Program-made: the position numbers and the translations under genes
Shown here: positions 1 to 64,000 of the stretch, in pieces
Layout: every line of letters begins with the position of its first letter
How positions within the stretch are numbered: the first letter of the stretch is position 1
The notes under the pieces: generated by a model
What the model was told of the DNA's origin: nothing
Database searches by the model: none
What the model saw: the letters and a program-made list of their open reading frames with translations, nothing else
Source of the DNA: Verrucomicrobiota bacterium
Lineage (GTDB): Bacteria > Verrucomicrobiota > Kiritimatiellia > RFP12 > UBA1067
Direction of reading: 5' to 3'
DNA length: 64,000 nt
NCBI GenBank assembly: GCA_050874585.1
Contig: JBNMKZ010000003.1
Coordinates: forward strand, 12,474-76,473

Positions 1-121
1 GGTGGACTTTTGGGTCATGCGCCAATTATGAAAGTCTCGAAGTTCTCGTGCGAGCAGATGATTTCACGGCGGGGACGCATTCCCGCGCCCATCCACTCAT
101 TCAAGAACTGAGGCCGGCGAG

Positions 122-1696
122 ATGACGGTCATTCGCAACGGGACGATTGTCGACGGCACGGGCGCGCCCGCGTTCGTCGGCGATGTGCTGGTCGAGGATG
201 ACTTGATTGCGGCGGTCGTTCCCCATGCGGCGGCTTCTGCGCGATATGAGAACGCCGACCGCGTCATCGATGCAACGGGCTTGCTCGTCACGCCGGGATT
301 CATTGACGCGCATACGCATTCGGATGCCTATCTTGTGATTGAGCCGGATGCTCCCTCGAAGATTGCCCAGGGGATTACAACGGGAATCAATGGACAGTGC
401 GGGGGATCGGTTGCGCCGCGCTATGGTGAGGCGCGGCTCTCGTCCGACTGGGCGTCGATTCTTGGTGAGCGGTTGACCTGGCACTCGGTTGCAGAATACC
501 GTGAGGTGCTTGCGAAGGCGCGTCCAGCCGTCAATACCGTGCAGTTTATTGGCCACAATACGCTCCGCTCGTCCGTTGTCGGGTATGCGGGGCGGTCGTC
601 CACGGCGGACGAATTGAAGCGAATGTCGTACCTGCTTGAGCAGTCTCTCGACGAGGGCGGATGGGGACTGACGACAGGACTTATCTACCAGCCCGGCAAG
701 TATGCGACGAATGAGGAAGTCGTTTCGCTGGCGCGAGTTGCTGCGTCTCGCGGCGGATTCTACGCGACGCATATGCGTTCGGAGGGCGACAGGCTGTTGG
801 AATCCATTGATGAAGTCATCGACCTCGTTCATGCGACGGGCATCCGCGCAGAGATTTCGCACCTGAAGACGAGCGGGCAGGCCAATTGGGGCAAGGTGGA
901 TGCCGCGCTTGATAAGATTGAGGGAGCGATGGCGGCCGGTCTCCTGCTGGGGAGCGACCGCTATCCCTACTGTGCCGCCGGAACGGACCTCGATGTCGTC
1001 TTTCCCGACTGGGCGGGCGAAGGCGCGGCAAAAGCGGAATGCGTCCGTCTCGCCGATCCGATGACGCGTCAGCGACTCATAGATGAAATTGATGCCTCGG
1101 GTCGGGACTGGTCTTCCGTCATGATTGGCGGCACCTGGCACGAGGACACGAAGCCCTACTCGGGCAAGACGGTTGCCGAATCGTTTGCCCCCTTTGGGTC
1201 GCCGGGTGCCTTTATTTGCGAAATTCTTGCGAAGGACCTCTGCCGGACGGGTGCGTTCTTCTTTGGCATGAGCGAGGCGAACCTCGACAAGATTTATGCG
1301 CGGCCTTGGATCGTCCCAGGTTCGGATGCCTCGCTTCGTGCACCTTGGGGCCCGCTGGGGGCGGATCACCCGCATCCACGCGCCTATGGGACGATGCCGG
1401 AGTTCTACCGCCGTGTTCGTGCGCTCGGCTTTTCGCGGGAGGAGACGATTGCACGCATGACATCGGTTCCGGCGCGGCGCTTTGAGATTCCCCGCCGGGG
1501 AACGCTGGAACGCGGCAACTTTGCCGATGTGGTCGTCTGGGACGAGAAGTCGTTCGCCTCGCGTGCGACCTACCTGAATCCGCACCAGTTCGCCGCCGGC
1601 GTTTCGTGTGTGATGGTCAATGGAGTCATACCGTATGAGAATGGCGTTCTGACGGGGGAGCGTGCAGGACGCTTCCTTGAGCGCGAGAGGTGCTAA
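122..1696 (+). CDS. N-acyl-D-amino-acid deacylase-like amidohydrolase
   Basis: 524-aa ORF. N-terminal 'TPGFIDAHTHSD' metal-binding HxH motif and a layout typical of D-aminoacylases. The 568-aa antisense ORF is judged a high-GC artefact. Confidence 0.75.
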   Translation: MTVIRNGTIVDGTGAPAFVGDVLVEDDLIAAVVPHAAASARYENADRVIDATGLLVTPGFIDAHTHSDAYLVIEPDAPSKIAQGITTGINGQCGGSVAPRYGEARLSSDWASILGERLTWHSVAEYREVLAKARPAVNTVQFIGHNTLRSSVVGYAGRSSTADELKRMSYLLEQSLDEGGWGLTTGLIYQPGKYATNEEVVSLARVAASRGGFYATHMRSEGDRLLESIDEVIDLVHATGIRAEISHLKTSGQANWGKVDAALDKIEGAMAAGLLLGSDRYPYCAAGTDLDVVFPDWAGEGAAKAECVRLADPMTRQRLIDEIDASGRDWSSVMIGGTWHEDTKPYSGKTVAESFAPFGSPGAFICEILAKDLCRTGAFFFGMSEANLDKIYARPWIVPGSDASLRAPWGPLGADHPHPRAYGTMPEFYRRVRALGFSREETIARMTSVPARRFEIPRRGTLERGNFADVVVWDEKSFASRATYLNPHQFAAGVSCVMVNGVIPYENGVLTGERAGRFLERERC

Positions 1697-1722
1697 CGGC
1701 TCGAAAGAAAGGGGAAAAGGAA

Positions 1723-2436
1723 GTGAGAAGACTGACGGTTGTTGTTCTGGCATTTGCCGCGTCGGCGCTGTGTGCGTGGGCAGATCCGGCGCTGGTCGCG
1801 CTGACATTCGATGACGGCACGAAGGGGAACATCACCGAGGTTGCGCCGCTTCTCAAGAAGTTCGGCCAACCGGCCATGTTCAACATCATCACCGACCGCA
1901 TCGGTACACCTGGCTATATGACATGGGATGATGTACGCGAACTGCATCGGCAGGGGTTTGAAATCGCCTCGCACACGCTGTCGCATCCGAATCTCTTGAC
2001 GCTCCTGTCAAAGGGCGAGACGAATGAGGTGCGTCGGCAGATCTACGCGTCGCGGGATGTCATTGCGAAGGAGATCGGCGTTGCGCCGCGCTTTCTGTGC
2101 CATCCCTATCTGGCCGCACGGCCATCCGTGGACGCACTCATTCGCGAGTATGGAATGATTCCCATGTTTGGCATTCGGTTCAATGTTGGGGGCGATGCCA
2201 TGCGACGTGGAACGCCCGATTCGATTCTCGATAAGCTTGATCGCCTGTCCAATACGAAGGCGAAGCGGCGCGGGGCGGATCTGCTCTTCCATGGCACGTC
2301 CCCGACGAGCGGCGGATGGAATCCCCTGAAGGGAACCAATGACTTCGAACGGATACTTGAGGAACTCGCCACACGTGAACGGAAGGGCGAGATTCGGGTT
2401 GTCCCCTATGCGGAATTTCGCGCACTCTACAAATAA
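1723..2436 (+). CDS. Secreted polysaccharide deacetylase (NodB/CE4 family)
   Basis: 'LTFDDG' and 'SHTLSHPNL' NodB motifs. Signal-peptide-like 'RRLTVVVLAFAASALCAWA'. The GTG at 1723 follows 'gaaaaggaa'. The ORF track starts at 1690, overlapping the upstream stop. Confidence 0.7.
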   Translation: MRRLTVVVLAFAASALCAWADPALVALTFDDGTKGNITEVAPLLKKFGQPAMFNIITDRIGTPGYMTWDDVRELHRQGFEIASHTLSHPNLLTLLSKGETNEVRRQIYASRDVIAKEIGVAPRFLCHPYLAARPSVDALIREYGMIPMFGIRFNVGGDAMRRGTPDSILDKLDRLSNTKAKRRGADLLFHGTSPTSGGWNPLKGTNDFERILEELATRERKGEIRVVPYAEFRALYK

Positions 2437-2437
2437 A

Positions 2438-2446
2438 TGCTATAAT
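2438..2446 (+). promoter_or_regulatory. Extended -10 promoter (TGcTATAAT) 6 nt upstream of the rpe ATG; implies a leaderless mRNA
   Basis: 'tgctataat' at 2438-2446, then 'ctcacc', then ATG 2453. No Shine-Dalgarno in between. Confidence 0.45.
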
Positions 2447-2452
2447 CTCACC

Positions 2453-3103
2453 ATGCGAATTGAAATATTGCCATCTTTGCTTGCAGCGGACTTCGGACGA
2501 CTGGCGGACGAAATCCGCCGCGCCGAGGCTTCGGGGGCCGAGGCCCTTCACCTTGACATCATGGACGCGCACTTCGTGCCGAATCTCTCGTTTGGACCCG
2601 ATGTGGTGAAGCTTGCCGCGAAGACGGCGCCTGGTTTCTATCGGAATGTCCACCTCATGATGTCGCGCCCCGACCTCTACCTTGAGAAGTTCGCCGAGGC
2701 GGGGGCCCAGACGATTCAGATTCATGTCGAGGCGGACTGTGATTTGCATGTTGAGTTGCGGCGCATTCGGGAACTGGGATTGAAGGCGGCGATTGCGCTC
2801 AATCCTGAGACTGCGGTGGAGACGCTTGCGCCCTACCTGAAGGAAATTGACGAAGCCCTCGTCATGACGGTTCACCCAGGTTACGGCGGACAGAAGTTCA
2901 TTGCCGACTGTCTGCCCAAGGTGACATGGCTTCGCGAGCGGATGCCTGGTCTTGACATTATGGTTGATGGCGGGGTGAACGCTGAGACGGCCGTTCAAGC
3001 GGCGGAGGCGGGGGCGAACCAATTCGTGGCGGGCAGTTATCTTTTCAAGCAGGCGGACATGAAGGCGGCCGTGGACGACCTTCGTGCGAGGTGTGCACGA
3101 TGA
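2453..3103 (+). CDS. rpe: Ribulose-phosphate 3-epimerase
   Basis: 'MRIEILPSLLAADFGRLADEI...LHLDIMDAHFVPNLSFGP...VHPGYGGQKF', a canonical Rpe sequence. The upstream part of track ORF 2339.. overlaps the previous gene. Confidence 0.9.
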   Translation: MRIEILPSLLAADFGRLADEIRRAEASGAEALHLDIMDAHFVPNLSFGPDVVKLAAKTAPGFYRNVHLMMSRPDLYLEKFAEAGAQTIQIHVEADCDLHVELRRIRELGLKAAIALNPETAVETLAPYLKEIDEALVMTVHPGYGGQKFIADCLPKVTWLRERMPGLDIMVDGGVNAETAVQAAEAGANQFVAGSYLFKQADMKAAVDDLRARCAR

Positions 3104-3624
3104 GCCGCACGGTTCTGCTGGGTGTGACGGGGTCGATTGCTGCCTACAAGGCGGTTGAACTTGTGCGCCTTCTCGTGAAGAATGGGGATGATGTCCATGT
3201 CATCATGACACCAGCGGCCTGTGAGTTCGTGCGACCGTTGACCTTCCAGACGCTGTCGCGCAATCCCGTCGAAATTGACCAGTTTGCCGCGCCAGCGCAC
3301 TGGAAGCCCGAGCACATTTCCCTGGCGGAGGGCGCCGACCTCGTGATTGTTGCGCCCGCGACGGCCAATACGCTTGCAAAAATGCGCTATGGGTTGGCGG
3401 ACAACCTGCTGACGGCGACACTCCTTGCGACGCGTGCGCCGATTGTCGTTGCGCCCGCGATGAACACGGGCATGTGGGAGAATGCGGTCACGCAGGAGAA
3501 CATCGCCGCCCTGAAGGCTCGAGGTGTCCGCGTCATTGAGCCAGATGACGGGGATCTCGCCTGTGGCGTAAAGGGCAAGGGCCGCATGATGTCCCCCGAG
3601 TCGATTCTTGAGGCGGTTCGATGA
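3100..3624 (+). CDS. coaC: Flavoprotein, phosphopantothenoylcysteine decarboxylase (CoaC-type, decarboxylase domain only)
   Basis: 'VLLGVTGSIAAYKAVELVRLL...APATANTLAKM...PAMNTGMW'. ATG 3100 overlaps the rpe stop (ATGA). Confidence 0.8.
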   Translation: MSRTVLLGVTGSIAAYKAVELVRLLVKNGDDVHVIMTPAACEFVRPLTFQTLSRNPVEIDQFAAPAHWKPEHISLAEGADLVIVAPATANTLAKMRYGLADNLLTATLLATRAPIVVAPAMNTGMWENAVTQENIAALKARGVRVIEPDDGDLACGVKGKGRMMSPESILEAVR

Positions 3625-4325
3625 AGGCGGTCGTCGTCATCCCGACCTACGACGAAAGGGAGAATGTGCGGCCGATGGCGGAGGCCGTCCTCGCGCAGTC
3701 TCCCGAGATTGAACTTCTCTTCGTGGACGACAATTCGCCGGATGGGACGGGGGATGTCATCGAGGAAATCAGGAGGACGAATCCCCGTGTCCACTGCCTG
3801 CACCGAAAGGCAAAGGAGGGCCTCGGACGCGCTTACATTGCAGGATTCCAGAAGGCCATGGAACTTGGGGCGGAACGTATCGTCCAGATGGACTGCGACT
3901 TCAGTCACAATCCGAGCGATGTGCCGCGCCTGCTGGCCGAGGATTCTGACCTTGTCATCGGCTCGCGCTATGTGGCGGGTGGCGGCACCCCGGGATGGCC
4001 GCTTTCGCGGCGGCTGATTTCCCGTGCGGGAGGCGTGTTTATTCGTGTGGTGACGGGAATGCCCCTGCGCGATCCGACGGGGGGCTTCAAGTGCTGGAAG
4101 GTCGCGGCACTTCGTAAAATCGACTTCGCGACAGTTGAAAGCGCCGGGTATTCCTTCCAGTTGGAGATGAACCACCGCACATGGAAGGCGGGGGGCTCAA
4201 TTCGTGAAATTCCGATAACCTTCACCAATCGGGAGCACGGCTACTCGAAGATTACCGCTGGCATTGCCACGGAGTCGATTCGCATTGCGTTGCGACTGAG
4301 ATTTGTCAAACGGAAATCGGCTTGA
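3621..4325 (+). CDS. GT2 polyprenol-phosphate mannosyltransferase-like glycosyltransferase
   Basis: 'VVIPTYDERENV...LFVDDNSPDGTG...GSRYV', a Dpm1/GT2 signature. ATGA overlap with the coaC stop. Confidence 0.8.
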   Translation: MKAVVVIPTYDERENVRPMAEAVLAQSPEIELLFVDDNSPDGTGDVIEEIRRTNPRVHCLHRKAKEGLGRAYIAGFQKAMELGAERIVQMDCDFSHNPSDVPRLLAEDSDLVIGSRYVAGGGTPGWPLSRRLISRAGGVFIRVVTGMPLRDPTGGFKCWKVAALRKIDFATVESAGYSFQLEMNHRTWKAGGSIREIPITFTNREHGYSKITAGIATESIRIALRLRFVKRKSA

Positions 4326-4347
4326 GCCGAACAGGAGGAGACTGACG

Positions 4348-5610
4348 ATGAAAAAAAGACTCGACTACAAGTGGACGGCACTCATCCTTCTTTGGGTGGC
4401 GTTCTTCCTGCAGCAGGGAACGCGGCAGCTTTTCGGGCCATCCGTTCCGGCGATTTGCGCTTCCTTTGGCGTGGACAAGGTCGCCATCGGCATTGTGGGG
4501 ACGGTCTTCGCGATGATGTACGGCATTTGCGTTCCCTTTGCGGGGCTGACGGCCGATCTCTTCAATCGCAAGTGGATGGTGACAATTGGCGTGGCCATCT
4601 TTTGCTTTGGCATTTTCGCATCTGGGTTTGTGGCCTCCGTCGGACTGCTCGTCGTGACCTACGGTGTCCTCAACGGCCTTGGGCAGACGTTCTACTATCC
4701 GTCGGCCAGTTCGCTCGTCTCGCAGTTGCATCGGGAATCGCGGGCAACGGCGATGTCGATTCTTCAGCTCGGGCTTTACATTGGTATCGTTGGATGCGGT
4801 GGGCTTGCCGGGTATCTGGCGGGTAAGGGCGGTGAGAGCTGGCGGCTGCCGTTCTGGATTCTGGGCGGACTCGGTCTCGTGTGGGCGGGCGTGCTTGCAT
4901 TCTTCTTGCGCAATACGAAGCCGGTCGTGACGAAGGAGGCGGATGCAGACCACTCGTCCGATGAGAAGCCGCGCATTCGCGAGGCCTGCGCGGCAGTTTT
5001 GGCGAACCCGACGGCCCTCTGCGTCACCTTGGGACTTGCCATGATGATTTATGTCGACATCGGCTTCAAGAACTGGATGCCGTCCCATCTTCAGCAGACC
5101 TTCCTCGATTCGTGCCCATTCCTCGGCCAGTGGGCCGGACTTCACGCCGTCCTCTGGCACTACCTCGGGGCCGTTGTCGGCATCCTTGCGGGCAGTCGCT
5201 TCGGCGACCGCGTGGTTGCACGCCATCCGGGCGTTCGCCTTGAACTGGGCGTGGCGGGGCTTGCCCTGGCGATACCGTTCATCATCTGGATGTCGATGAC
5301 CACGTCGTTCGTGCTCTGTTGCGTGGCCATGCTTGGCTTTGGCCTGTTTCGCGGTATCTACGATTCGAATTTCATGGCCTCCTTCTTCGATGTTGTCAAC
5401 CCGCGCTACCATGCGTCGGGCGTGGGCATCATGATGTGCATTGCCTTTCTCTTCGGCTCTCTCTCATCCACGGTTCTGCCTCTGATTGCCAAGGCGTTCG
5501 ACGGCAACATGGCCTACTCGATGTCGTCGCTTGCACTCTTCTACTTGGTGGGCGCGGCGATTATCCTGGTTGCGCGCATCGCCTTTCTCAAGCGGGATCG
5601 AATTGCGTAA
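4348..5610 (+). CDS. MFS transporter
   Basis: About 12 hydrophobic segments. ATG 4348 is preceded by 'aggagg'. The 368-aa antisense ORF is rejected. Confidence 0.75.
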   Translation: MKKRLDYKWTALILLWVAFFLQQGTRQLFGPSVPAICASFGVDKVAIGIVGTVFAMMYGICVPFAGLTADLFNRKWMVTIGVAIFCFGIFASGFVASVGLLVVTYGVLNGLGQTFYYPSASSLVSQLHRESRATAMSILQLGLYIGIVGCGGLAGYLAGKGGESWRLPFWILGGLGLVWAGVLAFFLRNTKPVVTKEADADHSSDEKPRIREACAAVLANPTALCVTLGLAMMIYVDIGFKNWMPSHLQQTFLDSCPFLGQWAGLHAVLWHYLGAVVGILAGSRFGDRVVARHPGVRLELGVAGLALAIPFIIWMSMTTSFVLCCVAMLGFGLFRGIYDSNFMASFFDVVNPRYHASGVGIMMCIAFLFGSLSSTVLPLIAKAFDGNMAYSMSSLALFYLVGAAIILVARIAFLKRDRIA

Positions 5611-5625
5611 GGAAGGAATGGTTCG

Positions 5626-6360
5626 ATGCTTCATGTGATTGCAACGCCTATTGGGAATCTCGGGGATCTCTCCCCGCGTGGGCTGGAGGCCTTTAAGTCT
5701 GCGACGCTCATCGCCTGCGAGGACACGCGGCGGACATGGCAGCTCCTGACGCATTTCGGTGTGCCGCGTCCGGAGATGATTTCGTATCGGCAGGGTAACG
5801 AGGAGCGCATCACCGAGAAGATTGTCGCGGCCGTCCGCGCCGGTCTGGAGGTTGCCCTGTGTTCGGATGGTGGTTATCCCGGCATTTCCGACCCCGGCTA
5901 CCGGTTGATTCGTACCTGCGCGAAGGAGGGTGTTCCCTATGAGGTGATTCCGGGCGCGAGCGCGGTGAACGTCGCGCTCCTGATGAGCGGACTTTCGACG
6001 AGTTCCTTCACCTTTCGGGGATTTCCGCCGCGTGGGCCCGGAGCCCTTCGAAACTGGTTTGCCGAAGACCGGGATCGGGAGCATACGCTCATTTGCTACG
6101 AGTCGCCATTCCGCATCGCGGCCACGCTGGAGGCGGCATTGGATGCGCTTGGCGACCGCGAGGCCGCCGTCTGCATCGAACTGACGAAGCTGCACGAACG
6201 CGTTTCGCGTGGCTATCTCTCCGACCTCGTCAGGAAATATGCGAATGCGAAGGTCAAGGGTGAGGTCGCCCTTGTCATCGCCGGCAATAACCCGAAATTC
6301 TGCCGCGCCTCAACCGATGCGGCGGCAGACCACGCTCAGGATTCAACAAATAAGGACTAA
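5626..6360 (+). CDS. rsmI: 16S rRNA (cytidine1402-2'-O)-methyltransferase
   Basis: 'MLHVIATPIGNLGDLSPRGLEAFKSATLIACEDTRRT', a typical RsmI N-terminus (tetrapyrrole-methylase fold). Confidence 0.85.
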   Translation: MLHVIATPIGNLGDLSPRGLEAFKSATLIACEDTRRTWQLLTHFGVPRPEMISYRQGNEERITEKIVAAVRAGLEVALCSDGGYPGISDPGYRLIRTCAKEGVPYEVIPGASAVNVALLMSGLSTSSFTFRGFPPRGPGALRNWFAEDRDREHTLICYESPFRIAATLEAALDALGDREAAVCIELTKLHERVSRGYLSDLVRKYANAKVKGEVALVIAGNNPKFCRASTDAAADHAQDSTNKD

Positions 6361-6364
6361 CGAA

Positions 6365-7381
6365 ATGATGGGAGTACTCGCCATGATCGTCTACATCGGC
6401 TGCTATACGGACGCAACGCATACGAACGGCCTCCATGCCGTTGAGCTGGATGCCCAGACGGGGGAAATGCGAATTGTTGCGTCCTACCCCGTGAAGCAGG
6501 CTATCTACCAGGCCCTTTCACCGGACGGGCGCATCCTCTATTCCTGTGCGGATGGTGGACTCGCCTCCTTTGAGGTGGAGGGTTCGAAGCTCGTCAAGAT
6601 TGGTGAGGTCGGTGTCGGCGGTACGCCCTGCCATGTCTCGGTGATGCCGGACGGCAAGCAGGTGAACTGGGCGGATTATTCGGGTGGACGGGCTGGGTCC
6701 GTTCCCGCGGTGAACGGTACATTCGGGCGCGTCGTCACCTACCAGCACAAGGGACAGGGGCCGAATCTGCCGCGTCAGGATGCCGCGCATTGTCACCAGA
6801 CTGTCCCCACGCCGGATGGCAAGAGCTTCTGTGTTGTCGATCTTGGTTTGGACGAGGTCGTCACCTATCCGAGCGGAACTGTCTTTGGGACGCTTCCCAA
6901 GGGGGCGGGACCGCGGCACTTGCTTTTCCACCCGAATGGGGGACTCGCCTTTTTGCTCTTTGAACTCGGCAATCGGCTCGGCACCTACCGCTGGAGTCCC
7001 GAGGGCGGCTTCGCGGCACTCGATGCCGCGCCAACGCTGCCGGTGGCGGATACGGGCCGGGGCTACAACGGCGACCTCGCGGCGGCCGTGCGCCTTTCGC
7101 CAGACGGCCGTCGGGTTGTCATTTCAAACCGTGGTGAGAATTCGCTGGTTGCATACGATTACGAGATGGCGACGGGGAAACTGACCCTGAAGGCGCGCTC
7201 GTTGCTTCCCGGCAGTTGGCCACGCGACTTCCTGTTTGTCTCCGAGACGCTGGCCCTCGTCACCATGGAGCGTTCGGACGAGGTTCATGCGCTCCGATAT
7301 GACGCGGAAAGCGGCAAATTTACCGTCCTTTCGACTCTGCGGGGACTCTTCCGTCCGGTGGCCGCGACGAAATTGCCTTGA
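6365..7381 (+). CDS. Lactonase, 7-bladed beta-propeller (6-phosphogluconolactonase-like)
   Basis: 'IVYIGCYTD...GLHAVELD' start and repeated propeller-like segments. The upstream Arg-rich part of track ORF 6209.. overlaps rsmI and is rejected. Confidence 0.65.
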   Translation: MMGVLAMIVYIGCYTDATHTNGLHAVELDAQTGEMRIVASYPVKQAIYQALSPDGRILYSCADGGLASFEVEGSKLVKIGEVGVGGTPCHVSVMPDGKQVNWADYSGGRAGSVPAVNGTFGRVVTYQHKGQGPNLPRQDAAHCHQTVPTPDGKSFCVVDLGLDEVVTYPSGTVFGTLPKGAGPRHLLFHPNGGLAFLLFELGNRLGTYRWSPEGGFAALDAAPTLPVADTGRGYNGDLAAAVRLSPDGRRVVISNRGENSLVAYDYEMATGKLTLKARSLLPGSWPRDFLFVSETLALVTMERSDEVHALRYDAESGKFTVLSTLRGLFRPVAATKLP

Positions 7382-7405
7382 TGGGCTTGTGGGGGGACTG
7401 AATTG

Positions 7406-8497
7406 ATGAAAACGGCACGAATTGTCTTTTTGGACTACTTGCGTGTCATCGCCTGCTTCATGGTGATGGTGATTCACGCAACCGAGCCGTATTATCTGAA
7501 TGCGGACGGCCTGTTCGTCGCGAATCGAACGGATGCCCTGTGGGTGACGTTCGTCGAGTGCCTGTGCCGCATTTGCGTCCCCCTCTTCGTCATCGCGTCC
7601 AGTTACCTCCTTTTCCCAGTCAAGGGCGAAACGGGGGCGTTCTTCCGGCGGCGGCTCTCGCGGGTTCTTGTGCCGTTTGTCGTCTGGTCGCTTGTTTATG
7701 TCGCCTGTTTGGACGGGGACTGGGGGCGGCTTCTGTTCAACTTCCCCGATGCGGGCGGACATCTCTGGTTCGTTCCGATGCTCCTCGGACTGTACCTGCT
7801 CATGCCTCTCCTCTCCCCTTGGGCGGAGCGTGTCGGGCGCAAGGAACTGCGCGGGTGGATTTTCCTCTGGCTCCTGACGACGCTCTTCCCCTACTTTCGG
7901 CATATCTGGGCCTTTTTCTTTGGCGAGCCAGCGTTCGGCAGCGTTCCGTACCTGTGGGGGGAGTGCCCCTGGAATGAGTTCGGGGCATTTCACTATGTGA
8001 GTGGCTTTGTTGGTTATCTGCTGATAGGCCTCTGGTTTCGGCGGTTTGCCGCCACGCCCGACATTCGCCAAACGGTGCGCGTGGCCCTGCCGCTCTGGAT
8101 TGTCGGGGTGGTGCTGATGGGCGGACTCTTCTTCGGGCGCATGAGCCGTGCATTTCCATGGACGGCACCGTACGCGGCGGCGGTGGATCTTGAGATGGGC
8201 ATTGAGTACTGCTCGCTTGGAGTCGCGTTGGCAGTCATCGGTGCTTTCATGTTCTTACGGCACATTCGGTGGGAAGGCGCATTCTATGCGCGGGTCGTTC
8301 GTCCGCTGGCGGAGGCGAGTTATGGCATGTACCTTGTCCATCTGCTCGTGCTCGTGTTTATTTCCGAGGCACTCAAGCCGATTCTCTCGACGCCGCTCTG
8401 TATCTTGGCCACGGCCGTCGGTACATTCGCGGCTTCGGCCCTCATCACGCTTGTCATCCGTCGGATTCCCAAGGCCGGTTCCTGGATCTGTGGCTGA
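7406..8497 (+). CDS. Membrane acyltransferase family 3 (O-acyltransferase)
   Basis: Polytopic membrane protein. 'FLDYLRVIACFMVMVIHA' is an acyltransferase_3 N-terminal motif. Confidence 0.7.
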   Translation: MKTARIVFLDYLRVIACFMVMVIHATEPYYLNADGLFVANRTDALWVTFVECLCRICVPLFVIASSYLLFPVKGETGAFFRRRLSRVLVPFVVWSLVYVACLDGDWGRLLFNFPDAGGHLWFVPMLLGLYLLMPLLSPWAERVGRKELRGWIFLWLLTTLFPYFRHIWAFFFGEPAFGSVPYLWGECPWNEFGAFHYVSGFVGYLLIGLWFRRFAATPDIRQTVRVALPLWIVGVVLMGGLFFGRMSRAFPWTAPYAAAVDLEMGIEYCSLGVALAVIGAFMFLRHIRWEGAFYARVVRPLAEASYGMYLVHLLVLVFISEALKPILSTPLCILATAVGTFAASALITLVIRRIPKAGSWICG

Positions 8498-8709
8498 GAA
8501 CCGCCGCGCTTTTGGTTGCGCAACTCTTGCGGAGGCGTTTGGAACGGATTCTTACGACGAATAAGTCCTCACTCAGAGGCGCGGCATCTCTAGTGAGTGG
8601 GGCCGAACCATCCCATGAAGCGCAATAAGGTCCTGTCTTGATTGCGTGTGATTCCGCCCTTGATTTGGACCGATTCTGCTCTTGAAGAAGGGTAATCCCT
8701 GTCATCAAC

Positions 8710-8891
8710 AAGGGTCGGGCATCTCATGTAGAAGGGTTCGGGATCTCATGATAAGCGGAAACCACCACGCTGGTTTGTGAAAAGTAGCGTGGTGGTTTCT
8801 CTAAAGTAGCACGGTACTTTGTTGAAAGTAGCGTGCTACTTTCCGCTTCTCATGAGCATCTCAGCCCTTAGTTGAGTATATCTCAGCCCTT
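8710..8891. repeat. Imperfect ~180-bp palindrome built from 22-bp-periodic sub-repeats, with nested hairpins
   Basis: AAGGGTyCGGGmATCTCATG at 8710 and 8732. AAAGTAGC at 8781, 8803 and 8825. ATCTCAGCCCTT at 8858 and 8880. The outer arm 8745-8760 pairs with 8841-8856 (15/16). There is a perfect 14-bp hairpin at 8758-8771/8786-8799 and a 9-bp-arm palindrome at 8824-8843. The symmetry centre is near 8800. Confidence 0.6.
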
Positions 8892-9262
8892 GATCCTGCC
8901 TTGGTCGGCCCTTGATTAAGAGAGGGATTGACCTCATTTATGAGCAGGACTTGCTCGTCTGATGCGCAGGAGCGCGTCAGATCCTGCGGACGTCCGCCGC
9001 GCTCCTGCCTGAGGGCGGTCTGTCCCTTCCTCTCGGGTGAGTGGATGCGCACGAAGTGCACCGCACTAGCGTCCGTCTGCGACGGCGGACTGCGTCCGGG
9101 GGATATTCGAGTGAGTGGCTTGTGGGCCTGTTGTTGGCCTTGTCCCTCCTCTCGGGCGAGCCGCCGTATGTGATGCTGTGTCTCCGGCTGCGCAGGCTTT
9201 CGCCAGCCAAGGGAAAATTGGGAACCCCCAACCACAAGGAACGGTGACCTTCGCGCAATCTA

Positions 9263-9271
9263 TGGTATAAT
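9263..9271 (+). promoter_or_regulatory. Extended -10 promoter (TGgTATAAT) with an ATG 6 nt downstream (leaderless)
   Basis: 'tggtataat' at 9263-9271. ATG 9272 abuts it. ATG 9278 sits at the expected transcription start. Confidence 0.45.
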
Positions 9272-9277
9272 ATGGGC

Positions 9278-10258
9278 ATGAAGAATTTTCAGGCGGTGAT
9301 ATTGGCGGGAGGAAGCGGCGAGCGCTTCTGGCCTCTCTCAACGGCGGCGCGGCCGAAGCAATTCTTGAGCGTTTTTGGTGAAAAGAGCCTGATTCGCTTG
9401 AGTTTTGATCGTCTTGGTGATTTGTGCTCACCCGAAAATGTCCATGTCATCACGGGGCGCGCCCTCATTCGGGCGACGAAGCGTGAACTGCCTGAGATCC
9501 CCTCGGAAAATATCGTGGGCGAACCGATGCGCCGCGACACGGGGGCCGCCGTTGCACTGGGCGTTGGGGTTTCCGCTGGTGAGGGCGATCCCGTCATCGG
9601 GGTCTTTTCAAGTGACCAGCTGGTTGCACGGCCGGCGCAGTTCCGTGCGGCTGTCAAGAAGGCGATTGGCATCGCTCGAAAAAGTCGTGCGATTGTGACG
9701 ATTGGCATCCGCCCAACCTATCCTGCCACGGGGTTTGGCTATGTCGACCCGGCAACGGGCAAGTTCGTCGAGAAGCCTGACGCCGAGAAGGCGAAGCGCT
9801 ACTTGGAGAAGGGCTTTCTGTGGAATGCGGGGATGTTCATTGCCCGGGCATCGACCTTTCGGGCGGCATTTGCCGCGCATGCGCCGGCCCTGTCGGGCCT
9901 TGCCGAAACGCGCTACACCACGGCCAAATTGCGTCGTTTGTATGAGGGGCTCCCCCGCATTTCGTTCGACTATGCCGTGATGGAGAAGCATGAGACGGTG
10001 GCCGTTGTCCCCGGCGACTTTGGATGGGATGATGTTGGCGGCTATGGGGCGTTTGAGCGTTACTATCCGCATGATGCCGAGGGGAATGTCGTGAGCGGAG
10101 ACGTGAAGACCGTTGAATCGGCGGACAACATTTGCATCGCCAAGGGTCCGAAGATAGCCCTGCTGGGTGTGAAAGACCTGGTGGTCGTCTCGACGAAGGA
10201 AGCCGTCCTCGTTGTGAGCCGCGCTCGTGCGGGCGAACTCAAGAAACTGTTTGCGTGA
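9278..10258 (+). CDS. Mannose-1-phosphate guanylyltransferase (no isomerase domain)
   Basis: 'AVILAGGSGERFWPLS' nucleotidyltransferase signature. The alternative start is 9272. Confidence 0.85.
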   Translation: MKNFQAVILAGGSGERFWPLSTAARPKQFLSVFGEKSLIRLSFDRLGDLCSPENVHVITGRALIRATKRELPEIPSENIVGEPMRRDTGAAVALGVGVSAGEGDPVIGVFSSDQLVARPAQFRAAVKKAIGIARKSRAIVTIGIRPTYPATGFGYVDPATGKFVEKPDAEKAKRYLEKGFLWNAGMFIARASTFRAAFAAHAPALSGLAETRYTTAKLRRLYEGLPRISFDYAVMEKHETVAVVPGDFGWDDVGGYGAFERYYPHDAEGNVVSGDVKTVESADNICIAKGPKIALLGVKDLVVVSTKEAVLVVSRARAGELKKLFA

Positions 10259-11007
10259 ACGAGAAGAGCTATAAGTATTGCGTCGTCATCGCCTACGATG
10301 GGACGGCCTATTCCGGCTGGCAATACCAGGAAAATGCCGTCGGCATCCAGCAGGTCGTCGAGGAGGCGGTTGGCCGCATCGAAGGTGCGCCCGTGCGTGT
10401 GCGCGGCTCGTCCCGGACGGATGCGGGGGTGCATGCGAAGGGCTACGTAGCGGATTTCTGCCTGTCGCATGCAATTCCGCCGGCCAATCTCGTCCGGGCG
10501 TTGAACGCTCAGTTGCCAATGGCGATTCGCATCCTGCGGGCTAAACGCGTCAAGGACGACTTCAATGCCCAGTTGTCGGCGAAGGGCAAGGAGTATCGCT
10601 ATCAGCTCTATCAGGCGGACATTCTGCCGCCTCATCTGGCCCCCTACTGGGCGTTCACCCATCGCAAACTTGATTTGGCGGCCATGCAGGCGGCGGCGGC
10701 CTATTTCGTCGGCAAGCATGATTTCGTCTCTTTTGCCGCGAATCCGAATCGTCCGCTTGCAACGACGGAGCGCACGATCTTCTCGTTTGTCATCAAGCGG
10801 GTTGGGCCTCGCTACACGTTCATTGTCCGTGGGGATGGCTTTCTCTACAAGCAGGTTCGGTCAATGGTTGGCTTTCTGCTGTCCGTTGGCAAGGGGAATG
10901 AAAAGCCCATTGCCGTCAAGGAATTGCTGGAGGCGAAGGCGCCGCGTACGGCGCGTGTTGAGACGGCTCCTGGCCGCGGACTTTTTCTTTGGAAGGTTTT
11001 CTACTGA
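10255..11007 (+). CDS. truA: tRNA pseudouridine(38-40) synthase
   Basis: 'YKYCVVIAYDGTAYSGWQYQ...GSSRTDAGVHA' with the catalytic Asp motif. GTG 10255 overlaps the upstream TGA. The earlier part of track ORF 10132.. is out of context. Confidence 0.85.
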   Translation: MNEKSYKYCVVIAYDGTAYSGWQYQENAVGIQQVVEEAVGRIEGAPVRVRGSSRTDAGVHAKGYVADFCLSHAIPPANLVRALNAQLPMAIRILRAKRVKDDFNAQLSAKGKEYRYQLYQADILPPHLAPYWAFTHRKLDLAAMQAAAAYFVGKHDFVSFAANPNRPLATTERTIFSFVIKRVGPRYTFIVRGDGFLYKQVRSMVGFLLSVGKGNEKPIAVKELLEAKAPRTARVETAPGRGLFLWKVFY

Positions 11008-12086
11008 TGCTTTACTATCTTTCACTTTATTTGACGCCCTATTGGGGGCCATTCCGACTTCTCCAGTCTCATGCGCTTTTGCTGGCGGGCGGTGCCTTGA
11101 CGGCCGCGCTGTTGACATTCATGTTTTTGCCGCGCCTCTGGAATCGGTTGCCACGGGATCGCGGCAAGGCCCTGTGCAAGGATTTGGGCGGCATGAAATC
11201 CGCTGGAAAGCCGACTGGCGCGGGCGTTCTCCTGTCGCTCATCGCGTTGCCGGTTATCATTCTCTTCACGCCATTGGCTTTTTGGGATCTTCTGGCTGTT
11301 GCCTTGCTCTATGCGGCAATGCTCTTCGGCTACCTTGACGATCGGGCCGCTGTTCCCTGGGGGGAACTGAAAAAGGGGTTGCTGGATGCCGTTGTCGCGC
11401 TTGGCATCGCCTATTGCATTGCGCGTGGACACTCGACGCTCGTCTGGTTGCCGTTTGTGAAGGGGGTGTGGGTTGTCCCGCTCTGGCTTTATGTTCCGTG
11501 TGCCGGGTTCATGCTGTGGTTTACGATGAATGCGACGAATTGCTCGGACGGCGTGGATGGTCTTGCGGGCACATTGACCCTGATTACATTGGTTCTGCTG
11601 GCGGTGATGCTCTATGTGATTGTCGGCTATCGTCCCGTGGCTCATTATTTCCTGTTGCCGTGCGATCCCGAGGCGGCCCGTTGGGCGATTCTCGTGATGA
11701 CGGTTGCCGGTGGTGTCGGTGGATACCTGTGGTTCAATGCAGAGCCGTCGAAGATTTTGATGGGTGATGCGGGCAGTCGTTTCTTGGGGATTTTGGTCGG
11801 GACAGCCGTTCTGGTGACGGGCAACCCATTTCTGATTCTCGCCTTCTCGCCCGTCGTCCTCGTCAATGGCGGGGGTGGACTCGGTAAGCTCGTCCTCTTG
11901 CGACTTGCGAAGAAAGTGGGTTTTGACATTGGTGAAGACGCGGCGATTCGGCGCATTCGCTTTCCGTTGCATGATCATTGCAAGAAGAATCTCGGCTGGT
12001 CGAATGCCCAGGTGCTGATGCGCTTTACGCTTCTTCAACTGGTCGTCATGCCGTTTCTCCTCCTCATTTTGGTAAAGGTGCGTTGA
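11007..12086 (+). CDS. mraY: Phospho-N-acetylmuramoyl-pentapeptide transferase-like (MraY/GT4 family)
   Basis: 'NATNCSDGVDGLAG', 'GDAGSRFLG' and about 10 TM segments. Not in a dcw cluster, so the exact substrate is uncertain. Confidence 0.65.
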   Translation: MLYYLSLYLTPYWGPFRLLQSHALLLAGGALTAALLTFMFLPRLWNRLPRDRGKALCKDLGGMKSAGKPTGAGVLLSLIALPVIILFTPLAFWDLLAVALLYAAMLFGYLDDRAAVPWGELKKGLLDAVVALGIAYCIARGHSTLVWLPFVKGVWVVPLWLYVPCAGFMLWFTMNATNCSDGVDGLAGTLTLITLVLLAVMLYVIVGYRPVAHYFLLPCDPEAARWAILVMTVAGGVGGYLWFNAEPSKILMGDAGSRFLGILVGTAVLVTGNPFLILAFSPVVLVNGGGGLGKLVLLRLAKKVGFDIGEDAAIRRIRFPLHDHCKKNLGWSNAQVLMRFTLLQLVVMPFLLLILVKVR

Positions 12087-12994
12087 TGACGGTCTTGGCA
12101 TCCATCTTGCTTCTTGCACTGACGCGAGCGGAACTCGTTGATCGCCTGCGTGCCGCTCCCATGACGAAATGTGATGGGTTGGTTCGGGTCTATGGGGATT
12201 GTCCGGCTGATATGCGGCGCGAGTTCATGGGTTCTGTGGCAGGTGCGGCCGCCGATGTCTGCCGTTCGCTGGCATCGGCGCAGTCCCTGAAATTGCCGCG
12301 ATTTTCGGAGCCGGGAATCGTCATCCATATCGGCGACATTCGGACGAATGTGACGAATGTCGTGATGAGGTCGTCCACGCGTTCGAATGGGGACCGGTAT
12401 GCACGGATTTACCTGCCAGCCCCAGGGGCGGCTGATCTTCGCTCCTTTCAGTTGTCGGTTATTCGGGCTTTTTACCTCGCGGTGAAGAATGAGGTGATTG
12501 ACGATGCGGCCGCGTATGCGGCACTGGTGGCGGCGAACCCTGACTTGCGCGTTGCGGAGGAACGGGCGGAACTTGCGGACTGGCGCGAGCGCGGCAGTTA
12601 TGCGCCGGGGAAGAGTGACGAGGACTATCTCCAACTCCAGCGAAAGGTTCTCAAGCCGGGGGTCGCGGCACAGGACGATGTCCTCACGTTTGCCTCGCGG
12701 CTTCGCCTTTATCCCATGGCCTATGCGTTGCCTTTTTGTGGAAAGTACGACTCCTGCACGTTTGCCGAGGCCATTCTCCATGCGAAGACCGATCCGAGCG
12801 TGCGGCTTGCCGCGTTCGTCAAGTCACGGCAGGTCGCAATCTTCGGAGGTGGACGCGGCGAGGAGTTGGCATCCGTTGCTGAGGCCTATTCGTCTTTTCT
12901 GATGGAACTTGCACGATTTAAGAAAACCGAAATTGAATTGGCGCGTCTCTTGTCCGAGGCGGATGAAAAACTGAAAGGACTGATGAGAAAATGA
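12086..12994 (+). CDS. Hypothetical exported protein
   Basis: ATG 12086 overlaps the mraY stop. N-terminal hydrophobic 'MTVLASILLLALT'. No recognised domain. Confidence 0.5.
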   Translation: MTVLASILLLALTRAELVDRLRAAPMTKCDGLVRVYGDCPADMRREFMGSVAGAAADVCRSLASAQSLKLPRFSEPGIVIHIGDIRTNVTNVVMRSSTRSNGDRYARIYLPAPGAADLRSFQLSVIRAFYLAVKNEVIDDAAAYAALVAANPDLRVAEERAELADWRERGSYAPGKSDEDYLQLQRKVLKPGVAAQDDVLTFASRLRLYPMAYALPFCGKYDSCTFAEAILHAKTDPSVRLAAFVKSRQVAIFGGGRGEELASVAEAYSSFLMELARFKKTEIELARLLSEADEKLKGLMRK

Positions 12995-14352
12995 AGACGA
13001 AAAGGACGATAACAGACAATCGGATTGATCCGGATGTGTTGGATTATACGGTGGGTGATGATCCCGTCCTTGACCTTCGCCTGGCCGTCTGGGACTGCAT
13101 GGGCACGGCTGCGCACGTGACGATGCTTTCCGAAATGAAGCTGAAGCGTCCTGTTGTGACAAAGGCCGAGGCGGCGAAAGTCCGCAAGGAGCTTGGTCGG
13201 ATTGTCGCGCTCGCGCAGGACGGTAAGTTCGTCATCCGCGAGGACGACCAGGATGTGCACATGGCGGTCGAAAGGATGCTGACGGAGCGGCTGGGCGACC
13301 TTGGAAAGAAGATTCATACGGGGCGCTCACGCAATGACCAGGTCGCCGTTGACGTGCGCCTGCACATGAAGGACGAGATTCTGAAGACGGAGGGCGAAGT
13401 CCTCGCATTGGTTGAGACGCTTTGCCGACTGGGCAAGAAAGCGGGCCGCATTCCCCTTGTTGGACGGACGCATCTTCAGCCGGCGATGCCTTCGACAGTC
13501 GAGATGTGGGCGACAGGTCATGCAGAAATGATTGCCGATCAGCTGGAGAATATAGAAGCGGCCTATCGCCTCGCAGACCTCAATCCGCTTGGAAGTGCCG
13601 CGGGTTATGGCGTTCCCTTGCCGCTGAATCGTCAGCGGACAACGGACTTGCTTGGTTTCTCCCGCACGATTCACAACTGTTTTGGTGCGTCGATGGCACG
13701 CGGCGAGTGCGAGGCGGCGCTCCTGTCGGCTTTGGCACAGCTCATGGCGGTTCTTTCGCGCCTTGCGGAGGATATGATTCTTTTCTCCATGCCGGAGTTT
13801 GCCTATTTCAAACTGCCGCGTGAGTATTGCACGGGTTCGTCGATTATGCCGCAGAAGTTCAATCCGGATGTCCTTGAGTTGATGCGTTCGAAGGCGGCTC
13901 AGGTCCTTGGCCTTCAGACCGCCGCGCTCTCACTGCTCCATGCGATGCCGGGCGGTTACAATCGTGACCTTCAGGACTGCAAGTGGCTGTACATGAAGGG
14001 CCTCGACATTACCCGTACGACACTGCGCATCCTTGCAAAAGTTGTCGCGGGGCTTTCGGTTGATGCGGCAAGATGTCGTGCGGCGTTTACGCCAGGTGTC
14101 TTCGCCACTGACGTCGCCCTGCGAATGGTCTCTGGGGGTACGCCTTGGCGCGATGCCTATCATGAGGTTCGCGACCACCTTGAGCGTCTCGGGGATGAGG
14201 ATCCTGACATTGCCGTCAATGCGAAGACGCACGAGGGAACGACGGGCGGCATCGATCATTCCGTCTATCAGAAGCGTTTTGCGGATTTCGCAAAGAACAT
14301 TCGGGATCGGGAGCGTACGCTCTCGTCAAAGTGCAAGGCCCTGCTGAAGTAA
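12991..14352 (+). CDS. argH: Argininosuccinate lyase
   Basis: 'GRSRNDQVAVDVRL' and fumarate-lyase signature 'GSSIMPQKFNPD'. Confidence 0.9.
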   Translation: MKTKRTITDNRIDPDVLDYTVGDDPVLDLRLAVWDCMGTAAHVTMLSEMKLKRPVVTKAEAAKVRKELGRIVALAQDGKFVIREDDQDVHMAVERMLTERLGDLGKKIHTGRSRNDQVAVDVRLHMKDEILKTEGEVLALVETLCRLGKKAGRIPLVGRTHLQPAMPSTVEMWATGHAEMIADQLENIEAAYRLADLNPLGSAAGYGVPLPLNRQRTTDLLGFSRTIHNCFGASMARGECEAALLSALAQLMAVLSRLAEDMILFSMPEFAYFKLPREYCTGSSIMPQKFNPDVLELMRSKAAQVLGLQTAALSLLHAMPGGYNRDLQDCKWLYMKGLDITRTTLRILAKVVAGLSVDAARCRAAFTPGVFATDVALRMVSGGTPWRDAYHEVRDHLERLGDEDPDIAVNAKTHEGTTGGIDHSVYQKRFADFAKNIRDRERTLSSKCKALLK

Positions 14353-14358
14353 AATCAC

Positions 14359-15084
14359 ATGGACATTTTTGACGTTCGAGATTTGCATGTTCGATACGGC
14401 TCATACGAAGCCGTCAAGGGCGTGAGTTTCACGCTCCGAGAAGGGGAGATTCTGGGAATTGTCGGAGAGTCCGGCTCGGGCAAGTCGACCATTGCGAAAA
14501 CGCTCATCGGCATTGAGCGCCCTTCGTCAGGTGAAATCCGTCGGGCGGATGTGCCGGTGCAGATGGTCTTTCAGGATGCAGTTGGCTCTCTCAATCCGCG
14601 GATGACCGTGCGGCAGACTCTTTCGGAGGTCCTGAAGATTCGGCATTCGACGAAGTTTTCGGAGCCGAGTCAGTTGCTCGAACTGGTGGGGCTTTCACCC
14701 GCCGTCTTGGATCAGTACCCGCGTGAGATGTCGGGGGGGCAGTGCCAGCGCATTTCCGTTGCACGGGCACTCGCCTGTGAGCCGCGAGTCCTGATTGCCG
14801 ATGAACCGGTCAGCGCACTGGATGTCTCGGTTCAGGCCCGCGTCTTGAACTTGTTGCGTGACCTGCGTCGGGAACTCGGCTTGTCCATTCTTCTCATTGC
14901 GCACGACCTGGCCGTCGTGAAGAATGTCTGTGACCGCATTTGCGTGATGGAGCGCGGCCTTTTTGTCGATGTTGGTGATGCGGCAGAGGTTTTTGCGCAC
15001 CCGAAGAGTGAATATACGCGCCACCTCCTTTCCGCCGTTCCGGATATTTGCTATAATTCCCACTCCACAGGCAAGGACGATTAG
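14359..15084 (+). CDS. ABC transporter ATP-binding protein (peptide/nickel DppF/OppF-like), no adjacent permease
   Basis: Walker A 'GESGSGKST', signature 'MSGGQCQRISVARAL', Walker B 'LIADEP'. Its last 10 nt overlap the tRNA. Confidence 0.8.
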   Translation: MDIFDVRDLHVRYGSYEAVKGVSFTLREGEILGIVGESGSGKSTIAKTLIGIERPSSGEIRRADVPVQMVFQDAVGSLNPRMTVRQTLSEVLKIRHSTKFSEPSQLLELVGLSPAVLDQYPREMSGGQCQRISVARALACEPRVLIADEPVSALDVSVQARVLNLLRDLRRELGLSILLIAHDLAVVKNVCDRICVMERGLFVDVGDAAEVFAHPKSEYTRHLLSAVPDICYNSHSTGKDD

Positions 15085-15151
15085 CTCAGTTGGTTAGAGC
15101 AGGACCTTTACACGGTCAAGGTCGGGGGTTCGAGTCCCTCATCGTCCACCA
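15075..15151 (+). tRNA. tRNA-Val (anticodon TAC), CCA encoded
   Basis: Manual cloverleaf: acceptor GGACGAT/ATCGTCC, D-arm GCTC..GAGC, anticodon arm GGACC-TTTACAC-GGTCA, T-arm GGGGG-TTCGAGT-CCCTC, then ACCA. Confidence 0.9.
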
Positions 15152-15164
15152 CTAACAGACAGCG

Positions 15165-15195
15165 AAAGGGAGAAGTGCGCTTCTCCCTTTTCTGT
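15165..15195 (+). terminator. Rho-independent terminator after tRNA-Val
   Basis: Stem aaagggagaag / cttctcccttt with loop tgcg, followed by 'tctgtt'. Confidence 0.6.
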
Positions 15196-15252
15196 TGGGG
15201 TTGGGGAGTGCGCGGAAAACGCCCAATTTACGGGGGTGTTTGGAGTTGGAAG

Positions 15253-15327
15253 CGGGAGGGGGTAATTTCTCCAGAGGGGGACGGGAGAAAGGGGGAGTAT
15301 GATCGTTTTCTCCGTTTCCCCCTCCCG
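15253..15327. repeat. Purine-rich imperfect hairpin in the tRNA-integrase junction
   Basis: 'cgggaggggg' (15253-15262) is the exact complement of 'ccccctcccg' (15318-15327). The inner 'gggagaaag'/'ttttctccg' arms pair partially. Confidence 0.35.
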
Positions 15328-15390
15328 ATTTTCTCCCAGGAGTGCCGTTTTGGAGATGCGGATTTTGCAAGGGAGAAATGAAAAGCGGGG

Positions 15391-15430
15391 CGTGTGCGTC
15401 GTTGCACACGCCCCGCTTTTGCGTTGCGAA
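15391..15430. terminator. Bidirectional rho-independent terminator
   Basis: Perfect 17-bp stem aaaagcggggcgtgtgc / gcacacgccccgctttt with a 6-nt loop and A/T runs on both sides. It lies just downstream of the minus-strand ORF ending at 15436. Confidence 0.65.
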
Positions 15431-15435
15431 GCCCG

Positions 15436-15753
15436 TCACTTGTTGTGCTTGACTCTGCGCTTCTCCCACCGTTCCCGCGTCGCAATTGCGTGATTTTCCC
15501 GACCCTTGGCAATCATCCGTTCTGCCCATTCGACGTTCTCTGGAGAGGGAACGATGCCTTCGACGGCCTTGGCTACTGCTTCGATGAAGAATGTCGAAAT
15601 CCCCATTGGGCGCATCTTGTTGTGCGTCCTGTGGCCTTGTCTGACCCACGTCGGGACCATGCGTCCGGCTATGGCTGTTTTGACCTTGGCGACCACCTCG
15701 ACTGGGGCCGCGCAGTTGACGATCATGCGTTCGGGGTTCCGTTGTATCTTCAT
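15436..15753 (-). CDS. Hypothetical protein downstream of the integrase
   Basis: 105-aa ORF, 16 nt after the integrase stop and followed by a terminator. No recognised domain. Confidence 0.45.
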   Translation of the reverse strand: MKIQRNPERMIVNCAAPVEVVAKVKTAIAGRMVPTWVRQGHRTHNKMRPMGISTFFIEAVAKAVEGIVPSPENVEWAERMIAKGRENHAIATRERWEKRRVKHNK

Positions 15754-15768
15754 CGTAGTTCTCCTTTG

Positions 15769-17505
15769 TCAGGTTGATGGAAATCCAAGAATCCGCTCCT
15801 GCTCTGCCCAATCGTCGGTTTCGACCTTGCGGACTTTCTCCAGCGAAAAACCGTTAGGCAGGTCGCCGGTCATCGCAGCGCGAATAATCCGGGGCGAAAG
15901 AAACGCGAGGCGCAGCGTATAGCGCACGTAGTGGCGGTCTTCCTCGACGAGATCCGCCAGTTCGTGGACGGAGGACGCCTTGCCTTCGTCAATAAGCCGC
16001 AACCATGCGAATGCCCGCGCAATTGCCTTGAGAACCGCTCCCTGCGGAAGGGTGTTGTTGATCTCGCGCTGGGTTGGTCTCTGCGAGACCGAGCCGCCGT
16101 CCGTGCGGACGATCTTCTTGCGCCCGGACACCGTTCGGAAGGCGACCGGGATGCGCATGAAGAGGCATCCGTCGGCATCGATGCGCGTGTCGAATTCGCT
16201 GGTTGGCGTCGCAGGGATGCAGAGAGTCTTCACAAGTTCGTTTCGCGCATCGTCACACGGCATTTTGACGCGGATGTCGAGTGCCGATTCAAACACCGTG
16301 ACGGAACGGATGAAGAGACGGTAGATTGCCTTCCTGTCGTTCGTCGACAGCTGTTGCCAGAAGTCGTGGCGACGAAAGCCCGTGACGATCTGCTCGGGCG
16401 TGAAGGGGGTGACGTTTGCCGCCGCGACGAGCATCGTTGTAGAAGCCATCATGATCGATTCGAGTTCCTGTTCGATTGCTTCCTGCACGGTCGTTGCGCT
16501 GACATGGCGGATCGGACATTCTGAAACACCTTTGCGGGCATCTTGCTGGCAGATGAAGTAGGGATATTTCCGAACGCCGAGCGTATCCTTCTTCGACCAG
16601 CGGTAGGACATCGGATGCTGGCAATGGCCGCAGAAGATGAGCCCTTGATAAACGGCCGCCTCCGGCGTCATCTCTTTTTTCTCGCGGCTGCCCTTGGCGG
16701 CGTTGACGAGGTTGCGGACGCGATCCCAAAGTTCGCGTGTGATGAGCGCCTGTTGCTTGCCCTTGACGATCTTGCCGTGGCTGTTGGCATCGCCGACATA
16801 GCGGACGTTGCCAAGGCAATTGTAGACCGACTGCGTCGTCCATGCGCGTCCGGGGAAGCGTTCGATGCCTTCCTCGGCGAGTTTGGCCGCCACCTTCTTC
16901 GCTGAGTGGAGCTGGACAAACAACTCGAAGATGTGTGGGACGTTCTGCGCCGTCTTCGGGTCAGGGATGAGCGTCTGGTTCTCGACCTTGTAGCCGTAGG
17001 GCGGTATGCCGCCCACGAAGAAACCCTGGTCGAGGGCGGTCTTGAAGTGCTTTTGAATGCGCTCTTGAATCGTCTTGCGTTCCCATTGCCCGAACGAGAC
17101 GAGAAGGTTCACGACCAGCTCGCCCATCGGCGAGGAGGTGTCGACAAACGGCTCGGAGACGGAGGTGAATCCTACTCCGAGCTTCTTCATCTTCTCGTCG
17201 AACTCGCAGAAGTCCTTGGTACTGCGCGTCATGCGGTCGATTCGGAAGACGATGATCTTGTCGATGAGTCCCTGTTCGCATTGCGCCATGAGCCGCTGGT
17301 AGGCGGGGCGTTCGAGATTGCCGCCGCTGTAGCCGTAGTCATCGAATCGTTCGGGAAGGGCAATCCATCCCTCTGCCGCCTTGGCGGCGATGAAACTCTC
17401 GCACATCTGGCGCTGGGCATCGATGGAGTTGAACTGCTTTTCCTCTGAATCCTCGACGGACTTGCGCGTGTAAATCGCCACTCGGATCGTTTTCCCGTTG
17501 TTCAT
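15769..17505 (-). CDS. Large serine recombinase (phage integrase)
   Basis: Resolvase catalytic domain 'VAIYTRKSVEDS...IIVFRIDRMTRS', a recombinase domain and the zinc-ribbon 'CGHCQHPM'. 578 aa. Confidence 0.9.
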   Translation of the reverse strand: MNNGKTIRVAIYTRKSVEDSEEKQFNSIDAQRQMCESFIAAKAAEGWIALPERFDDYGYSGGNLERPAYQRLMAQCEQGLIDKIIVFRIDRMTRSTKDFCEFDEKMKKLGVGFTSVSEPFVDTSSPMGELVVNLLVSFGQWERKTIQERIQKHFKTALDQGFFVGGIPPYGYKVENQTLIPDPKTAQNVPHIFELFVQLHSAKKVAAKLAEEGIERFPGRAWTTQSVYNCLGNVRYVGDANSHGKIVKGKQQALITRELWDRVRNLVNAAKGSREKKEMTPEAAVYQGLIFCGHCQHPMSYRWSKKDTLGVRKYPYFICQQDARKGVSECPIRHVSATTVQEAIEQELESIMMASTTMLVAAANVTPFTPEQIVTGFRRHDFWQQLSTNDRKAIYRLFIRSVTVFESALDIRVKMPCDDARNELVKTLCIPATPTSEFDTRIDADGCLFMRIPVAFRTVSGRKKIVRTDGGSVSQRPTQREINNTLPQGAVLKAIARAFAWLRLIDEGKASSVHELADLVEEDRHYVRYTLRLAFLSPRIIRAAMTGDLPNGFSLEKVRKVETDDWAEQERILGFPST

Positions 17506-17524
17506 TTTGAAGTCCTTTCTCGTT

Positions 17525-17971
17525 TTATCCTCGATTGAGGCCCCACCATACGACGCCGTTGTAGTGGCTCTTGCCTGTGATGGCGCGGACGACGGCTGTC
17601 GGAGATGTGTAGATCTTCGACTCGTATTCGTATCGTCCGTTTCCGAGCGACTTCATTTCGTAAACCTTGCCGTGATATTCGCGCCTGTACGTGACACCGC
17701 GTTTGTCCTTTGCCGAGCGCGGTGCGTCTCGAAGTTCCTTGTTCGTCTTTGGATCGTGATTGGCAATGTAGGCGAGGGTTTCAAGTTCAGCGGGGGTCAG
17801 TCCACCCAAGGTGCGTTGCTGAATGCTGTAAGCGCATCGGGTTTGCATGAACCGCGCCCCAAAGACGGCGGCATTCACTCCCGTTAGCTCGCAGTATTTC
17901 CGTCGCAGCGTTTCAGGGTCAAGTTCCTGCAACGCGGCCAATTCCTGCTTGAGCTGTTCGCCTACTTTCAT
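17525..17971 (-). CDS. DUF2924-family protein (typical partner of large serine recombinases)
   Basis: 'LRRKYCELTG...RFMQTRCAYSIQQRTLGGLTPAELETL' matches the DUF2924 pattern as I recall it. ATG 17971 is chosen because the upstream AT-rich stretch looks non-coding. Confidence 0.65.
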   Translation of the reverse strand: MKVGEQLKQELAALQELDPETLRRKYCELTGVNAAVFGARFMQTRCAYSIQQRTLGGLTPAELETLAYIANHDPKTNKELRDAPRSAKDKRGVTYRREYHGKVYEMKSLGNGRYEYESKIYTSPTAVVRAITGKSHYNGVVWWGLNRG

Positions 17972-18129
17972 GTCCTTTTCGCCAGTTTGATTCAACGGTG
18001 GACATGATGCCGTAATGTCGGGCGAATAGCAACCGTCTATTTTACTATTCTTTATCATAAAACGCTCTTTCTTTGTCTTTTCAAGTGACGGCGAAGGAGC
18101 GATTTGAAGTCGCAACCCCGGCCTCCGCT

Positions 18130-18163
18130 CACGTTTTTCGAGGCCCAAGAGCGTTCAGTCCCG
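18130..18163 (-). promoter_or_regulatory. Copy 7 (minus strand) of the bipartite phage motif CGGGACT-N13-CCTCGAAAAACGTG, facing the DUF2924/integrase operon
   Basis: The + strand reads 'cacgtttttcgagg-cccaagagcgttc-agtcccg', the exact reverse complement of the motif with the same 13-nt spacer. Confidence 0.6.
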
Positions 18164-18238
18164 AAAATTTTGTCCTTTGAGAGGCGATGAGCGGAATTGT
18201 ATGATTTACATTGCCTTGTAATCTGCAAGTCATAGCCA

Positions 18239-18268
18239 TTGACATGGCAATGCAAAATGTGATATACT
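18239..18268 (+). promoter_or_regulatory. Sigma70-like promoter (TTGACA-N18-TATACT) for the cargo methylase
   Basis: 'ttgaca' at 18239-18244 and 'tatact' at 18263-18268. The -10 abuts ATG 18269, so GTG 18296 (after 'gaggtg') may be the real start. Confidence 0.5.
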
Positions 18269-20074
18269 ATGCACCACAACGACAGAGGTGATTTTGTGAT
18301 AGAACTGAGTGAGATACAGAACAAGATCGAGACCACGCTGATGGTGGTCGAGAGGGCGCATACCGCGGCACCGTACACATCCGTTGTGTGCGGAGCGTAT
18401 GTTCTTTGCTTGGCTGCCCGTCACAGCGGGGTGACGGATCTGAAAGCGCTTCTCGAAGCTGGCCACGTTTCGGAGAAGTTGTCGGACTTTATATGCAATC
18501 GACTGGGCGACCACTGGGGCGAGTACCTTACTCTCCTAACAGCATTCCCAGTTGATTCGTTCGGCGGTTATTTCGCAAAGGCGGTCAACGGGGAGCGTTT
18601 TGAACTTGCCAAGACATCGGGCTCGTCTCTGCCCGTTGTGGAGCTGGTCTCAGATGTCTTGAGGATCGGCGAGGGCGATTCGGTGGCGGACCTCGGATGT
18701 GGAACGGGGGACTTCATTCGTCTGGCAGCGTCCAAGGTAAAAGCCGTGAGCGAGAAGAGCAATGTCGTCGGGTACGAGAAGAAACTCGAATTGGCGGCTT
18801 TGGCAGAGATCAGCATGCTTGGCTGCAATGCGGTTGTGCAGATCGTCTGGGATGACTTCTTCGGGCAGTCATACGAGAATGACAAGTTTGACAAGGTCTT
18901 TTCGCAGCCACCGTTTGCGGTGCGCGGTCTCCCGGAACAGGACAACGTCCGCGAGTTCATCCGCAGGGCGTTCCCTGACTTCCCGGAAATCCCGCCGTCG
19001 GCCGCCAGCGATTGGCTGTTTGCCGCTCGCGCAGTCGCCGCGATGAAGCCGGGTGGACGGGCCGTGGTGATTCTGCCACCGTCGGCTATGCACACGCAGC
19101 AGGCCGAACCGTTCCGCCGGTACTTCGTCCAGCGCAATCTTGTCGAGGCGGTCATTGAGCTTCCGGCGAAGCTCTTCACGAACACTTCCATTTCGACCTA
19201 CATGGTTGTGTTTAGCGAGGGCAATGAGTCCGTGAAGATGATCCGCGCGGGGAGCCTTTGCGAGAAGGGGCGCAGCAACAATGCCCTCACGACCGGCGGC
19301 GTTGCGAGAATCATGCGGAGCTTGGAGAGCGGAACGGGGACGACGCTCGATGACGAGATCTGCGCGGTGGTCGAAAAGAAGTCGCTCTTGGACGAGTCGT
19401 GTAATCTGACGGTCTTGCGGCATTTCGCCGATCCGATGGCACTCCGCGAGGGTGTTCAATTGTCCGCGTTGATCAGCGTCGGGAAGCGCGGTGCGGCGAT
19501 CCCGTCAAAGGAACTTGATGACTTGGTGTCGAATGCCGATACGGGCATTCGGTATGTCTCGTCGGGAAACATCAATGACGGCGTGGTAGACGCCGTGTTG
19601 ATGAATCTTTCCGAAGTGCCGGAAAAGTACGCGTCCTATTGTGTTCATGATGGTGATGTGCTGATTACGCGGGTCATGGCGAACAACTCGGTTTTCAAGG
19701 TGGCTGTTGCTGAATTGGAGTCGGGGCAGACACTTTTGCCCAGTGGGAACGTGCTGGTCTTGACGGTCGATCCGACGCGGGCCGATCCCTACTTCATCAA
19801 GTCCTGCCTTGAGAACGAGTACGCCCAGCGGTATCTTCGGAACTCGGCGGTCGGGAACATGGTGAAGACGCTGCACTACAAGAGCTTGGAGATGCTGCCG
19901 ATTCCCGTTCTTCCGCTTGATCGGCAGAAGGAGATCGGAGACAAGTGCCGCGAGGCGGTTCGCCGCGTGGTTGAGCTGCGGACGCGGCTCGGGCAGGCAA
20001 AGGAAGAGCTGGGGGCGATCTTGGCGACGAACGCGGCCGACTGCTTCGCCGAAACTGCGGAGTCCAAAAACTGA
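18269..20074 (+). CDS. N6-adenine-type DNA methyltransferase fused to a single HsdS-like target-recognition domain (M-S fusion)
   Basis: Motif I 'VADLGCGTGDF'. Motif IV position reads 'FDKVFSQPPF' (18902-18916). The C-terminus has a TRD plus the HsdS conserved helix 'LPIPVLPLDRQKEIGDKCREAVRRVVELRTRL'. Confidence 0.7.
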   Translation: MHHNDRGDFVIELSEIQNKIETTLMVVERAHTAAPYTSVVCGAYVLCLAARHSGVTDLKALLEAGHVSEKLSDFICNRLGDHWGEYLTLLTAFPVDSFGGYFAKAVNGERFELAKTSGSSLPVVELVSDVLRIGEGDSVADLGCGTGDFIRLAASKVKAVSEKSNVVGYEKKLELAALAEISMLGCNAVVQIVWDDFFGQSYENDKFDKVFSQPPFAVRGLPEQDNVREFIRRAFPDFPEIPPSAASDWLFAARAVAAMKPGGRAVVILPPSAMHTQQAEPFRRYFVQRNLVEAVIELPAKLFTNTSISTYMVVFSEGNESVKMIRAGSLCEKGRSNNALTTGGVARIMRSLESGTGTTLDDEICAVVEKKSLLDESCNLTVLRHFADPMALREGVQLSALISVGKRGAAIPSKELDDLVSNADTGIRYVSSGNINDGVVDAVLMNLSEVPEKYASYCVHDGDVLITRVMANNSVFKVAVAELESGQTLLPSGNVLVLTVDPTRADPYFIKSCLENEYAQRYLRNSAVGNMVKTLHYKSLEMLPIPVLPLDRQKEIGDKCREAVRRVVELRTRLGQAKEELGAILATNAADCFAETAESKN

Positions 20075-20094
20075 TTTACGAGAGGAACACGAAC

Positions 20095-22554
20095 ATGGCC
20101 ATCAAGAAGAGCGAAATCTATTCATCCCTGGACGCGAGCTGCGACAAGCTGCGCGGCGGCATGGACCCGTCGCAGTACAAGAACTACATCCTCTCGCTGC
20201 TGTTCATGAAGTACGTGACGGTGAAGTTCAAGGGCAAACCCTATCCGCAGGTCACGGTTCCCGAGGGCGGCAGCTTCGATGATCTGAAGGCCCTACGCAA
20301 CCAGGACAACATCGGCGAGGGGGTCGACAAGGCGTTTGCGAAGCTGTCGGAGGCGAACGACCAGTTGAGCGGCATTTTCCGCGACGTGCATTTCAACGAC
20401 TACACGAAGCTCGGAAAGGGCAAGGAGATGGTGAAGAAGATCACCGACCTCATCGACATCTTCTGCCGCCCCGAATTCGATCTCGAGAAGAACCGTGCAG
20501 GCGGGGACGATCTGCTCGGCGACACCTACGAGTACCTCATGCGGAAGTTCGCCGTTGAGAGCGGCAAGTCCAAGGGTCAATTTCTGACCCCTGCGGAGGC
20601 GTCGCGGGTGCTGGCGGGCGTACTGGGCATCGCGGACGTCAAGGCGCGGTCGGAGGGATGGTCGATCTATGACCCGGCTTGCGGATCGGGATCGCTGCTC
20701 ATTCGGGCGGCGGATGCGGCGCAATGCCCGGTTGGCATCTTCGGACAGGAGAAGGACGTCACGACGGCAGGCCTTGCGAAGATGAACCTGGTTCTCCACA
20801 ACAAGGCGACAGGTACCATCAAGACGGGCAACACCTTCTCCGAGCCGCAGTACCTCGGCACGGAGAACGGGAAGACGACGGTCAAGCGGTTCGACTTCGC
20901 GGTGGTGAATCCCCCGTTCTCGCTGAAAAACTGGAAGGACGGCTACAAGGACTTCGGTCGCACGGAGGGCTTTGGCGCGACGCCGCCGGACAAGAACGGC
21001 GACTACGCATGGCTCATGCACGTCATCAAGTCGCTCAAGCAGGACGGACGCGCTGCCGTGATTCTGCCGCTCGGCGTCCTCTCGCGTGGCAAGGCGGAGG
21101 AGGCGATCCGCAAGAACATCGTGGATCGCGGACTCATCGAGGGCATCATCATTTTCCCGCCCAACATCTTCTTCGGCACGGGCATCCCGGCGTGTGTGCT
21201 CGTCCTCTCCAAGACCGGCGCGAGTTCTCGTTCGGGCATCTTCATGATCGACGCTTCGGGCGGCTTTGTGAAGGACAAGGACAAGAACCGCCTCCGAGAG
21301 CGTGACATCGAGAAGATTGTCAGCACGTACAAGCAGCGTCGTGTCGAACCGCACTATTCCCGCTTTGTCCAGTGGGGCGAGATCAAGGTCAAGAATGCCT
21401 ACAACCTCAATATGCCGCGCTACATCACGAGCGGCGTGAAGGAGGACGTTCAGGACTTGGACGCGCACATGAACGGCGGTATTCCGTCCGCCGACATCGA
21501 CGGGCTGGACGCATTCTGGACGGTGTTTCCGCATCTGCGGCGGCGGCTCTTCGCGGTTGACCGCAAGGGCTACGAGACGCCGAAGGTGGGCTTGGACGAG
21601 GTACGCGAGGCGATCCAGTCCGACAAGGAGTTCGTTGCCTATGCGGAGAAAGTCGCCGCCGCGCTGACGGCATGGGAGAAAGCGGTCGAGGGAACGTTCT
21701 CGTCCATCGCGAAGGGGTCGAACCCGAAGAAGTTCATCCGCACCCCCGCGCAGAAGCTGATGGAGGCGTTTGCCGAGCTGAAGCTGCTGGATGTCTTCGA
21801 TGTTTACGAGGTGCTGCTCTCGTACTGGAATGCGACGATGGCAGACGACGTGTACGTCATTTCCGACGTTGGTTATGCAGCGGGACGCGAGATCGAGGAA
21901 ATCACGCGGGAGAGTGAGAACAAGAAGACCGGGGACATGAAGAAGACCGTGGTCGGCTGGGACGGGAAGATCATCCCGCGTTCGCTGCTCGACAAGACGT
22001 ATTTCGCGAAGGAGGCGCAGGCGGTCGCCGATGCGGAGGCAAAGAGCGCAACGGCCAAGGCGGCATTCGAGGAGTTCGTCGGCGCGGCAACGGGCGAGGA
22101 CGGTGCGCTTTCGGAATACCTCGGCCTCGATGGCAAGCTCGACACGAAGCGTCTCGCCAAGGACGCGAAGAAGGCGAAAGCCGACGGCGACGATGACGAG
22201 ACCTCGGTTGCGCTCGTCGAATACGTCCGGCTGGAGGCCGAGAAGAAGGCGACGTCCAAGGCGGCCAACGAGGCGGCGGATGCGCTGGAGGCGTTGGAGA
22301 AGGCGAAGTATCCGGCACTCTCCGACAAGGAGGTCAAGGATCTGATCGTGCGCGGCAAGTGGTTCGCGGCGGTTCGGGACGGGGTGAATACCCTGCATCA
22401 GTCGGTTTCCAACTGCCTCGCTGAGCGTGTCATTTCCCTTGGCGAACGCTATGCCGCGACGCTGGATGCGCTGGATGACGAGTCCGTATCCCTTGAGAAG
22501 AAGATGCGCAAGCACATCAAGACGATCCTCGAGGTGAAAGGGGGCGCGAAGTAA
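20095..22554 (+). CDS. hsdM: Type I restriction-modification methyltransferase subunit M (long form, ~330-aa coiled-coil C-terminal extension)
   Basis: HsdM_N 'YSSLDASCDKLRGGMDPSQYKNYILSLLFMKYV', motif I 'IYDPACGSGSLL', motif IV 'VVNPPFS'. Confidence 0.9.
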   Translation: MAIKKSEIYSSLDASCDKLRGGMDPSQYKNYILSLLFMKYVTVKFKGKPYPQVTVPEGGSFDDLKALRNQDNIGEGVDKAFAKLSEANDQLSGIFRDVHFNDYTKLGKGKEMVKKITDLIDIFCRPEFDLEKNRAGGDDLLGDTYEYLMRKFAVESGKSKGQFLTPAEASRVLAGVLGIADVKARSEGWSIYDPACGSGSLLIRAADAAQCPVGIFGQEKDVTTAGLAKMNLVLHNKATGTIKTGNTFSEPQYLGTENGKTTVKRFDFAVVNPPFSLKNWKDGYKDFGRTEGFGATPPDKNGDYAWLMHVIKSLKQDGRAAVILPLGVLSRGKAEEAIRKNIVDRGLIEGIIIFPPNIFFGTGIPACVLVLSKTGASSRSGIFMIDASGGFVKDKDKNRLRERDIEKIVSTYKQRRVEPHYSRFVQWGEIKVKNAYNLNMPRYITSGVKEDVQDLDAHMNGGIPSADIDGLDAFWTVFPHLRRRLFAVDRKGYETPKVGLDEVREAIQSDKEFVAYAEKVAAALTAWEKAVEGTFSSIAKGSNPKKFIRTPAQKLMEAFAELKLLDVFDVYEVLLSYWNATMADDVYVISDVGYAAGREIEEITRESENKKTGDMKKTVVGWDGKIIPRSLLDKTYFAKEAQAVADAEAKSATAKAAFEEFVGAATGEDGALSEYLGLDGKLDTKRLAKDAKKAKADGDDDETSVALVEYVRLEAEKKATSKAANEAADALEALEKAKYPALSDKEVKDLIVRGKWFAAVRDGVNTLHQSVSNCLAERVISLGERYAATLDALDDESVSLEKKMRKHIKTILEVKGGAK

Positions 22555-23792
22555 TGTGCGAGTGGAAACAGATCCCGTTCGGCGAGTGTTTTGAGCTGCA
22601 CAGGAACAACACCTGTGCCCGTGCCTTTATGGGAAATGCTGGATCGATTCAGAACATTCACTACGGCGACATCCTCGTGAAGTACGGGGCGGTTGTCGAT
22701 CTGGGCAAAGAGGAAGTTCCGTATCTCACGGAGGACGGTGAGAAGTGTGCCCCGAAGGATTATCTCAAAGACGGTGACATCGTGATCGCCGACACGGCAG
22801 AGGACGAGATCGCGGGGAAGGTCGTCGAAGTGCGAGGGCTGGGCGACCGTAAGGCGACGGCTGGCCTGCACACGGTCATGTGCCGCCCCAAGGACGGCGA
22901 AATGTTCGAGCCGGGCTGGTTGGGCTATTGGATGAACTCAAAGGGCTATCATGACCAGCTCATTTCAATGATGACCGGCATCAAGGTGTTGTCGCTCTCG
23001 CGGGCAAACTTCGCGAAGACGTACATCTGTGTACCCAAGCGCGAGGAACAGCGACGGATTGTGTCCGCTTTCAATGACGCGGATCGGCTGATCGCCAATC
23101 TTGAAAAGCGGATCGCCAAGCGCAAGCTCATCAAGCAGGGGATGATGCAGCAACTTCTCACCGGGGAGGTGCGTCTGCCCGGTTTTAAGGGGGAGTGGGT
23201 TGAGAAGGCAATTGGTAATTTCGCGGATGTTGTTACTGGTGCCACACCGAGTACAGTGTGTGCGGCGTATTGGGGTGGTGATATACGATGGATGAGCTCA
23301 GGGGAATTGAACCTGAAAGAAATCCATGATGTTGAAGGGCGAATTACAAAAGCTGGATTTAATGCTGCCAGCACACATATGGTTCCTGTTGGGTGTGTGC
23401 TGATAGGACTTGCTGGCCAAGGAAAGACTCGTGGAACGGCGGCTTACAATCATGTGGAGCTTTGCACGAATCAGTCAATTGCTTCTATTCTTCCGAATGA
23501 TTCCTATGTGTCTCGGTTGCTGTACTACATTCTCGACAGCAAGTATGAGATGCTTCGAGATATTTCATCTGGAGGAGGTGGCAGAGGCGGTTTGAGCAAG
23601 GAAACGCTTGAAACAGTCAAGGTCACCATGCCGTCAAGCAAGGAAGAACAGTCTGCCATCGCAGGGATCTTGACGGATTGCGACGCTGAGATCTCGACGC
23701 TTGAGCGCAAGCTGGCGAAGTATCGTCAGCTCAAAAGCGGCATGATGAGCGAACTGCTGACGGGGAATGTTCGTCTCGGGGAGGGCAAGTGA
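22554..23792 (+). CDS. hsdS: Type I restriction-modification specificity subunit S (two TRDs)
   Basis: Two conserved spacer helices, 'REEQRRIVSAFNDADRLIANLEKRIAKRKLIKQGMMQQLLTG' and 'KEEQSAIAGILTDCDAEISTLERKLAKYRQLKSGMMSELLTG'. The start overlaps the hsdM stop. Confidence 0.9.
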   Translation: MCEWKQIPFGECFELHRNNTCARAFMGNAGSIQNIHYGDILVKYGAVVDLGKEEVPYLTEDGEKCAPKDYLKDGDIVIADTAEDEIAGKVVEVRGLGDRKATAGLHTVMCRPKDGEMFEPGWLGYWMNSKGYHDQLISMMTGIKVLSLSRANFAKTYICVPKREEQRRIVSAFNDADRLIANLEKRIAKRKLIKQGMMQQLLTGEVRLPGFKGEWVEKAIGNFADVVTGATPSTVCAAYWGGDIRWMSSGELNLKEIHDVEGRITKAGFNAASTHMVPVGCVLIGLAGQGKTRGTAAYNHVELCTNQSIASILPNDSYVSRLLYYILDSKYEMLRDISSGGGGRGGLSKETLETVKVTMPSSKEEQSAIAGILTDCDAEISTLERKLAKYRQLKSGMMSELLTGNVRLGEGK

Positions 23793-23847
23793 GATGGAAG
23801 CGCGACCCTCCGTGCTGAACAAGTGATTTCAAAAGGAGAAACGACCT

Positions 23848-26800
23848 ATGCCTAACTCTCTCAACAATTCCGGAACTGCCGTGGGTGCGCCCGAGATCGC
23901 GACGCAGCAGCGGCTCATCGAGCTGTTCGAGCAGAACCTGCAGTACACCTATCTTGGTGACTTGAGCGAAGAGGAGAACCAGAACATCCGCACGGATGAT
24001 CTCGCCCTCTTCCTGACACGGCGCGGACACTCGGCCGAGATGATCAACAAGACTGTCGCCCAGCTGCATGAGGCGGCGAACGACTTGAGCCAGGGACTCT
24101 ACAAGGCGAACAAGGAGGTGTACTCGCTTCTCCGCTACGGGGTCAAGGTCCAGAATGCGGACGGCGGATATGACACGGTCGAGCTGATCGACTTTGCACA
24201 CCCGGAAGACAACGACTTTGCCGTCGCCGAGGAGGTGACGGTCAGCTTCGGCGACTACACAAAGCGTCCCGATCTCGTCATCTACGTGAACGGCATCGCC
24301 CTTGCGGTCATCGAGCTGAAGAAGGCCAGCGTGACGGTGATGAACGGCATCTGCCAGAACATCAACAACCAGGGCGCGATGTTCATCAAGAAGTTCTTCA
24401 CGACGATGCAGCTCGTCTGCGCGGGCAACTCCAGCGAGGGTCTGCGCTATGGGACGGTCGAGACGTCGGCGAAGTTCTACCTCGAGTGGAAGCACGACGG
24501 GTTCGACAAGCGGGACGACGAACGCGAGGCGACGGATGCGGTGCTGGAGCAGGGCGCGGCGCAGTTCGCCGAGAAGCTCGACGGACAGGTGTACGAAATG
24601 TTCTCCAAGCGGCGGTTCCTTGAGATCGTCCGCAACTTCGTCATCTTCGACAAAGGCCGTAAGAAACTCTGCCGCTACAACCAGTTCTACGGCATCCGCC
24701 GCGCCCTCAAGCGGCTCGGCAAGAACGAGGGCGGCATCATCTGGCATTCGCAGGGGTCGGGCAAGTCGCTCACGATGGTGTGGCTCTCGAAGCTCGTCAT
24801 CGAGGGTGATCCCGAGGCGCGTGTGCTGATCGTGACCGACCGCGACGAACTGGACGACCAGATCGAGAAGCTCTTTCTCGGCGTGGACGAGGGAATCGTG
24901 CGGACGAAGAGCGGCAAGCATCTCCTCGACATCCTCAACGACCCTGCGGGCGGGCGTGTCATCTGCTCCCTCGTCCACAAGTTCGGGCATCGCGGCAAGA
25001 GCGAGGACGAGGCCAGCGAGGCGGACTACGCCAAGTACGTCGCCGAGCTGAAGGCCTCGCTTCCGGCGGACTTCTCCGCAAAGGGACACATCACCGTGTT
25101 CGTCGACGAGTGCCATCGGACGCAGTCGGGCAAACTGCATCAGGCGATGAAGGCGATCATGCCGGACGCCCGGTTCGTCGGCTTCACGGGAACGCCGCTC
25201 CTTAAGAAGGACAAGAAGACGTCGCTGGAGGTGTTCGGCCCGTACATCCACACGTACAAGTTCCCGGAGGCCGTGCGCGACAGGGTCGTCCTCGACCTCC
25301 GCTACGAGGCCCGTGACATTCCGCAGGACGTGACGGCGCAGACGCAGATCGACGCCTGGTTCGAGTCCAAGACGAAGGGGCTCAACGACCGCGCCAAGGC
25401 GAAGCTCAAGGAGAAGTGGGCGACGATGCAGAAGGTGTACTCCTCGCGTGACCGGCTCGCTCGGATCGTCGAGGACATCATCTTCGACTTCAACACCAAG
25501 CCGCGCCTCATGGACGGGGCGGGCAACGCCATGCTGGTGGCCGACTCGATCTACACGGCCTGCAAGTTCTATGAGCTGTTCAAGTCCCACGGTTTCGCGG
25601 GATGTGCGGTCATCTCGTCCTACACGCCCGCCCCGAGCGACGTGGCGACGGATGCGGTCGCCGTGGACGAAAGTACCGAGGCGCAGGAGAAGTTCAACAC
25701 TTACCTCGAAATGATCGGGATAGATCCCGGCGACGACCACAAGCAGGTCGCGAAAAAGCTGGAGGAGTTCGAGAAGGAGGCGAAGCGCGAGTTCGTGGAA
25801 GAGCCAGCGAAGATGAAGGTGCTGATTGTCGTGGACAAGCTCCTCACGGGCTTCGACGCGCCGAAATGCACCTATCTCTACCTCGACAAGCACATGCAGG
25901 ATCACGGGCTCTTTCAGGCGATCTGCCGCGTGAACCGTCTCGACAACGAATCCAAGGACTTCGGGTACATCGTCGACTACCAGAAGCTGTTCGGGGATCT
26001 CCAGAGTTCGCTGGAGATGTATTCCAGCGAGGCGTTCAAGGGGTATGACAAAGAAGACGTCGAAGGGCTCGTCAAGAACATCGTGCAGGAGGCGGACGCG
26101 CACTTCCGCGAGACGCTCGATTCGCTGGAGGCGCTGTGCGAGGGTGTCGAACCGCCCGCGAAGGGTCCGCAGTACCGTAAGTATTTCTGCGGTGAGGGCG
26201 AGCTGACGCCCGAACAGACGGCGGAGTTCGCCCAGCGGCGGAGCAAGCTGTACGCCCTCGTCGGGACGCTGGCGCGGGCCTACGCGCAGCTCAAGCCGCG
26301 CATGGCCGATGCCGGGGTCAGCGAGGCCGACCAGCAGAACTACGAGAAGCGCGTGACGTTCTTCCTCGAACTGCGCAACGACATCGGACAGGCCAGCGGC
26401 GACTTCCTCGACCTGCGTCCGTATGAGCCGGGGATGCGGTACCTCATCGACACCTACATCAACGCCAGCGAAAGCGAGAAACTCAACATCCTCGACGATT
26501 TCACCTTGCTCGACTTCATTGTCGGCAAGGAGGACGAGTCCGAGGGGAAGGAGCCGGATAAGGACGAGAAGGACAGCGTCGCCGAAACCATCGAGAACAA
26601 CGCGACGAAGGAACTCATCCGTCGGCGGTCGATGAACCCCGCGTTCTACGAGAAGATGTCGGCCGTCCTTAAGAAGCTGATCGACGACCGCAAGGCGGGC
26701 GTCCTCGCGTACAGGGATCTTCTGAACGAGTACCGCAAGCTCGCCGAGTCGCTGAAGAATCCCGAAGGATCGGGACACTATCCGGCAGCCATCGCCGCCG

Positions 26801-27018
26801 AGAACAATCCGCTCGTGAACGCCCTCTACGACAACTTCGGCGAGGACGAGGATCTGGCACTCAACCTCAATCAGGCGATTCTCGGGACGAAGATTCCCGG
26901 CTTCCAGTTCAATCCCGCCGCGATGCAGCAGATCAAGGCCGCGCTCTATGCCGTGCTGGAAGACGAGGAAAAGGTCGAGAAGGCCTACGACATACTGGTT
27001 GCACAGGAGGAGGCGTGA
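23848..27018 (+). CDS. hsdR: Type I restriction endonuclease subunit R
   Basis: N-terminal nuclease 'PDLVIYVNGIALAVIELKK', helicase motif I 'HSQGSGKSLT', motif II 'FVDECHRTQ'. 1056 aa. The 1015-aa antisense ORF is rejected. Confidence 0.9.
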   Translation: MPNSLNNSGTAVGAPEIATQQRLIELFEQNLQYTYLGDLSEEENQNIRTDDLALFLTRRGHSAEMINKTVAQLHEAANDLSQGLYKANKEVYSLLRYGVKVQNADGGYDTVELIDFAHPEDNDFAVAEEVTVSFGDYTKRPDLVIYVNGIALAVIELKKASVTVMNGICQNINNQGAMFIKKFFTTMQLVCAGNSSEGLRYGTVETSAKFYLEWKHDGFDKRDDEREATDAVLEQGAAQFAEKLDGQVYEMFSKRRFLEIVRNFVIFDKGRKKLCRYNQFYGIRRALKRLGKNEGGIIWHSQGSGKSLTMVWLSKLVIEGDPEARVLIVTDRDELDDQIEKLFLGVDEGIVRTKSGKHLLDILNDPAGGRVICSLVHKFGHRGKSEDEASEADYAKYVAELKASLPADFSAKGHITVFVDECHRTQSGKLHQAMKAIMPDARFVGFTGTPLLKKDKKTSLEVFGPYIHTYKFPEAVRDRVVLDLRYEARDIPQDVTAQTQIDAWFESKTKGLNDRAKAKLKEKWATMQKVYSSRDRLARIVEDIIFDFNTKPRLMDGAGNAMLVADSIYTACKFYELFKSHGFAGCAVISSYTPAPSDVATDAVAVDESTEAQEKFNTYLEMIGIDPGDDHKQVAKKLEEFEKEAKREFVEEPAKMKVLIVVDKLLTGFDAPKCTYLYLDKHMQDHGLFQAICRVNRLDNESKDFGYIVDYQKLFGDLQSSLEMYSSEAFKGYDKEDVEGLVKNIVQEADAHFRETLDSLEALCEGVEPPAKGPQYRKYFCGEGELTPEQTAEFAQRRSKLYALVGTLARAYAQLKPRMADAGVSEADQQNYEKRVTFFLELRNDIGQASGDFLDLRPYEPGMRYLIDTYINASESEKLNILDDFTLLDFIVGKEDESEGKEPDKDEKDSVAETIENNATKELIRRRSMNPAFYEKMSAVLKKLIDDRKAGVLAYRDLLNEYRKLAESLKNPEGSGHYPAAIAAENNPLVNALYDNFGEDEDLALNLNQAILGTKIPGFQFNPAAMQQIKAALYAVLEDEEKVEKAYDILVAQEEA

Positions 27019-27752
27019 CGAAGAGCGAGATAAAGGTGGGGGAGGTTCCCGTGTGCGTGACCCGCAAGGGAATCAAGCACATGCACCTTTACGTCCAGCC
27101 CCCGTACGGGCGGGTCGTTGCGTCCGTCCCGGAGGACGCATCAGACGAAAGCATCCAGTTCTTCGTGCGGGAGAACTTCGGCTGGATTCTCCGTGAGCGC
27201 GAGGCGATGCGCGGACAGGCACGGCAGACGCCGAGGGAGTACGTGTCCGGGGAGACGCTGTACGTCTGGGGTGAGCAGAAGTTCCTCACCGTCGAAAAGC
27301 AGAAGGGGTGGGGCGGCGTGAAAATTTCGGGCAACGAGATCACTTTGCTGGCACCGGAGGAGAGCACGGTCAAGAGCCGCCGCGAATACATGACGGACTG
27401 GTATCGGCGGTTGCTGACGGATGCGGTCAACCGGCTCCTGCCGAAATGGGAGAAGAAAACGGGACTCTGCGCCGAGCGGTTCGAGATAAGGGACATGGCG
27501 CGGAGCTGGGGAACGTGCAATCAGGAGAAGGGAAAGATACAGCTGAACCTCCAGCTCTCGCGCAAGCCGAGGGAGGCGCTTGAGTACGTGATCCTCCACG
27601 AGTTGTGCCATTTCAAGTGCCGCAATCACGGGAAGGAGTTTGTCTCCCTGCTTGATCGCTACATGCCCAGCTGGCGCGAAGTCCGCCAGCGGCTTAACGA
27701 TGCGCCGCTTGATTTTGTCGGCGAGGACGAGATGGGGAGCAAGGGACCGTAA
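27015..27752 (+). CDS. YgjP-like metal-dependent hydrolase (DUF45/M48-like), a common type I R-M neighbour
   Basis: HExxH 'ILHELCHFKCRNHGKEF'. GTG 27015 overlaps the hsdR stop. Confidence 0.8.
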   Translation: MTKSEIKVGEVPVCVTRKGIKHMHLYVQPPYGRVVASVPEDASDESIQFFVRENFGWILREREAMRGQARQTPREYVSGETLYVWGEQKFLTVEKQKGWGGVKISGNEITLLAPEESTVKSRREYMTDWYRRLLTDAVNRLLPKWEKKTGLCAERFEIRDMARSWGTCNQEKGKIQLNLQLSRKPREALEYVILHELCHFKCRNHGKEFVSLLDRYMPSWREVRQRLNDAPLDFVGEDEMGSKGP

Positions 27753-27780
27753 GTACATTATGAAAATGTGAGGAACCTCT

Positions 27781-28293
27781 ATGGGGAAAGGCAAGAAGAC
27801 AGAACCGGAAAAGACATTTCTTGAGGCGGAGGACGAAGATATTGTCCTCGACGCTTTCATTGATTTGGTGCCTTCAACAGCCGCTAAATTCAAGGCGGCT
27901 AATGCCAAGTGCCCCCAAAGTTTTGTCAAGAAGTTGCGAGACATAAGATCCTCTCAGCGTGTCGTGGCCGAGGCGGTCGCCGAATATGCTGGCGCCAAGT
28001 TGATGCGCATGAGGTGGGAGTGCCGTCGCCTTGAGCGGAAGAAGATCACCCGCTTGGACCATAACCTCTTGAGCATTTACGACTCGGTTAACGATGCTTT
28101 GCCGATCAAGGAGTTGAGTCCTGAAGATGAAGAGGCGCGGGGACGCGATTTGCTGGACAGATGCAAGGAGCGGGCGGAGCGCATGAACGTGCCGGGATTC
28201 ACGATTGATCCGTCTGTTGCGAAAGGGGAACTGCAATGCATCGCCAACGACGAAGGGTATGAGAAAAGGGAGATAACATGGAAGAGACCGTGA
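27781..28293 (+). CDS. Hypothetical helical protein, first gene of the DUF3732 cassette
   Basis: 170 aa, preceded by 'gaggaacctct'. Acidic N-terminus. No recognised domain. More AT-rich than the flanks. Confidence 0.55.
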   Translation: MGKGKKTEPEKTFLEAEDEDIVLDAFIDLVPSTAAKFKAANAKCPQSFVKKLRDIRSSQRVVAEAVAEYAGAKLMRMRWECRRLERKKITRLDHNLLSIYDSVNDALPIKELSPEDEEARGRDLLDRCKERAERMNVPGFTIDPSVAKGELQCIANDEGYEKREITWKRP

Positions 28294-28796
28294 ACAGGCA
28301 AAAAGGATCGTCGCTTGACGATGTTTGGGATTCTCCTATTGGAGGAGCTTATCTCATTTGGCGTTTTGCGAAAGGGTATGCGAAGGAGCGAAGTCCGGGA
28401 CCGAATGCGCTCCTCGTCTTTGCCGCGATGGCGTTGGTGCTTGACGGGTCGTTCTCGTCCCAGATCGTGCCGGGCGGGAATCTCGCAGACTATTCCTTTG
28501 CATTTCACGATTCGTCGGGGAAGGCGGCGAAGTCGCTGGCGGGTCTGCAAGATCGCATCATGGACCTGCGCGAATGGACGTTGAAGTCGCTTGAGTTCGC
28601 GATGGTGACACGTCTGGTAGAGCTGATTCCAGAAACGGGAGTGGTCGTGCCCGTACTTCAAGAAGAGGTGCGTACATCGGCCAAGCTGGCAAGAGGATTC
28701 AAGGACAACGAGGGACTTAAGGCGGAGAACCTCGGCGGGATATTCGCCCGCACAAAGGACGCCGACATTTCATACTATCTGGGAGTTAGATTCTGA
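28278..28796 (+). CDS. Hypothetical protein, positionally equivalent to the 'middle component' of ABC-3C systems
   Basis: 172 aa. It overlaps the upstream gene by 16 nt, and its stop overlaps the ATPase start (TGATG). Confidence 0.55.
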   Translation: MEETVNRQKGSSLDDVWDSPIGGAYLIWRFAKGYAKERSPGPNALLVFAAMALVLDGSFSSQIVPGGNLADYSFAFHDSSGKAAKSLAGLQDRIMDLREWTLKSLEFAMVTRLVELIPETGVVVPVLQEEVRTSAKLARGFKDNEGLKAENLGGIFARTKDADISYYLGVRF

Positions 28797-30790
28797 TGAA
28801 ACTTCAAATCAAAAAGCTGTTTCTCGTCCAGCGCGGCACTCACGAACTGAAGGCCTACGACTTCGAGCCGGGAAAGCTCAACATCATTGTCGGACAAGGC
28901 GCACGTGGCAAGACGACCGTCTGGTCGATCATCGACTATGTGTGCTGTTCAAACGAGTGCGATATCGACAGCGACATCTCAAATGCAGTCGAGTGGGTGG
29001 GACTTCAGATTCTCACTCCTCTTGGCGTGTATGTCATCGCACGGGAGCTGAAGGACGAACTGAACGCGCAGAGTTCCGTTTACTACATGAAGCACCTTGA
29101 GGCCGATGTTTACGAGGTCGATGGTCTTGAAGTGAAGGCGAACTCGAATAAGGCGGCTGTGAAGGGATTGCTCGACCGCATTTGCGGGGTCGAGGCAATG
29201 ACTACCCAGGCCGACGAGAACGGACAGAAGATATCCTTTTCCATTAGGTATCTTCTTGAAATCGTGGGTCAGGACTATCGGACGCTCTCGGACCAGCAAC
29301 GACTGTTCGCCTGTCAGATTCCCCAGCAGGAGCAGACGGTCATCAAGTATTTCGCGTCGATTCTCGGAGTTCAGGCTGATGCCTTGAATCTGCTCCGAGC
29401 AGAAAAGCAGTCGACAGAGAAGGAACTCAAGCAGCTCAAGGATGAGTACAAGCGAGCTTTGTCCGTTTCCGAGACCTGGAAGAGCGACTTGTCAGATCAG
29501 TTGCTTGAGGCGAAGAAGCTGACGATGATCCCTGCGGACGTAGCAATTCCGAAAGACGTCGACAAGTGCCTTGAACTCGTCAAAAGCATCATCAGCGAGG
29601 CGCGTGAGAAGCCGATGGTATCGTATAATGTGGATCTGCTGGGTGAACTTGCGGAGAAGGTGACGAAGAACAAGGAGCGGAAGTCGGAGCTTGAAATCGA
29701 GATCGAGCAGCTCCAGGTGCGCATCGAGGAGCTTGAAGGGCTCGAGAAGAAGGCCGAAGCGATCCACAAGGAGGCTATTCGCGTGAAGGATCGCATGGAG
29801 ATCGCCAAGTGGATGGCGGCGAACTGGGGCGAATGTGAACAGACGTTCTTCCGCTATCCCTATTCCGATGGAAGGACGGCGGAGGAGGTTCGCGAAGAGA
29901 TATCCCGGCTGAATGCCGCGCTTTCGCAATACGAAAAGACTGCGTTGTCTAATGACAAGGTTCTTCAGTTCAAGAACCTGAACACGGCCGAGAAGAAGCG
30001 GCTCAAGGAACGCCAGACGAAGCTCGCGAAGGAAGTGGCCGAGCTGCGGAGAGAAATAGAGGGGCTGAAGAATCAAGGAAAGTCCGAGAAGGAGCGCATT
30101 GAACAATATGAAAGCGTCAACCAAAGGGCGCGAGAGTTGATCGGAAAACTTGGCAAGACCCAAGACCTTGTCGAGGGCTTGTCCGATGCGGGGGTGATTG
30201 CCAGAAAGATCGAGTCGCTCAAGGCAAAAGTCGACGCGCTTGAGCAGAAGGTCAATCTTGAAAAGGCCCGCGTCGAGGCAATGCAGAAGGACAAGCTGGA
30301 GGAGTTGTCGAGGCGTTCGTTTGAGATCGCCCAGGGAGTCGGGCTTAACGAGTCCTTTAACTTTGCCAATATTCTGTTTGATGCCGACAAGCTCGACTTC
30401 AAGATTCTTCGCGCCGATGGCGAAACCTACCTCAAGAATCGCAAGTCGACGGCAAATCATGTGGCGTTCCACATCGGGGTTACCGCAGCCATGCAGGAGA
30501 TCTGCGCGGGGAATGAGAAATCGTTGCTCCCGGATTTCGTCATTTACGACCAGCCGACACAGGGAAGAAGCGGTGTGGCGGGTGGTGAGAATGTCGGTGA
30601 GAGCTGCTTCGTGAATATCGCGAAGGAACTTTCTAAGTCGGTCGGATTGTCTGCCGAGCGGTGGCAGCCAATCTTGATTGATTCGTGGAGTCGCGAGACC
30701 TTGGATAAACTTGTCGGCGTGGAGTATCACCTTGTTGCTGATCTTGACACGACGAAAGGTTTGGTCCCCGTCGATTGGATGAAAGCATGA
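28796..30790 (+). CDS. DUF3732-type SMC/Rad50-like ABC ATPase with a long coiled-coil insert
   Basis: Walker A 'GQGARGKTT', 'IIDYVCCS' (DUF3732-like), about 300 aa of heptad-rich coiled coil, and Walker B 'FVIYDQPTQG' near the C-terminus. Confidence 0.75.
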   Translation: MKLQIKKLFLVQRGTHELKAYDFEPGKLNIIVGQGARGKTTVWSIIDYVCCSNECDIDSDISNAVEWVGLQILTPLGVYVIARELKDELNAQSSVYYMKHLEADVYEVDGLEVKANSNKAAVKGLLDRICGVEAMTTQADENGQKISFSIRYLLEIVGQDYRTLSDQQRLFACQIPQQEQTVIKYFASILGVQADALNLLRAEKQSTEKELKQLKDEYKRALSVSETWKSDLSDQLLEAKKLTMIPADVAIPKDVDKCLELVKSIISEAREKPMVSYNVDLLGELAEKVTKNKERKSELEIEIEQLQVRIEELEGLEKKAEAIHKEAIRVKDRMEIAKWMAANWGECEQTFFRYPYSDGRTAEEVREEISRLNAALSQYEKTALSNDKVLQFKNLNTAEKKRLKERQTKLAKEVAELRREIEGLKNQGKSEKERIEQYESVNQRARELIGKLGKTQDLVEGLSDAGVIARKIESLKAKVDALEQKVNLEKARVEAMQKDKLEELSRRSFEIAQGVGLNESFNFANILFDADKLDFKILRADGETYLKNRKSTANHVAFHIGVTAAMQEICAGNEKSLLPDFVIYDQPTQGRSGVAGGENVGESCFVNIAKELSKSVGLSAERWQPILIDSWSRETLDKLVGVEYHLVADLDTTKGLVPVDWMKA

Positions 30791-31506
30791 AGCTGCTTCT
30801 TGCTGAGATAGAGAATGTCCGCGAATGTATCCGCAAGCTGGATGCAGACGAGATTACCGACAAGACCAAAGTGGCGGAGGAGCGGGCATATCTGGTCCGA
30901 TGCTTCGACCGTCGCGAATCCCCAATCCTGTATCTCGGCGAGATCTTGAAGGACGAGCTTGGCGAATCCAAGGCGGACAAAGCCAAGTCGGCTGAGATCG
31001 ACGCATTGATCGAAGACGTGCTGAACGACATTGAGGAATCCGGCTATGTTGGTCTCAATCCAAAGTATCCAATCAAGAGGCGCAGGGGAAGGCCGTCAGG
31101 CACGACTCGGCATAAGCCACTCAACCCTCGCACTCGTGTGAATCTGACCGAACACGGATATCGGTTTTCGATGACGTCTGACTTCTCGTGCATCCTTGAT
31201 GAACTCCATAAGCCGCCGGAGTACAAGATTTCGATGTATGAAGGGCTTACGGCTGATAAAGCAATCGAAGTGATCAAGACGTTGGTTGAAGCGGCTAAGG
31301 CGAAGAAGAACGAGGGCTGGGTCAAATCCGAATCTTGGTGGCGTGGCGCGTTTCAAAAAGACGTGTATCTTCGTTTCCGGGACGAGCAGATACAACGCGG
31401 CAAGAAGGCCAATGGACATAACGGCGAGTGGAGAATCATAACCGACGGGGAATTTGACTCTCTTTCTGCTAAAGGCAAATATCACTTTAGGGACAATGTA
31501 AACTGA
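30787..31506 (+). CDS. Hypothetical protein with an AT-hook-like motif, translationally coupled to the ATPase
   Basis: ATG 30787 overlaps the ATPase TGA (ATGA). 'KRRRGRPSGT' has the AT-hook core RGRP. 239 aa. Confidence 0.55.
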   Translation: MKLLLAEIENVRECIRKLDADEITDKTKVAEERAYLVRCFDRRESPILYLGEILKDELGESKADKAKSAEIDALIEDVLNDIEESGYVGLNPKYPIKRRRGRPSGTTRHKPLNPRTRVNLTEHGYRFSMTSDFSCILDELHKPPEYKISMYEGLTADKAIEVIKTLVEAAKAKKNEGWVKSESWWRGAFQKDVYLRFRDEQIQRGKKANGHNGEWRIITDGEFDSLSAKGKYHFRDNVN

Positions 31507-31565
31507 TTTCCGATTCGGGAAATTTACAGCTGATTTTTCGTTTACAGCTAAATTGAGCGGTAGAG

Positions 31566-31594
31566 CGCGGAACTTAACGGTTCCGCGTTTTTTT
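31566..31594 (+). terminator. Rho-independent terminator closing the cargo block
   Basis: Stem cgcggaac / gttccgcg with loop ttaacg, then a T7 run. Confidence 0.7.
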
Positions 31595-31991
31595 ATGCCC
31601 TTTTAACGCCTTTTCAGGCGGCATTAAATTTTTGTTTTACCCTGATGACTTGAACACCGATTTACAGACATGATGGTGGCAGTTCTTTGAGCGAATAGTC
31701 GCCTGTTGCCAAGGCTCGCTCATGGAATTAGCAGCACAACAGCTGCGGAAAGAACTGGCCATGGGCAATAGCCATCGTGTGATGCAGACCATCCCGTGCG
31801 TTTCCGAGGTGATTTTCGTCGGTTTTGAGATTACGGAACAAATCTCAGAGCTGGCAACAAACATCTTTGCCGCTCTGGGAGATGCCTGCTTCATTTTTGG
31901 CAATTGACCACTCGGCAAGAGGCAGACGCGAACCTGCCCGCTTCGCCGGGTGACGAGGGTCTTTGGAAATCTGAAAAAAGTTTGGATTTTT

Positions 31992-32025
31992 CGGGACTGG
32001 GAAGGTTCGGGCCTCGAAAAACGTG
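31992..32025 (+). promoter_or_regulatory. Copy 1 of the bipartite motif, ~50 nt upstream of the sigma-factor gene
   Basis: 'cgggact-gggaaggttcggg-cctcgaaaaacgtg' with a 13-nt spacer. Confidence 0.6.
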
Positions 32026-32072
32026 GCTGCGGGGCGGAGATCGTCTCGCGGCACACAGAAAGGAAAACGAAA

Positions 32073-32645
32073 ATGAAGAAGCCCGAAGTCAGGCTGGAGG
32101 ACACGTTCCCCGCCGTCACCATCAAGTACGTCAACTCGAAGGTCCGCAAGATGACGATCATCTACGGCTTCACGCCGCACGAGGCGGAGGACTTCCGCCA
32201 GAGTATGTACCTCAAACTCGTCAAGGCACTTGACCAGTTCGACCCGAAGCGCGGCGCGAAGCTCGAGACCTTCCTCCATTGCTGCGTCGACAACTTCGCG
32301 AAGGACTACATCACGAAGCTGCGCCGTCCGCAGAAGATCGTGCGCACCGTGTTCGTCCTCGACTCGCCCGTCCGCCGTTGTTCCGTCGACGGCGAGGAGG
32401 AGATTCCGATGATCGAGACGATCCCCGACGAGTCGATGCCGGGGCAGATGCTCGCGGACATCCGCAGCGACGTGAGGAGCGTCCTCGCCCGCCTTGACGA
32501 CCTGCCGCGCCGCATCTGCGAGATGCTCATGGCGGGCGTCGAGAAGCGCGAGCTTCCGAGGCGTCTCGGGATCTCCAAGACGCGCTTCTACGGCGTCGTG
32601 TTCCCACAGCTCAAGGCGCAGTTCAAGGATCTGCTCGATTCCTGA
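32073..32645 (+). CDS. Phage-encoded ECF-like sigma-70 family sigma factor
   Basis: Region 2-like 'AEDFRQSMYLKLVKALDQFDPKRGAKLETFLHCCVDNFAKDYITKLRR'. Region 4 HTH-like 'LPRRICEMLMAGVEKRELPRRLGISKTRFYGVV'. 190 aa, with RBS 'agaaagga'. Confidence 0.7.
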   Translation: MKKPEVRLEDTFPAVTIKYVNSKVRKMTIIYGFTPHEAEDFRQSMYLKLVKALDQFDPKRGAKLETFLHCCVDNFAKDYITKLRRPQKIVRTVFVLDSPVRRCSVDGEEEIPMIETIPDESMPGQMLADIRSDVRSVLARLDDLPRRICEMLMAGVEKRELPRRLGISKTRFYGVVFPQLKAQFKDLLDS

Positions 32646-32652
32646 AAAAGTT

Positions 32653-32686
32653 CGGGACTGAATCTCCCCGGACCTCGAAAAACGAG
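32653..32686 (+). promoter_or_regulatory. Copy 2 of the bipartite motif, upstream of the recombination/replication operon
   Basis: 'cgggact-gaatctccccgga-cctcgaaaaacgag'. It starts 8 nt after the sigma gene stop. Confidence 0.6.
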
Positions 32687-32731
32687 GCCGCGGGGAGTGA
32701 AGACGCGAAAGCGCAGAAGGGAAAAGAAAAC

Positions 32732-33577
32732 ATGAACAAGACAAGATCAGACTATCCGTTCTTCGCCGACATCCCGGCGGAGCAGTATCACCAGGACGCC
32801 CGCGACGGGAAGTTCCTTTCGAGCCATCTGCTCGGCGACTTCCGCAAGTGTCCGCTCACCTACCACCAGAAGATGACGGGCGTGATCCCGCCGCAGGACT
32901 CCGCCGCCTACTGGATGGGCCGTGCCGTCCACACGCTCGTCTGCGAGGGACGCTCCGTGTTCGACAAGGAGTTTCTCGTCACGGACGGGCCGGTGAATCC
33001 GAAGACGGGGGAGCCGTTCGGAAAGCTCACGAAGGCGTACAAGGAGTGGGCCGCTGCGCAGACGCTCGTCCCGGTCAGCACAACCGACTTCGGCTTCATG
33101 GTCAAGCTCCAGAGCGCGGTGTGGCTTCACCCGATCGCGACGCGCCTCTTCGACGGCGGCTGGGCCGAGGGGACGGTGCGCACGGAGTACAACGGCGAAC
33201 CCGTGCAGATCCGAATCGACTATTTCAATCCGAACTTCGTCGATGACACGACGGGCGCGAAGGGCGCGATCATCGACTTGAAGACCTGCGACACCATCGA
33301 CTTCTTCGAGTCCGACGCCCGCAAGTACGGCTACATGCACCAGCTCGCCTTCTACCGCGAGGTGATGCGCATCGCGTCGGGAGAGGAGTTCCCCGTGTAC
33401 ATCGTCGCCGTCGAGAAGAAGGCTCCGTTCAGGGTCGGCGTGTGGAAGCTCGCCACCGAGGCGCTGGACGAGGCGAAGGCCGCGAACGAACGCGCACTCT
33501 CGCTTCTCCGCGAATGCCGCTGCCAGAACGTCTGGCCGACCGGCTACGAGGAACTCCGCGTCATGGACAGCATCTGA
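32732..33577 (+). CDS. PD-(D/E)XK exonuclease (DUF3799/RecE-like)
   Basis: 'GAIIDLKTCD' D-x-K core and the 'YGYMHQLAFY' QxxxY motif. Confidence 0.7.
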   Translation: MNKTRSDYPFFADIPAEQYHQDARDGKFLSSHLLGDFRKCPLTYHQKMTGVIPPQDSAAYWMGRAVHTLVCEGRSVFDKEFLVTDGPVNPKTGEPFGKLTKAYKEWAAAQTLVPVSTTDFGFMVKLQSAVWLHPIATRLFDGGWAEGTVRTEYNGEPVQIRIDYFNPNFVDDTTGAKGAIIDLKTCDTIDFFESDARKYGYMHQLAFYREVMRIASGEEFPVYIVAVEKKAPFRVGVWKLATEALDEAKAANERALSLLRECRCQNVWPTGYEELRVMDSI

Positions 33578-33618
33578 AATCCATCCACCCAAACACACAA
33601 GCAAGAAAGGCAGAAATT

Positions 33619-34362
33619 ATGTCTCTTATCGGTTCAATCACCAAGGGCCGCGAACAGCAGCCGCCCCGCATCATGGTCTACGGCGCGGAGGGCGTCGGCA
33701 AGTCCACCTTCGCGTCACTCGCGCCGAGCCCCGTTTTCGTCCAGACCGAGGACGGCCTCTCGGAGATCGACACGTCGAAGTTCCCGCTGGCGCGGACGTT
33801 CGAGGACGTCGTGATGCAGCTCCAGGCCGTGCGCGACGAACAGCACGAGTACGGTACGCTCGTCATCGACTCGGTCGACTGGCTGGAGCGTCTCGTGTGG
33901 GACCGCGTGTGCGCCGACTACGGCGTGAAGTCAATCGAGAAGGCCGACGGGGGCTACGGGAAGGGGTATGTCCACGCGCTCACCTACTGGCGTCAGATCG
34001 TCTCGATCCTGAACGACATCCGTTCCAAGCGCGGCATGGCCGTGATCCTGATCGCACACGCCGCCGTCGAACGCTTCGAGGACCCGGAACACGAGGCCTA
34101 CGACCGCTACACGCCCCGGATTCACAAGAAGGCGTGTTCGCTCATCTGCGAGTGGGTCGATGCCGTTCTCTTCGCCTCGCGCCGTCTTCGCGTCGATTCG
34201 ACGACGGGCAAGGCCGCCCCGGTCGGCGCGGACGGCGGCGAGCGCATCCTCCGCACCAACGGCTCCCCGGCCTGCATCGCGAAGAACCGCTTCGGGCTTC
34301 CGACGGAACTTCCGCTCTCGTGGGCCGCGTTCGTCGAGGCGCTGAAGGGAGGTGCCAAATGA
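33619..34362 (+). CDS. AAA_24/Sak4-like RecA-fold ATPase
   Basis: Walker A 'VYGAEGVGKST', Walker B 'LVIDSVD'. The upstream Arg-rich part of track ORF 33442.. is rejected. Confidence 0.75.
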   Translation: MSLIGSITKGREQQPPRIMVYGAEGVGKSTFASLAPSPVFVQTEDGLSEIDTSKFPLARTFEDVVMQLQAVRDEQHEYGTLVIDSVDWLERLVWDRVCADYGVKSIEKADGGYGKGYVHALTYWRQIVSILNDIRSKRGMAVILIAHAAVERFEDPEHEAYDRYTPRIHKKACSLICEWVDAVLFASRRLRVDSTTGKAAPVGADGGERILRTNGSPACIAKNRFGLPTELPLSWAAFVEALKGGAK

Positions 34363-34604
34363 AGCGGCAGGTGACGGTTCTCTCTGCGGCGGTCGTGTGC
34401 GACCGCTGCGGCGAGACGATCCGGGCGGGCGAGAGGGCAATCGTCGAGTTCGACGAGAAGAGCGGCAAGTGCCGCTTCCTCCACGAGACCTGCCCCGACC
34501 AGTCCGAGACGGCGAAGGTTCCCCGTCCGCGCAGTCCGAGAGTTTCAGTCCGTGGCGCAGTCCGCGCCCGTTCCGAGAAAAACACCAAGAGAAAGGTTAG
34601 GTAA
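34359..34604 (+). CDS. Small zinc-ribbon-like protein
   Basis: ATGA overlap with the upstream stop. 'CDRCGETI...CRFLHETC'. 81 aa. Confidence 0.45.
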   Translation: MKRQVTVLSAAVVCDRCGETIRAGERAIVEFDEKSGKCRFLHETCPDQSETAKVPRPRSPRVSVRGAVRARSEKNTKRKVR

Positions 34605-34609
34605 AGAAA

Positions 34610-35074
34610 ATGGCACAGTTGAACTTCGATGCCAACGAGGTCCAGCCGCTGGAGGCCTACGAGGCGATCCCGGCGGGAGAGTACGAGGCGGTCATCACGG
34701 ATTCCGAGATGAAGCCCAACAAGGCGGGGACGGGTACGTTCCTCGAGCTGAAGACGGAGATCGTCTCGGGCGACCTTGCGGGTCGCAAGCTGACCGCCCG
34801 CCTGAACCTGAACAACCCCAGCACCAAGGCCGTGGAGATGGCCCGCCGCGAGCTGTCGGCGATCTGCCATGCGGTCGGCGTCCTCCGCCCGGCGGATTCC
34901 TCGGAGCTGCACAACCGTCCGCTACTCATGAAGGTGAAGCTCGTGAAGCGCGACGACGGCACCGCCTCGAACGAGGTCGGCGGCTGGAGGGCGAAGGAGG
35001 CGGCCGCGCCCGCGACCCCGACGGCGGCGGCGAACGCCCAGGCCGCGCAGGGGACCGCACCGTGGAAGCGGTAA
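34610..35074 (+). CDS. DUF669-family phage protein (SSB-like partner of AAA_24 ATPases)
   Basis: 'FDANEVQPLEAYEAIPAGEYEAVITDSEMKPNKAGTGTFLELKTEIVSG', a typical DUF669 N-terminus and gene order. Confidence 0.65.
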   Translation: MAQLNFDANEVQPLEAYEAIPAGEYEAVITDSEMKPNKAGTGTFLELKTEIVSGDLAGRKLTARLNLNNPSTKAVEMARRELSAICHAVGVLRPADSSELHNRPLLMKVKLVKRDDGTASNEVGGWRAKEAAAPATPTAAANAQAAQGTAPWKR

Positions 35075-35412
35075 GCGTCGAGCTGCCGTGGCCGCCCAGC
35101 GTGAACCGCTACTACCGGGTGTTCCGAAACCGAATCCTCATATCGAGGGACGGACGGAAGTACAGGATGGTGGCGGTGTCGAGGCTGGGCGGCCTCAATC
35201 GGAAGCTCACGGGGGAGGTGTCGGTCGAGATCGACCTCTATCCCCCGGACCGTAGGAGGCGCGACATCGACAACCCGCTGAAGTGCCTCCTCGACTCGAT
35301 GACCCACGCCGGGGTCTACGAGGACGATTCGCAGATCAAGGACATCGAGCTGCACATGCGAGAGCCGATGCCCCCGGAGGGAATGGTGCATGTGACCTTA
35401 AAGGAGAAATGA
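35062..35412 (+). CDS. rusA: RusA-family Holliday junction resolvase
   Basis: 'LPWPPSVNRYY...DIDNPLKCLLDSMTHAGVYEDDSQI'. GTG 35062 is the first in-frame start. Confidence 0.8.
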   Translation: MEAVSVELPWPPSVNRYYRVFRNRILISRDGRKYRMVAVSRLGGLNRKLTGEVSVEIDLYPPDRRRRDIDNPLKCLLDSMTHAGVYEDDSQIKDIELHMREPMPPEGMVHVTLKEK

Positions 35413-35414
35413 CA

Positions 35415-35672
35415 ATGTCGGACAAAGGAAACGAGGAGCGGGAGTTCATCCCGGAGTGGCGCAGAAGGCTTGAGGCGAAGAAGAAGATCGTGCAGGAGTT
35501 CATGGAGAGCCTCGACGACGACACGCTCTTCCGCGCCGCGCTCCTCTTCATGCTGGGGAACGACGATGCCGCCGTCATGAAGGAGATGAAGCTCGACGAG
35601 TTCGCCTTGAAGTCGATCAAGGAGCGGCTCGAGACGGGGCTTCGCCTTGCGGGGATCGAAACGAGGAAGTAG
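35415..35672 (+). CDS. Hypothetical small protein
   Basis: 'aaggag' lies 8 nt upstream of ATG 35415. 85 aa. Confidence 0.5.
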   Translation: MSDKGNEEREFIPEWRRRLEAKKKIVQEFMESLDDDTLFRAALLFMLGNDDAAVMKEMKLDEFALKSIKERLETGLRLAGIETRK

Positions 35673-35675
35673 GCG

Positions 35676-37391
35676 ATGATGACCTTGAGGGACTACCAGT
35701 CCGACGCCGTCGCTTCCGTATGGAAGCATCTGCGCGAGAAGGACACCAACCCGTGCGTCGTGATACCGACCGCCGGGGGAAAGTCCCTCTGCATCGCGCA
35801 GGTGGCGAAGGACGCCGTGACGAACTGGGGCGGGCGCGTCCTGTGCCTTGCGCACGTCAAGGAGCTGATCGAGCAGAACGCGGCGAAGATCAGGGCGATC
35901 TGCCCGGAGCTGAAGGTCGGCGTGTACTCGGCGGGCCTCGACAGCAGGGACACGAGTGAGCCGGTCATCGTCGCTGGCATCCAGTCGATCTGTGGACACG
36001 CGGATCTCTTCAAGCCGTTCGACATCATCATGGTGGACGAGGCGCATCTCATTCCGAGCGAAGGCGAGGGACGTTACCGCACCTTCCTCGCCGAGATGAA
36101 GGAGCGCAATCCGAACGTCCGTCTGATCGGATGGACGGCGACGCCGTACCGCACAAAGGGCGGCCTCATCTGCAGGCCGGAGAACCTCCTGAACGAGGTG
36201 TGCTACGAGATCTCCGTGAAGACCCTCATAAACCGTGGCTTCATCTCGCATCTCGTCTCGAAGTCCGGGACGGTCAAGCCAGACCTCTCGAACCTGCACA
36301 TCCGCGCGGGCGAGTTCGTCCAGGAGGACATTGACGCGGCGATGGGCGACGATTCAATCGTCACCTCGGCCTGCCGCGAGATCGTCGACCTCACGAAGAA
36401 CCGCAAGACGTGTCTCATCTTCTGCACGTCCGTGAAGCATTGCGAACGGGTGGCGGAGCTGATCCGGCGATTCTCCGGCGAGGAGTGCCCCGTTGTGACG
36501 GGCGACACGCCCCCGGAGGAGCGGGCGGACACCATCCGCCGCATGAGGGGCGAGACAGTCAAGGTCGGGCTCTTCGACGAGGAGTTGAAGCCGATCCGCT
36601 ACTGCTGCAACGTCTCGGTTCTCACGACGGGGACGGACATTCCGAACATCGACACGGTCGTTCTCCTGCGTCTGACCGCCAGTGCGGGGCTTCTCGTGCA
36701 GATGGTCGGGCGCGGCTTCCGGCTCTCGCCCAAGACGGGCAAGACCGAGTGCCTCGTCCTCGACTACGGGAAGAACATCGAGCGTTTCGGATGCATCGAC
36801 CAGATCAAGGCGACCGAGCCGAAGGGCGGACCCCGCGAGGGACCGCTGGCGAAGGAGTGCCCCCAGTGCCGGACGATGATGCCGCTGGCGCAGATGTGCT
36901 GCCCGAACTGCGGCTACCTCTTCGAGCGCAAGGAACGCGAGACCCATCTCGACTCCCGCGCCTCGTCCCTCGGAATCATATCAGGCGAAGTGGTCGACGA
37001 GGACTACGATGTCCGCGACGTGGACTACCGCGTGTGGCTCAAGCGGGATGCGAAGCCGGGTGCGCCGAGGACGGTTAGGATCACCTACACGATTGACCTC
37101 ATGACGCAGTTCTCGGAATGGCTCTGCCCGGAACACAGCGGCTACGCCCGCAAGAAGTTCGAGACGTGGTGGAAGAAGCACACCCTTGAGGGAACGCCTA
37201 TGCCCGGAACCGCCGACGATGTCTGCGAGTTCGCGTTCATGGGCATGATCCGCCAGCCGAGGAAGATCGCGGTGCGGCGCGTCTCCGGGTCGAAGTACCC
37301 GGAGATCATCGGGTACGAACTCGCCGACGAGCCGGAGAAGGTCGCTCCGTCGGAATCCGAGTACATGGAAGATGACGACCTTCCGTTTTGA
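35676..37391 (+). CDS. SF2 (DEAD/DEAH-box) DNA helicase with a C-terminal zinc ribbon
   Basis: 'LRDYQSDAV', motif I 'PTAGGKS', motif II 'MVDEAH', Zn ribbon 'CPQCRTMM...CPNCGY'. Confidence 0.8.
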   Translation: MMTLRDYQSDAVASVWKHLREKDTNPCVVIPTAGGKSLCIAQVAKDAVTNWGGRVLCLAHVKELIEQNAAKIRAICPELKVGVYSAGLDSRDTSEPVIVAGIQSICGHADLFKPFDIIMVDEAHLIPSEGEGRYRTFLAEMKERNPNVRLIGWTATPYRTKGGLICRPENLLNEVCYEISVKTLINRGFISHLVSKSGTVKPDLSNLHIRAGEFVQEDIDAAMGDDSIVTSACREIVDLTKNRKTCLIFCTSVKHCERVAELIRRFSGEECPVVTGDTPPEERADTIRRMRGETVKVGLFDEELKPIRYCCNVSVLTTGTDIPNIDTVVLLRLTASAGLLVQMVGRGFRLSPKTGKTECLVLDYGKNIERFGCIDQIKATEPKGGPREGPLAKECPQCRTMMPLAQMCCPNCGYLFERKERETHLDSRASSLGIISGEVVDEDYDVRDVDYRVWLKRDAKPGAPRTVRITYTIDLMTQFSEWLCPEHSGYARKKFETWWKKHTLEGTPMPGTADDVCEFAFMGMIRQPRKIAVRRVSGSKYPEIIGYELADEPEKVAPSESEYMEDDDLPF

Positions 37392-37399
37392 GAAAGGCA

Positions 37400-37768
37400 A
37401 TGGAGATGGACAGGGAGAAGATTCACGAACTGATGTTCAGGCTCTGGTGGTGGGCGCGTGTGTATGCGATCTACGCCGCGATCCTGTTCGCGATCCTGTG
37501 GGCGGTCGCGAACTGCTGCGCGGGATGCGCGAACGAATCGCCGTCCGCGCCGAAGCGGGAGGCGGCGGCCGCCCCGCCGACGCTCCTTTCCGAGCGTCTC
37601 TCCGGGATGATGGAGGAGATGCGGCGGGCGGGATGCTGGCCGATGGAGTTCTCGGTGTCGTTCTCGCCGCCGACGAACTACTCGGTCTCGGTCACCGGCA
37701 AATACTACGATGCGCTCGACCGCAACCGCACCAACCTCGTCAACCGAAACGAAGGGAAAGGGAACTAA
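37400..37768 (+). CDS. Hypothetical membrane protein
   Basis: One TM segment 'VYAIYAAILFAILWAVANCCAGC'. The track start at 37388 is TTG. Confidence 0.45.
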   Translation: MEMDREKIHELMFRLWWWARVYAIYAAILFAILWAVANCCAGCANESPSAPKREAAAAPPTLLSERLSGMMEEMRRAGCWPMEFSVSFSPPTNYSVSVTGKYYDALDRNRTNLVNRNEGKGN

Positions 37769-37771
37769 AAG

Positions 37772-37924
37772 ATGGACTGTCTCATTGGAAGTGGGCTTTG
37801 CCCCGTGAAGCGCGAGCTTCTTCACTGGAAGCGCACGGCGCACTATTTCGCCGCCCTGGCGATGGTGAACTTCATCGCCGCCTGGGCGATTGCGCTCTAC
37901 AAGGCGACGGGAGGTGTGCATTGA
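37772..37924 (+). CDS. Putative 50-aa membrane micro-protein
   Basis: The ATG comes 4 nt after the upstream stop. Hydrophobic 'FAALAMVNFIAAWAIALY'. Below the ORF-track cutoff. Confidence 0.3.
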   Translation: MDCLIGSGLCPVKRELLHWKRTAHYFAALAMVNFIAAWAIALYKATGGVH

Positions 37925-38199
37925 GGAACTCGAAGCAGAACTGCCGCCACTTCGTTTCGCCTTTCGGGCGTTGGCTCGGCGACACGCGGGTGACGAAGGC
38001 CGCCGTGATGCGCCGTCCGGGAATGCCGCATCCGACGAGGATGCGGTGCGCGGGCGCGTTGTCCTCGTCGAGCGGACGTCCGGGACTGCCGCCGCATTGG
38101 AATCCGAGGATGGATGCCGAGGCGATGGCGCGGATGCGCGAGGAGCTGGCGATGATGGCCGAGCTTGACGCGATGGTCCCGATGTGGAGGTTCGGGTGA
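37921..38199 (+). CDS. Putative 92-aa protein (TTG start)
   Basis: 'gggagg' lies 6 nt upstream of TTG 37921, overlapping the previous stop. This is the C-terminal part of track ORF 37372..38199, whose upstream part is off-frame over other genes. Confidence 0.3.
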   Translation: MRNSKQNCRHFVSPFGRWLGDTRVTKAAVMRRPGMPHPTRMRCAGALSSSSGRPGLPPHWNPRMDAEAMARMREELAMMAELDAMVPMWRFG

Positions 38200-38330
38200 T
38201 GAGATGTTCGCAATGCGACCGTCGCAGGGAATGCGGCGAGTCGGAGAGGCCCTCGTGTCCATACGGCGTTGAGCCGGTCATGAGGGGGAGTGAGGAAACC
38301 GATCACGAAGCAAGGGAGGACAGGCCGTGA
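38199..38330 (+). CDS. Putative 43-aa Cys-rich micro-protein
   Basis: ATGA overlap with the previous stop. 'MRCSQCDRCRECGESERPSCPYG'. Confidence 0.3.
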   Translation: MRCSQCDRRRECGESERPSCPYGVEPVMRGSEETDHEAREDRP

Positions 38331-38449
38331 GCGTCATGTTCGTCCTGTCGCTCTTCGCTATCGCCTACGGGGTCGGAAGCGGCCTCGGCGCGGTCGGCGA
38401 GGGGTTGAAGGAAATAGCGCGGGCTTTGAGCCGCGCGGGAAGGGGCTGA
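38327..38449 (+). CDS. Putative 40-aa membrane micro-protein
   Basis: GTG 38327 overlaps the previous TGA. 'gggagg' lies upstream. 'VMFVLSLFAIAYGVGSGLGAV'. Confidence 0.3.
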   Translation: MSVMFVLSLFAIAYGVGSGLGAVGEGLKEIARALSRAGRG

Positions 38450-38453
38450 TCGT

Positions 38454-40679
38454 ATGTCTAAAGTGCCGATTGAACTCGCAGAGAGCTACCGCAAGGCAGG
38501 CCTTGCCGCGCTCCCGGCCGCTAAAGCGAAGAAGCGGCCTTCCATCGGCGGCTGGAAGACATGGTCGAAGCGCCTGCCCACCGAGATGGAGATCGCCGCA
38601 TGGTTCGCCAACAACCAGGACGGGATCTGCATCGTGGCGGGTGCCGTGTCGGGGAACCTCGAGTGCATCGACTTCGACGCACACGGCGAGCTGTACCCGG
38701 CGTGGAAGGAAAAGGTCGCCCCGGAGGTGTTCGCCCGGCTCGTGGTCGAGCGGACGCCTTCGGGCGGCCTTCATGTCCTCTACCGCTGCGAAGAGCCGGT
38801 CGAGGGGAACAGGAAGCTCGCGCAGGGAATGCGCGAAGGGAAGAAGACGACGCTCGTCGAGACGCGCGGGGAGGGAGGTCTCTTCCTGTGTGCGCCTACC
38901 GAGGGGTACGTGCTCCTTCAGGGCGACTACGCCTCGCTGCCCGTCCTTTCGGGAGAGGCGCGAGAAGCCCTCCTGTCGGCGGCGGTGGCGATGAACGAGT
39001 GCGTGGACGAGTTGAGGCCCACGGAGGGCACACAGGCGCAGGATTCGGCCTTTCTGGTGAAACCGGGGGACGATTGGTGCGCACGGGGCGACATCCGCCC
39101 CGTCCTGATGGCCCACGGGTGGAAGTATCTCGGCGTGAAGCCGGACGGGAACGAGCTGTGGCAGCGCCCTGGGAAGTCCGGGGACGGCAACTCGGCGACC
39201 TTCAACGGGCAGATCCTCTGCGTCTTCTCGACGAACGCCGCGCCGTTCGAGGCGAAGGGCTACAACAAGTTCCAGGTCTATGCGCTCCTTGAACACGGGG
39301 GCGACTTCACGGCGGCGGCGAAGGCGCTGCTCGACAAGGGGTTCGGAAGGTCGGAGGACTACACGTCAGACGTCGACCTTTCGGGCGTACTGAAGCAGGG
39401 TGTGAAGGGTGCGCCGCCGGAGGACGATGACGAGAAGCACACATCGGTCGCAGACCCGGGCGTGATCCCGGAGGAGCTGCTGTCGGTTCCGGGGTTCATC
39501 AACGACCTCATGAACTACACGCTGCGGACGGCCTACTACCCGAACAAGGCGCTCGCGTTCGCCGGTGCGCTGGCGATGCTTGCACACCTCACCGGGCGGC
39601 GGTTCAAGGACCAGAGGGGCAGCCGCTTCAACATCTACCTTCTCGCCCTCGCGAAGTCCGGCGTGGGCAAGGAGCATCCGCGCGGGACGAACATCGACCT
39701 CGCGACGCAGATGGCGTTCATATCGGAACTCGGAGACACCTTCGCATCGGGCGAGGGTCTCGAGGACTCGATGTGCCAGTCGCCATCCATGCTCTACCAG
39801 GTGGACGAGATCGACTACCTCTTCAACACGGTGAAGCTGAAGGACTCGCGGGCGGAGCAGATCAACTCGATGCTGCTGAAGCTCTACTCCGAGTCGAAGA
39901 CTACGCACATCATGAGAAAGAAGGCGATTCAGCGCGGTGCGCCCCCGGTCGGGACGGCAATCGTGCAGCCGCACCTCACGATGTTCGGAACCGCGACGCC
40001 GAAGTTCTTCTACCAGTCGCTCACCGAGCGGACGATGGAGAACGGGCTTCTTGCGCGTTGCATCGTCCTCGAGGCTGGGGAGCGCGGCACGGCTGGCGAA
40101 CCGCACGAGGAGGACTTCCCGGAATCGGTGATCGACACCGTCCGCAACCTGATCCGCCTCGGACACGAGAACAACCTCACGGGGGAGTTCCCCCGTCCGC
40201 TCGTCCTGCAGGAGAACCCGGACGCGACGAACCGCATCCGCGAGATCCTCGGCTATGCGGACGAGGAATACCGCAAGGCGTCCGAGCGAGGCGACGATTC
40301 GGCGAACGCGCTCTGGGCCCGTGCGGGGGAGAAGGTGCTGAAGCTCGCCGCCATCTACGCGATCAGCGAGAACGCGGTCGAGCCGGTGATCACCATCGAC
40401 GGCGTGAACTGGGCGTGGCGGTTCATCGAACACATGACGCGGCGGATGCTGTTCATGGCCTCGATGTTCGTGGCGGACACGGACTTTGACGCGCAGGCGA
40501 TGAAGGTAATCCGGCTCGTCCGGCAGAAGCGCGGCCGCATCTCGCACGGGAAGCTTCTGCGCAACTCGCATCTCGACAAGGATGCGTTCAAGCGCGTGGT
40601 CGAGACGCTCATCGAAAGCGGAACTCTCCGCAAGGAGTTCGGCGACAGAGGCGGAGTGTTCTATGTGTTGACGGAATGA
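38454..40679 (+). CDS. Bifunctional primase-polymerase (Prim-Pol) fused to a DUF3987-type helicase/ATPase domain
   Basis: N-terminus 'YRKAGLAALPA...KRPSIGGWKTW...ICIVAGAVSGNLECIDFD...TPSGGLHVLY' (Prim-Pol). The C-terminal half is DUF3987-like ('YLLALAKSGVGKE'). Confidence 0.75.
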   Translation: MSKVPIELAESYRKAGLAALPAAKAKKRPSIGGWKTWSKRLPTEMEIAAWFANNQDGICIVAGAVSGNLECIDFDAHGELYPAWKEKVAPEVFARLVVERTPSGGLHVLYRCEEPVEGNRKLAQGMREGKKTTLVETRGEGGLFLCAPTEGYVLLQGDYASLPVLSGEAREALLSAAVAMNECVDELRPTEGTQAQDSAFLVKPGDDWCARGDIRPVLMAHGWKYLGVKPDGNELWQRPGKSGDGNSATFNGQILCVFSTNAAPFEAKGYNKFQVYALLEHGGDFTAAAKALLDKGFGRSEDYTSDVDLSGVLKQGVKGAPPEDDDEKHTSVADPGVIPEELLSVPGFINDLMNYTLRTAYYPNKALAFAGALAMLAHLTGRRFKDQRGSRFNIYLLALAKSGVGKEHPRGTNIDLATQMAFISELGDTFASGEGLEDSMCQSPSMLYQVDEIDYLFNTVKLKDSRAEQINSMLLKLYSESKTTHIMRKKAIQRGAPPVGTAIVQPHLTMFGTATPKFFYQSLTERTMENGLLARCIVLEAGERGTAGEPHEEDFPESVIDTVRNLIRLGHENNLTGEFPRPLVLQENPDATNRIREILGYADEEYRKASERGDDSANALWARAGEKVLKLAAIYAISENAVEPVITIDGVNWAWRFIEHMTRRMLFMASMFVADTDFDAQAMKVIRLVRQKRGRISHGKLLRNSHLDKDAFKRVVETLIESGTLRKEFGDRGGVFYVLTE

Positions 40680-40688
40680 AAACGAGAT

Positions 40689-40724
40689 GGGAGTCTTGCC
40701 TGATGGCAGGGCTCCCTTTCTGTT
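40689..40724. terminator. Bidirectional terminator between convergent operons
   Basis: 12-bp stem gggagtcttgcc / ggcagggctccc (two G-U pairs) with loop tgat, then 'tttctgtt'. Confidence 0.6.
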
Positions 40725-40963
40725 AATGATAATAGCTATCACACCTTGAATTCACCAGGCTCATCTACAGTAAGTCGGAAGTTGTCGAATTCGTGTTGCT
40801 CATTTTCGTCAACTGCGGGTTGCTGAATTCGTTTTGTTGCAATTCGAGACCATTTAATGTCTCCGAGTATTTCAAAGTTCGGCATCCTTCGGGGATAGCG
40901 CAAGCGTGATGAATGCCTCTTCGCGCTCTTCGGGCGAGAGTTCGGGCATCGTCCTGTCCTCAT

Positions 40964-41458
40964 TCAGCATTGATGCACCTCGTACTTCAGCGACGTCCCG
41001 TCGTCCGGGCCGTCCTTCTCCGATTCAAACTCCTTCATCGTGCGGCAGACGGCGGCGCGGAAGTCCTTCGGGTTGTCATCCGTCGAGAAGGTCTCGATGA
41101 ACTGCCGCTCCTCGACCGTGTGCGTCATCCGCTTGTAGCACATGACCATGTCGTTCGCCATCTGCTTGGCGTTCTCCAGAGCCCGCGCCGCATCGTCGCC
41201 CGTTCCCCAGATGACCGCGACTTTCGCCCGCGCGGACTTCACGAGGTTGGCGCAGGCGATGGGCTTGCCGGTCTGCTTGAAGAGCCATGCCTTGAAGTAG
41301 GAGCGGGCGACCGCCCAAAAGTACATCAGCTCCTGGCCCGTCTTGACCGCGCCCTCGATGTCGTTCGAGAACTCGCGGTGAAACCAGTTCGAGCGGGCGG
41401 TGAAGTCGCCGTTCTTGAGGTCTTCGATGTTGCCGTTCAGCTGGGGTGCGTCGGACAT
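40964..41458 (-). CDS. Hypothetical protein
   Basis: 164-aa ORF directly following the upstream minus-strand gene (stop and start adjacent). No recognised domain. Confidence 0.5.
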   Translation of the reverse strand: MSDAPQLNGNIEDLKNGDFTARSNWFHREFSNDIEGAVKTGQELMYFWAVARSYFKAWLFKQTGKPIACANLVKSARAKVAVIWGTGDDAARALENAKQMANDMVMCYKRMTHTVEERQFIETFSTDDNPKDFRAAVCRTMKEFESEKDGPDDGTSLKYEVHQC

Positions 41459-41842
41459 TTAATTCCTCTCGGCGAGATTGCGGAGATATGTGGCCGAGCG
41501 TTCGACCGCACTCCATATGCCCAGCATGGCGAAAAGCAATAGGCCGCTTGTGATGGCGGCAATGCCTGCGTCGAACTGGAGGAGCAGGCACAGAAGTATC
41601 CCGCCGATTACGCCGATGTAGGCAAACACATTCAAGACCTTGAAACTCAGAGGCATATCGACAACAATCGGTGTGCCCTTGGCTTTCTGCTGCGAATGCT
41701 GCCGAATCCCTCCTGTCGCGCTGTTCAGCGGCTTGCCGCACGACCAGCACAACGGTCTGTCCCGGTCGTTGTTAGTCCCGCAGTAGGGACACTTGACCTC
41801 GCGCCCGAAAACCTCGCCATTTGCTTCCGTCGAATATCCCAT
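41459..41842 (-). CDS. Zinc-ribbon membrane protein
   Basis: 'CPYCGTNN...CWSCG' followed by two TM segments. Confidence 0.5.
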   Translation of the reverse strand: MGYSTEANGEVFGREVKCPYCGTNNDRDRPLCWSCGKPLNSATGGIRQHSQQKAKGTPIVVDMPLSFKVLNVFAYIGVIGGILLCLLLQFDAGIAAITSGLLLFAMLGIWSAVERSATYLRNLAERN

Positions 41843-41877
41843 TGAATGCCTCCTTCACTTCTTGTTGTTGTGTTTCG

Positions 41878-42024
41878 CTACAACCTTTCCGCAAGGCCGC
41901 GCAGCTTCGCTCTCAATCGCTCCGCCTCCGCATCCTCCCCGTGCTGCACGGCGTATTCGAGAAGGGCGTCCGTCCTCTTCAGCTCCTCGATGAGCTTGTC
42001 CCGCTGTGTCCCTGTCTCGGTCAT
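41878..42024 (-). CDS. Putative 48-aa coiled-coil micro-protein
   Basis: ATG 42024 lies 3 nt after the upstream stop. 'MTETGTQRDKLIEELKRTDALLEYAVQHGEDAEAERLRAKLRGLAERL'. Confidence 0.35.
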   Translation of the reverse strand: MTETGTQRDKLIEELKRTDALLEYAVQHGEDAEAERLRAKLRGLAERL

Positions 42025-42027
42025 GGC

Positions 42028-42378
42028 TTACTCATCGTCCATTTCGTAAATCTCCCGAATTCCCGCCTCGTCAACGTAGTCCTCGAGGCAGAAGTCGGGG
42101 TCGAGCTTGACCTTCGCCTCGGCGAGTGTAAGGAGCGTTGTGTCGCGCAACTGCGGCACGAGAAGGTTTGCGACTTCGGGGGCCGCCGTCAACTCGTCCA
42201 TCGTGTGCGCCTTGAGGCAATTGGCGCAGACTCCGGCCGAGATCGCAGACATCCTCTCGCCGTTGATGACTCGGTCACCGTCCGGATCGGGTGTGCATCG
42301 TGCGCAAAGAAGTGCGCTCCCGGCCGGGTGGCTCTCGGTCGATCCGCAACATAGGCAGAGGAATGATCTTCTTTGCAT
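42028..42378 (-). CDS. Cys-rich hypothetical protein, first gene of the leftward operon
   Basis: ATG 42378 lies 7 nt downstream of a minus-strand TGgTATAAT. It has several CxxC pairs. The longer track ORF would start upstream of that promoter. Confidence 0.45.
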   Translation of the reverse strand: MQRRSFLCLCCGSTESHPAGSALLCARCTPDPDGDRVINGERMSAISAGVCANCLKAHTMDELTAAPEVANLLVPQLRDTTLLTLAEAKVKLDPDFCLEDYVDEAGIREIYEMDDE

Positions 42379-42384
42379 ACTGCG

Positions 42385-42451
42385 TATTATACCAAAATCA
42401 ACATGAGCGGCGGCGTTTGGTGGGGTTTCGGGGCTGTTGATTTGGTATAAT
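42385..42451. promoter_or_regulatory. Divergent extended -10 promoters embedded in a 17-19-bp inverted repeat (candidate phage switch region)
   Basis: 'tattataccaaaatcaaca' (42385-42403) versus 'tgttgatttggtataat' (42435-42451). Each arm carries TGGTATAAT facing outward. Confidence 0.5.
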
Positions 42452-42463
42452 GTCCGCAAACCT

Positions 42464-43297
42464 ATGAATGGCAAATCAATGATCCCTCCTTCAATGCTTG
42501 CCGGATACGAGGACGCGAAACGCCGTCTGTCGGAGATCGCGGTCACGGGCGGGCCGCGCTATCACGCATTGCGGGCCATCCGCTTCGCCACCGAGGCGGC
42601 TCTCGACATCGAGGCCAACCGCCGCTTCTACGTGCCGGGGGCGATCACGGCGATCATCGAGAAGAGGAAGTACACGAGCTGGGTGAAATACCCCCTGCGC
42701 GATCACAGGAAGTTCTCCGAGTGGATCGACCCGGTTGGCGACGGCCCGTCGTTCGTCCGCGAGGTGTTTGATCTTGCGGGCGACCTTGCCGACCGGCAGG
42801 CCGTGCTCGACATCTGCCCGCAGGACGTCAGGAACGTGCGCGATTACGTCAGGATCGCCGTCAAGGTCATCCGCAAGCACATACCCGTCGCCGACCTCAT
42901 TTTTCTGAACCATCACCTCGCGTCCGTGTGCGACTATTGCGAGAGCATGGCTTCTCCCGTCTTCGCGCTTTCCGCCCCAACGCAGATGCTCAACGATAGG
43001 GTGCAGTACGCCAACGAGTTCAAGCGCATCCTATCGACGGGCGCGGATTTGATCGAGGACGGGCTTATGAGGATCGCAAGGCGGCAGAAGAACGCGAAGA
43101 GGTCCGGGACGCTTGCTCGGGAATCGGATGCCGACAAGGACGATCAATGGCAGATGTTCCTCGGTCTTGAGAAGGAATATCCGTCTGTCTCGATGCGCGA
43201 ACGGATCGTGCTGAAGAGAACCGCCGGGCTGAAATGCGGATACAAGCTCGGCGGTTTGCGCCGCAGATGGTCCAGGTGGACGAATGCGGGACATTGA
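42464..43297 (+). CDS. Hypothetical protein, first gene of the rightward unit
   Basis: ATG 42464 lies 12 nt after the -10. No SD. No recognised domain. The track start 42437 lies inside the promoter. Confidence 0.45.
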   Translation: MNGKSMIPPSMLAGYEDAKRRLSEIAVTGGPRYHALRAIRFATEAALDIEANRRFYVPGAITAIIEKRKYTSWVKYPLRDHRKFSEWIDPVGDGPSFVREVFDLAGDLADRQAVLDICPQDVRNVRDYVRIAVKVIRKHIPVADLIFLNHHLASVCDYCESMASPVFALSAPTQMLNDRVQYANEFKRILSTGADLIEDGLMRIARRQKNAKRSGTLARESDADKDDQWQMFLGLEKEYPSVSMRERIVLKRTAGLKCGYKLGGLRRRWSRWTNAGH

Positions 43298-43463
43298 GGG
43301 GCATTCTGTCCTCTGTCCCAACTTTGATGATCGTTTTAGCCCCGTCGGATTGTGCGGGGGCGGCTCTTCGGAAGATTCACCTCCGCATTCTGTCCCAACC
43401 GCCTATAATCTCCATCGTATTCGCGGCATGGTGTCGTGAAGTTAAAGCGAAGGAGAACAGATC

Positions 43464-43553
43464 ATGATCATGCATAAAGGTCCGGGCGGCTGGCCGTCCA
43501 TGACGGGAAATCCCTCTGGAGGTGGAAGGGACAACAACCCTCCCCATCGGTAA
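43464..43553 (+). CDS. Putative 29-aa Gly/Pro-rich peptide
   Basis: 'aaggag' lies 8 nt upstream of ATG 43464. 'MIMHKGPGGWPSMTGNPSGGGRDNNPPHR'. A terminator follows. This could equally be a small RNA. Confidence 0.25.
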   Translation: MIMHKGPGGWPSMTGNPSGGGRDNNPPHR

Positions 43554-43580
43554 TAGGGAAGAGATCAAGATGCGCTACCG

Positions 43581-43609
43581 GCCCCCTGCTTGTGCAGGGG
43601 GCTTTTCTT
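43581..43609 (+). terminator. Rho-independent terminator
   Basis: Stem gccccctgc / gcagggggc with loop ttgt, then 'ttttctt'. Confidence 0.7.
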
Positions 43610-43628
43610 AAGCCGAAACGCTCCGCAA

Positions 43629-43869
43629 CGTTCGCGTCGAGCGTTCGCATTACGTTCGCAAGCGTTCGCAGATTCGCAGATTTCTGGGCTTCGGAAGGGG
43701 GAAAACGACCTTCGAGCCGCCCTTACGTTCGCAGTTCGCAAGTCGGTTGCGAACGTAATGCGAACGTAAGGAATGCCGGGAAGAGGGAGAAAAGATACAC
43801 AATAACACATAATATATATTTTTTCTTTTATATATATTTTCCCTTTTCTCTTGCGTTCGCAAATTCGCA
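43629..43869. repeat. Iteron cluster plus AT-rich tract: candidate phage replication origin
   Basis: CGTTCGCA or its close variant CGTTCGCG at 43629, 43642, 43653, 43663, 43726 and 43854. GTTCGCA/ATTCGCA at 43672, 43734 and 43863. Inverted TGCGAACG at 43748 and 43759. A 13-nt palindromic pair ccttacgttcgca/tgcgaacgtaagg. An almost pure A/T tract at ~43801-43845. Confidence 0.55.
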
Positions 43870-44072
43870 CGATTGCCTCGCGGCGCAAATGTTGTGCGCC
43901 TCGCGCGCGGGCGCGTGTGCTCGTGTGCGCGAGAGAAGCCGGACGCCCCAAGCGAAAGAGGGGAACGATGCCCTCGTGTCAACGGAGCGTCCGACCGCCG
44001 ACCATTCTACCACCCGTCTTGCGGACGAGTCAACGGCCCCGCGCCGCCTTTTCCAACTTTTTTCAGAAACTT

Positions 44073-44106
44073 CGGGACTGAACCCCCTCGGGCCTCGAAA
44101 AACGTG
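44073..44106 (+). promoter_or_regulatory. Copy 3 of the bipartite motif, ~280 nt upstream of the ParB-methylase gene
   Basis: 'cgggact-gaaccccctcggg-cctcgaaaaacgtg'. Confidence 0.55.
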
Positions 44107-44383
44107 GGCGAGGCGAGGGCTGCACCCAAGCGGCGGGCTGCGCTTCGCAGGGAATCGCACGTGTTGCGCCCACGTTGCCCCACGTTCGCGAGGAGGGCCT
44201 GGGGCGCACCCGTTGCCCGCCCCCGCGAGGTCGCGCCCTGAAGCCGCCCTGGGGGCTGCCCGCGAATTCCTACGGTTCCTCCCCGGGGCCTATCAAAGCC
44301 TTGGGCGCGGGAAGGAGTCGGGCTACTAAGGAGAGTTTATTTGCAGTGAGAAACTTTTTAACGGCAGGTTTGAAGGAGAAATC

Positions 44384-45625
44384 ATGAATATTGTGAACGT
44401 TAGAATCGAGGAGATCACGCCCTACGCGAACAACCCCCGCAACAATGACGGTGCGGTTGAAAGCGTGGCGAAGTCGATTGAGAAGTTCGGCTTCATCGGC
44501 GCGATCATCCTGAACAAGGACAAGGTCATCATCAACGGCCACACCCGGGTGAAGGCCTGCAAGAAGCTGGGAATGGAGACCGTCCCGGCGATCATCGTCG
44601 ACCACCTCACCAAGGAGCAGGAGGACGCGCTCCGCATCGCCGATAACAAGACGGGCGAAATCGCGGAGTGGAACGAGGATCTGCTCCGCGCCGAGCTGAA
44701 GGCCCTCGAAGAGGCCGGGTTCGGCATCGAGGATCTCGGCTTCGACAATTCCGAGCTGGAGGCTCTGCTCGAAGGCGACGTTTCCGTCTCGGTCGGCGAG
44801 ACCGATCCGAACGCCGCCCCGGAAGTGCCGGAGGTCGCGGTGTCCCGTCCGGGCGAGGTGTATGTCCTTGGGGACCACCGGCTCGTCTGCGGCGATTCGA
44901 CCAAGGCAGAGGACGTCGGCAGGGTTTGCAAGGAGGGCGAGGCCGACATGTGGCTCACCGATCCGCCCTACAACGTCGCCTACGAGGGGTCGAACGGGCT
45001 CACGATACAGAACGACTCGATGGAGGACGTGAAGTTCCGCGAGTTTCTGCGCACGGCGTTCGGTCATGCCGAGAAGACCTTGAAGCCGGGTGCGCCGTTC
45101 TACATCTTCCACGCGGACTCGGAGGGCTACAACTTCCGGGGCGCATGCCACGACATCGGACTCCGCGTCCGCCAGTGTCTTGTGTGGAAGAAGAACGCCC
45201 TCGTCCTCGGGCGGCAGGACTACCAGTGGATTCACGAGCCGTGCCTGTACGGCTGGAAGGAGGGCGGGCCCCATCCCTGGTACGCCGACCGCTCCCAGAC
45301 CACGGTCATGGAGTTCAACAAGCCGAAGAAGAACGACGTCCATCCGACGATGAAGCCGGTGGAGATGCTCGTCTACCTCCTGCAGAACTCCTCGAAGCGC
45401 GGTGACGTCGTACTCGACACCTTCGGCGGCAGCGGCTCGACGCTGATCGCATGCGAACAGACCGGGCGCGTCTGCAAGACCGTCGAACTCGATCCGCGCT
45501 ACTGCGACGCGATCCGCCGCCGGTGGGCCGAGTTCAAGCACGGCGAGGGCTGCGACTGGGCGAAGCTCACCCCGGTCGAGGGAAGCGCGGAAGCGGCGGG
45601 GGAGGAAGCCCCGGCCGAGACGTGA
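44384..45625 (+). CDS. ParB-like nuclease domain fused to an N6/N4 DNA methyltransferase
   Basis: ParB-N 'ITPYANNPRNNDGAVESVAKSIEKFGFIGAIILNKDKVIINGHTR'. Methylase 'LTDPPYN', 'HPTMKPVEM', 'VLDTFGGSGST'. Confidence 0.85.
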   Translation: MNIVNVRIEEITPYANNPRNNDGAVESVAKSIEKFGFIGAIILNKDKVIINGHTRVKACKKLGMETVPAIIVDHLTKEQEDALRIADNKTGEIAEWNEDLLRAELKALEEAGFGIEDLGFDNSELEALLEGDVSVSVGETDPNAAPEVPEVAVSRPGEVYVLGDHRLVCGDSTKAEDVGRVCKEGEADMWLTDPPYNVAYEGSNGLTIQNDSMEDVKFREFLRTAFGHAEKTLKPGAPFYIFHADSEGYNFRGACHDIGLRVRQCLVWKKNALVLGRQDYQWIHEPCLYGWKEGGPHPWYADRSQTTVMEFNKPKKNDVHPTMKPVEMLVYLLQNSSKRGDVVLDTFGGSGSTLIACEQTGRVCKTVELDPRYCDAIRRRWAEFKHGEGCDWAKLTPVEGSAEAAGEEAPAET

Positions 45626-45831
45626 GGTATTACGCCCGACAGTATCGTGTACAGGATCCACAGGGACGTCACAATGCCCACGGAAGCACACGGGAACACG
45701 GGCGTTAGCTGCCGTTAAGCGGGCTTCAACCCCCGTTTAGCGGCACAATCGGGGTCACGACCCAGGGAAGATAGAGAGTCTACACTGCCGAGACACTATC
45801 GCGGCAGAAGCACACGAAAGGCGAACAGGAT

Positions 45832-46857
45832 ATGATCATGACAAGCGAATACTGCGCGGTGGGGCATCCCGACCGCACATGCGACTACATTGCGAGCTTT
45901 TTGCTCGACAAGTACCTTGAACACGACCGCACGGCGCGGGTCGCGCTGGAGGTTCAGCTGAAGGACAACTTCTGCACGGTTGCGGGGGAGGTGTCCTCGA
46001 CCTGGCACTTCACGGAACGCGAGATCGCGGAACTCGTCCGCGAGGCGATCCGGAAGGTCGGCTACACCGACGAGTACCGCGACAAGTGGGGGCGTGAGAA
46101 CGCCATCAGCGGCAGCGACGTCGAGGTGACAATCCACATCTCGCAGCAGTCCGGCGACATCGCCCAGGGCGTGAACCGCGAGGGCTGGGGCGACCAGGGG
46201 ATCTTCTTCGGGATGGCGGTGAACGACCGCGCCCACGGCTACATGCCTCTCGACTACTGGCTGGCGCGTGAGGTCGCGAACGCCCTCGCGAAGAGCGGCT
46301 GGGGCGGCATCGACATCAAGACGCAGGTGACCGTCGAGGACGGCAGGCCGATTGAGTGCGTGGTCGCGATTCCGCTCGACCCGGCGACCGAGGACGAGAA
46401 GCGGCGGCTCATCGCCGACTACGTCAAGGCAACGGTCGGCGCGGACTGCGAGGTGATCGTGAACGGGACGGGGCGGTATATGACGCACGGTCCCATCGGT
46501 GACTGCGGCACGACGGGCCGCAAGCTCGTCGTGGACTTCTACGGCGGCAACTCCAAGATCGGCGGCGGCAGTCCGTGGGGCAAGGACCCCACCAAGGCGG
46601 ATGTTGCGCTCAATCGCCTCGCCCGGAAGCGGGCATTGGACTGGCTCCTGGAGCAGAACCTCTACGAGGTGCGCTGCGCGATCAGCTGCGCCATCGGGCG
46701 GTCGCAGATCCGCATCACGATGACGGACGGCAACGGGAACGTCCTCAAGAGCTGGACGGAGGAGTGCCCGACGAGCCATGTGATCGACGAGCTTCGCCTC
46801 GCCGAGCCGGACTACGCCGAGACCTGCCGCAACGGACTCTTCGGCAATGAGCGTTGA
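45832..46857 (+). CDS. metK: Divergent, short S-adenosylmethionine synthetase homologue (phage-encoded)
   Basis: 'GHPDRTCDYIAS' (compare GHPDKxCDQ), 'GDQGIFFGMA' (compare GDQGxMFGYA), 'GGGSPWGKDPTKADVA' (compare GGGAFSGKDxTKVDRS). 341 aa. Confidence 0.75.
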   Translation: MIMTSEYCAVGHPDRTCDYIASFLLDKYLEHDRTARVALEVQLKDNFCTVAGEVSSTWHFTEREIAELVREAIRKVGYTDEYRDKWGRENAISGSDVEVTIHISQQSGDIAQGVNREGWGDQGIFFGMAVNDRAHGYMPLDYWLAREVANALAKSGWGGIDIKTQVTVEDGRPIECVVAIPLDPATEDEKRRLIADYVKATVGADCEVIVNGTGRYMTHGPIGDCGTTGRKLVVDFYGGNSKIGGGSPWGKDPTKADVALNRLARKRALDWLLEQNLYEVRCAISCAIGRSQIRITMTDGNGNVLKSWTEECPTSHVIDELRLAEPDYAETCRNGLFGNER

Positions 46858-47080
46858 GTTCCAGGCGTTCCTCTGGGGACTGACCGCGCTCTCCCTCCTG
46901 GGGACGGCGCTGAACGTCAGGAAGCGGATCTCGTGCTTCTACATCTGGACGGCCGTGAACCTCGCGTGGGTGTTCGTCGACTGCAACCAGGGGCTGTGGG
47001 CGAGATCCGTCCTCGACGGCGTACACTTCGCCTTCGCGGTGTGGGGCATCTGGGACTGGACGAGGCGTCCACCCAGATGA
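46847..47080 (+). CDS. PnuC-like three-TM small membrane protein (single repeat unit)
   Basis: 'LLGTALNVRKRISCFYIWTAVNLAWVFV...GVHFAFAVWGIWDW' resembles one PnuC repeat. 77 aa. It overlaps the metK-like stop. Confidence 0.45.
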   Translation: MSVEFQAFLWGLTALSLLGTALNVRKRISCFYIWTAVNLAWVFVDCNQGLWARSVLDGVHFAFAVWGIWDWTRRPPR

Positions 47081-47096
47081 ACCCCGCATCGCGGAT

Positions 47097-47552
47097 TCAG
47101 GCGCGGCGGATCGCGAAGAGGCCGCGGGCGGTTTTCACGAAGCGGGAGGCCTCGCCCTTGGCCTTGATCTCGCGGAGGATCGCGGAGTAGAGCGTCTGCT
47201 CCGGGGTCTTGCCCGCACCCGGCTCCCAGAGCTTCTGCTCCTTGGCGGCGTCGATCATGCGCCGGACGGTCATCGGCTCGTCCGAGCGTTCGAGGACGGC
47301 GGCCGCCGCATTGACGAGACTGAGCTTGCGCTCCTCGGCGGGATCTGCGGGCTTGCGCTCCGGCGCGGCCTTCTTCTCGGCGGGGACTTCCGCCTGCGCC
47401 TCGGTGGTGATATTCTTCACTGTCATTTCCTTTCCCGACTCCGTCTTGACCTTCCAGCCGCCGTTCGGAGCCTTGCCGACGACCTTCACCTTGACCTCGT
47501 TGCGGCCGACCTTGACCGTTCCGCGAGTGCCGACTCTGATTTTTTCGTTCAT
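47097..47552 (-). CDS. HARE-HTH (winged-helix) domain protein
   Basis: C-terminus 'LSLVNAAAAVLERSDEPMTVRRMIDAAKEQKLWEPGAGKTPEQTLYSAILREIKAKGEASRFVKTARGLFAI'. Start at MNEKIRVG. Confidence 0.55.
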   Translation of the reverse strand: MNEKIRVGTRGTVKVGRNEVKVKVVGKAPNGGWKVKTESGKEMTVKNITTEAQAEVPAEKKAAPERKPADPAEERKLSLVNAAAAVLERSDEPMTVRRMIDAAKEQKLWEPGAGKTPEQTLYSAILREIKAKGEASRFVKTARGLFAIRRA

Positions 47553-47672
47553 TTCGTTCTTTCCTTTCGCTTGATCCCCAGCGGGGCGTTGACGGGACAC
47601 ATGATGCCGTAATCGTCCGCAAATAGCCAGTGCGAATGTGAAGAAATCTCAACAACCCAAAAAGGAGGCCGT

Positions 47673-47861
47673 ATGGCTAACATTGCTTCGGTTCGGAAGG
47701 ACGGCATGGTGCGCGTCCTCGCCGGGAGCGGGTCGCGGACGTTCTCCGAGGAATCCCTCGAGGCGGACATCGCGGCGGGCGCACCCGTCAACGAGGACGG
47801 GACGATCAACCTCATCGCCTACGTGGCGTGGATACTGAAAGGGAACCTGAATGGCGATTAA
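47673..47861 (+). CDS. Small protein upstream of terminase (possible small-terminase or DNA-recognition role)
   Basis: Strong RBS 'aaaggagg'. 62 aa. It overlaps the TerL start by 11 nt. The function is inferred from position only. Confidence 0.45.
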   Translation: MANIASVRKDGMVRVLAGSGSRTFSEESLEADIAAGAPVNEDGTINLIAYVAWILKGNLNGD

Positions 47862-50133
47862 CCCCTCCAAGCTCAAGCCCGCCGAGCTGGTGAAGCTCGT
47901 CAACTCCACCGACTTCGGAACCGTCGCCTCCCCGGCGCAGGTGTACAGGCACTTCGAGCGGGCGGGCTACCGCATCGCCAGTGTCGATGACCCGAGGTGC
48001 ATCAACTTCTTCCGCTATGCGGCGTGGCTCGTCGACATGAAGAACGCCGCAGCCGAGGAGGAGCGGCAGCAGGGCGACTACGCATCCTTCCGCGCCGAGA
48101 TGGCGAGGAAATCCCTTGAGAAGTCGCTCGAAGGGCGAGACATCGGCGACCTCCCGCCCGTGGACGATCCCGAGCGGAAGGAGAAGTGCCGCCTCGACTT
48201 CAAGCTCTTCTGCGAGACGTACTTCCCGGAAGTGTACCAGCTCAAGTGGTCGGACGACCATCTGCGGGCGATTGCGAAAATCCAGAAGTCCGTCCTCGAG
48301 GGCGGACTCTTTGCCTTGGCGATGTCTCGTGGTTCGGGCAAGTCTTCGCTCACGGAGACCGCCGCCATCTGGGCGATGCTCTACGGTCACCGAGAGTTCG
48401 TGGTTCTCGTGGGTGCGTCAGAATCGGCCGCCCTCGAAATGCTCGACTCGATCAAGACTGAGTTCGAGGTGAACGAACACATCGCCGCCGACTTCCCGGA
48501 GGTAGCCTACCCGATCCAGAAGCTGCAGGGTATCGCGAACCGGTGCGCCGGTCAGCTCTACCACGGGGAGCGGACGCGCATCACGTGGACGGCGAATGAG
48601 ATCGTCCTCCCGACCATCGCTGGCGCGGCGTCCTCGGGCGTGATCGTCCGGGTGGCGGGCATCACGGGCCGAATTCGCGGCATGAAGTACAAGAAGCCGG
48701 ACGGGCGCACGATCCGCCCGGAGTTCGTCGTGATCGACGATCCGCAGACCTCCGAGTCGGCGGGGTCCATCGAGCAGACGAGGAAGCGCGTCCGTGTGCT
48801 TGCCGGGGACATCTTGGGCCTCGCCGGTCCCGGAAAGAAGATCTCGGGCATCATGCCCTGCACCGTGATCCGCCCCGGCGACATGGCCGAGCAGATCCTC
48901 GACAAGCTCAAGCACCCGGAATGGAACGGGGAGCGGTGCAAGATGATGTACCAGTTCCCGAAGAACGAGGAGCTGTGGAACCGCTACGCCGACCTCCGGG
49001 CGGACGAGCTTCGCGAGAAGGGGACGTTCGAGGAGGCGACGGAGTTCTACCGCCAGCACCGCGAGGAGATGGACGAGGGCGCGGTCGTGTCGTGGCCTGA
49101 CCGCCACAACTACGACGAGATCAGCGCGATCCAGCATGCGATGAACTTGAAGTTCACGGACGAGGCGGCATTCTGGGCGGAGTACCAGAACGAGCCGCTC
49201 CCGGAGGACTTGGGTTCGGACGAACAGCTCACGGTCGACGGGATCGTGAACAAGCTGAACGGACACTCGCAGAAAACGGTCCCCGTCTCGGCGAACCACC
49301 TCACGATGTTCATCGACGTGCAGAAGACTCTGCTCTTCTACGTCGTGTGCGCGTGGGACGACGACTTCACCGGCTCGGTGATCGACTACGGGACGTGGCC
49401 CGACCAGCGGCGGCGGTACTTCTCTCTCGCGGACGCGAACCCCACCCTTCAGTCGAAGTTCCCGAGGGCGGGCTTGGAGGGCTGCATCTACGGCGGCCTC
49501 AAGTCGCTCACGGAGGACTACCTTTCCCGCGAGTTCACGCGGGACGACGGGGCGGCGATGAAGGTCGAGAAGTGCCTCATAGACGCGAACTGGGGTCAGT
49601 CGACCGACGTCGTGTACCAGTTCTGCCGCGAGTCCGCACACGCGAACGTGATCGTGCCGAGCCACGGCAAGTACATCGGAGCAAGCTCGAAGCCCATGTC
49701 CGAGTACAAGAAGGCGGCGGGCGACCGGGTGGGCCTCAACTGGCGGATGCCGAACATCCGTGGAAAGCGGGCGGTCCGGCACGTCATCTTCGACGCGAAC
49801 TACTGGAAGTCGTTTGTCGCCAGCCGCCTCCTGATGGCGGTCGGCGACCGTGGCTGCCTCTCCCTCTGGGGGCGGAGCGGCGAAACGCACATGCTCTTCG
49901 CCGAGCATCTGACCGCCGAGTACCGGGTGAAGACCGAGGGTCGCGGACGGAAGGTGGAGGAGTGGAAGATGCGCCCGGAGGCGAAGGACAACCACTGGTG
50001 GGACGGCGCGGTCGGATGCGCGGTCGCGGCATCGATGGTCGGGTGTGTGCTCGCGGGCACGGATGCACACGCCAGAGAGAAGCCGAAGGTCAAGGTGAAA
50101 CTCTCCGACCTTCGGAAGGCGCGGAACAGGTAA
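47851..50133 (+). CDS. terL: Terminase large subunit with an N-terminal DNA-binding-like extension
   Basis: Walker A-like 'MSRGSGKSS', 'EFVVIDDPQTSES', and C-terminal nuclease-like region. 760 aa. Positioned before the gpW-like and portal genes. Confidence 0.8.
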   Translation: MAINPSKLKPAELVKLVNSTDFGTVASPAQVYRHFERAGYRIASVDDPRCINFFRYAAWLVDMKNAAAEEERQQGDYASFRAEMARKSLEKSLEGRDIGDLPPVDDPERKEKCRLDFKLFCETYFPEVYQLKWSDDHLRAIAKIQKSVLEGGLFALAMSRGSGKSSLTETAAIWAMLYGHREFVVLVGASESAALEMLDSIKTEFEVNEHIAADFPEVAYPIQKLQGIANRCAGQLYHGERTRITWTANEIVLPTIAGAASSGVIVRVAGITGRIRGMKYKKPDGRTIRPEFVVIDDPQTSESAGSIEQTRKRVRVLAGDILGLAGPGKKISGIMPCTVIRPGDMAEQILDKLKHPEWNGERCKMMYQFPKNEELWNRYADLRADELREKGTFEEATEFYRQHREEMDEGAVVSWPDRHNYDEISAIQHAMNLKFTDEAAFWAEYQNEPLPEDLGSDEQLTVDGIVNKLNGHSQKTVPVSANHLTMFIDVQKTLLFYVVCAWDDDFTGSVIDYGTWPDQRRRYFSLADANPTLQSKFPRAGLEGCIYGGLKSLTEDYLSREFTRDDGAAMKVEKCLIDANWGQSTDVVYQFCRESAHANVIVPSHGKYIGASSKPMSEYKKAAGDRVGLNWRMPNIRGKRAVRHVIFDANYWKSFVASRLLMAVGDRGCLSLWGRSGETHMLFAEHLTAEYRVKTEGRGRKVEEWKMRPEAKDNHWWDGAVGCAVAASMVGCVLAGTDAHAREKPKVKVKLSDLRKARNR

Positions 50134-50154
50134 AGGAAAAAAGTTCGTTTTTTT

Positions 50155-50374
50155 CGGGACTGGAGAGGGTCGGGCCTCGAAAAACGTGAGTGCGGAAAGG
50201 ATCGTGTGCGGTTCGCAATCCGGCTTTCGGAAAAATCTTCGGATTTTTCGGGACTGGAATACCCCGGGCCTCGAAAAACGTGCCTGCGGAAAGGATCGCA
50301 TCGGTCGCCGCGAGATCTTCGCGTGAATCTTCGGATTCGCCGGGACTCGGCGGCGTCGGGCCTCGTAAAACGTG
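50155..50374 (+). promoter_or_regulatory. Copies 4-6 of the bipartite motif as a tandem array (period 92-94 nt) upstream of the C5-methylase/head operon
   Basis: CGGGACT at 50155, 50249 and 50341. Each is followed after exactly 13 nt by CCTCG(A/T)AAAACGTG at 50175, 50269 and 50361. Confidence 0.6.
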
Positions 50375-50651
50375 GCTGCGGGCTGAGTACGTTCCCGTCG
50401 GAGGCGGTATCCGAAGGCGGGAAGACCGGGTTCTTGTTGTTTCCTTTCCCGGTCCGGGGCGTGGCCGCGCCCTCAAGCGGGGGGTTGTTGTCCCGCGCGG
50501 CCTTTAAGCATCTTTCGGGATGCGCGGCCGCCGTCGAGCCGTTCCTGGACGGCTGGCGGACGCGGGGGCGGCACGAGCCCTCACAAACGGCGGACGCGCC
50601 GCACGTGCAGGCCTTGTCAAAGTGCGCCGACGGGCGTGGAACGGAGTCGAA

Positions 50652-52847
50652 ATGAGGTATGGAAGCGTGTGCAGCGGCATCGAGGCCGCATCCGTAGCCT
50701 GGAAGCCCCTCGGCTGGAAGTGCGCATTCGTCTCGGAGATCGAGAAGTTTCCGGCGGCGGTACTCGCCGAGCGCTTCCCCGAGGTTCCGAACCTCGGCGA
50801 CTTCACGAAGATCGAGAGGGGGAACTACGAGGGCGATATCGACCTTCTCGTCGGAGGCACACCATGTCAGGCGTTTTCAATCGCCGGTTTGAGGAAAGGA
50901 CTTAACGATGAAAGAGGCAATCTTGCGCTTGAGTTTGCAAGGCTGGCTTTTCGCACACATGCCCGATGGGTGGTCTGGGAAAATGTCCCCGGCGTACTAT
51001 CAAGTGGGCAAGGAGGCGATTTTGCCGCCTTCCTATCGCTCCTCGTCGGATGGGAGGTCAAAGTCCCCGACGGGAAGTGGAGAAAGGCCGGACTCGTCAC
51101 CGGAGCCCCCGGATGCTTCAGCGTGGGTTGGCGAGTGCTTGACGCTCAATATACCCGAGTTCAACAATTTCCAAGGGCGATCCCGCAGCGAAGGCGTCGT
51201 GTCATCCTTGTCGGAAGTCTTGGTTCGTGGGAGGATTGCGCCAAGGTACTTTTTGACGGTGAAATGTGCGGCGGGGATGCTCCGCCGCGTCGCGAAGCGC
51301 GGCAAGCAGCTCCCGGCGATGCTGGAGCGGGCCCTGCGGGCACTGGTTGGGACTTCAGCTGGTGGGACGGAGGGCAACGCGCCAGCACCCTGACGACGCG
51401 CTCGATCGGGCAGATGATGCCCGACAAGGACCAGCTTCCGTGCGTCATCGACACGAGGTGGCACAACTACGCGACCGATGGCTCGTGTCCGGCACTTCTC
51501 GCGACCGACTACAAGGAGCCGAAGGCGGTGGTCGACCCGTGTCCGACCTTGGACGCATCCTATCCGGGCAAGCAGAACAACCAAGACATCACGAAACTGG
51601 TGTGCTACGAGAACCACGGACAGGACTCGCGCATCCGCGAGACCGGCGAGGTCGCGCCCTCGATCCCCGCGCAGGCGGGAACTGGCGGCAACAACCTCCC
51701 GCTCGTCCAGAAGGTCTTTGCAATCGACTCGATGGCCTCGAACGCCATGAAGTCGAAGAATCCGCACAGCGGAAGCCGCGAGATCGACGTCGCCACGACC
51801 CTCGACACGACGAACCCCACGCCCTCCAAGAACCAGGGCGGCATGGCAATCGTCGAGGAGGCGGTCGCCATCGCCGAGAACGTGATTGGCCGCAAGGTCG
51901 AGAACGGCGGCAACGGCATCGGGGCGAAGGAGGGCGTGTGCTACACGCTCGATACGGTCGGAGTCCACGGAGTCTGCTACCCGATCGACATGATGAACGT
52001 CGACGGCAGGGGTGACAACTTCAAGGCGAAGTGCTACGGCAAGCCCGGTTCGGCAGCCTACGCATTGACGCGCCGTCGTCCGTCGGGCGTGTGCCTCCCC
52101 GGGGTGGTGCGCCGCCTCGTGCCGGTCGAGGCCGAGCGGCTCATGGGCTTTCCGAGGATTGTCACGGGCGATGTGTCGGTGATGACCAAGGACGAGTATA
52201 TCGTCTGGCTTCTGGCGACGCATCGGATCGAGGTCAACTGCGAGGCGGGTGAGGTGTTCTCGATGCGGACGGGAGGCGGCAATCCCTGCCTTCCGCGTCG
52301 GCTGAACGGAACGGTGCTGAACGGGTATCGCGTCGTGTCCCTTCGAGAGGGCGACGTGAAGAAGCAATGCCGCGTCCATAGGATCGTCTGGATCGCGAAG
52401 CACGGGCTTGTCCCGGACGGGTATGTCGTTGACCACATCAACAACGACAAGCTCGACAATCGGATCGAGAACCTTCAACTGCTGACCCAGGCGGACAATT
52501 CGACGAAGGCGGCGGCGGACGGCCTCTACAGAACGGGAGATGACAACCCGTCGACCAAGCTGACGGACAAGGAGGTCGAATGGATATTTGACGATTACTG
52601 GTCCGGCATGGGGTCGATCCGCGAGTTGGCGGAGAGGGCGGGCATCTCAAAGTCACGGGTTCAGCAGATCATCCACATGGAGGATTGGACGCAGATTCCT
52701 TGGCGCGGCAAGCCCGCCGAGGAATGCCCGGACGGCCCCCGCTACAAGGCGCTGGGGAACTCGATGTGTACGAACGTGATGGCGTGGATCGGAGAAAGGA
52801 TCGATGCAGTCGAGAAGGAGAACGCGAATGGACGACAAGAAGCTTGA
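50652..52847 (+). CDS. DNA (cytosine-5)-methyltransferase with an in-frame HNH endonuclease/HTH insertion before motif X
   Basis: Motif I 'YGSVCSGIE', IV 'GGTPCQAFSIAG', VI 'ENVPGVLS', VIII 'QRRRRVILVG', IX 'RRLVPVEAERLMGFP', then ~190 aa including HNH 'VHRIVWIAKHG...VDHINNDKLDNRIENLQLL', then X 'YKALGNSMCTNV'. Start at 50652 after 'acggag'. Confidence 0.8.
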   Translation: MRYGSVCSGIEAASVAWKPLGWKCAFVSEIEKFPAAVLAERFPEVPNLGDFTKIERGNYEGDIDLLVGGTPCQAFSIAGLRKGLNDERGNLALEFARLAFRTHARWVVWENVPGVLSSGQGGDFAAFLSLLVGWEVKVPDGKWRKAGLVTGAPGCFSVGWRVLDAQYTRVQQFPRAIPQRRRRVILVGSLGSWEDCAKVLFDGEMCGGDAPPRREARQAAPGDAGAGPAGTGWDFSWWDGGQRASTLTTRSIGQMMPDKDQLPCVIDTRWHNYATDGSCPALLATDYKEPKAVVDPCPTLDASYPGKQNNQDITKLVCYENHGQDSRIRETGEVAPSIPAQAGTGGNNLPLVQKVFAIDSMASNAMKSKNPHSGSREIDVATTLDTTNPTPSKNQGGMAIVEEAVAIAENVIGRKVENGGNGIGAKEGVCYTLDTVGVHGVCYPIDMMNVDGRGDNFKAKCYGKPGSAAYALTRRRPSGVCLPGVVRRLVPVEAERLMGFPRIVTGDVSVMTKDEYIVWLLATHRIEVNCEAGEVFSMRTGGGNPCLPRRLNGTVLNGYRVVSLREGDVKKQCRVHRIVWIAKHGLVPDGYVVDHINNDKLDNRIENLQLLTQADNSTKAAADGLYRTGDDNPSTKLTDKEVEWIFDDYWSGMGSIRELAERAGISKSRVQQIIHMEDWTQIPWRGKPAEECPDGPRYKALGNSMCTNVMAWIGERIDAVEKENANGRQEA

Positions 52848-53031
52848 GGAGCTGACCGAGCAGATGCTCGCCCAGCCCAAGGTCGTTGAAGTGGACGGCC
52901 AGCGCGTCGAGAACCAGTCGGTCGGCGACCTTCTCAAGGTGGCGAGCTACTTCGCCTCGAAGCGGGCGACGCAGGGACGGCGATGCCCCCTGCGCGTCAC
53001 GAAGATGGCGTCGGGAGGTGCGGTGCTATGA
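52828..53031 (+). CDS. gpW-like head-tail joining protein
   Basis: 67 aa. 'aaggag' lies 7 nt upstream. 'VVEVDGQRVENQSVGDLLKVASYF' resembles lambda gpW. Located between the terminase and portal genes. Confidence 0.55.
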   Translation: MDDKKLEELTEQMLAQPKVVEVDGQRVENQSVGDLLKVASYFASKRATQGRRCPLRVTKMASGGAVL

Positions 53032-54437
53032 TATGGTTCGGAAAGAAGAATTCCGCGCCAGTCAAGGCGAGGTTCTCGCTCCCCCGGTGGATCAAGGCCC
53101 GCTTCGATGCGGCGCAGACCACGAAGGACAACGCGAGGCACTGGGCCGCAGCCGAGTTCCTCTCGGCTGATGCGGAGGCCGATCCGCAGGCGCGGAAGAT
53201 CCTCCGCACCCGCGCCCGGTACGAGGTGCAGAACAACTCGTATGCGCGCGGCATCGTCTCGACGATTGCGAATGACACCGTGGGAACGGGGCCGCGCCTC
53301 CAGATGCTCCTCGAATGCGAGGACGCGAACCGCCGGATCGAACACGACTTTGCCGTCTGGGCGAAGCGTGTGCATCTTCCGGCGAAGCTGCGCACGATCC
53401 GCATGGCCCGCTGTCAGGACGGCGAGGCCTTCGTGATCATGGCGCAGAACCCGAATTTGAAGTCGAACGTGAAGCTGGACCTTCAGCTGATCGAAGCAGA
53501 CCGGGTTACGGATGACGAGCTGAACGCTGACGCGACCTCAGTTGACGGCATCACGTTCGATCCCTTTGGAAACCCGAAGTCGTACAAGGTGCTGAAGAAC
53601 CATCCCGGCGGGACGGCGAGCTTCGACCTCGACTTCAAGCTCGTGAAGGCGGAGGACATGATCCACGTCTTCCGGCAGGACAGGCCCGAGCAGCACCGGG
53701 GAATCCCGGAGATCACGGCGGCTCTTCCGCTCTTCGCGCACCTGCGGAGGTTCACCCTCGCGGTGGTGAGCGCGGCGGAGGCCGCCGCCGACTTCGCGGG
53801 CGTGTTGTACACCGACGCTCCCGCGAACGGCGAGGCGGATGCGGTCGAGGCGATGGACACGATCCAGCTCGAGCGCAACATGCTCCTCACGATGCCGGGC
53901 GGCTGGAAGATGTCGCAGGTGGACCCGAAGCAGCCGGTCACGACCTACGGGGAGTTCAAGCACGAGGTGCTGAACGAGATCGCACGGTGCCTGAACATCC
54001 CGTACAACATCGCGGCCTGCAACAGCTCCGGCTACAACTACGCCTCCGGGCGTCTCGACCACCAGACGTACTACAAGTCGCTGAAGGTCGACCAGGCGTT
54101 CGTCGAGGAAACGGTGCTTGACCGCATCCTCGAAAGGTGGCTGCGGGAATGGGCGCTCGTCAACCGCGAGAAGGTGGACGAGTGCGACTGCAACCACGTG
54201 TGGTTCTGGGACGGCCACGAGCACGTCGATCCCTCGAAGGAGGCGACGGCGCAGGAGAAGCGTCTCGCGAACAACACGACAACCCTCGCGGCGGAGTACG
54301 CCAGGCAGGGGAAGGACTGGGAGACGGAGCTTCGCCAGCGGGCGAAGGAGAAGAAGCTCATGGACGAACTCGGGCTTTCGGTGCCAGACGCCGCGCCCGT
54401 ACAGAACGGAAAGGAAGACGATGAAGACAACGAGTGA
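53028..54437 (+). CDS. Portal protein (lambda gpB family)
   Basis: 'RFDAAQTTKDNARHWAAAEFLSADAEADPQARKILRTRARYEVQNNSYARGIVSTIANDTVGTGPRLQ'. ATGA overlap with the gpW-like stop. Confidence 0.85.
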   Translation: MIWFGKKNSAPVKARFSLPRWIKARFDAAQTTKDNARHWAAAEFLSADAEADPQARKILRTRARYEVQNNSYARGIVSTIANDTVGTGPRLQMLLECEDANRRIEHDFAVWAKRVHLPAKLRTIRMARCQDGEAFVIMAQNPNLKSNVKLDLQLIEADRVTDDELNADATSVDGITFDPFGNPKSYKVLKNHPGGTASFDLDFKLVKAEDMIHVFRQDRPEQHRGIPEITAALPLFAHLRRFTLAVVSAAEAAADFAGVLYTDAPANGEADAVEAMDTIQLERNMLLTMPGGWKMSQVDPKQPVTTYGEFKHEVLNEIARCLNIPYNIAACNSSGYNYASGRLDHQTYYKSLKVDQAFVEETVLDRILERWLREWALVNREKVDECDCNHVWFWDGHEHVDPSKEATAQEKRLANNTTTLAAEYARQGKDWETELRQRAKEKKLMDELGLSVPDAAPVQNGKEDDEDNE

Positions 54438-56415
54438 ATTTCTTGAGATCACCGCCGCATCCGGCGGGAAGAGGCCGAGCGTGAAGGGACTCGCCTATTC
54501 GGGCGGGAAGATGCGACTCTTCGGCTGGTCTCGCCCCGTCGTGGTGGACATGGCGGGGATGAACATACCCGAGTCGGTGCCCTTGCTCACCAACCACGTG
54601 AACGACACGCTTTGCCGCGTCGGGGTGGTGACGGCGACCAAGGGTGCCGAGGGGCTCGAGATCGCGGGCGAGATCGTCGCAGAGGGGGAGGAGGCCGAGA
54701 ACATCGTCGCGCAGGGCAGGACCGGCGCGGACTGGCAGCTCTCCATCGGCGCGGAGGTCGAGGCCGCTGAACTCGTCCAGGAGGGGAAGCGCACGATCAA
54801 CGGGATCGAACACGATGCTCCCTTCTACCATGTCACGAAGTCAACCCTCCGCGAGGTGTCCGTGGTCGCGGTGGGGGCCGACAAGGCAACTCACATGAAG
54901 GTCACGGCAAAACTCGAACTGAAAGGCAATTCCATCATGGAACCCCAGAAGAAAGAAACTGCGGCAGCTCCCAAGGTTGAGGCCGCCGCTCCCTTAAACA
55001 CGCCCGCAGCCCCCGCCGCACCGGCGAGGGTCGAGGCGGCCGCCGCTCCCTTAAACACGCCCGCCTCGCCCGCCGTGGACGCGAAGGCCATCGCCCAGGA
55101 GGCGATCAAGGCCGAGCGCGACCGCGTGAACATGGTCAAGTCCGTGTGTAACAGCGAGTTTCCGGAGATCGAGGCGAAGGCCATCTCCGAGGGCTGGGGC
55201 AAGAACCAGGTGAACGAGGCGGTGCTGGCGGCGTTCCGCGCCAAGCAGCCCACCACCGACGTCAACATCACCATCAAGAAGGAGAACGCGATGACCGCGA
55301 AGCGACTCGAAGCCGCGCTTTCCCTCCGCGCCGGCATCAGCGGCGACAAGCTCGTGAAGGACATGGGCGAGGAGACCGTCGAGGCGGCGATGAAGGACGC
55401 GGACATGCCGCTCGCCGGCATCCTCGGCGAGTGCATGAGGATCGAGGGCATGAGCGTCCCCCGCACGTTCGACAACCAGGCGATCAAGGCGGCGTTCTCG
55501 ACCGTCTCGCTCCCCGGCATCCTCTCGAACGTTGCAAACAAGAAGCTCATGCAGGCGTATGAGGCGCAGCCCATCATCGCCACGAAACTCTGCACGACGG
55601 GCGACCTCTCCGACTTCAAGGAGAACGACCGCTTCCGCCTCACCGACATCGGCGACCTGAAGCCCATCGGCGCGGACGGCGAGATCAAGGACGGGGCTCT
55701 TTCCGAGGAATCGGCGAAGAACCAGCTCGAGACCTACGCCAAGAAGTTCTGCCTCACGCGCAAGATGATCATCAACGACGATCTCGGCGCGTTCCTCAAG
55801 GTGCCGACGGCGATGGGCAACCGCGCCGCCCGCCTCGTGGACCAGCTCTTCTTCAAGCGCCTCATGGCGAACCCGACGGGCGTGGACGGCAAGGCGCTCT
55901 TCTCGGCGGCGCACAAGAACCTCCTCTCCGGGGCGAACTCGGCCCTCTCGGCGGACTCGCTCAAGAAGGCGATCCAGCTCTTCACCGACCAGGTGGACTC
56001 GGACGGCCAGCCGATCAACGTGGAGCCCTCGATCCTGCTCGTCCCGACCTCGCTCAAATTCCTCGCGGCGGAGCTGACGCAGGGCACGACCCTCGTCATG
56101 TCCGGCGGCGCGGACAACGTGGTCAGGCCGGCGATCAACGTCCTCGCCGACCAGAACCTGCAGATCGTCTCGAGCCCGTACCTCTCGAACTCGAAGTACG
56201 CAGGCTCATCCGAGGCGTCGTGGTACCTCTTCGGCAAGCCGGGCGTCGTGGACACCTTTGAGATCGGATACCTCAAGGGCAAGCGCACCCCAACCGTCGA
56301 GCGCGGCGACCTGGACTTCAACGTCCTCGGCATCTGGTTCCGCGTGTTCTTCGACATCGGCATCCGCGAGCAGGATCATCGCGGCATGGTCAAGGCGACG
56401 GGCGCGGCCGCGTAA
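54421..56415 (+). CDS. Prohead protease - linker - major capsid protein fusion
   Basis: N-terminal ~165 aa is prohead-protease-like. An Ala/Pro linker carries a duplicated 'AAAPLNTPA' unit. The C-terminal ~330 aa is HK97-fold MCP-like ('WYLFGKPGVVDTFEIGYLKG...VFFDIG'). Confidence 0.75.
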   Translation: MKTTSEFLEITAASGGKRPSVKGLAYSGGKMRLFGWSRPVVVDMAGMNIPESVPLLTNHVNDTLCRVGVVTATKGAEGLEIAGEIVAEGEEAENIVAQGRTGADWQLSIGAEVEAAELVQEGKRTINGIEHDAPFYHVTKSTLREVSVVAVGADKATHMKVTAKLELKGNSIMEPQKKETAAAPKVEAAAPLNTPAAPAAPARVEAAAAPLNTPASPAVDAKAIAQEAIKAERDRVNMVKSVCNSEFPEIEAKAISEGWGKNQVNEAVLAAFRAKQPTTDVNITIKKENAMTAKRLEAALSLRAGISGDKLVKDMGEETVEAAMKDADMPLAGILGECMRIEGMSVPRTFDNQAIKAAFSTVSLPGILSNVANKKLMQAYEAQPIIATKLCTTGDLSDFKENDRFRLTDIGDLKPIGADGEIKDGALSEESAKNQLETYAKKFCLTRKMIINDDLGAFLKVPTAMGNRAARLVDQLFFKRLMANPTGVDGKALFSAAHKNLLSGANSALSADSLKKAIQLFTDQVDSDGQPINVEPSILLVPTSLKFLAAELTQGTTLVMSGGADNVVRPAINVLADQNLQIVSSPYLSNSKYAGSSEASWYLFGKPGVVDTFEIGYLKGKRTPTVERGDLDFNVLGIWFRVFFDIGIREQDHRGMVKATGAAA

Positions 56416-56432
56416 CCGAAGCCACACGGCTT

Positions 56433-56481
56433 GCGGCGCGACACGGGGTTCTTAGTTGTTTCCTCCCCCGTGCCGCGCCGC
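56433..56481 (+). terminator. Strong GC hairpin after the capsid gene (attenuator or terminator, no clear T-run)
   Basis: gcggcgcgacacgggg / ccccgtgccgcgccgc, 15/16 complementary, with a 17-nt loop. Confidence 0.45.
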
Positions 56482-56518
56482 TAACTTTCACACATCGCAA
56501 GAGAAAGGTTCAATCATC

Positions 56519-56857
56519 ATGAAGGCACGTTATGTTCAGCGCGGCGAGTCCATCGACTATACCCCCACGCCCACGGAAGCCGTCGCCGCTGGCGACATCG
56601 TGAAGCTCGGCAACCTCGTGGGCGTCGCGAAGCTCGACATCAAGCCGGGGGAGCTCGGTTCCCTCGCCCTCGTTGGCGTCTACGAGATCGCGACGAGCGG
56701 CACCGCCATTGAGGCGGGCGCACTCGTCTTCGTCGATCCGGCGACGGGCAAAACCTGCGCCGAGTCGGCGCCGGGCGCGGTCAAGTTCGGCCATGCGGTC
56801 GCCGCCGCGGGCACCACGGACGCGCTCGTCAACGTCCGTCTCGAGCAGGGCTTGTAA
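56519..56857 (+). CDS. DUF2190-family head decoration-like protein
   Basis: 'YVQRGESIDYTPT...VAAGDIVKLGNLVGVAKLDIKPGELGSLALVGVYE'. 112 aa. Confidence 0.65.
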   Translation: MKARYVQRGESIDYTPTPTEAVAAGDIVKLGNLVGVAKLDIKPGELGSLALVGVYEIATSGTAIEAGALVFVDPATGKTCAESAPGAVKFGHAVAAAGTTDALVNVRLEQGL

Positions 56858-56860
56858 GCC

Positions 56861-57205
56861 ATGATCCGAAGGGGTCTCGCCGCCCTCCGGCTGATGCAGT
56901 ACGAAGTCCTCGCGGACGACGTGACGTACAGCCGAGACGGCGCGGCGAAGGCGGTGAAGGCGATTGTCGGGCGGACGGTGTTCCGCTCGACCAACGACAG
57001 CGGGCATTGGACTCGCACCGAGACGCGGGACTTCATCATCCGCCCGGACGAACTCGGGCTCGTCCCCGAAAAGGGCGACGTGATCCGGTTCGACGGCGGC
57101 GAGTACGAAGTCCTCGCGCCGAACGGGGAGCCGGTGTGGAGGTGGAGCGATCCCCACCGCACGGCGATGCGAATCCACGCCAAGCACACGGGAGGCGACG
57201 AATGA
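56861..57205 (+). CDS. Head-tail connector/adaptor protein (putative)
   Basis: Position and size. 'GDVIRFDGGEYEVLAPNGEP' is typical of head-tail joining proteins. Confidence 0.5.
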   Translation: MIRRGLAALRLMQYEVLADDVTYSRDGAAKAVKAIVGRTVFRSTNDSGHWTRTETRDFIIRPDELGLVPEKGDVIRFDGGEYEVLAPNGEPVWRWSDPHRTAMRIHAKHTGGDE

Positions 57206-57465
57206 GCCAGGAACAGCAGAAGCAAGAGATGCCGCCGGGATTCCCGGAACTCTGGGAGAACGTCACGCACTCGCGGATGGACATCGCGGAGCTGAAGGGG
57301 ATGATCAAGATGCACTTCAAGGACGGCGTACACCACCAGCCGCCGTGCGCGACTGCGGCGGGGCTTCAGAAGACGCTCTACACCGCGATGGGCGCGGCGA
57401 TCATCTCGCTGCTCTCGGCGGTCGGCTGCCTCGTCCTCGAACTCGTGAGGTACGCGCATGGATGA
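57202..57465 (+). CDS. Small C-terminally anchored membrane protein
   Basis: ATGA overlap, 'gggagg' RBS, C-terminal TM 'AAIISLLSAVGCLVLELV'. Confidence 0.45.
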   Translation: MSQEQQKQEMPPGFPELWENVTHSRMDIAELKGMIKMHFKDGVHHQPPCATAAGLQKTLYTAMGAAIISLLSAVGCLVLELVRYAHG

Positions 57466-57859
57466 CATCATTGAGCTTGCGGAGGGCGTCGCCGAATCGC
57501 TCGGCGAGGGTGCGGAGGTCTCCTTCGCGCCCGAATTCGACCTCAAGAGCCTCAAGACGAAGAAGCTCGTCGTGGTGCCCGTCGGGATCGAGTCGAAGCC
57601 GAACGCCCGCGACTACCTCGAGGACAGGTACAAGGTGCAGGTGGGGCTTCTCAAGAAGTGTACCGAGGACGACGTTCCGGACCTTGTCCGCGAGGTCGTC
57701 CGGATAGGACGCTCCTTCCTGCAGAAGTACGTCTGCGGGCTCCGCTGCATGAAGACCGAGTACGTTCCGCTCTTCTCGCCCGAACACCTCCGGGAGCGGA
57801 GGCAGTTCACGGGCGTTGTCGAACTCACGTTCCTCACGGTGCATCGCAATGAACCATGA
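57458..57859 (+). CDS. Hypothetical head-tail module protein
   Basis: 133-aa ORF in operon context. No recognised motif. Confidence 0.45.
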   Translation: MDDIIELAEGVAESLGEGAEVSFAPEFDLKSLKTKKLVVVPVGIESKPNARDYLEDRYKVQVGLLKKCTEDDVPDLVREVVRIGRSFLQKYVCGLRCMKTEYVPLFSPEHLRERRQFTGVVELTFLTVHRNEP

Positions 57860-58232
57860 GGTCGAGTTCGATGCGGACGGCCTCGTCGCGAAGGCGGCGA
57901 AGGCGAGTGTGGAAGTGCTACGGCGCATGGGCGCTTATGTGCGACGAGTCGCGCAGGGCAAGGTGCGCCAGAGCACTCGCCCGTCTTCTCCCGGATCGCC
58001 TCCGCATACGCGTCGAGGCGCTCTGAAGAGGGGCGTCCTCTTCGGCGTGGACAAGCGGCGGCAGTCGGTGCTGATCGGCCCCGGCTTCCGGTTCGTCGGA
58101 ACCTTGATGCAGGCGCACGAGTTCGGCGGCGGCTACAAGAAGGAGCGCTATCCGAAACGACCTCTCATGGGGCCGTCCTTAAGGGAATCCGCGCCCCACC
58201 TCGCGAAGATGTGGGAAAACGCGGTCAAGTGA
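57849..58232 (+). CDS. HK97 gp10-like tail-attachment/neck protein
   Basis: 'SSPGSPPHTRRGALKRGV...VLIGPG...AHEFGG' resembles the HK97 gp10 family. Confidence 0.55.
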   Translation: MNHEVEFDADGLVAKAAKASVEVLRRMGAYVRRVAQGKVRQSTRPSSPGSPPHTRRGALKRGVLFGVDKRRQSVLIGPGFRFVGTLMQAHEFGGGYKKERYPKRPLMGPSLRESAPHLAKMWENAVK

Positions 58233-58254
58233 ATCACAACAGGAGTAATTCGTT

Positions 58255-58683
58255 ATGGCAGGAGAAGCAAAGAGCTACACGCTCGGCCTTGAGGCCAAGC
58301 TCTTCTACGGCGCGGCGGGCGCAACCGCTGCGACCGAGATGAAGAACGTCAAGGACGTGACGCTCAACATGGAAACCGGCGAGGCGGACGTCACGACACG
58401 CGCCGCCGAGGGCTGGCGACTGACGGCGGCCACCTTGAAGGAGGCGTCCGTCGAGTTCGAGATGGTGTGGGACCCGAACGACGGCGGGTTCTCGGCGATC
58501 AAGGAGGCCTACTTCAAGGCCGAACCTCTCGCGCTGTTCGTCTCGGACGGCAACGAGAAGGGCCTCGACGCCGACTTTGTCGTGACGTCGTTCAGCCGTT
58601 CCGAGCCGCTGGAGGAGGCGCTGACCGTCTCGGTCACGTGCAAGCCGACGCTCGTGAACCGCGCCCCGACGTGGAAGGGCTAA
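58255..58683 (+). CDS. Major tail (tube) protein
   Basis: 142 aa. 'KLFYGAAGATAATEMKNVKDVTLNMETGEADVTTR' is typical of phage tail-tube proteins. Directly upstream of the chaperone and TMP. Confidence 0.7.
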   Translation: MAGEAKSYTLGLEAKLFYGAAGATAATEMKNVKDVTLNMETGEADVTTRAAEGWRLTAATLKEASVEFEMVWDPNDGGFSAIKEAYFKAEPLALFVSDGNEKGLDADFVVTSFSRSEPLEEALTVSVTCKPTLVNRAPTWKG

Positions 58684-58699
58684 ACCGCCTTGTCTTGTG

Positions 58700-58720
58700 C
58701 CGCGCCACACTGTGGCGCGG
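58700..58720 (+). promoter_or_regulatory. 10-bp perfect hairpin after the tail-tube gene
   Basis: ccgcgccaca / tgtggcgcgg around position 58710. No T-run. Confidence 0.35.
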
Positions 58721-58753
58721 TGCAGGACGGGCTAACGGAGAAAGGAAAGAGCA

Positions 58754-59233
58754 GTGCAGAATTTCAAGGACAGGGACGGCCGCGAGTGGCAGGTCGTCCT
58801 CAACGTGTTTCAGATGAAGCGCGTCCGCGCCGCGCTCGGAGTCGATCTCATCAACGTGATCGAACTTGACAAGGACGGCCAGGTGCGCGTCGACATGATC
58901 GACAGGATCGCGAACGACCCGTGTCTTTTGGTCGACATCCTCTGGGTTCTCGTCCAGGATCAGGCGCGAACGCTCAACGTCACCGACGAGCAGTTCGGAA
59001 CCGCCCTCGCGGGCGACGCAATCGAGGCGGCGACAAAGGCGTTCCTCGACGAACTCGTCGATTTTTTCCCCGGCGCGAAGCGCCTCTTCCTGCAGAAGGC
59101 GGTCGGCCTCGCGAGGAAGTTCGGCGGGGAGTGGAACGAGGCGCTGGAGAAGGCGCTCGAAGATCCCGAACTCGAAAAGCGCGTAAGGGAATCGATGAGC
59201 TCGTCTACGAGTTCGCCGGCATCCTCGGTCTGA
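58754..59233 (+). CDS. Tail assembly chaperone (G-like)
   Basis: GTG start after 'ggagaaaggaaag'. 159 aa. Located immediately upstream of the TMP. Confidence 0.65.
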   Translation: MQNFKDRDGREWQVVLNVFQMKRVRAALGVDLINVIELDKDGQVRVDMIDRIANDPCLLVDILWVLVQDQARTLNVTDEQFGTALAGDAIEAATKAFLDELVDFFPGAKRLFLQKAVGLARKFGGEWNEALEKALEDPELEKRVRESMSSSTSSPASSV

Positions 59234-59472
59234 ACCCCGACCCGTTCACCCTCCGGGAACTCGTGTGGATGGTCGAGGGCAAGGGCAGGTTCGACTGGGC
59301 GCAGACCTCGTCGCTCATGGCCCTTGCCGTCAATCTCATGCGAGACCCGAAGAAGGGGAAGGCGGTCAGTCCCAACGACTTCAACCCGTTCGCGGAGAAG
59401 CCGCAGAAGATCGTCCTCAAGGGCGCGGAAATGCTCGACGCCCTCAAAGCAGCGTTCATCAGAAAAAGGTAA
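58754..59472 (+). CDS. Tail assembly chaperone frameshift product (GT-like, predicted -1 shift)
   Basis: The -1 frame is open from 58921 to 59472 and becomes protein-like at 'IDELVYEFAGILGLNPDPFTLRELVWMVEGKGRFDW'. The candidate slip site C-GAA-AAG is at 59173-59179. Confidence 0.5.
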
Positions 59473-59478
59473 ACCGTC

Positions 59479-62400
59479 ATGTCAGCCAACGCCAACATCC
59501 GCGCCGGACGCGCCTACGTCGAGGTGACTGCCGAGACTTCCAAGTTGAAGCAGAACCTCAACGCGGCGCAGTCTCAGCTCCGTGACTTCGGGAAGGCGTG
59601 TCAGGGGCTTGGGCGTGACATGATGGCCTTGGGTGGCGCACTCTCGTTGCCGTTCATCCTCGCGGAGCGATCCTTCGCGGGATTCGACGACAAGATGCGG
59701 CTCGTCCAGGCCGTCACGTCCTCGACGGGAGACCAGTTCACAGAGCTCACCAAGACCGCGCAGCGTCTCGGACGCGAGACCTCGTTCACCGCCCAGCAGG
59801 TGGCGGACGCGATGATCGGCCTTGGACGAATGGGCTTCAATCCTTCCGAGATCGTCTCGGCGATTGACAGCGTCCTGAACCTCTCCCGTGCGACGGGAAC
59901 CGACCTTTCGGAAGCCGCCGACATCGCGGCGAACTCGCTCCGCATCTTCGGGCTGGAGGCCGGAAAGATGTCGCAGGTGGCGGACGTCCTCACGGCGACC
60001 GCGAACGGATCGGCGCAGACCCTGACGGATCTCTTCGAGGGCCTCAAGATGGCGGCTCCGCAGGCGGCGTCCTGCGGCGAGTCCATCGAGGAGACGTGCG
60101 CCGCCCTCGGCGTGATGGCCAACATGGGCATCAAGGGTTCCCTCGCGGGCACCGCGCTCCGCAAGGCGTTCGTGCAGTTCGCCGACACGAAGGTGCAGGC
60201 GATTCTCCGCGAGGTCGGCGTGGAGTCCGTCGATGCGTCCGGCAACCTCCGTAAGATGGCGGCGGTGATGCGAGACATCGCGGTCGCCACCGCGAAGATG
60301 CCGACAGCCGAGCGGCTCTCGTTCATGAAGGACGTCTTCGACGTCCGAGGCATGATGTCGGGAATCTCGCTTTCCGGCAACATCGACGAGATGGACAAGT
60401 TCCTCGCCCGCCTCAAGGACGTGACGGGGACGGCCGACGAGACGGCCCGTGCGATGGACCGCGGGATCGGCGGCTCGTTCCGTCTCTTCCAGAGCGCGGT
60501 CGAAGGGACGATGAACGCCGTCGGCGAGGCGCTGACGGAAACCTTGAAGCCGATGACCGACGACGTGACGGCGGTCATCAACACCTTCACCAAGTGGGTG
60601 GAGGCAAACCGTGGACTCGTCACTTCGGTTGCGGCGACCGTCGCCAGCGTCGCCGCCCTCGGCGGAGCGCTCTTCGTCCTCGGCACGACCTCGCGTGTGC
60701 TTGGGGTTGGGGTCGGGGTCGTCTCGAAGGCCGTCACCGGTGTGACGGGACTCTTCGGGCTTCTCGCCAAGAAGGGAATCGTCGCCTCCAACGCCTTCTC
60801 GCTGATGGCGCGGGCGTTCGCGGACTACCGCAACGCCTCCGTTCCGGCGCTCGTGGGGACGAGCAAGCTACTGGCGGCCCTGAACCTGCCGATTGACTCG
60901 CGGGCGAAGCAGATCGCGGCGAACCTCGTCCTCATGTCGAACGCCGAGACAGCGGCGGTCGCCAAGTCGGCGATTGCCGCGAAGTTCGCATCCTTCGAGG
61001 CGGCATTGAAGCGGATCAACGTGGCGACCGTGACTGCGACGGTGTCCGCGAAGCTGCACGGGATCGCGCTTGCGAAGGCGGCGGTCGCCGCGAAGTTCGA
61101 CGGGATGATCGCCGGAATCCGGGGGCTCATCGCCTCCACGGTCGCCGCGACCGTGTCGGCGAAGCTCCACGGACTCGCCCTGGCGCGGACGGCGATGGCA
61201 GCCAAGTTCGACGGGATGATTGCGGCACTCCGCAACCTGAACGTGACGACTGCCGCTGCCACGATCTCGGCGAAGATGCACACGGCGGCGGTCGCCAAGA
61301 CCGCAGTCGCCGCCAAGTTCGGCGGGATGCTTGCCGCCCTGAAAGGAGTGAATGCTGCCACGGTGGCGGCTACGGTGTCCGCCAAGCTGCACACGCTTGC
61401 CGTCGCCAAGACCGGTGTTGCCGCCAAGTTCGGCGCGATGCTGACGGCCCTTAAGGGAGTCAACGCCGCGACCATAGCGGCTACGGTCTCGGCGAAGATG
61501 CACACGGTTGCGGTCGCCAAGACCGCACTCGCGGCGAAGTTCTCCGGCATGGTCAACGCGCTCCGGGGCGTGAACGCCGCGACCATCGCGGCGACGGTCT
61601 CCGCGAAGCTGCACACGGCGGCTGTCGCCAAGACTGCCGTCGCGGCCCGGTTCGGGTCGATGGTCGCGGCCTTGAAGGGCGTGAACGCGGCGACGGTCAC
61701 GGCGACGGCATCGGCGAACGCGCACACGCTTGCCGTCGGTCGGACGTCCGTAGCCGCCAGGTTCGGCTCGATGCTGGTACAGCTGAAGGGCGTGAACCTC
61801 GCCACCGTTGCGGCGGCGGCATCTGCCAGGCTGCACGGCCTCACCCTCGCCAAGTCTGCGGCGGCGGGGAAGTTCGGCGGGCTCGTCAACTCCCTCAAGG
61901 GGGTGAACTTCGCCACCGTAGCCGCCACGCTCTCGGCGAAACTGCACGGGATCGCGGTCGCGAAGTCGGCGGTCGCCGCCAAGTTCGACGGCATGATCTC
62001 CGCTCTGAAGGGGGTGAACGCGGCGACGGTCACGGCGGCGATTTCGGCGCGGCTGCACACGGCGGCTGTCGCCAAGACGGCGATTGCGGCGAAATTCGAC
62101 GGCATGGTGTCCGCCCTCCGGGGCGTGAACCTCGCCACGATAGCGGCAACGATCTCGGCGAAGCTCCATGCGGTTGCGGTCGCGAAGACGGCGATTGCGG
62201 CGAAGTTCGAGGGCATGATTGCATCGCTCAAGGGCGTGAACCTTGCGACGGTCGCCGCGACGCTTTCTGCGAACCTTCACACGGCTGCGGTCGCGAAGAC
62301 GGCGGTGGCGGCGCGGTTCGAGGGACTCATTTCCTCGATCCGAAGCCTGAATCTCCAGACGATAGCGGCGACGCTGTCGGCGAAGATGCACACGCTGGCG

Positions 62401-64000
62401 GTCGCGAAGAGTGCGGTGGCCGGGAAGTTCGAGGGGATGATCGCCGGACTCCGGGGAGTCAGCACGGCTACGGCCTCCGCGACCCTGTCGGCGAACCTGC
62501 ACACGGCGGCCGTCGCAAGGACGGCGGTTGCCGCAAAGTTCTCCGGAATCGTGGCGACTCTGAAGGGCCTCAACCGGGCGACAATCGCCGCCACGGTCTC
62601 GGCAAAAGCCCATGCGGCGGCCGAAACCCTCGGCAGTCTCGCCGCAAAGGCTTCCACGGCCGCCCACACGGCGTTTGCGGCGGTCAGCGCGGCAGTCTCC
62701 GCCTCCCACGCGAAAGCCGCGCTGGGGGCGGCTGCGGCGGGGACGGCGAACGTCGCCCTGGCGCTCACGACCAAGCTCGTGGCGACTGGCTACCTCGCGG
62801 CGGCGTCTGCGGCGGCGGCGTTCTGCGCGATCCCGATCACGTGGGTGCTGATCGCCGTCGTCGGTGCTCTCGTCGGACTCTGCGCCTACATGGCCTCGGC
62901 CACGAAGCACACTGCGTCCCTGTCGGACGAGATGGGCAAGCTCCGGGAGAAGGGTGACGACCTCCGGGCGACGGATCAGCTCCGCATGGAGCGGCTCCAG
63001 CAGCTCGCCGAGAAGGAGAACCTCAACAACGCCGAAATGCAGGAGGCCGAGAAGCTCTCGAACCAGCTGAAAAGCCGGTACGGGGCGCTGGGCATCAGCA
63101 TCGACAAGGCGACCGGCTCGATCACGATGGCGACCGACGCGCAGGAGCGGTTCAACGCCGCGATGAAGGCGCAGGCGCTCCAGCAGGTCGGAGCCGAGAT
63201 GGCCGAGCTTCAGAAGAACATCCGGGAACTCGGCGAGGAGAACGAATCGCTCTGCGGCTTCTGGGTGAATGCTTGGAACACGATCACCTTCCGCATGGAC
63301 AAGGCGGCGAACGACATCACCGAGAACGGGAAGAAGATCGACGAGGCCATGTCGAAGCTCGCCGAAGCCCGCAAGCGGAGGGACGCGATTCTCGGCAACG
63401 AGGAGGGGTCTCTCACCGGCGGCAAGACCGAAAAGGAGCAGCTCGAGGCCAATGTCGAGAAGGGGCGTCAGGAGAAGGGCGCGTCCCGCGAGGACGCGGA
63501 GCGGGCGGCGAAGAAACTCGCCGACATCGAGAAGAAGCTGACCCGCGAACAGCGCACCGAGCTGGAGAATGAGATCTCCGACATCCGGGAGCTGCGCGAC
63601 GAGTACAAGCAGCTCATCCAGACCGTCCTTTCCTTCGAGAAATCGAAGAAGCAGAAGGACTTGGAGAAGATCGCCGACCTTAAGGGCCGTCTCGCAGAGG
63701 CGGATGCGGTCGCCGAGAGGCGCATCGCCGCCGCAAACGAAAGGGCGAAGCGGAAGTTCGACAAGGAGATCTCCGACCTGCAGGGCGAATTCGACCAGGC
63801 GGCCGAGGACGTAGCGCGGAACCGCAAGGAGGGCGAGACCGACCGGCAGGTCGACAAGACCTTGAAGGCCGATCCGGCGGCGGGCATGAAGCTCCTTCAG
63901 AACCTCGTCAACCAGGCGAGGGCGGCGGCCGACCAGGCCAAGGCGGACTTCGCGAAGGCGATTGCAGACGCTTCTGCGGACGGGAAGGTGACGGACGAGG
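59479..64000 (+). CDS. Tail tape-measure protein (partial, runs off the window)
   Basis: The ATG 59479 frame is open to the window end. TP901-type TMP core 'FDDKMRLVQAVT...TAQQVADAMIGLGRMGF...LTATANGSAQT'. It is not in the ORF track because it has no stop. Confidence 0.85.
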   Translation, partial: MSANANIRAGRAYVEVTAETSKLKQNLNAAQSQLRDFGKACQGLGRDMMALGGALSLPFILAERSFAGFDDKMRLVQAVTSSTGDQFTELTKTAQRLGRETSFTAQQVADAMIGLGRMGFNPSEIVSAIDSVLNLSRATGTDLSEAADIAANSLRIFGLEAGKMSQVADVLTATANGSAQTLTDLFEGLKMAAPQAASCGESIEETCAALGVMANMGIKGSLAGTALRKAFVQFADTKVQAILREVGVESVDASGNLRKMAAVMRDIAVATAKMPTAERLSFMKDVFDVRGMMSGISLSGNIDEMDKFLARLKDVTGTADETARAMDRGIGGSFRLFQSAVEGTMNAVGEALTETLKPMTDDVTAVINTFTKWVEANRGLVTSVAATVASVAALGGALFVLGTTSRVLGVGVGVVSKAVTGVTGLFGLLAKKGIVASNAFSLMARAFADYRNASVPALVGTSKLLAALNLPIDSRAKQIAANLVLMSNAETAAVAKSAIAAKFASFEAALKRINVATVTATVSAKLHGIALAKAAVAAKFDGMIAGIRGLIASTVAATVSAKLHGLALARTAMAAKFDGMIAALRNLNVTTAAATISAKMHTAAVAKTAVAAKFGGMLAALKGVNAATVAATVSAKLHTLAVAKTGVAAKFGAMLTALKGVNAATIAATVSAKMHTVAVAKTALAAKFSGMVNALRGVNAATIAATVSAKLHTAAVAKTAVAARFGSMVAALKGVNAATVTATASANAHTLAVGRTSVAARFGSMLVQLKGVNLATVAAAASARLHGLTLAKSAAAGKFGGLVNSLKGVNFATVAATLSAKLHGIAVAKSAVAAKFDGMISALKGVNAATVTAAISARLHTAAVAKTAIAAKFDGMVSALRGVNLATIAATISAKLHAVAVAKTAIAAKFEGMIASLKGVNLATVAATLSANLHTAAVAKTAVAARFEGLISSIRSLNLQTIAATLSAKMHTLAVAKSAVAGKFEGMIAGLRGVSTATASATLSANLHTAAVARTAVAAKFSGIVATLKGLNRATIAATVSAKAHAAAETLGSLAAKASTAAHTAFAAVSAAVSASHAKAALGAAAAGTANVALALTTKLVATGYLAAASAAAAFCAIPITWVLIAVVGALVGLCAYMASATKHTASLSDEMGKLREKGDDLRATDQLRMERLQQLAEKENLNNAEMQEAEKLSNQLKSRYGALGISIDKATGSITMATDAQERFNAAMKAQALQQVGAEMAELQKNIRELGEENESLCGFWVNAWNTITFRMDKAANDITENGKKIDEAMSKLAEARKRRDAILGNEEGSLTGGKTEKEQLEANVEKGRQEKGASREDAERAAKKLADIEKKLTREQRTELENEISDIRELRDEYKQLIQTVLSFEKSKKQKDLEKIADLKGRLAEADAVAERRIAAANERAKRKFDKEISDLQGEFDQAAEDVARNRKEGETDRQVDKTLKADPAAGMKLLQNLVNQARAAADQAKADFAKAIADASADGKVTDE
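60871..62646 (+). repeat. 15 in-phase tandem 111-nt (37-aa) repeats inside the tape-measure gene, plus a degenerate unit at each end
   Basis: The K/R-F codon pair recurs every 111 nt from 60982 (60982, 61093, 61204 ... 62536). Unit consensus is about 'KFDGMIAALKGVNAATVAATVSAKLHTAAVAKTAVAA'. Confidence 0.85.

Follow-up and report, generated by a model that had tools for sequence, protein, structure and literature searches.

A predicted four-component Lamassu cassette with an effector-less LmuA and a putative DNA-binding fourth protein in a Verrucomicrobiota genome

Described Lamassu systems and the present locus

The closest described systems are the Cap4-CTD7-MC3 Lamassu, namely V. cholerae DdmABC and Salmonella LmuACB (PDB 9HQU/9HQX and 9NY5), whose overlapping genes follow the order lmuA-lmuC-lmuB. 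Their LmuA carries a ~240-aa Cap4 nuclease head and a C-terminal CTD7 domain, their LmuC is of the MC3 type, and their LmuB, of ~660 aa, is devoid of a zinc hook, a feature described in the Cap4 clade of V. cholerae (PMC12663957). LmuA contacts the rest of the complex only through its C-terminal part (C-LmuA), whose release leads to tetramerisation (10.1101/2025.03.14.643221). Every Lamassu tested to date requires the enzymatic activity of LmuA (PMC10586767). A short Lamassu group spanning more than 40 species, "Clade O", is mentioned in a single sentence, the main text describing no fourth gene, mechanism or cis sites (PMC12663957); our locus resembles it by description alone (a LmuA without effector domain, together with full-length LmuB and LmuC), and the family it represents comes from uncultured bacteria of the gut and rumen. 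In Lamassu with a protease-headed LmuA, a separate extra protein performs the final action after LmuA oligomerisation and thus provides a precedent; there, the extra gene encodes an enzyme and is located upstream, whereas in our locus LmuA is headless and the extra gene, located downstream, displays no enzymatic signature.

The locus lies in a 64-kb window (the whole stretch of DNA analysed) and consists of four genes on the forward strand, as are all the features given below: P1 (27781–28293, 170 aa), P2 (28278–28796, 172 aa), P3 (28796–30790, 664 aa) and P4 (30787–31506, 239 aa from the ATG, or 243 aa if an upstream TTG is used). Direct re-reading gave the same sizes and junctions as a first-pass annotation made from the sequence alone: there is a 16-nt overlap between P1 and P2, a single common base between P2 and P3 (TGATG), and an ATGA overlap between P3 and P4. 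The ABC-3C-like cassette proposed there was right in outline and can be sharpened to a named family, since the 170-aa protein is a LmuA reduced to CTD7, which assigns the system to the Lamassu family and to the DdmABC subfamily. Judged from its sequence, the cassette encodes a short-type Lamassu (ABC-3C) with four components, which belongs, like DdmABC, to the CTD7-MC3 subfamily. It shares with the Cap4-CTD7-MC3 systems the order of the overlapping genes, a LmuB of similar length without zinc hook, and the MC3 and CTD7 domains. In contrast, its P1 entirely lacks the Cap4 head, lmuB is followed by a fourth gene that overlaps it and the operon by a conserved tail of cis elements, and the relationship of its LmuB to theirs is remote (phmmer, E 8e-34 with 9HQU_A, 1.5e-25 with 9NY5_D). 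It also differs from the canonical plasmid Lamassu, which have a 384–389-aa LmuA and no overlapping fourth gene.

The core proteins, their relatives and their genomic setting

P3 (LmuB) matches the PADLOC LmuB model PDLC03859 over its full length (E 2e-61) and the Pfam domain DUF3732 (E 3e-13), and its nucleotide-binding motifs align with those of 9HQU_A. Together with the PDB match, this agrees with its previous reading as a Rad50/SMC-like, DUF3732-type ABC ATPase of ABC-3C systems. The Walker A (GQGARGKT, aa 33–40), IIDYVCCS and FVIYDQPTQ (at 581) motifs reported previously are all present, as is STAN at 551, and a motif scan found no CxxC that could form a zinc hook. Every LmuB checked in the family has Walker A and STAN; the pattern used for Walker B fits the proteins of the window, L011, L012 and L001 (L numbers denote individual loci) but not those of L002 and L005. 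A housekeeping SMC, RecN, RecF or Rad50 protein was also considered and rejected: the best NCBIfam scores in the profile search fall far under the curated cut-offs (ASRP, 17.9 bits against 300; Rad50, 13.4 bits against 700). P2, encoded between P1 (lmuA) and P3, matches MC3 (Pfam PF20131, E 4e-13) and LmuC 9HQU_D (E 8e-7), and corresponds to the small middle component anticipated ahead of the ATPase.

P1 had been described as an anonymous helical protein, which our searches in Pfam, PADLOC and the PDB do not support: it is a LmuA homologue cut down to a short N-terminal segment and the CTD7 docking and oligomerisation domain. Its aa 48–167 match CTD7 (Pfam PF20283, E 2e-8, above the curated cut-off), it covers only positions 250–360 of the 373 of the PADLOC LmuA model PDLC03848, and the profile of its family aligns with residues 267–359 of LmuA 9HQU_C (403 aa; E 0.017). 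Only ~aa 1–37 or 1–47 precede CTD7, and this segment has no domain match in Pfam, PADLOC, NCBIfam or PHROG. Neither P1 nor P4 matches the Cap4/DUF4297 nuclease in Pfam or PADLOC, and no enzymatic domain was found in the cassette, in line with the lack of a recognisable effector noted earlier. The P1 homologues, forming 12 clusters, are 167–184 aa long, compared with 384–403 aa for canonical LmuA, and this short length persists in homologues with as little as ~54% identity.

The missing effector domain could be taken as the sign of a decaying Lamassu remnant, in which a deletion truncated LmuA, leaving an inactive system beside an unrelated gene. The rarity of the cassette would fit this: among 185,579 species representatives, we found two close matches (L011 and L012) and a weak, partial one (L013), and none in phage, plasmid or IMG/VR collections. 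However, the same four genes with their overlaps are found in L001–L007, L011, L012 and GCA_016648615, and in several unrelated flanks genes with as little as ~46–54% identity keep their lengths and overlaps. P1, P2 and P4 accompany lmuB in these relatives, a co-inheritance of ATPase and small genes that the cassette reading supposed. In addition, the ATPase motifs are intact, and dN/dS values of 0.04–0.2 for all four genes, P1 (~0.19) and P4 included, indicate purifying selection. The remnant reading is hardly credible and already largely refuted; from these sequence comparisons, the effector-less state of P1 is a conserved one, kept by selection rather than produced by decay.

On its 5' side, the cassette is preceded by hsdM/S/R and a YgjP-like gene, with a large serine recombinase to the left, and it is followed on the right by genes for a sigma factor, DUF3799, a helicase, a primase and a terminase. 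These recombinase and phage gene flanks support the location in prophage cargo proposed in the first-pass annotation, and the cassette is AT-richer than its surroundings, as also stated there (GC 0.50–0.55, against 0.57–0.63 for the restriction-modification genes and 0.61–0.67 for the phage genes). Homology between L012 and the window is confined to 27781–31763, showing that the cassette and its tail form a discrete module. The YgjP-like gene was ruled out as a member of the cassette, the boundary of this module falling exactly at the ATG of P1. Defence genes precede the cassette in three independent flanks: a type I restriction-modification system in the window, GmrSD and AbiE in L002, and DUF87 and DUF4007 genes (Dnd/Dpt-like) in L001.

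The modular fourth protein and the conserved tail

P4 is composed of an N-terminal four-helix domain (30787–31062, ~aa 1–92; AF2 pLDDT ~90), which is its constant, Lamassu-linked part, a disordered linker (pLDDT below 50) and a C-terminal module, hereafter the C-module (31138–31506; modelled from aa 118, with a conserved core at aa 125–239). The linker contains the AT-hook-like KRRRGRPSGT (31075–31104) recognised in the first-pass annotation, with the RGRP core, basic flanks and disordered segment of an AT-hook, the core being invariant in 11/11 close homologues. The AF2 model of the C-module, built from a 37-sequence alignment (pLDDT 94.5, pTM 0.86), has the topology H40-55, strand about 62, H68-71, H75-84, E85-87 and E97-100, which fits the wHTH core alpha1-beta1-alpha2-alpha3-beta2-beta3. 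Foldseek retrieved no match better than E = 0.5 in the PDB or BFVD (best ~0.6), the weak, non-significant ones being mostly wHTH domains, and the sequence matches nothing in Pfam, PHROG, PADLOC or NCBIfam. Going by this model, both the sequence and the fold of the C-module look novel, and its topology resembles that of a winged helix. Its pN/pS is 0.11, and no catalytic signature was found in P4 with Pfam, PADLOC, NCBIfam, PHROG or Foldseek. The modularity of P4, as well as the non-coding tail described below with its TTTACA sites, had escaped the first-pass annotation.

In all the related loci, a strict ATGA overlap joins P4 to lmuB; strictly co-inherited and, by this arrangement, translationally coupled, P4 is a genuine fourth component. 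In L019, whose LmuB is 71% identical to P3, the overlapping fourth gene encodes P0042, which retains the P4 N-domain (41% identity, aa 1–88) with a C-terminal half unrelated to that of P4. Conservation of the N-domain with a swapped payload is what one expects of a docked output rather than of a free regulator, and the different payload of P0042 shows that DNA binding is not obligatory for the fourth protein.

Downstream of P4, direct reading and folding confirmed the previously annotated terminator (31566–31594; -20.9 kcal/mol, z = -3.8, with 0/200 shuffles as stable). L001 and L002 carry compensatory changes in this terminator, which is absent from the output of a consensus scan. Upstream of it, site 1 (31497–31549) comprises a TGTAAA at 31497, overlapping the end of P4, and, 3' of it, two TTTACAGCT repeats that start at 31523 and 31541. 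Site 2, GATTTACAG, with its hexamer at 31661, precedes a conserved non-coding block without Rfam match (31658–31763 for site and block together), in which the segment 31678–31707 is identical among loci whose coding DNA is only ~67% identical; the block closes the co-inherited module, homology to L012 stopping at 31763. TTTACAG occurs three times in the window, always at site 1 or site 2, and three TTTACA hexamers lie within the 300 nt 3' of P4 against five in the remaining 63.7 kb. The hexamer is enriched (P < 0.01 against dinucleotide shuffles) in seven of the eleven lineage representatives, including L008, L021 and L023, which have no recognisable homology to the tail of the window. In most C-module lineages, one set of sites is found at the stop codon, upstream of the terminator, and a second one ~50–70 nt past it. 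No TTTACA sites were found in the C-module lineages L015, L016 and L020, nor 3' of the fourth gene of L019, which has no C-module. From this co-occurrence, we infer that the C-module putatively binds DNA in a sequence-specific manner. Since TTTACA is close to the consensus -35 hexamer, site 2 could be a mere promoter element.

The palindromes at the stop codon could also act as transcript hairpins bound by the C-module, P4 then modulating termination or read-through at the adjoining terminator. Site 1 is invariably on the transcript, immediately before the terminator, and its hairpin in L021 is stable (-12.1 kcal/mol, z = -5). Nevertheless, this stability is not conserved, folding being no better than in shuffles in L023 (-2.5 kcal/mol) and reaching only z = -2 in the window, and such variation in RNA stability with a maintained sequence favours half-sites on DNA. 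Furthermore, site 2 is a single half-site past the terminator, and the AT-hook and wHTH-like topology suggest duplex DNA as the ligand. RNA binding is therefore, in our view, very unlikely.

The C-module itself reappears at the C-terminus of proteins of 188–1147 aa. C-module proteins adjoin two further ABC-3C systems; L021 and L009 display CTD7, MC3 and a zinc-hook LmuB with an overlapping 657-aa C-module protein, and in L008 a 183-aa CTD10-only protein adjoins P0030. C-module genes without Lamassu neighbour occur in L017, L022 and L023, so the module could be a generic phage regulator, fused or adjacent by chance. On this basis, P4 could be a local regulator only, acting on its own or neighbouring genes like BrxR/CapW or on phage early genes, while the effector-less core would act alone, for instance on DNA ends, which it would bind or cap, or with the help of a nuclease encoded by the host. 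It is consistent with this that the LmuB-free genes of these three loci stand first in phage replication operons and have this tail as well, that the TTTACA sites precede the next promoter region, and that P4 has no catalytic signature. In contrast, the ATGA overlap with lmuB is kept in every locus, the N-domain of L019 stays with the Lamassu core when the payload is swapped, and the sites lie 3' of P4, with no TTTACA at the 5' end of the cassette (27000–27800). A core acting alone would also contrast with the enzymatic activity needed in all Lamassu tested so far (PMC10586767). Altogether, we regard a purely local regulator as unlikely.

Possible modes of action

The cassette separates the integrase/cargo region from the phage early genes, and a 566-nt regulatory region followed by a sigma-70-like gene lies 3' of it. 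This position could mean that the cassette serves the prophage: the core would sense DNA ends or damage and switch P4 at operators before the sigma factor and early genes, and what it controls would be induction or immunity to superinfection, not abortive infection. In the same sense, the C-module genes of L023 and L022 head phage replication modules, and the prophages of the window and L009, with a 72%-identical recombinase region, bear different Lamassu and C-module variants. However, the cassette and its tail move as a unit to unrelated flanks with other downstream genes (L012, L002), and defence genes precede it in the three flanks mentioned above. In the related phage of L019, whose sigma gene is 57% identical, the fourth gene has neither C-module nor TTTACA sites, indicating that P4 is not a universal repressor of this phage group. 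A role in the service of the prophage appears improbable.

The reading that we tentatively favour, at a little less than an even chance, is that of a LmuA without enzymatic head in which the separately encoded P4 supplies the output through DNA binding, the Lamassu core being the sensor. The sensing logic is presumably shared with the Cap4-CTD7-MC3 systems (DNA ends or hairpins, ATP, LmuA release and CTD oligomerisation). By analogy with the DdmABC and SalEnt LmuACB complexes, the LmuB dimer and LmuC would keep the CTD7 of P1 sequestered, DNA ends or hairpins together with ATP would release it, and the freed P1 would oligomerise through CTD7. The N-domain of P4 would dock on P1 or the core, so that oligomerisation or release of P1 may alter the valency or availability of P4, which would then bind the candidate TTTACA sites on both sides of the cassette terminator, upstream of the sigma-factor gene and the early genes of the phage.

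Winged-helix regulators are tied to other defence systems, such as BrxR/CapW and the CARF-wHTH protein Csa3 of type III CRISPR. They share with the proposed P4 the idea of an immune sensor combined with a DNA-binding, transcription-type output or regulator. In contrast, P4 shows no sequence or significant structural similarity to them, is encoded downstream of the ATPase, has its candidate sites 3' of its own gene, and contains no WYL or CARF ligand domain.

If P4 acts by binding DNA, the output would be a change in transcription or DNA occupancy rather than an enzymatic attack, and the end effect may be either defence or the regulation of early genes of the prophage itself. Should this be true, a Lamassu variant may work by DNA binding and gene control instead of cell destruction.

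Identity and conservation of the core

The four genes recognised in the first-pass annotation, all on the forward strand, were recovered with the coordinates and junctions proposed there: P1 (27781-28293, 170 aa) overlaps P2 (28278-28796, 172 aa) by 16 nt, P2 overlaps P3 (28796-30790, 664 aa) by 1 nt (TGATG), and P3 meets P4 (30787-31506, 239 aa) in ATGA. All the motifs quoted in that annotation are found in the cassette proteins. P3, described there as a DUF3732 ATPase, matches both Pfam DUF3732 and, over its full length, the PADLOC model of LmuB (E 2e-61), and almost its whole length can be aligned with LmuB from the solved structures of Lamassu complexes (9HQU_A, E 8e-34; 9NY5_D, E 1.5e-25). 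Its Walker A, S-x-x-N signature-like motif and Walker B (hhhhDQP(T/S)Q) are all present, and a search of P3 for a CxxC zinc hook found none. Rad50/SMC models score far below their cut-offs, and P3 is thus outside the housekeeping clades that the annotation had named as the alternative. The expected small middle component is P2, an LmuC (Pfam MC3, E 4e-13; PDB LmuC, E 8e-7). Regarding P1, the annotation rightly saw no effector head; however, the protein is not anonymous, being a homologue of the C-terminal part of LmuA. Pfam CTD7 spans its residues 48-167 above the curated cut-off, only positions 250-360 of the 373 of the PADLOC LmuA model match it, and in the LmuA of 9HQU (403 aa) the region aligned with the P1-family profile comprises residues 267-359. 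Judged by these profile matches, the cassette is a Lamassu in every defining feature but one, the LmuA effector head, which was looked for and is absent.

The combination of CTD7 with MC3 defines the subfamily of the V. cholerae DdmABC and Salmonella LmuACB systems, in which the CTD makes all contacts with LmuB2-LmuC and, once released on DNA-end sensing, drives the tetramerisation that activates the Cap4 head (10.1101/2025.03.14.643221). Although CTD7 and MC3 are common to both, our cassette does not, from its domain content, belong to the Cap4 subfamily in the strict sense. Canonical plasmid Lamassu differ in having an LmuA of 384-389 aa, an MC of 167-169 aa and an LmuB of 654-658 aa, with no overlapping fourth gene; P1 and P4 together (409 aa) have approximately the size of one canonical LmuA. 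A clade without an LmuA head, Clade O, was noted but left unexplained in a previous survey, the main text of which describes neither a fourth gene nor a mechanism (PMC12663957).

A system without its effector head could be a decayed remnant, yet its conservation largely refutes this idea, which we regard as highly improbable. P1 homologues form 12 clusters, down to ~54% identity, all of 167-184 aa, and P4 homologues form 11 clusters, down to 45% identity, all of 236-246 aa. All four genes are under purifying selection (dN/dS 0.04-0.2 where synonymous sites are unsaturated), and a dN/dS-type analysis places the strongest constraint within P4 on its C-terminal domain (hereafter C-module). The constant length of the P1 homologues, together with this selection, also speaks against a recent truncation of LmuA. 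The co-inheritance of the small genes with the ATPase, on which the first-pass annotation had made its reading depend, was observed: in a comparison of gene order in every readable locus, many of the related contigs being short, all four genes, overlapping as in the window, were found in the related loci L001-L007, L011 and L012 and in GCA_016648615.

Boundaries and genomic context

The cassette lies, as had been suggested, in prophage cargo. A large serine recombinase with DUF2924, an extra N6-methylase, hsdM/S/R and a YgjP-like gene are found to its left, and a sigma-70-like gene, a DUF3799 nuclease, a helicase, a Prim-Pol/DUF3987 primase and a gpA terminase to its right. It is also more AT-rich, with a GC content of 0.50-0.55 versus ~0.57-0.67 in its surroundings. 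No evident promoter precedes it. The extra methylase is a 601-aa N6-adenine methyltransferase (PF02384) with a long C-terminal extension, located just upstream of hsdM/hsdS/hsdR (18269-20074), and the same cargo block thus has a second methylase. Elsewhere in the prophage, a SAM synthetase and a C5-cytosine methyltransferase fused to an HNH_3 endonuclease domain are encoded at 45832-46857 and 50520-52847.

The limits of the module are indicated by L012, a rumen-MAG locus similar to the window solely from 27781, the P1 ATG, to 31763. Since this match starts at the P1 ATG, neither the YgjP-like gene nor the R-M system is a component, both being neighbours, and since it ends at 31763, ~250 nt of non-coding DNA 3' of P4 belong to the module. 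The YgjP-like metallopeptidase was considered as the missing effector and rejected, as it falls outside the boundary at the P1 ATG and is absent from all the other loci; YgjP-like genes often accompany hsdR. Known defence genes lie directly 5' of the cassette in three independent flanks: the type I R-M system in the window; RadC, GmrSD-HNH and AbiEii/AbiEi in L002; and, in L001 (1-6949), a DUF87 ATPase (1759 aa), a DUF4007 protein (289 aa) and a 1411-aa protein, which resemble a Dnd/Dpt-type restriction module.

The closest genome match, L011, is a Kiritimatiellota MAG from the human gut, with a 97% identical P4 and synteny over 20188-39974. The cassette is rare, with two close matches (L011 and L012) and one weak, partial match (L013) among 185,579 species representatives; tblastn against phage and plasmid collections and IMG/VR scans with P4 and P1 gave no match. 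The region of the serine recombinase and DUF2924 (window 15075-17890) shares 72% DNA identity with positions 4992-7795 of L009, which carries a different Lamassu variant, so related prophages appear to swap Lamassu variants.

The fourth protein and its C-module

The first-pass annotation had noted in P4 an AT-hook-like KRRRGRPSGT and no recognisable effector domain. Both observations stand (searches of P4 against Pfam, NCBIfam, PADLOC and PHROGs gave no match at all), but its modularity had been missed. The AlphaFold2 model from the family alignment shows an N-terminal four-helix domain (aa 1-92, pLDDT ~90), a disordered linker bearing an invariant RGRP AT-hook, and the C-terminal domain, whose conserved core spans aa 125-239. 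Searched exhaustively with a profile, 1.84 billion representatives yielded just five full-length relatives, two proteins with the N-domain alone and ~40 proteins of 188-1147 aa with the C-module alone, at their C-terminus; a further search with the C-module profile added two proteins and no annotation. In L019, a sister system with an LmuB 71% identical to P3, the overlapping fourth gene (P0042) retains the P4 N-domain (41% identity, aa 1-88), and the remainder is unrelated. This case is decisive: the N-domain belongs with this Lamassu core, and the C-terminal half is a payload that can be exchanged. The modular logic of P4 is therefore that of the canonical LmuA head and CTD, but split across two genes.

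Neither the P4 profile nor that of the C-module found a credible match among PDB sequences, and hence no sequence link to LmuA heads. The model of the C-module, obtained from a 37-sequence alignment, is of high confidence (pLDDT 94.5, pTM 0.86). Foldseek comparisons with PDB and BFVD gave nothing significant (best E ~0.6), and the weak matches are nearly all winged-helix DNA binders (ETS, MarR, OmpR-type, the lambda O N-terminal domain and phage replication initiators); Foldseek matches to the whole P4 model are meaningless because of its disordered linker. The modelled order, a small β-sheet followed by a helix, a strand, a short helix, a helix and a β-hairpin, fits a winged helix-turn-helix (wHTH) core. 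The most conserved motifs map to the putative helix-turn-helix (WRGAFQ and RFK.EQI) and to the wing (WRI(I)P); F189, F197, Q201 and R216 are invariant across the alignment and W215 nearly so. From its model, the C-module is likely, although not proven, to be a wHTH domain.

The C-module is also found beside other systems. In L021 and L009, a CTD7 protein, whose N-terminus is cut by the contig end, is followed by an MC3 and by a zinc-hook LmuB that is only a distant relative of P3; the gene of a 657-aa C-module protein comes next, in an overlapping arrangement. The C-module genes of these two loci are 99% identical; LmuB is intact in L021 (801-2852) and split into two ORFs in L009 (3-1529), probably by a frameshift or an assembly error. 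In L008, a 183-aa CTD10-only ABC-3C protein, above the Pfam cut-off (137-691, reverse strand), is divergent from a 534-aa C-module protein (786-2390, forward strand), on a contig that ends before any MC or LmuB could appear. By its domain match, this is a further type of LmuA-like protein that lacks a head, the second after P1. In L017 (2414-4488), L022 (6080-9116) and L023 (1939-3902), a partner of 428-461 aa is followed by an overlapping C-module protein, and these two-gene modules head phage replication operons. The partners match no known family and are weakly homologous to one another; the pairs may form a separate system sharing this type of output protein. An AAA_14/DUF4143 ATPase is located just upstream of the L022 module. 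Pfam and PHROGs searches with the large N-terminal regions of the C-module proteins, the ~450-aa partners and the P0042 payload yielded nothing useful. The C-module thus acts like an output or regulatory device that several upstream partners have in common.

TTTACA elements and the possible output

The DNA following P4 has a fixed order: TGTAAA at the P4 end (31497), two TTTACAGCT repeats (31523 and 31541), a terminator (31566-31594) and GATTTACAG (31661). The terminator, already pointed out in the first-pass annotation, was missed by a simple terminator scan; it folds with -20.9 kcal/mol (z = -3.8, with none of 200 shuffles folding as well) and shows compensatory substitutions among related loci. 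The tail (31507-31763) contains a non-coding block of 30 nt, GGCAGTTCTTTGAGCGAATAGTCGCCTGTT (31678-31707), that does not differ between the window, L011, L012 and L001, despite the coding DNA of L001 being just ~67% identical to that of the window; no Rfam match, covariation-supported fold or frame-conserved ORF was found for it. TTTACAG occurs three times in the whole 64-kb window, always within the P4 tail, and the hexamer TTTACA, on either strand, three times in the 300 nt 3' of P4 versus five in the other 63.7 kb. Four hexamers lie away from the P4 end and tail (4775, 15107, 17469 and 18205), the last three clustering around the recombinase and DUF2924 genes and that at 18205 lying in the intergenic space that separates the divergently oriented DUF2924 and extra-methylase genes.

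The same layout is present at C-module genes whose downstream DNA has no recognisable similarity to the window tail. L008 has TTTACAG at the stop codon, a terminator and TTTACAG, and L021 has GGTGTAAAtTTTACACC, a terminator and TTTACAC; L014, L022 and L023 are alike, L022 and L023 with TTTACA on each side of the terminator and TGTAAAggtcTTTACA spanning the stop codon in L023. The hexamer is enriched (P < 0.01, dinucleotide-preserving shuffles of each 212-nt region) in seven of the 11 lineage representatives. It is not enriched in L017, and TTTACA sites are absent from the C-module lineages L015, L016 and L020, as well as from L019, whose fourth gene lacks the C-module. The idea of P4 as a universal repressor of this phage group was rejected, as L019 speaks against it.

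The position of the elements around a terminator could also suggest that the C-module binds RNA and modulates termination. As RNA, the palindromes range from -12.1 to -2.5 kcal/mol, their sequence being nevertheless kept, and Rfam searches and covariation analysis of the tail found nothing, so an RNA element was rejected in favour of putative protein-bound DNA half-sites; we consider RNA binding very unlikely. TTTACA is also near-consensus for a -35 hexamer, and the element beyond the terminator could thus be part of a promoter, a reading that cannot easily be applied to those between the stop codon and the terminator.

By analogy with the solved homologues, the LmuB dimer with LmuC would sequester the CTD7 of P1, and DNA ends or hairpins, with ATP, would release it for oligomerisation. 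The P4 N-domain could dock on P1 or on the core, activation changing the valency or availability of P4, which would then use its AT-hook and C-module to act at the TTTACA sites flanking the terminator. These sites precede a regulatory region and a phage sigma gene: the sigma-70-like gene (31950-32645) probably starts at Met42 (~32073), judging by its L019 homologue (57% identical), which leaves 566 nt between it and P4. That the output of the cassette is DNA occupancy or a change in transcription, rather than enzymatic attack, is quite plausible, falling just short of probable. A more specific reading is offered tentatively, as possible but on the doubtful side: the Rad50-like sensor may have been rewired to control a predicted sequence-specific DNA-binding protein instead of freeing a killing enzyme. 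The head-less, CTD7-only LmuA would be a pure releasable oligomerisation switch assembling P4 on the putative TTTACA operators, and the adjacent prophage early genes, sigma factor first, would be turned on or off. Such a non-enzymatic transcriptional output could serve prophage induction or superinfection control. More broadly, on this view, the predicted DNA-binding module and its cis sites appear to be an output device common to CTD10-only and zinc-hook-LmuB ABC-3C variants and to an unrelated two-gene module.

The sites beside the operon could also be read as those of a merely local regulator, the effector-less core acting alone or through host factors; with the P4 N-domain kept with the core in L019, we hold this to be unlikely. 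In another reading, raised by the neighbouring sigma gene, the sensor would serve the prophage in controlling its own early genes or immunity. This overlaps with the proposed output of DNA occupancy or altered transcription and differs in who benefits; we judge it quite unlikely. A separately encoded final actor has a precedent in the systems combining an MBL nuclease with a protease-LmuA (PMC12799240), although both parts are enzymes there.

The Lamassu characterised so far all act by unleashing an enzymatic LmuA head. What is new here is a protein module with a predicted DNA motif, and a testable solution to the oddity of effector-less LmuA: in at least one head-less lineage, a conserved modular fourth protein would replace the head in trans, with a payload that looks like a DNA-binding domain and putative cognate sites beside the operon. 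If confirmed, DefenseFinder and PADLOC would gain a rule for Lamassu matches without an LmuA effector domain, and the known DNA-binding folds would be extended by a new one, for which a recognition motif is already predicted. It would also show that the release-and-oligomerise switch of Lamassu can drive non-enzymatic outputs, and would reveal a reusable output module common to different sensor systems in gut and rumen prophages.

Follow-up and report, generated by a model that had tools for sequence, protein, structure and literature searches.

Results

A prophage carrying a sigma factor gene and seven copies of a bipartite motif

The DNA analysed here is a 64-kb stretch from a gut bacterium of the Kiritimatiellota, referred to as the window. 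Its positions 1-15151 are cellular DNA encoding an amidohydrolase, an MFS transporter, a lactonase, a glycosyltransferase and an ABC ATPase, and end at a tRNA-Val gene (15075-15151). The window also holds a prophage of roughly 62% GC, in which a plus-strand gene at 32073..32645 encodes a 190-aa sigma factor of ECF size with a sigma2 and a predicted sigma4 domain. This gene lies immediately after one copy of a repeated motif and is followed closely by another.

A pattern search allowing up to three mismatches found seven matches to CGGGACT-N13-CCTCGAAAAACG in the window, where 0.02 were expected by chance; seven copies were reached in none of 100 shuffles. Exact copies start at 31992, 32653, 44073, 50155 and 50249 on the plus strand, a sixth plus-strand copy at 50341 has one mismatch and reads CCTCGTAAAACG, and one copy lies on the minus strand (18163..18132). 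An initial annotation of this DNA had likewise counted seven copies; its plus-strand positions were recovered, whereas the minus-strand copy, which it had written as 18130-18163, is slightly shorter. Relaxing the search to four mismatches added no site in the window. A position weight matrix built from the seven copies, a check that the annotation had proposed, scored them at 57.7-72.5 bits with the next best position in the window at -22.2 bits, and this clean gap indicates that degenerate copies are absent.

The spacing between the two boxes is invariant. Searching the window and all related loci for GGGAC-N8..22-CTCGAA returned 53 occurrences with the standard spacing and only three with any other, all of which lack the flanking signature of the motif; the only one of the three in the window, at 54208, is inside the protease-capsid gene. 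The spacer is thus fixed at 13 nt while its sequence varies between copies, both as originally annotated. The annotated GTGnnTGCGG-like tail fared less well, as the site alignment shows a tail that is only partly conserved (consensus g...GcgGg). An A/T-rich tract precedes the motif copies in the same alignment and is weakest at copy 50341. The motif has no dyad or direct-repeat symmetry that would fit a dimer. The conserved block, which includes the GG directly before CCTCGAA and the tail after it, is around 45-50 nt long; this exceeds the information normally contacted by a sigma factor, and the block may therefore also serve a second factor or act at the RNA level.

Each copy points into a phage operon

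All seven copies lie within the prophage, in non-coding DNA and in the same orientation as the operon downstream. Non-coding status was judged with homologue-supported start codons (ATG 32073 for the sigma gene and ATG 18058 for DUF2924), and on this basis the earlier statement that every copy is intergenic and directed into an operon holds. For five of the seven, 47-279 nt separate the end of the motif from a start codon preceded by a Shine-Dalgarno-like sequence (AGGA or GGGA). The upstream tandem copies at 50155 and 50249 are at a larger distance from the start codon at 50520.

Copy 1 (31992..32023, +) is a candidate autoregulatory promoter of the sigma gene and recurs at the equivalent position in the related loci that were examined. 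It has a -35-like CGGGAC box and a -10-like TCGAAA box, with a predicted transcription start near 32025, and a UP-element-like A/T-rich tract directly upstream in the site alignment (31968..31991, +). Copy 2 (32653..32684, +) begins 8 nt past the sigma stop codon, in the 86-nt gap between the sigma and DUF3799 genes. It is a putative promoter for the recombination/replication operon (32732-40679), which encodes a DUF3799 exonuclease, AAA_24, DUF669, RusA, a DEAD helicase and PrimPol, and ends at a terminator-like hairpin (40689-40716).

Copy 3 (44073..44104, +), a putative promoter with a leader of ~280 nt, precedes the operon for a ParB-N6/N4 methylase, MetK and the large terminase (44384-50133), and is conserved in three related loci (L004, L016 and L022). 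Copies 4, 5 and 6 (50155..50186, 50249..50280 and 50341..50372, all +; the last with the single mismatch) form three tandem putative promoters ahead of the late operon, which runs from 50520 to the end of the window through genes for a C5 methylase-HNH protein, portal and protease-capsid to the tape measure; two tandem copies occupy the equivalent position in locus L012. Apparent minus-strand genes at 59601-62910 were rejected as shadows of the plus-strand tape-measure ORF. Copy 7 (18132..18163, -), conserved in L020 and L023, is a putative promoter for the DUF2924/large serine recombinase operon (18058 down to 15152). The DUF2924 and serine integrase genes of this operon, identified with Pfam, occupy 15769..18058 (-). 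In locus L010 the DUF2924 and serine recombinase genes are placed directly downstream of the sigma gene.

The 190-aa protein belongs to the sigma-70 family

The start codon of the sigma gene, ATG 32073, is fixed by eight homologues. The protein is a sigma-70-family member: Pfam Sigma70_r2 (PF04542) matches residues 34-85 with 43 bits against a cutoff of 24, phrog_351 (sigma factor) matches with 2e-16, and its core-binding signature in regions 2.1-2.2 (DF-RQ...KF...R) can be aligned with that of M. tuberculosis SigB. The initial annotation had described segments resembling both region 2 and region 4. The HMM match confirms the first, while no Pfam region 4 was detected in the protein, and the region 4-like segment is instead backed by profile, structural and family evidence. 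In a PDB profile search, residues 99-171 align to region 4 of SigB and SigF. The AlphaFold model has a three-helix sigma2 domain and a four-helix, helix-turn-helix C-terminal sigma4 domain (helices within 14-94 and 124-189, respectively) joined by a low-confidence linker, and the best full-length PDB matches of this model in Foldseek are the M. tuberculosis ECF factors sigmaH and sigmaL. In an alignment of the window protein with 26 relatives (A4, 27 sequences), Sigma70_r2 was matched in 27/27, Sigma70_r4_2 in 4 and Sigma70_r4 in 2.

With sigma2 and sigma4 only and a length within ~170-220 aa, the protein has the architecture of an ECF sigma factor. The curated profile TIGR02937 covers residues 25-171 and scores 40.4 bits, below its cutoff of 42.9, and all specific ECF models score far under theirs; we therefore use "ECF-like" for size and architecture and not as a claim of ECF membership. 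A neighbouring gene for a cognate anti-sigma factor is common, but not universal, among ECF sigmas. No anti-sigma domain was found in the ORFs neighbouring the sigma gene, in line with the annotation; the gene that follows it encodes the DUF3799 exonuclease and is preceded by a motif copy of its own. PADLOC gave no match for the sigma protein, and a role as part of the defence cargo was rejected: synteny links the sigma gene to the replication module, and the cargo upstream varies between phages.

The motif and the sigma gene are inherited together

Eight related prophage lineages of Kiritimatiellota carry both the sigma gene and the motif, which are co-inherited: sigma identities run from 97 down to 52%, and motif positions and spacing are identical to those of the window phage. 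The motif is present on both sides of the sigma gene in loci whose sigma proteins are 97, 80, 78, 77, 74 and 58% identical, and the locus at 52% has the motif, then the sigma gene, then the replication module. Across these loci the spacers diverge while the boxes and their spacing are kept.

Two comparisons bear on how the motif changes. In the 58% lineage, all three copies seen read CGAATAAC rather than CGAAAAAC, a concerted A-to-T change. The sigma4.2 helix SKTRFYG(V/M)VFP is almost constant among nine sequences, two of which depart from it by one residue each (SRTRFYA and SRTRFYGT), and wherever it is conserved in this way the CGGGAC box does not vary. A relative with 34% sigma identity (L029) has another helix, PEWSIRQQI, and its homologous site, which has a TCTCGGT box, differs in the -35-like element, a single comparison drawn from only 1.25 kb of sequence. 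Judged from these alignments, the motif and the sigma factor appear not only to be inherited but also to change together. A 9.5-kb fragment with a sigma of 30% identity (L026) has no repeated motif among its intergenic regions.

No motif copies in host DNA

The initial annotation had reported no motif in the 15 kb of host DNA, and we find none in window positions 1-15151. Nor is the motif common in the host genome, which the annotation would have taken as evidence against its proposal: in the species-representative MAG, which carries a 97%-identical phage, every motif match lies on one of its two phage contigs. Samples carrying the phage include Hadza, equine and ruminant gut. In a collection of 596 Gb of genomes, and likewise in the JGI metagenomes, all other motif hits are single and without the flanking signature. 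The 32 single hits from a degenerate motif scan of the JGI metagenomes were rejected as family members; they are chance matches, since they have no A/T tract, no GGG before CCTCG, no tail and no nearby sigma gene. The viral contigs of IMG/VR contained no exact match to the motif, and the sole match to the sigma profile there (L025) was set aside as a weak, uninformative 34% fragment. The sigma-profile scan of JGI metagenomes yielded no relatives, and tblastn of the sigma protein against 50,697 GenBank phage records no match.

A contrast class is provided by the defence cargo operon (type I RM and Lamassu), which is without the phage motif. Ahead of it are two canonical sigma-70-type promoters (18177..18268, +), TTGAGA-17-TATGAT and TTGACA-18-TGnTATACT, matching the consensus at 10/12 and 11/12 positions, respectively.

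The region upstream of the sigma gene

One element is exclusive to the upstream region of the sigma-gene copy: a conserved GC hairpin or palindrome, CTTCGCC-GGGT-GACGAGG (31941..31958, +), which shows a compensatory T-A to C-G change between lineages. It may serve as an insulator, a terminator or a control element. A long-range structure predicted by RNAalifold upstream of the putative sigma promoter was distrusted, the local hairpin of 6-7 bp being the only part consistently retained. The stretch 31507-31991 further holds a small ORF and TTTACAG repeats. No sigma-70-type promoter consensus was found in 31000-33000, an interval spanning both motif-bearing intergenic regions around the sigma gene, and no host-type promoter or other trigger for first sigma synthesis was found in the sigma-gene region. 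Pfam and PHROGs searches for a repressor, anti-sigma or trigger were uninformative in the ORFs at 40964-43297, 47097-47600, 30775-31907 and 15152-15811.

Discussion

A predicted sigma/promoter regulon

The best reading of the locus, and in our judgement a probable one on sequence evidence, is a self-amplifying phage sigma/promoter regulon. This supports the regulon proposed in the initial annotation, as we encountered none of the outcomes that it had listed as contrary evidence and that can be checked in silico. From the statistics, placement and orientation of the motif, the family identity of the sigma protein and the co-inheritance of the two, we infer that the sites are promoters, that the phage sigma is their reader and that the two form a feedback loop. 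The seven sites would constitute one phage-specific promoter class, recognised by host core RNA polymerase when it carries the 190-aa phage sigma (32073-32645). Sigma4 would read the invariant, -35-like CGGGAC box and sigma2 the -10-like (G)CCTCGAAAAAC box (in the layout GGGAC-N16-TCGA), with the upstream A/T tract as a UP-like element and transcription predicted to start ~7 nt past TCGAAA, inside the conserved G-rich tail. Since a motif copy stands ahead of the sigma gene, sigma expression is predicted to be self-amplifying. Once present, the sigma would switch on its own gene and the DUF2924/serine-integrase operon, together with the replication operon, the methylase/MetK/terminase operon and, via the three tandem copies, the head-tail operon. 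The defence cargo would be left to ordinary host promoters of the sigma-70 type. This reading is further favoured by the ECF-like box geometry, the parallel conservation of box and helix, the contrast with the cargo promoters, the absence of the motif from host DNA and the precedent of phiEco32 gp36. Counting against it are the undetected Pfam region 4 and the sub-cutoff TIGR02937 score, the GAC of the -35-like box, the length of the conserved block, the failure to find a trigger in the sigma-gene region and the lack of a repeated motif in the L026 fragment. Other conserved phage proteins without known function, such as those encoded at 40964-43297 and by a 219-aa ORF, could in principle be the motif reader, which also counts against the regulon reading.

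The sites might instead be a promoter class of a host sigma, such as a host ECF, perhaps aided by a phage activator, with the phage sigma acting on other targets. Their ECF-like geometry would be just as compatible with a host ECF sigma (PMC7083833), and the lack of a detected trigger for the phage sigma gene in its own region fits this idea, as does an orphan copy that adjoins a tRNA gene on an otherwise unrelated Kiritimatiellia contig, with no sigma gene nearby. We consider it improbable, given zero copies in the host DNA of the window or outside the phage contigs of the representative MAG, and a motif that always travels with, and flanks, the phage sigma gene. The lineage-specific change made in concert in all copies argues for a reader on the same element, and if a host factor were the reader, it would be unexplained why the phage sigma has no other target motif that can be recognised.

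Mycobacteriophage L5 has oriented repressor sites known as stoperators, and the motif could be, or contain, a comparable operator through which a phage repressor silences the lytic and integrase operons in the lysogen. A lysogen has to silence all of these operons together, this temperate phage has several copies of the site, all of them oriented and in intergenic DNA, and the conserved block exceeds a sigma footprint and includes the conserved tail. Against this, the motif is bipartite with a fixed, non-conserved 13-nt spacer and no dyad or direct-repeat symmetry, the sites (with a block of >32 nt) are restricted to operon 5' ends, none of the conserved unknown genes was recognised as encoding a repressor-like HTH protein, and the intergenic regions flanking the sigma gene have no recognisable host-type promoter to repress. 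We regard an operator in place of a promoter as quite improbable; an operator overlapping a promoter can be accommodated within the sigma regulon.

Least probable, and by our estimate very much so, is that the conserved block acts in RNA, as a 5' leader, processing or stability element or antitermination signal: several leaders do start with a hairpin using the conserved GCGG tail, and that of the sigma gene has a predicted folding energy of -19.9 kcal/mol (z = -4.6) with a hairpin kept in L001 despite sequence changes. That fold, however, is the only significant one, and for four of the seven leaders in the window shuffled sequences fold equally well. The spacer has no covariation or conserved pairing, and Rfam identifies nothing but tRNA-Val at gathering thresholds, with a permissive E-value adding just noise in 43300-44400. 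An upstream promoter, of which none is seen, would still be needed, with copy 2 starting 8 nt past the sigma stop codon.

If the sigma regulon is correct, a more speculative extension is that no classical repressor-operator switch governs the lytic genes of this temperate phage. A single self-amplifying sigma/promoter pair would then control integration/excision, replication, packaging and morphogenesis, the choice between lysis and lysogeny would be the ignition of the loop, and the hairpin and other elements upstream of the sigma copy would be its gate. We put this forward tentatively and think it rather less than likely. If true, a phage from an uncultivated phylum would possess a bistable switch based on a sigma factor and built on a naturally orthogonal sigma/promoter pair.

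A literature search found no paper on Kiritimatiellota phages, and the phages of this almost uncultivated gut phylum are essentially undescribed. The locus offers a complete, testable wiring diagram, with one sigma, seven putative promoters and, counting that of the integrase, five transcription units. Were this confirmed, a temperate phage would run nearly its whole programme from one autoregulated sigma, the motif would be a marker by which this prophage family could be found in metagenomes and its limits and operon boundaries drawn, and the sigma and its promoters would form a very stringent, probably orthogonal pair for synthetic biology. The conceptual gain is moderate, since the redirection of host RNA polymerase by a phage sigma is a long-established principle and the mechanism is already known from other phages.

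Comparison with known sigma factors and phage promoters

The phage sigma resembles group 4 (ECF) factors in having ~190 aa, sigma2 and sigma4 only and a bipartite candidate promoter before its own gene. Autoregulated ECF promoters combine a -35 box containing AAC with a CGT-type -10 box at a distance of 16-17 nt. The EcfG promoter layout is GGAAC-N16-CGTT, and GGGAC-N16-TCGA has the same 16-nt spacing (PMC7083833). E. coli sigmaE recognises GGAACTT and TCAAA boxes at promoters that carry an A/T-rich UP region; the -10-like box here resembles TCAAA, and the upstream region is likewise A/T-rich (PMC2893595). The boxes nevertheless differ from those of ECF promoters: the -35 box is CGGGAC rather than GGAAC, with GAC replacing the nearly invariant AAC, and the -10 box is TCGAAAAAC, with TCGA in place of CGT. 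In contrast to typical ECF systems, the sigma is a phage product, a search of the neighbouring ORFs revealed no anti-sigma gene, and the sites are near-identical, where those of ECF regulons are graded.

Among phage proteins, gp36 of phiEco32 is a distant sigma homologue that drives middle and late promoters through host core RNA polymerase; these promoters consist of one -10-like element, AATGTA, and depend on gp79 as co-factor, while early genes use host sigma70 (PMC12276001). Both phages encode a sigma with a phage-specific promoter consensus, predicted in the present case. Unlike the lytic phiEco32, the phage described here is temperate, and its putative promoters are bipartite and form one class spanning integrase, replication, packaging and morphogenesis genes. 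In SPO1 (gp28 and gp33/34) and T4 (gp55), phage sigmas replace the host sigma and time phage expression. Their successive sigmas and several promoter classes contrast with the single sigma, single class and positive autoregulation proposed here.

T7-type promoters are contiguous 23-bp sites for a single-subunit polymerase. The present locus differs in having no phage polymerase gene and bipartite sites with a variable spacer, but resembles T7 in its few, long and almost identical sites with all-or-none scores, which stand before each phage operon and are absent from the host.

A bipartite motif precedes operons of the prophage

Pattern searches for CGGGACT-N13-CCTCGAAAAACG returned seven matches in the window, six on the plus strand (31992, 32653, 44073, 50155, 50249 and 50341, the last with one mismatch) and one on the minus strand (18163..18132). 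Chance expectation was 0.02 per shuffle on average, none of 100 dinucleotide-preserving shuffles reached seven, and loosening the search to four mismatches yielded no extra site in the window. A weight matrix made from 17 family sites scored the seven at 57.7–72.5 bits, with the runner-up position in the 64 kb at −22.2 bits; given this gap, the motif is a discrete, all-or-none class, not the upper end of a graded distribution. In the alignment of sites, a tract rich in A/T lies immediately 5′ of CGGGAC(T), which is invariant; after a spacer whose sequence varies come a further conserved block, (tc)GGgCCTCGAAaAACG, and a weaker G-rich tail, g...GcgGg. The initial annotation had described the copy number, fixed spacing and variable spacer accurately; the conserved tail it reported is present, but only partially conserved. 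When the window and every related locus were searched for GGGAC-N8..22-CTCGAA, 53 occurrences shared one spacing. Only three had another, all without the flanking signature of the motif (A/T-rich tract upstream, GGG before CCTCG, G-rich tail); the single case among them from the window falls within the capsid gene.

Positions 1–15151 hold ordinary cellular genes ending in a tRNA-Val, and every copy of the motif lies beyond 15152, in agreement with the earlier claim that it is restricted to the prophage. On the minus strand from 15152, a 219-aa ORF, a large serine recombinase and a DUF2924 gene are preceded by copy 7. Copy 1 (31992) is followed on the plus strand by the sigma gene (32073–32645), and copy 2 (32653) by genes for a DUF3799 exonuclease, AAA_24, DUF669, RusA, a DEAD helicase and PrimPol, a replication operon that ends at a strong terminator-like hairpin (40689–40716). 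After a short block of genes without assigned function, some on the minus strand, copy 3 (44073) precedes plus-strand genes for a ParB-methylase, a SAM synthetase and the large terminase. Copies 4–6 (50155, 50249 and 50341), in tandem 92–94 nt apart, precede plus-strand genes for a C5 methylase-HNH protein, portal, protease-capsid and head-tail proteins, and a tape-measure ORF that continues past the window end. As initially proposed, all seven copies are non-coding and directed into the operon downstream; for the five copies nearest a gene, the distance to the start is 47–279 nt, with a Shine-Dalgarno-like sequence at each of those starts.

The prophage encodes a two-domain protein of the sigma-70 family

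The sigma ORF, from the ATG at 32073 to 32645, encodes 190 aa and shares its start methionine with 8 of 8 homologue clusters. It matched Pfam Sigma70_r2 at 43 bits (cutoff 24) and PHROG 351, "RNA polymerase sigma factor", at 2e-16, whereas TIGR02937, the general sigma70-ECF model, covered residues 25–171 at 40.4 bits, below its cutoff of 42.9. The earlier assignment of sigma region 2 was upheld by the Pfam profile; no Pfam region 4 profile matched this protein. Comparison of the family profile with PDB sequences placed residues 40–70 on region 2.1–2.2 and 103–171 on region 4 of Mycobacterium tuberculosis SigB and of SigF. The AlphaFold model (pLDDT 71.6) predicts three helices in the N-terminal domain and four in the C-terminal domain, with a disordered linker between them; essentially all Foldseek matches to it in the PDB were sigma factors, and the best included several full-length alignments to M. 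tuberculosis ECF sigmaH and sigmaL from initiation complexes. An exhaustive profile search found 974 relatives at E ≤ 1e-3, most of about 190 aa among the 150 listed. In an alignment of the protein with 26 relatives, Sigma70_r2 was detected in all 27 sequences, Sigma70_r4_2 in four and Sigma70_r4 in two. The window protein had no match among 50,697 GenBank phage records. It belongs to the sigma-70 family and has two domains and the size of an ECF sigma; its formal place in the ECF group is not established.

Motif and sigma gene are inherited together

At 90% identity the close homologues fall into only eight clusters, 97–52% identical to the window protein, and those with a named source come from Kiritimatiellota gut MAGs. 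Throughout, the sigma gene lies 5′ of the same recombination/replication module, and the genes 5′ of it vary from locus to locus. In six lineages (97–58% sigma identity) one motif copy sits at a constant distance 5′ of the sigma gene and another in the short sigma-DUF3799 gap, with boxes and spacing kept and spacers and flanks diverged. The 52% lineage carries integrase genes (DUF2924 and recombinase) immediately 3′ of the sigma gene, which would place the integrase again under the same control; its next motif copy precedes the replication module.

In the 58% lineage, each of the three copies observed has the same A-to-T change, CGAATAAC, and the 52% lineage has CGGGACA and AAAAAGA/ATAAAG. Since dispersed sites have changed in concert, this comparison points to a reader of the motif encoded on the same element. 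Within these lineages both CGGGAC and the predicted sigma4.2 recognition helix, SKTRFYG(V/M)VFP, hardly vary, two of nine helix sequences differing by one residue each; the sigma2 helix, the expected reader of the −10 box, is variable among them. At a more distant locus (34% sigma identity), the homologous sigma-DUF3799 gap retains the A-tract and GAATAAC with TCTCGGT in place of CGGGACT, and the sigma4.2 helix reads PEWSIRQQI. That box and predicted helix differ together is, as a single case, suggestive only.

When one genome per species was scanned (185,579 species), Kiritimatiellota MAGs were the only source of motif copies with the full flanking signature, besides one copy on a 2.6-kb contig. 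In the MAG with a 97%-identical phage, every copy lies on the two phage contigs. Unrelated phyla gave seven hits, each single and without flanks; IMG/VR gave none, and the 32 hits in JGI metagenomes were all of the chance type. The 2.6-kb contig (L022, CAAGNU010000220.1), binned as Bacteroidales, carries the copy 3 region, matches the Kiritimatiellota phage locus L004 and is identical to it over an 85-nt stretch around the motif; it is probably a binning error. An orphan perfect copy with the full signature adjoins a tRNA gene and ruvC in a Kiritimatiellia MAG (JAZUHK01; L013, 2660–2691, minus strand). Only a 13-codon ORF lies downstream, and the contig is otherwise unrelated to the window; this copy may be a prophage remnant or part of another element using the same promoter.

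The motif as a candidate promoter class

In ECF notation the motif reads GGGAC-N16-TCGA(AAAAC). As the initial annotation noted, the layout is ECF-like: it has the geometry of the EcfG consensus, GGAAC-N16-CGTT (PMC7083833), with boxes that differ in sequence (GAC for AAC, TCGA for CGT), and its −10 box resembles the TCAAA of sigmaE promoters, which also carry A/T-rich DNA upstream (PMC2893595). Autoregulation is typical of ECF sigma genes (PMC2893595), and phiEco32 gp36, a phage protein distantly homologous to sigma factors and with a promoter consensus of its own, offers a precedent for pairing a phage sigma with its own promoter class (PMC12276001). The most economical reading, which we consider probable, is that the phage sigma reads all seven sites as promoters. 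It would join the host core polymerase and initiate at every site, its own gene included, so that a positive feedback loop would activate integrase, replication, packaging and morphogenesis at once, with a boost to the structural operon from its three tandem copies. Two features are not accounted for by this reading: the conserved block is longer than sigma contacts usually need, and the locus shows no source for the initial supply of sigma.

No sigma-70-type consensus was found in 31000–33000, which holds both sigma-flanking copies. The 13-kb plus-strand cargo between copies 7 and 1, the sole large plus-strand prophage block without the motif, encodes an N6 methylase, a complete type I RM system (HsdM/S/R), YgjP and a Lamassu/ABC-3C cassette (LmuA-like protein, MC3 and LmuB, the last matched at 2e-61). 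Because two canonical sigma-70-type promoters precede it (18177–18268; 10/12 and 11/12 consensus matches, one with an extended −10), the cargo shows the host's housekeeping promoters to be conventional and the motif to be a separate class. Recognition of the sites by a host sigma is unlikely. Somewhat less likely still is a repressor operator of the stoperator type in the long conserved block; it would be compatible with a promoter underneath, and no repressor or, as noted initially, anti-sigma factor was recognised among the prophage genes examined. An RNA-level element is the least probable. Several leaders open with a hairpin whose 5′ arm comes from part of the tail; in the sigma leader it is evident (z = −4.6) and persists in related locus L001, but in most others it is not significant. 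All three account less well than a phage sigma for the fixed-spacing bipartite build, operon-start placement, lack of host copies and joint inheritance with the sigma gene.

The observation is confirmed, and its interpretation as a self-contained regulon that includes the integrase is supported as far as sequence analysis reaches. A phage-encoded sigma with cognate promoters is a known principle; this case is new and well-delimited, its twist being a temperate phage in which one putatively autoregulated promoter class would cover nearly everything, integrase included. A literature search found no characterised phages of the host phylum.

The region upstream of the sigma gene

About 490 nt 5′ of copy 1 contain three TTTACAG repeats and a 61-aa ORF (31722–31907), together spanning 31520–31907, and a conserved GC hairpin. 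Repeats and ORF are kept in two related loci (L018 and L006) and missing from other relatives with the same sigma. The hairpin or palindrome, CTTCGCC-GGGT-GACGAGG (31941–31958), lies 34–51 nt upstream of copy 1 and accompanies no other copy. Seven lineages retain it, between which a compensatory change (T-A to C-G) has occurred. The region may control read-through or serve as a regulator's binding site, and the hairpin could be what gates the proposed sigma feedback loop.

Further features of the prophage

MetK, the SAM synthetase (45832–46857), a ParB-N6/N4 methylase and a C5 methylase-HNH fusion lie within 44384–52847, besides the cargo methylases, an unusually large commitment to DNA methylation. 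The gene for the large terminase (47851–50133) belongs to the operon 5′ of the tandem candidate late promoters, not to the head operon. A plus-strand ORF open from 59473 to the window end (64000; at least 1509 codons, GC3 0.88) contains about 11.5 tandem 111-nt (37-aa) repeats at 61261–62541 and probably encodes the tape measure protein; long minus-strand ORFs there were rejected as its frame shadows.

The leader of about 280 nt between copy 3 and the ParB-methylase start (44105–44383) has no Rfam match. It is kept in L004, L016 and L022 in all reading frames, and its conservation is therefore at the nucleotide level. The same three phage loci keep, also at the nucleotide level, the region 43610–43880, where at least eight copies of an iteron, (A/C)GTTCGCA / TGCGAACG, in both orientations surround AT-rich 43790–43850; it looks like a replication origin. 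A candidate minus-strand sigma-70-type promoter (TTGACT-18-TGnTAGAAT, 44033..44004) is directed into the iteron region, and terminator-like hairpins lie nearby at 43538–43603.

What the first reader, a model, noticed from the sequence alone, without database searches (positions are those of the whole stretch)
50137..52847. C5-methylase carrying an in-frame HNH/HTH insertion, wedged between terL and gpW behind a triple promoter array
In lambda-like order, the large terminase gene is followed by gpW and the portal gene. Here a 731-aa gene is inserted between them, preceded by three tandem copies of the phage promoter motif (period 92-94 nt). The protein has C5-methylase motifs I, IV, VI, VIII and IX in order. 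Between motif IX ('ERLMGFP', ~52140-52155) and motif X ('ALGNSMCTNV', ~52748) lies about 190 aa that is normally 10-25 aa. The insertion contains a homing-endonuclease-type HNH ('VHRIVWIAKHGLVPDGYVVDHINNDKLDNRIENLQLL', ~52371-52500) and an HTH-like segment ('GSIRELAERAGISKSRVQQIIH'). No intein splice-junction motifs are evident. Possible roles are: (a) a domesticated homing endonuclease that mobilised the methylase moron; (b) the HNH accessory nuclease that many HK97-like phages need next to terminase for cos cleavage, here fused to a methylase; or (c) a combined methylase-nuclease enzyme.
Basis: partly seen in the sequence, partly recalled or inferred. Interest (0 to 1): 0.62.

Follow-up and report, generated by a model that had tools for sequence, protein, structure and literature searches.

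The report
Homing endonuclease embedded inside phage methylase
A phage cytosine-methylase gene carries a complete I-HmuI-type HNH homing-endonuclease gene inserted in frame in a short hinge loop, with no intron or intein to remove it; the element comes and goes between near-identical phages, so it looks like a selfish gene that survives as a tolerated extra protein domain.

Summary
ORF 50652-52847 (731 aa) is a C5-cytosine methylase with motifs I, IV, VI, VIII, IX and X in order. A 177-aa block (nt 52155-52685) lies between 'RLMGFP' and 'WTQIPW'; uninterrupted relatives have 2 aa there.

The block is a complete I-HmuI-like HNH homing endonuclease: a β-sheet domain, an HNH_3 core with D594/H595/N607/N616 intact, and a C-terminal HTH. 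It has no intein or intron features.

The nearest relatives (92-95% identical, same gene order, terL 98% identical) lack the block, and both alleles occur in one metagenome. The same block sits at the same site in at least about 50 divergent C5-methylase clusters. Insert and host histories disagree (host 98% / insert 62%; host 72% / insert 97%). The block is under purifying selection in the methylase frame (dN/dS 0.16).

Best reading: a mobile, non-splicing, in-frame homing-endonuclease element translated as a domain of the methylase. Nuclease activity and homing are inferred, not shown.

The terminase-accessory idea is refuted. The methylase between terL and portal is normal for this phage group, not a moron brought in by the HNH. 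The three upstream repeats are real; promoter function is untested.

The closest published analogues are the ShiLan domain and the lone LAGLIDADG insertion in actinophage methylases. I rate this a new variant of a known kind.

The parts
50135..50390 (+). Three tandem copies (50135-50204, 50229-50298, 50321-50390) of a bipartite intergenic motif, TTCGGGACTGRA-N7-YGGRCCTCGAAAAACGWG. The first three window copies are each preceded by an A/U-rich hairpin with a TTCG loop.
   Evidence: There are 7 copies in the window, all intergenic and co-oriented with the next gene. Relatives L003/L004/L006 have 2 copies in this spacer and L001 has none. A variant 94 nt shorter occurs in metagenome X3. No sigma-70, Rfam or significant fold signal was found.
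50652..52847 (+). C5-cytosine DNA methyltransferase gene (731 aa) carrying the in-frame insertion.
   Evidence: the PADLOC 'orphan methyltransferase' model is the best hit.
50652..51260 (+). Catalytic N-terminal domain, aa 1-203, with motifs I (50667-50693), IV with catalytic Cys72 (50853-50879), VI (50973-50993) and VIII (51186-51203).
   Evidence: Pfam aa 2-190. AF2 pLDDT mostly 73-95. Foldseek match to M.HhaI, E 2e-13. Motif coordinates.
51261..52106 (+). Variable target-recognition region, aa 204-485. It is long and modular and differs in length among homologues (404-1201 aa).
   Evidence: AF2 pLDDT is below 50, so there is no reliable model.
52107..52154 (+). Motif IX (VRRLVPVEAERLMGFP). 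This is the left border of the insertion.
52155..52685 (+). The inserted element: 531 nt, 177 aa (RIVTGD...QQIIHMED), replacing the 2 codons (DG) of empty alleles, a net gain of 525 nt. It is a complete I-HmuI-like homing-endonuclease coding sequence with no stop codon.
   Evidence: Borders. AF2 pLDDT 86.5. The only significant PDB fold match is I-HmuI 1U3E, E 2.4e-6, 176 columns. Sequence match to 1U3E, E 4e-4. dN/dS 0.155 against L002.
52182..52184 (+). Conserved Met511 codon (MTKDEY). Free-standing relatives of the endonuclease start here.
   Evidence: Free-standing 165-230-aa relatives align from query residue 10 to about 173. The Met is conserved in the alignments. No Shine-Dalgarno-like sequence lies upstream, so internal initiation is not supported.
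52371..52502 (+). HNH_3 catalytic core: D594-H595 (52431-52436), N607 (52470-52472), N616 (52497-52499).
   Evidence: Pfam E 9e-19. DH...N...N aligns with I-HmuI with the same spacing. H and both N are invariant, and D is at least 90% conserved, across 71 and 51 family members.
52566..52676 (+). C-terminal helical / HTH DNA-binding unit of the endonuclease, aa 639-675.
   Evidence: AF2 helices. Weak HTH_28 match here; Sigma70_r4/HTH_23 matches in relatives.
52686..52847 (+). Resumption of the methylase: WTQIPWRGK..., motif X (52740-52778), C-terminal helix, stop codon.
   Evidence: Identical to the tail of the uninterrupted allele P0001. Coordinates.
47851..50133 (+). Large terminase (context).
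   Evidence: GpA_nuclease Pfam match. 98% identical to terL of the insertion-free relative L003 outside that relative's intein.
52828..53031 (+). 67-aa ORF in the position of lambda gpW (context; identity unverified).
   Evidence: Conserved as a 67-aa gene in L001-L005. No Pfam or PHROG match.
52983..54437 (+). Lambda-family portal protein (context).
   Evidence: Phage_portal_2, E 1e-56.

Best explanation
The 531-nt block at 52155-52685 is a selfish homing-endonuclease gene of the I-HmuI/HNH_3 type. It lives inside the phage's C5-methylase gene without any splicing device. The whole endonuclease reading frame is embedded, from its own former start Met to the end of its HTH, preceded by a 9-aa linker. 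It sits in frame in the 2-residue hinge between motif IX (small domain) and motif X (the helix that returns to the catalytic domain). It is therefore transcribed and translated as part of the methylase and folds as an autonomous excursion that the methylase tolerates. Inferred step: when an occupied phage meets a relative with an empty allele, the HNH nicks or cuts the conserved empty site (...GGC TTY CCN GAY GGN TGG ACN...), and recombinational repair copies the element in. In occupied alleles the site is split by the element. Shown here: the architecture, the fold, intact catalytic residues, purifying selection, presence/absence polymorphism at one exact site, and disagreement between insert and host histories. 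Inferred: nuclease activity, its target, homing, and retention of methylase activity.
For: (1) Exact, two-state site: 2 aa versus 174-178 aa between RLMGFP and WTxIPW. At the DNA level, 525 nt net between CCG and TGG.
(2) The closest homologues (92-95% identical, P0001-P0010) lack it, in phages with the same gene order and 98%-identical terL.
(3) Empty and occupied alleles co-occur in one metagenome, X3. Other samples hold only the empty allele.
(4) The same block sits at the same site in divergent C5-methylases: 49 clusters at 50% identity with E<1e-30, and 46 of 51 embedded representatives carry PF00145. One is a phage contig with a YqaJ/RecT module.
(5) Incongruence: P0034/P0048 host 96-98% but insert 62%; P0034/P0038 host 72% but insert 97%; P0039/P0051 host 77% but insert 100%.
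(6) It is a complete endonuclease. AF2 pLDDT is 86.5 and the only significant PDB match is I-HmuI over its whole length. The PADLOC 'homing endonuclease' model covers aa 531-675. Free-standing relatives of 165-230 aa align from Met511 to the end of the HTH, and one is free-standing in an SPbeta-like phage.
(7) H, N and N of the active site are invariant in the family. dN/dS of the insert is 0.155, against 0.12 and 0.19 for the flanking methylase parts.
(8) There are no splicing features. The first residue is R/E/S, the last residues are ED/QG/IG, the +1 residue is W, there is no Hint Pfam domain, and no intron in Rfam.
Against: No nuclease activity, target site or homing event has been observed. 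Recombination within methylase genes, which is frequent in phages (PMC9957025), could spread the block without its own nuclease. I-HmuI is an elongated protein whose ends lie far apart on DNA. Inserting such a protein into a 2-residue hinge might impair either enzyme. The full-length model is poor (pTM 0.40; TRD and linkers below 50 pLDDT), so 'tolerated excursion' is not demonstrated structurally. No degenerate copies were seen among the best 51 representatives, whereas a classical homing cycle predicts some decay. That absence would also fit a domain that benefits its host.
Confidence: 0.62

Rival explanations
1. The HNH-HTH block is a co-opted functional domain. The fused methylase-nickase would serve the phage, for example by cutting unmethylated DNA of the host or of competing phages while its own DNA is protected, or by stimulating recombination. 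It may still be mobile.
For: Catalytic residues are invariant and no decayed copies appear among 51-71 family members. Purifying selection is similar to that on the methylase. The block is always fused to a C5-methylase rather than to other genes. An intron endonuclease that helps a phage compete has precedent (PMC11620839, abstract).
Against: The block is dispensable: the nearest relatives, with identical gene order, lack it. Insert and host histories are incongruent, which is typical of a selfish element. The fold is that of long-target homing enzymes, not of restriction enzymes.
Confidence: 0.22
2. It is an inert relic: a once-mobile endonuclease now carried passively (or only as a DNA-binding appendage) and spread solely by recombination between methylase genes.
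For: Within-gene recombination in phage methylases is documented (PMC9957025). The modular TRD lengths show shuffling in this family.
Against: dN/dS is 0.155 across the block, including the HNH core at 0.20. H595, N607 and N616 are invariant in the family. The model is confident and complete.
Confidence: 0.1
3. It is the HNH accessory nuclease that HK97-like phages need next to terminase for cos cleavage, here fused to the methylase.
For: The only support is its position next to terL.
Against: Phages with 98%-identical terL and the same module lack any HNH here. The domain is HNH_3/I-HmuI-like, with a β-sheet and HTH and no zinc-finger HNH. The same insertion occurs in a methylase inside a recombination module, away from any terminase.
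Confidence: 0.02
4. The block is removed by protein splicing (an atypical intein) or by RNA splicing (an intron).
For: Genuine inteins exist in this methylase family at motif IV, and in the terL of relatives.
Against: No Hint domain or junction residues are present. The whole block is endonuclease coding sequence under selection in frame, leaving no room for a ribozyme. Rfam finds nothing. The 'skips' seen in RNA-labelled runs carry the DG codons and SNPs of empty alleles, so they are not spliced products of this allele.
Confidence: 0.03

Closest known systems
ShiLan domain of actinobacteriophage DNA methylases (Arsenault, Gosselin & Gogarten 2025, PMC11855218; first described in PMC9957025)
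   Same: [quoted passage not shown] Both have a disjunct, homing-like distribution among close relatives and are associated with an HNH endonuclease. In both cases the insertion is predicted to loop out of the methylase.
   Different: In ShiLan the HNH is encoded out of frame, in the third frame with its own GTG and TAA, and the in-frame translation is an unrecognisable, poorly folded segment. Here the endonuclease is in the methylase frame and is made as a domain of the methylase. The host methylase family, the insertion site (C5 motif IX/X hinge) and the HNH subtype (I-HmuI/HNH_3 without zinc fingers) also differ.
Lone in-frame LAGLIDADG endonuclease domain in actinophage methylases such as Taj gp79 (PMC9957025)
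   Same: Both are homing-endonuclease domains read in frame within a phage methylase, with no detectable intein or intron, predicted to form a separate domain.
   Different: It belongs to a different nuclease family. It is reported as apparently vertically inherited within one phage group. Here the block is polymorphic among near-identical genes and incongruent with its hosts.
I-HmuI (PDB 1U3E), the HNH homing nickase of Bacillus phage SPO1
   Same: The whole architecture matches: N-terminal β-sheet domain, HNH core with DH...N...N, helical linker and C-terminal HTH (Foldseek E 2.4e-6 over 176 columns; sequence E 4e-4).
   Different: I-HmuI is encoded as a separate ORF inside a self-splicing group I intron of a DNA polymerase gene. 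This element has no intron and is fused into its host protein. Identity is about 22%.
Free-standing HNH_3 homing endonucleases of phages, and endonuclease genes that split host genes (for example mobE in Aeromonas phage nrdA, PMC3045599)
   Same: They belong to the same protein family (33-44% identical free-standing relatives), and they too invade conserved phage genes without a splicing element.
   Different: Those elements keep their own start and stop codons and lie between genes or split the host gene into two polypeptides. Here the host protein stays in one piece with the endonuclease inside it.
HNH-containing inteins
   Same: Both are in-frame homing elements in conserved sites of phage genes.
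   Different: This element has no Hint splicing domain and none of the C/S...HN|C/S/T junction residues.

Membership tests
C5-cytosine DNA methyltransferase (PF00145 / TIGR00675) | Conserved motifs in order: I (AdoMet binding), IV (PCQ with catalytic Cys), VI (ENV), VIII (QxRxR), IX, X (GN) | tested here: met
   All motifs were located. Pfam E 2.6e-30 and TIGR00675 108.9 bits against a cut-off of 100.65. The N-domain fold matches M.HhaI.
C5-cytosine DNA methyltransferase (PF00145 / TIGR00675) | Transfers a methyl group to cytosine C5 in a defined sequence | not testable with these tools
   Indirect evidence only: dN/dS is 0.12-0.19 on the methylase parts between two occupied alleles.
I-HmuI-like HNH_3 homing endonuclease | HNH_3 domain with catalytic Asp-His, Asn, Asn | tested here: met
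   PF13392 at 67.3 bits against a cut-off of 24.8. D594/H595/N607/N616 align with I-HmuI and are conserved in the family.
I-HmuI-like HNH_3 homing endonuclease | Modular fold: N-terminal β-sheet DNA-binding domain, HNH, C-terminal HTH | tested here: met
   AF2 pLDDT 86.5. Foldseek match to 1U3E covers 176 columns, probability 1.00.
I-HmuI-like HNH_3 homing endonuclease | Mobility: sporadic presence at one site in otherwise homologous genes, with a history independent of the host gene | tested here: met
   This is distributional evidence, not an observed homing event.
I-HmuI-like HNH_3 homing endonuclease | Site-specific nicking or cleavage of the empty allele | not testable with these tools
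   Requires an in vitro assay.
Intein | Hint fold; N-terminal Cys/Ser/Ala block; C-terminal His-Asn followed by Cys/Ser/Thr | tested here: not met
   The insert begins with R (E or S in relatives), ends ED (QG or IG), and the next residue is W. No Hint Pfam domain is present, and the fold is I-HmuI only.
Group I/II intron carrying an endonuclease ORF | Ribozyme core; ORF with its own stop codon; host reading frame interrupted | tested here: not met
   No Rfam match at the gathering threshold or at E<=1. The insert is coding end to end, in frame on both sides.
Terminase-associated HNH (HK97 gp74 type) | Small HNH protein required with terminase for cos cleavage, conserved beside the terminase genes | tested here: not met
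   It is absent from relatives with 98%-identical terL. The HNH subtype is different.
ShiLan-type insertion element | Non-splicing insertion in a phage methylase, read through in frame, with a disjunct distribution | tested here: met
   Definition taken from PMC11855218.
ShiLan-type insertion element | The HNH endonuclease is encoded in an alternative frame within the insertion | tested here: not met
   The HNH is in the methylase frame.

The most novel reading that the evidence does not exclude
This is a widespread, so far undescribed lineage of I-HmuI-like homing endonucleases that specialises on one site, the motif IX/X hinge of C5-cytosine methylases, in phages of unrelated bacterial hosts. 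It persists by a third strategy besides introns and inteins: staying permanently in the host protein as a folded, tolerated domain and borrowing the host gene's transcription and translation. A bolder version is that the fusion couples self-methylation with nicking of unmethylated rival genomes, making it a one-polypeptide weapon in phage-phage competition.
Probability: 0.5. Interest if true: 0.72.

Novelty: new variant of a known kind. Interest (0 to 1): 0.6.

Why it matters
Homing endonuclease genes are thought to need an intron or an intein, or an intergenic position, to avoid killing the gene they invade. This element has an exact empty site, close empty and occupied alleles, a confident fold and dozens of independent host backgrounds. 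It shows that a whole endonuclease can simply remain in the host protein. That extends the ShiLan and lone-LAGLIDADG observations from actinophages to C5-methylases of gut and other phages, with the nuclease in frame.

It makes three things directly testable. First, whether a methylase tolerates a 177-aa DNA-binding nuclease in its hinge. Second, whether such fusions are active homing enzymes. Third, whether they help in phage competition. It also marks a permissive insertion site in C5-methylases and a natural methylase-nickase fusion that could interest enzyme engineers. For annotation, proteins of this kind should be called methylases carrying a mobile endonuclease, not restriction-modification fusions or terminase cofactors.

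Tried and rejected
- Intein: rejected on junction residues, the absence of a Hint domain, and the fold.
- Intron: rejected. Skips in RNA-labelled runs turned out to be empty alleles of other strains, not splicing.
- Terminase cofactor: rejected from the gene order in relatives.
- Internal translation start at the conserved Met511: considered because free-standing relatives and several gene calls start there. No ribosome-binding sequence lies upstream in the window or in L009, so it is left as unsupported.
- Target-site duplication: an 8-nt GAGGATTG sits at both junctions in the window (CCGAGGAT in L002). It is out of phase by 1 nt and absent in L009, so it is probably not a general feature.
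- Full-length AF2 model: too poor (pTM 0.40) to judge how the domains pack.
- Upstream repeats as RNA structure or a known RNA family: no significant fold and no Rfam hit. No sigma-70-like promoter. The leader is not shared with the other methylase gene.
- Transcription start from public RNA runs: uninformative. They are contigs of other strains and may contain DNA.
- Mannheimia phage 587AP2: it has an HNH gene after its methylase gene, not inside it.
- Cultured-phage GenBank records: none shows the embedded architecture.
- Literature search for an in-frame HNH at motif IX/X of C5-methylases: nothing more specific than the ShiLan papers.
Full report
**The sequence.** The ORF list and sequence show a gene at 50652-52847 on the + strand, 731 aa. 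It starts MRYGSVCSG, as do all close homologues. It lies between the large terminase (47851-50133, GpA_nuclease) and a lambda-family portal (52983-54437), with a 67-aa ORF (52828-53031) in between. That ORF matches nothing in Pfam or PHROGs.

The protein has the C5-methylase motifs in order: I aa 6-14, IV (PCQ) aa 68-76, VI aa 108-114, VIII aa 179-184, IX aa 486-501 and X aa 697-709. Pfam DNA_methylase covers aa 2-190 and TIGR00675 is above its cut-off. The modelled N domain matches M.HhaI. HNH_3 (PF13392) matches aa 574-617 with E 9e-19.

**Borders of the insertion.** Uninterrupted homologues read ...ERLMGFP-DG-WTQIPWRGK.... The window reads ...ERLMGFP-[177 aa]-WTQIPWRGK.... Among the best 120 homologues, the spacing between these two anchors is 2 aa in more than 40 proteins and 174-178 aa in 15. 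The remaining proteins lack one of the two anchor patterns used. At the DNA level the block is 52155-52685, a net gain of 525 nt.

**What the block is.** Modelled alone with 70 relatives, aa 490-690 gives pLDDT 86.5. Its only significant match in the PDB is I-HmuI (1U3E), E 2.4e-6 over 176 columns, which is the whole of I-HmuI: β-sheet domain, HNH core, helices and C-terminal HTH. Sequence search finds the same structure (E 4e-4), with D-H, N and N aligned at identical spacing. In the window these residues are D594, H595, N607 and N616. H and both N are invariant, and D is at least 90% conserved, in alignments of 71 and 51 family members.

An exhaustive HMMER search shows two populations. The closest relatives are embedded in proteins of about 350-900 aa. 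More distant relatives (33-44% identical) are free-standing proteins of 165-230 aa. The free-standing ones align from query residue 10, the conserved Met of MTKDEY, to about residue 173. So the block equals a complete endonuclease ORF plus a 9-aa linker. One free-standing relative sits in an SPbeta-like phage with no methylase beside it.

**Not spliced.** The block begins with R (E or S in relatives), ends with ED (QG or IG), and is followed by W. No Hint domain is detected. Rfam finds no intron. The block is coding throughout and under purifying selection in the methylase frame: dN/dS is 0.155 against the occupied allele L002, compared with 0.12 and 0.19 for the flanking methylase parts. Genuine inteins do occur in this family, but at motif IV (GGTP|C...HN|CQ) and separately from the HNH block.

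**Evidence that it is mobile.**
- The nearest homologues (P0001-P0010, 92-95% identical) lack the block.
- Their contigs have the same gene order as the window: SAM synthetase, NMN-transporter-like gene, HARE-HTH, terL, methylase, 67-aa ORF, portal. Their terL is 98% identical to the window's outside a terL insertion of their own.
- In metagenome X3, one contig lies within the block. Another follows the window up to 52150 and then continues CCCCGACGGATGGACGCAGATCCCGTGGCG, which is the empty allele.
- Runs X21, X24 and X25 hold only empty alleles.
- The same block at the same site occurs in many divergent C5-methylases. There are 49 representative clusters at E<1e-30, and 46 of 51 embedded representatives carry PF00145. 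One of them lies in a YqaJ/RecT recombination module.
- Insert and host identities disagree strongly: P0034/P0048 host 96-98% but insert 62%; P0034/P0038 host 72% but insert 97%; P0039/P0051 host 77% but insert 100%.

**Interpretation.** The best-supported reading is a selfish I-HmuI-type homing-endonuclease gene that has settled in frame in the hinge between motif IX and motif X. It is expressed as part of the methylase polypeptide and is tolerated there. Cleavage of the empty site and copying by repair are inferred from the family's known behaviour and from the distribution. They were not observed.

Retention of methylase activity is inferred only from continued purifying selection and an intact motif X. 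The full-length model is too weak to support it (pTM 0.40; TRD and linkers below 50 pLDDT).

A role that benefits the phage cannot be excluded, and it would fit the lack of decayed copies. The terminase-cofactor idea is contradicted by the relatives and by the fold. The idea that the HNH brought the methylase to this position is contradicted by the conserved gene order in relatives that lack it.

**The upstream repeats.** Three 70-nt copies lie at 50135, 50229 and 50321, spaced 94 and 92 nt. They contain a bipartite motif, TTCGGGACTGRA-N7-YGGRCCTCGAAAAACGWG. Its core occurs 7 times in the window against 0.1 expected, always intergenic and pointing at the next gene. Relatives have two copies here (one degenerate) or none, and X3 holds a variant 94 nt shorter. 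There is no sigma-70 match, no Rfam hit and no significant RNA fold. A phage-specific promoter or operator is plausible but untested.

**Host and comparison with what is known.** Related contigs come from gut MAGs labelled Kiritimatiellaeota and Verrucomicrobia. The closest published cases are the ShiLan domain (a non-splicing insertion in actinophage methylases whose HNH is out of frame, PMC11855218) and a lone in-frame LAGLIDADG domain in the same methylases (PMC9957025). Literature searches found no description of an in-frame I-HmuI-like element at the C5 motif IX/X hinge. None of 50,697 cultured-phage records has this architecture. I rate it a new variant of a known kind, interest 0.6.

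Noticed in passing
L003:2074-5439 (also L004, L005); corresponds to window terL 47851-50133, insertion point after aa 164: The terL of close relatives is 1121 aa, with a 361-aa in-frame insertion right after the Walker A GSGK. It starts ALALDT, ends VPTHN followed by S, and contains an LLQGIMDTDGH block, so it is probably an intein with a LAGLIDADG endonuclease. The window's terL (98% identical flanks) lacks it. The two neighbouring genes therefore carry different mobile insertions in different phages.
   Followed up: partly
P0020, P0039, P0050, P0087 (homologous methylases): These carry inteins inserted at catalytic motif IV (GGTP|CF.AG...VHN|CQ): a mini-intein in P0020 and larger ones in the others. 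Each protein also has the HNH block at motif IX/X.
   Followed up: partly
window 44384-47600: A methylation-related module lies just upstream of terL: a ParB_N + N6/N4 methylase (44384-45625), a SAM synthetase (45832-46857), an NMN-transporter-like ORF (46847-47080) and a HARE-HTH protein (47097-47600, - strand). The relative L001 additionally has a free-standing HNH_3 gene before the ParB-methylase. The window has only the one HNH_3.
   Followed up: partly
window 18130(-), 32008, 32669, 44089, 50171, 50265, 50357: A conserved ~40-nt bipartite intergenic motif, TTCGGGACTGRA-N7-YGGRCCTCGAAAAACGWG, occurs 7 times and is always co-oriented with the next gene. It is a candidate phage-specific promoter or operator for a Kiritimatiellota phage. 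The copy number upstream of the methylase varies between strains (3, 2 or 0).
   Followed up: partly
window 51261-52106 and homologues P0001-P0120: The region between motifs VIII and IX is very long (~280 aa) and modular. Homologues range from 404 to 1201 aa and share short repeated blocks (CYENH.QDSRI..., AIAEN.IGRK.ENGGNG...). This is reminiscent of multispecific phage C5-methylases with several target-recognition modules.
   Followed up: no
P0123, P0126, P0129, P0135, P0163, P0164 and others; L009:3673-5795: Many ~260-310-aa proteins read motif IX - HNH block - motif X, followed by a second motif I (SLFDGIGGF...WASEIEEFP), and stop about 45 aa later. In L009 the upstream part of the methylase is separated by a frameshift. 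The trailing second motif I is unexplained.
   Followed up: partly
run X22, laid on window 52211-52573: A contig holds the block (13 differences in 363 nt), but upstream of 52211 it continues into sequence unlike the window. This suggests the block sits in another sequence context, or that a recombination breakpoint lies inside its N-terminal part.
   Followed up: no
window 52147-52164 and 52675-52690: An 8-nt GAGGATTG is present at both junctions of the block (CCGAGGAT in L002), out of phase by 1 nt. It is not present in L009.
   Followed up: yes
window 54118-56415: This long ORF combines a prohead protease (Peptidase_S78) with a major capsid domain (Phage_capsid_4 / Mu gpT-like). Relatives call it as 677-690 aa.
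   Followed up: no
window 15075-15148: A tRNA gene (Rfam, 66 bits).
   Followed up: no
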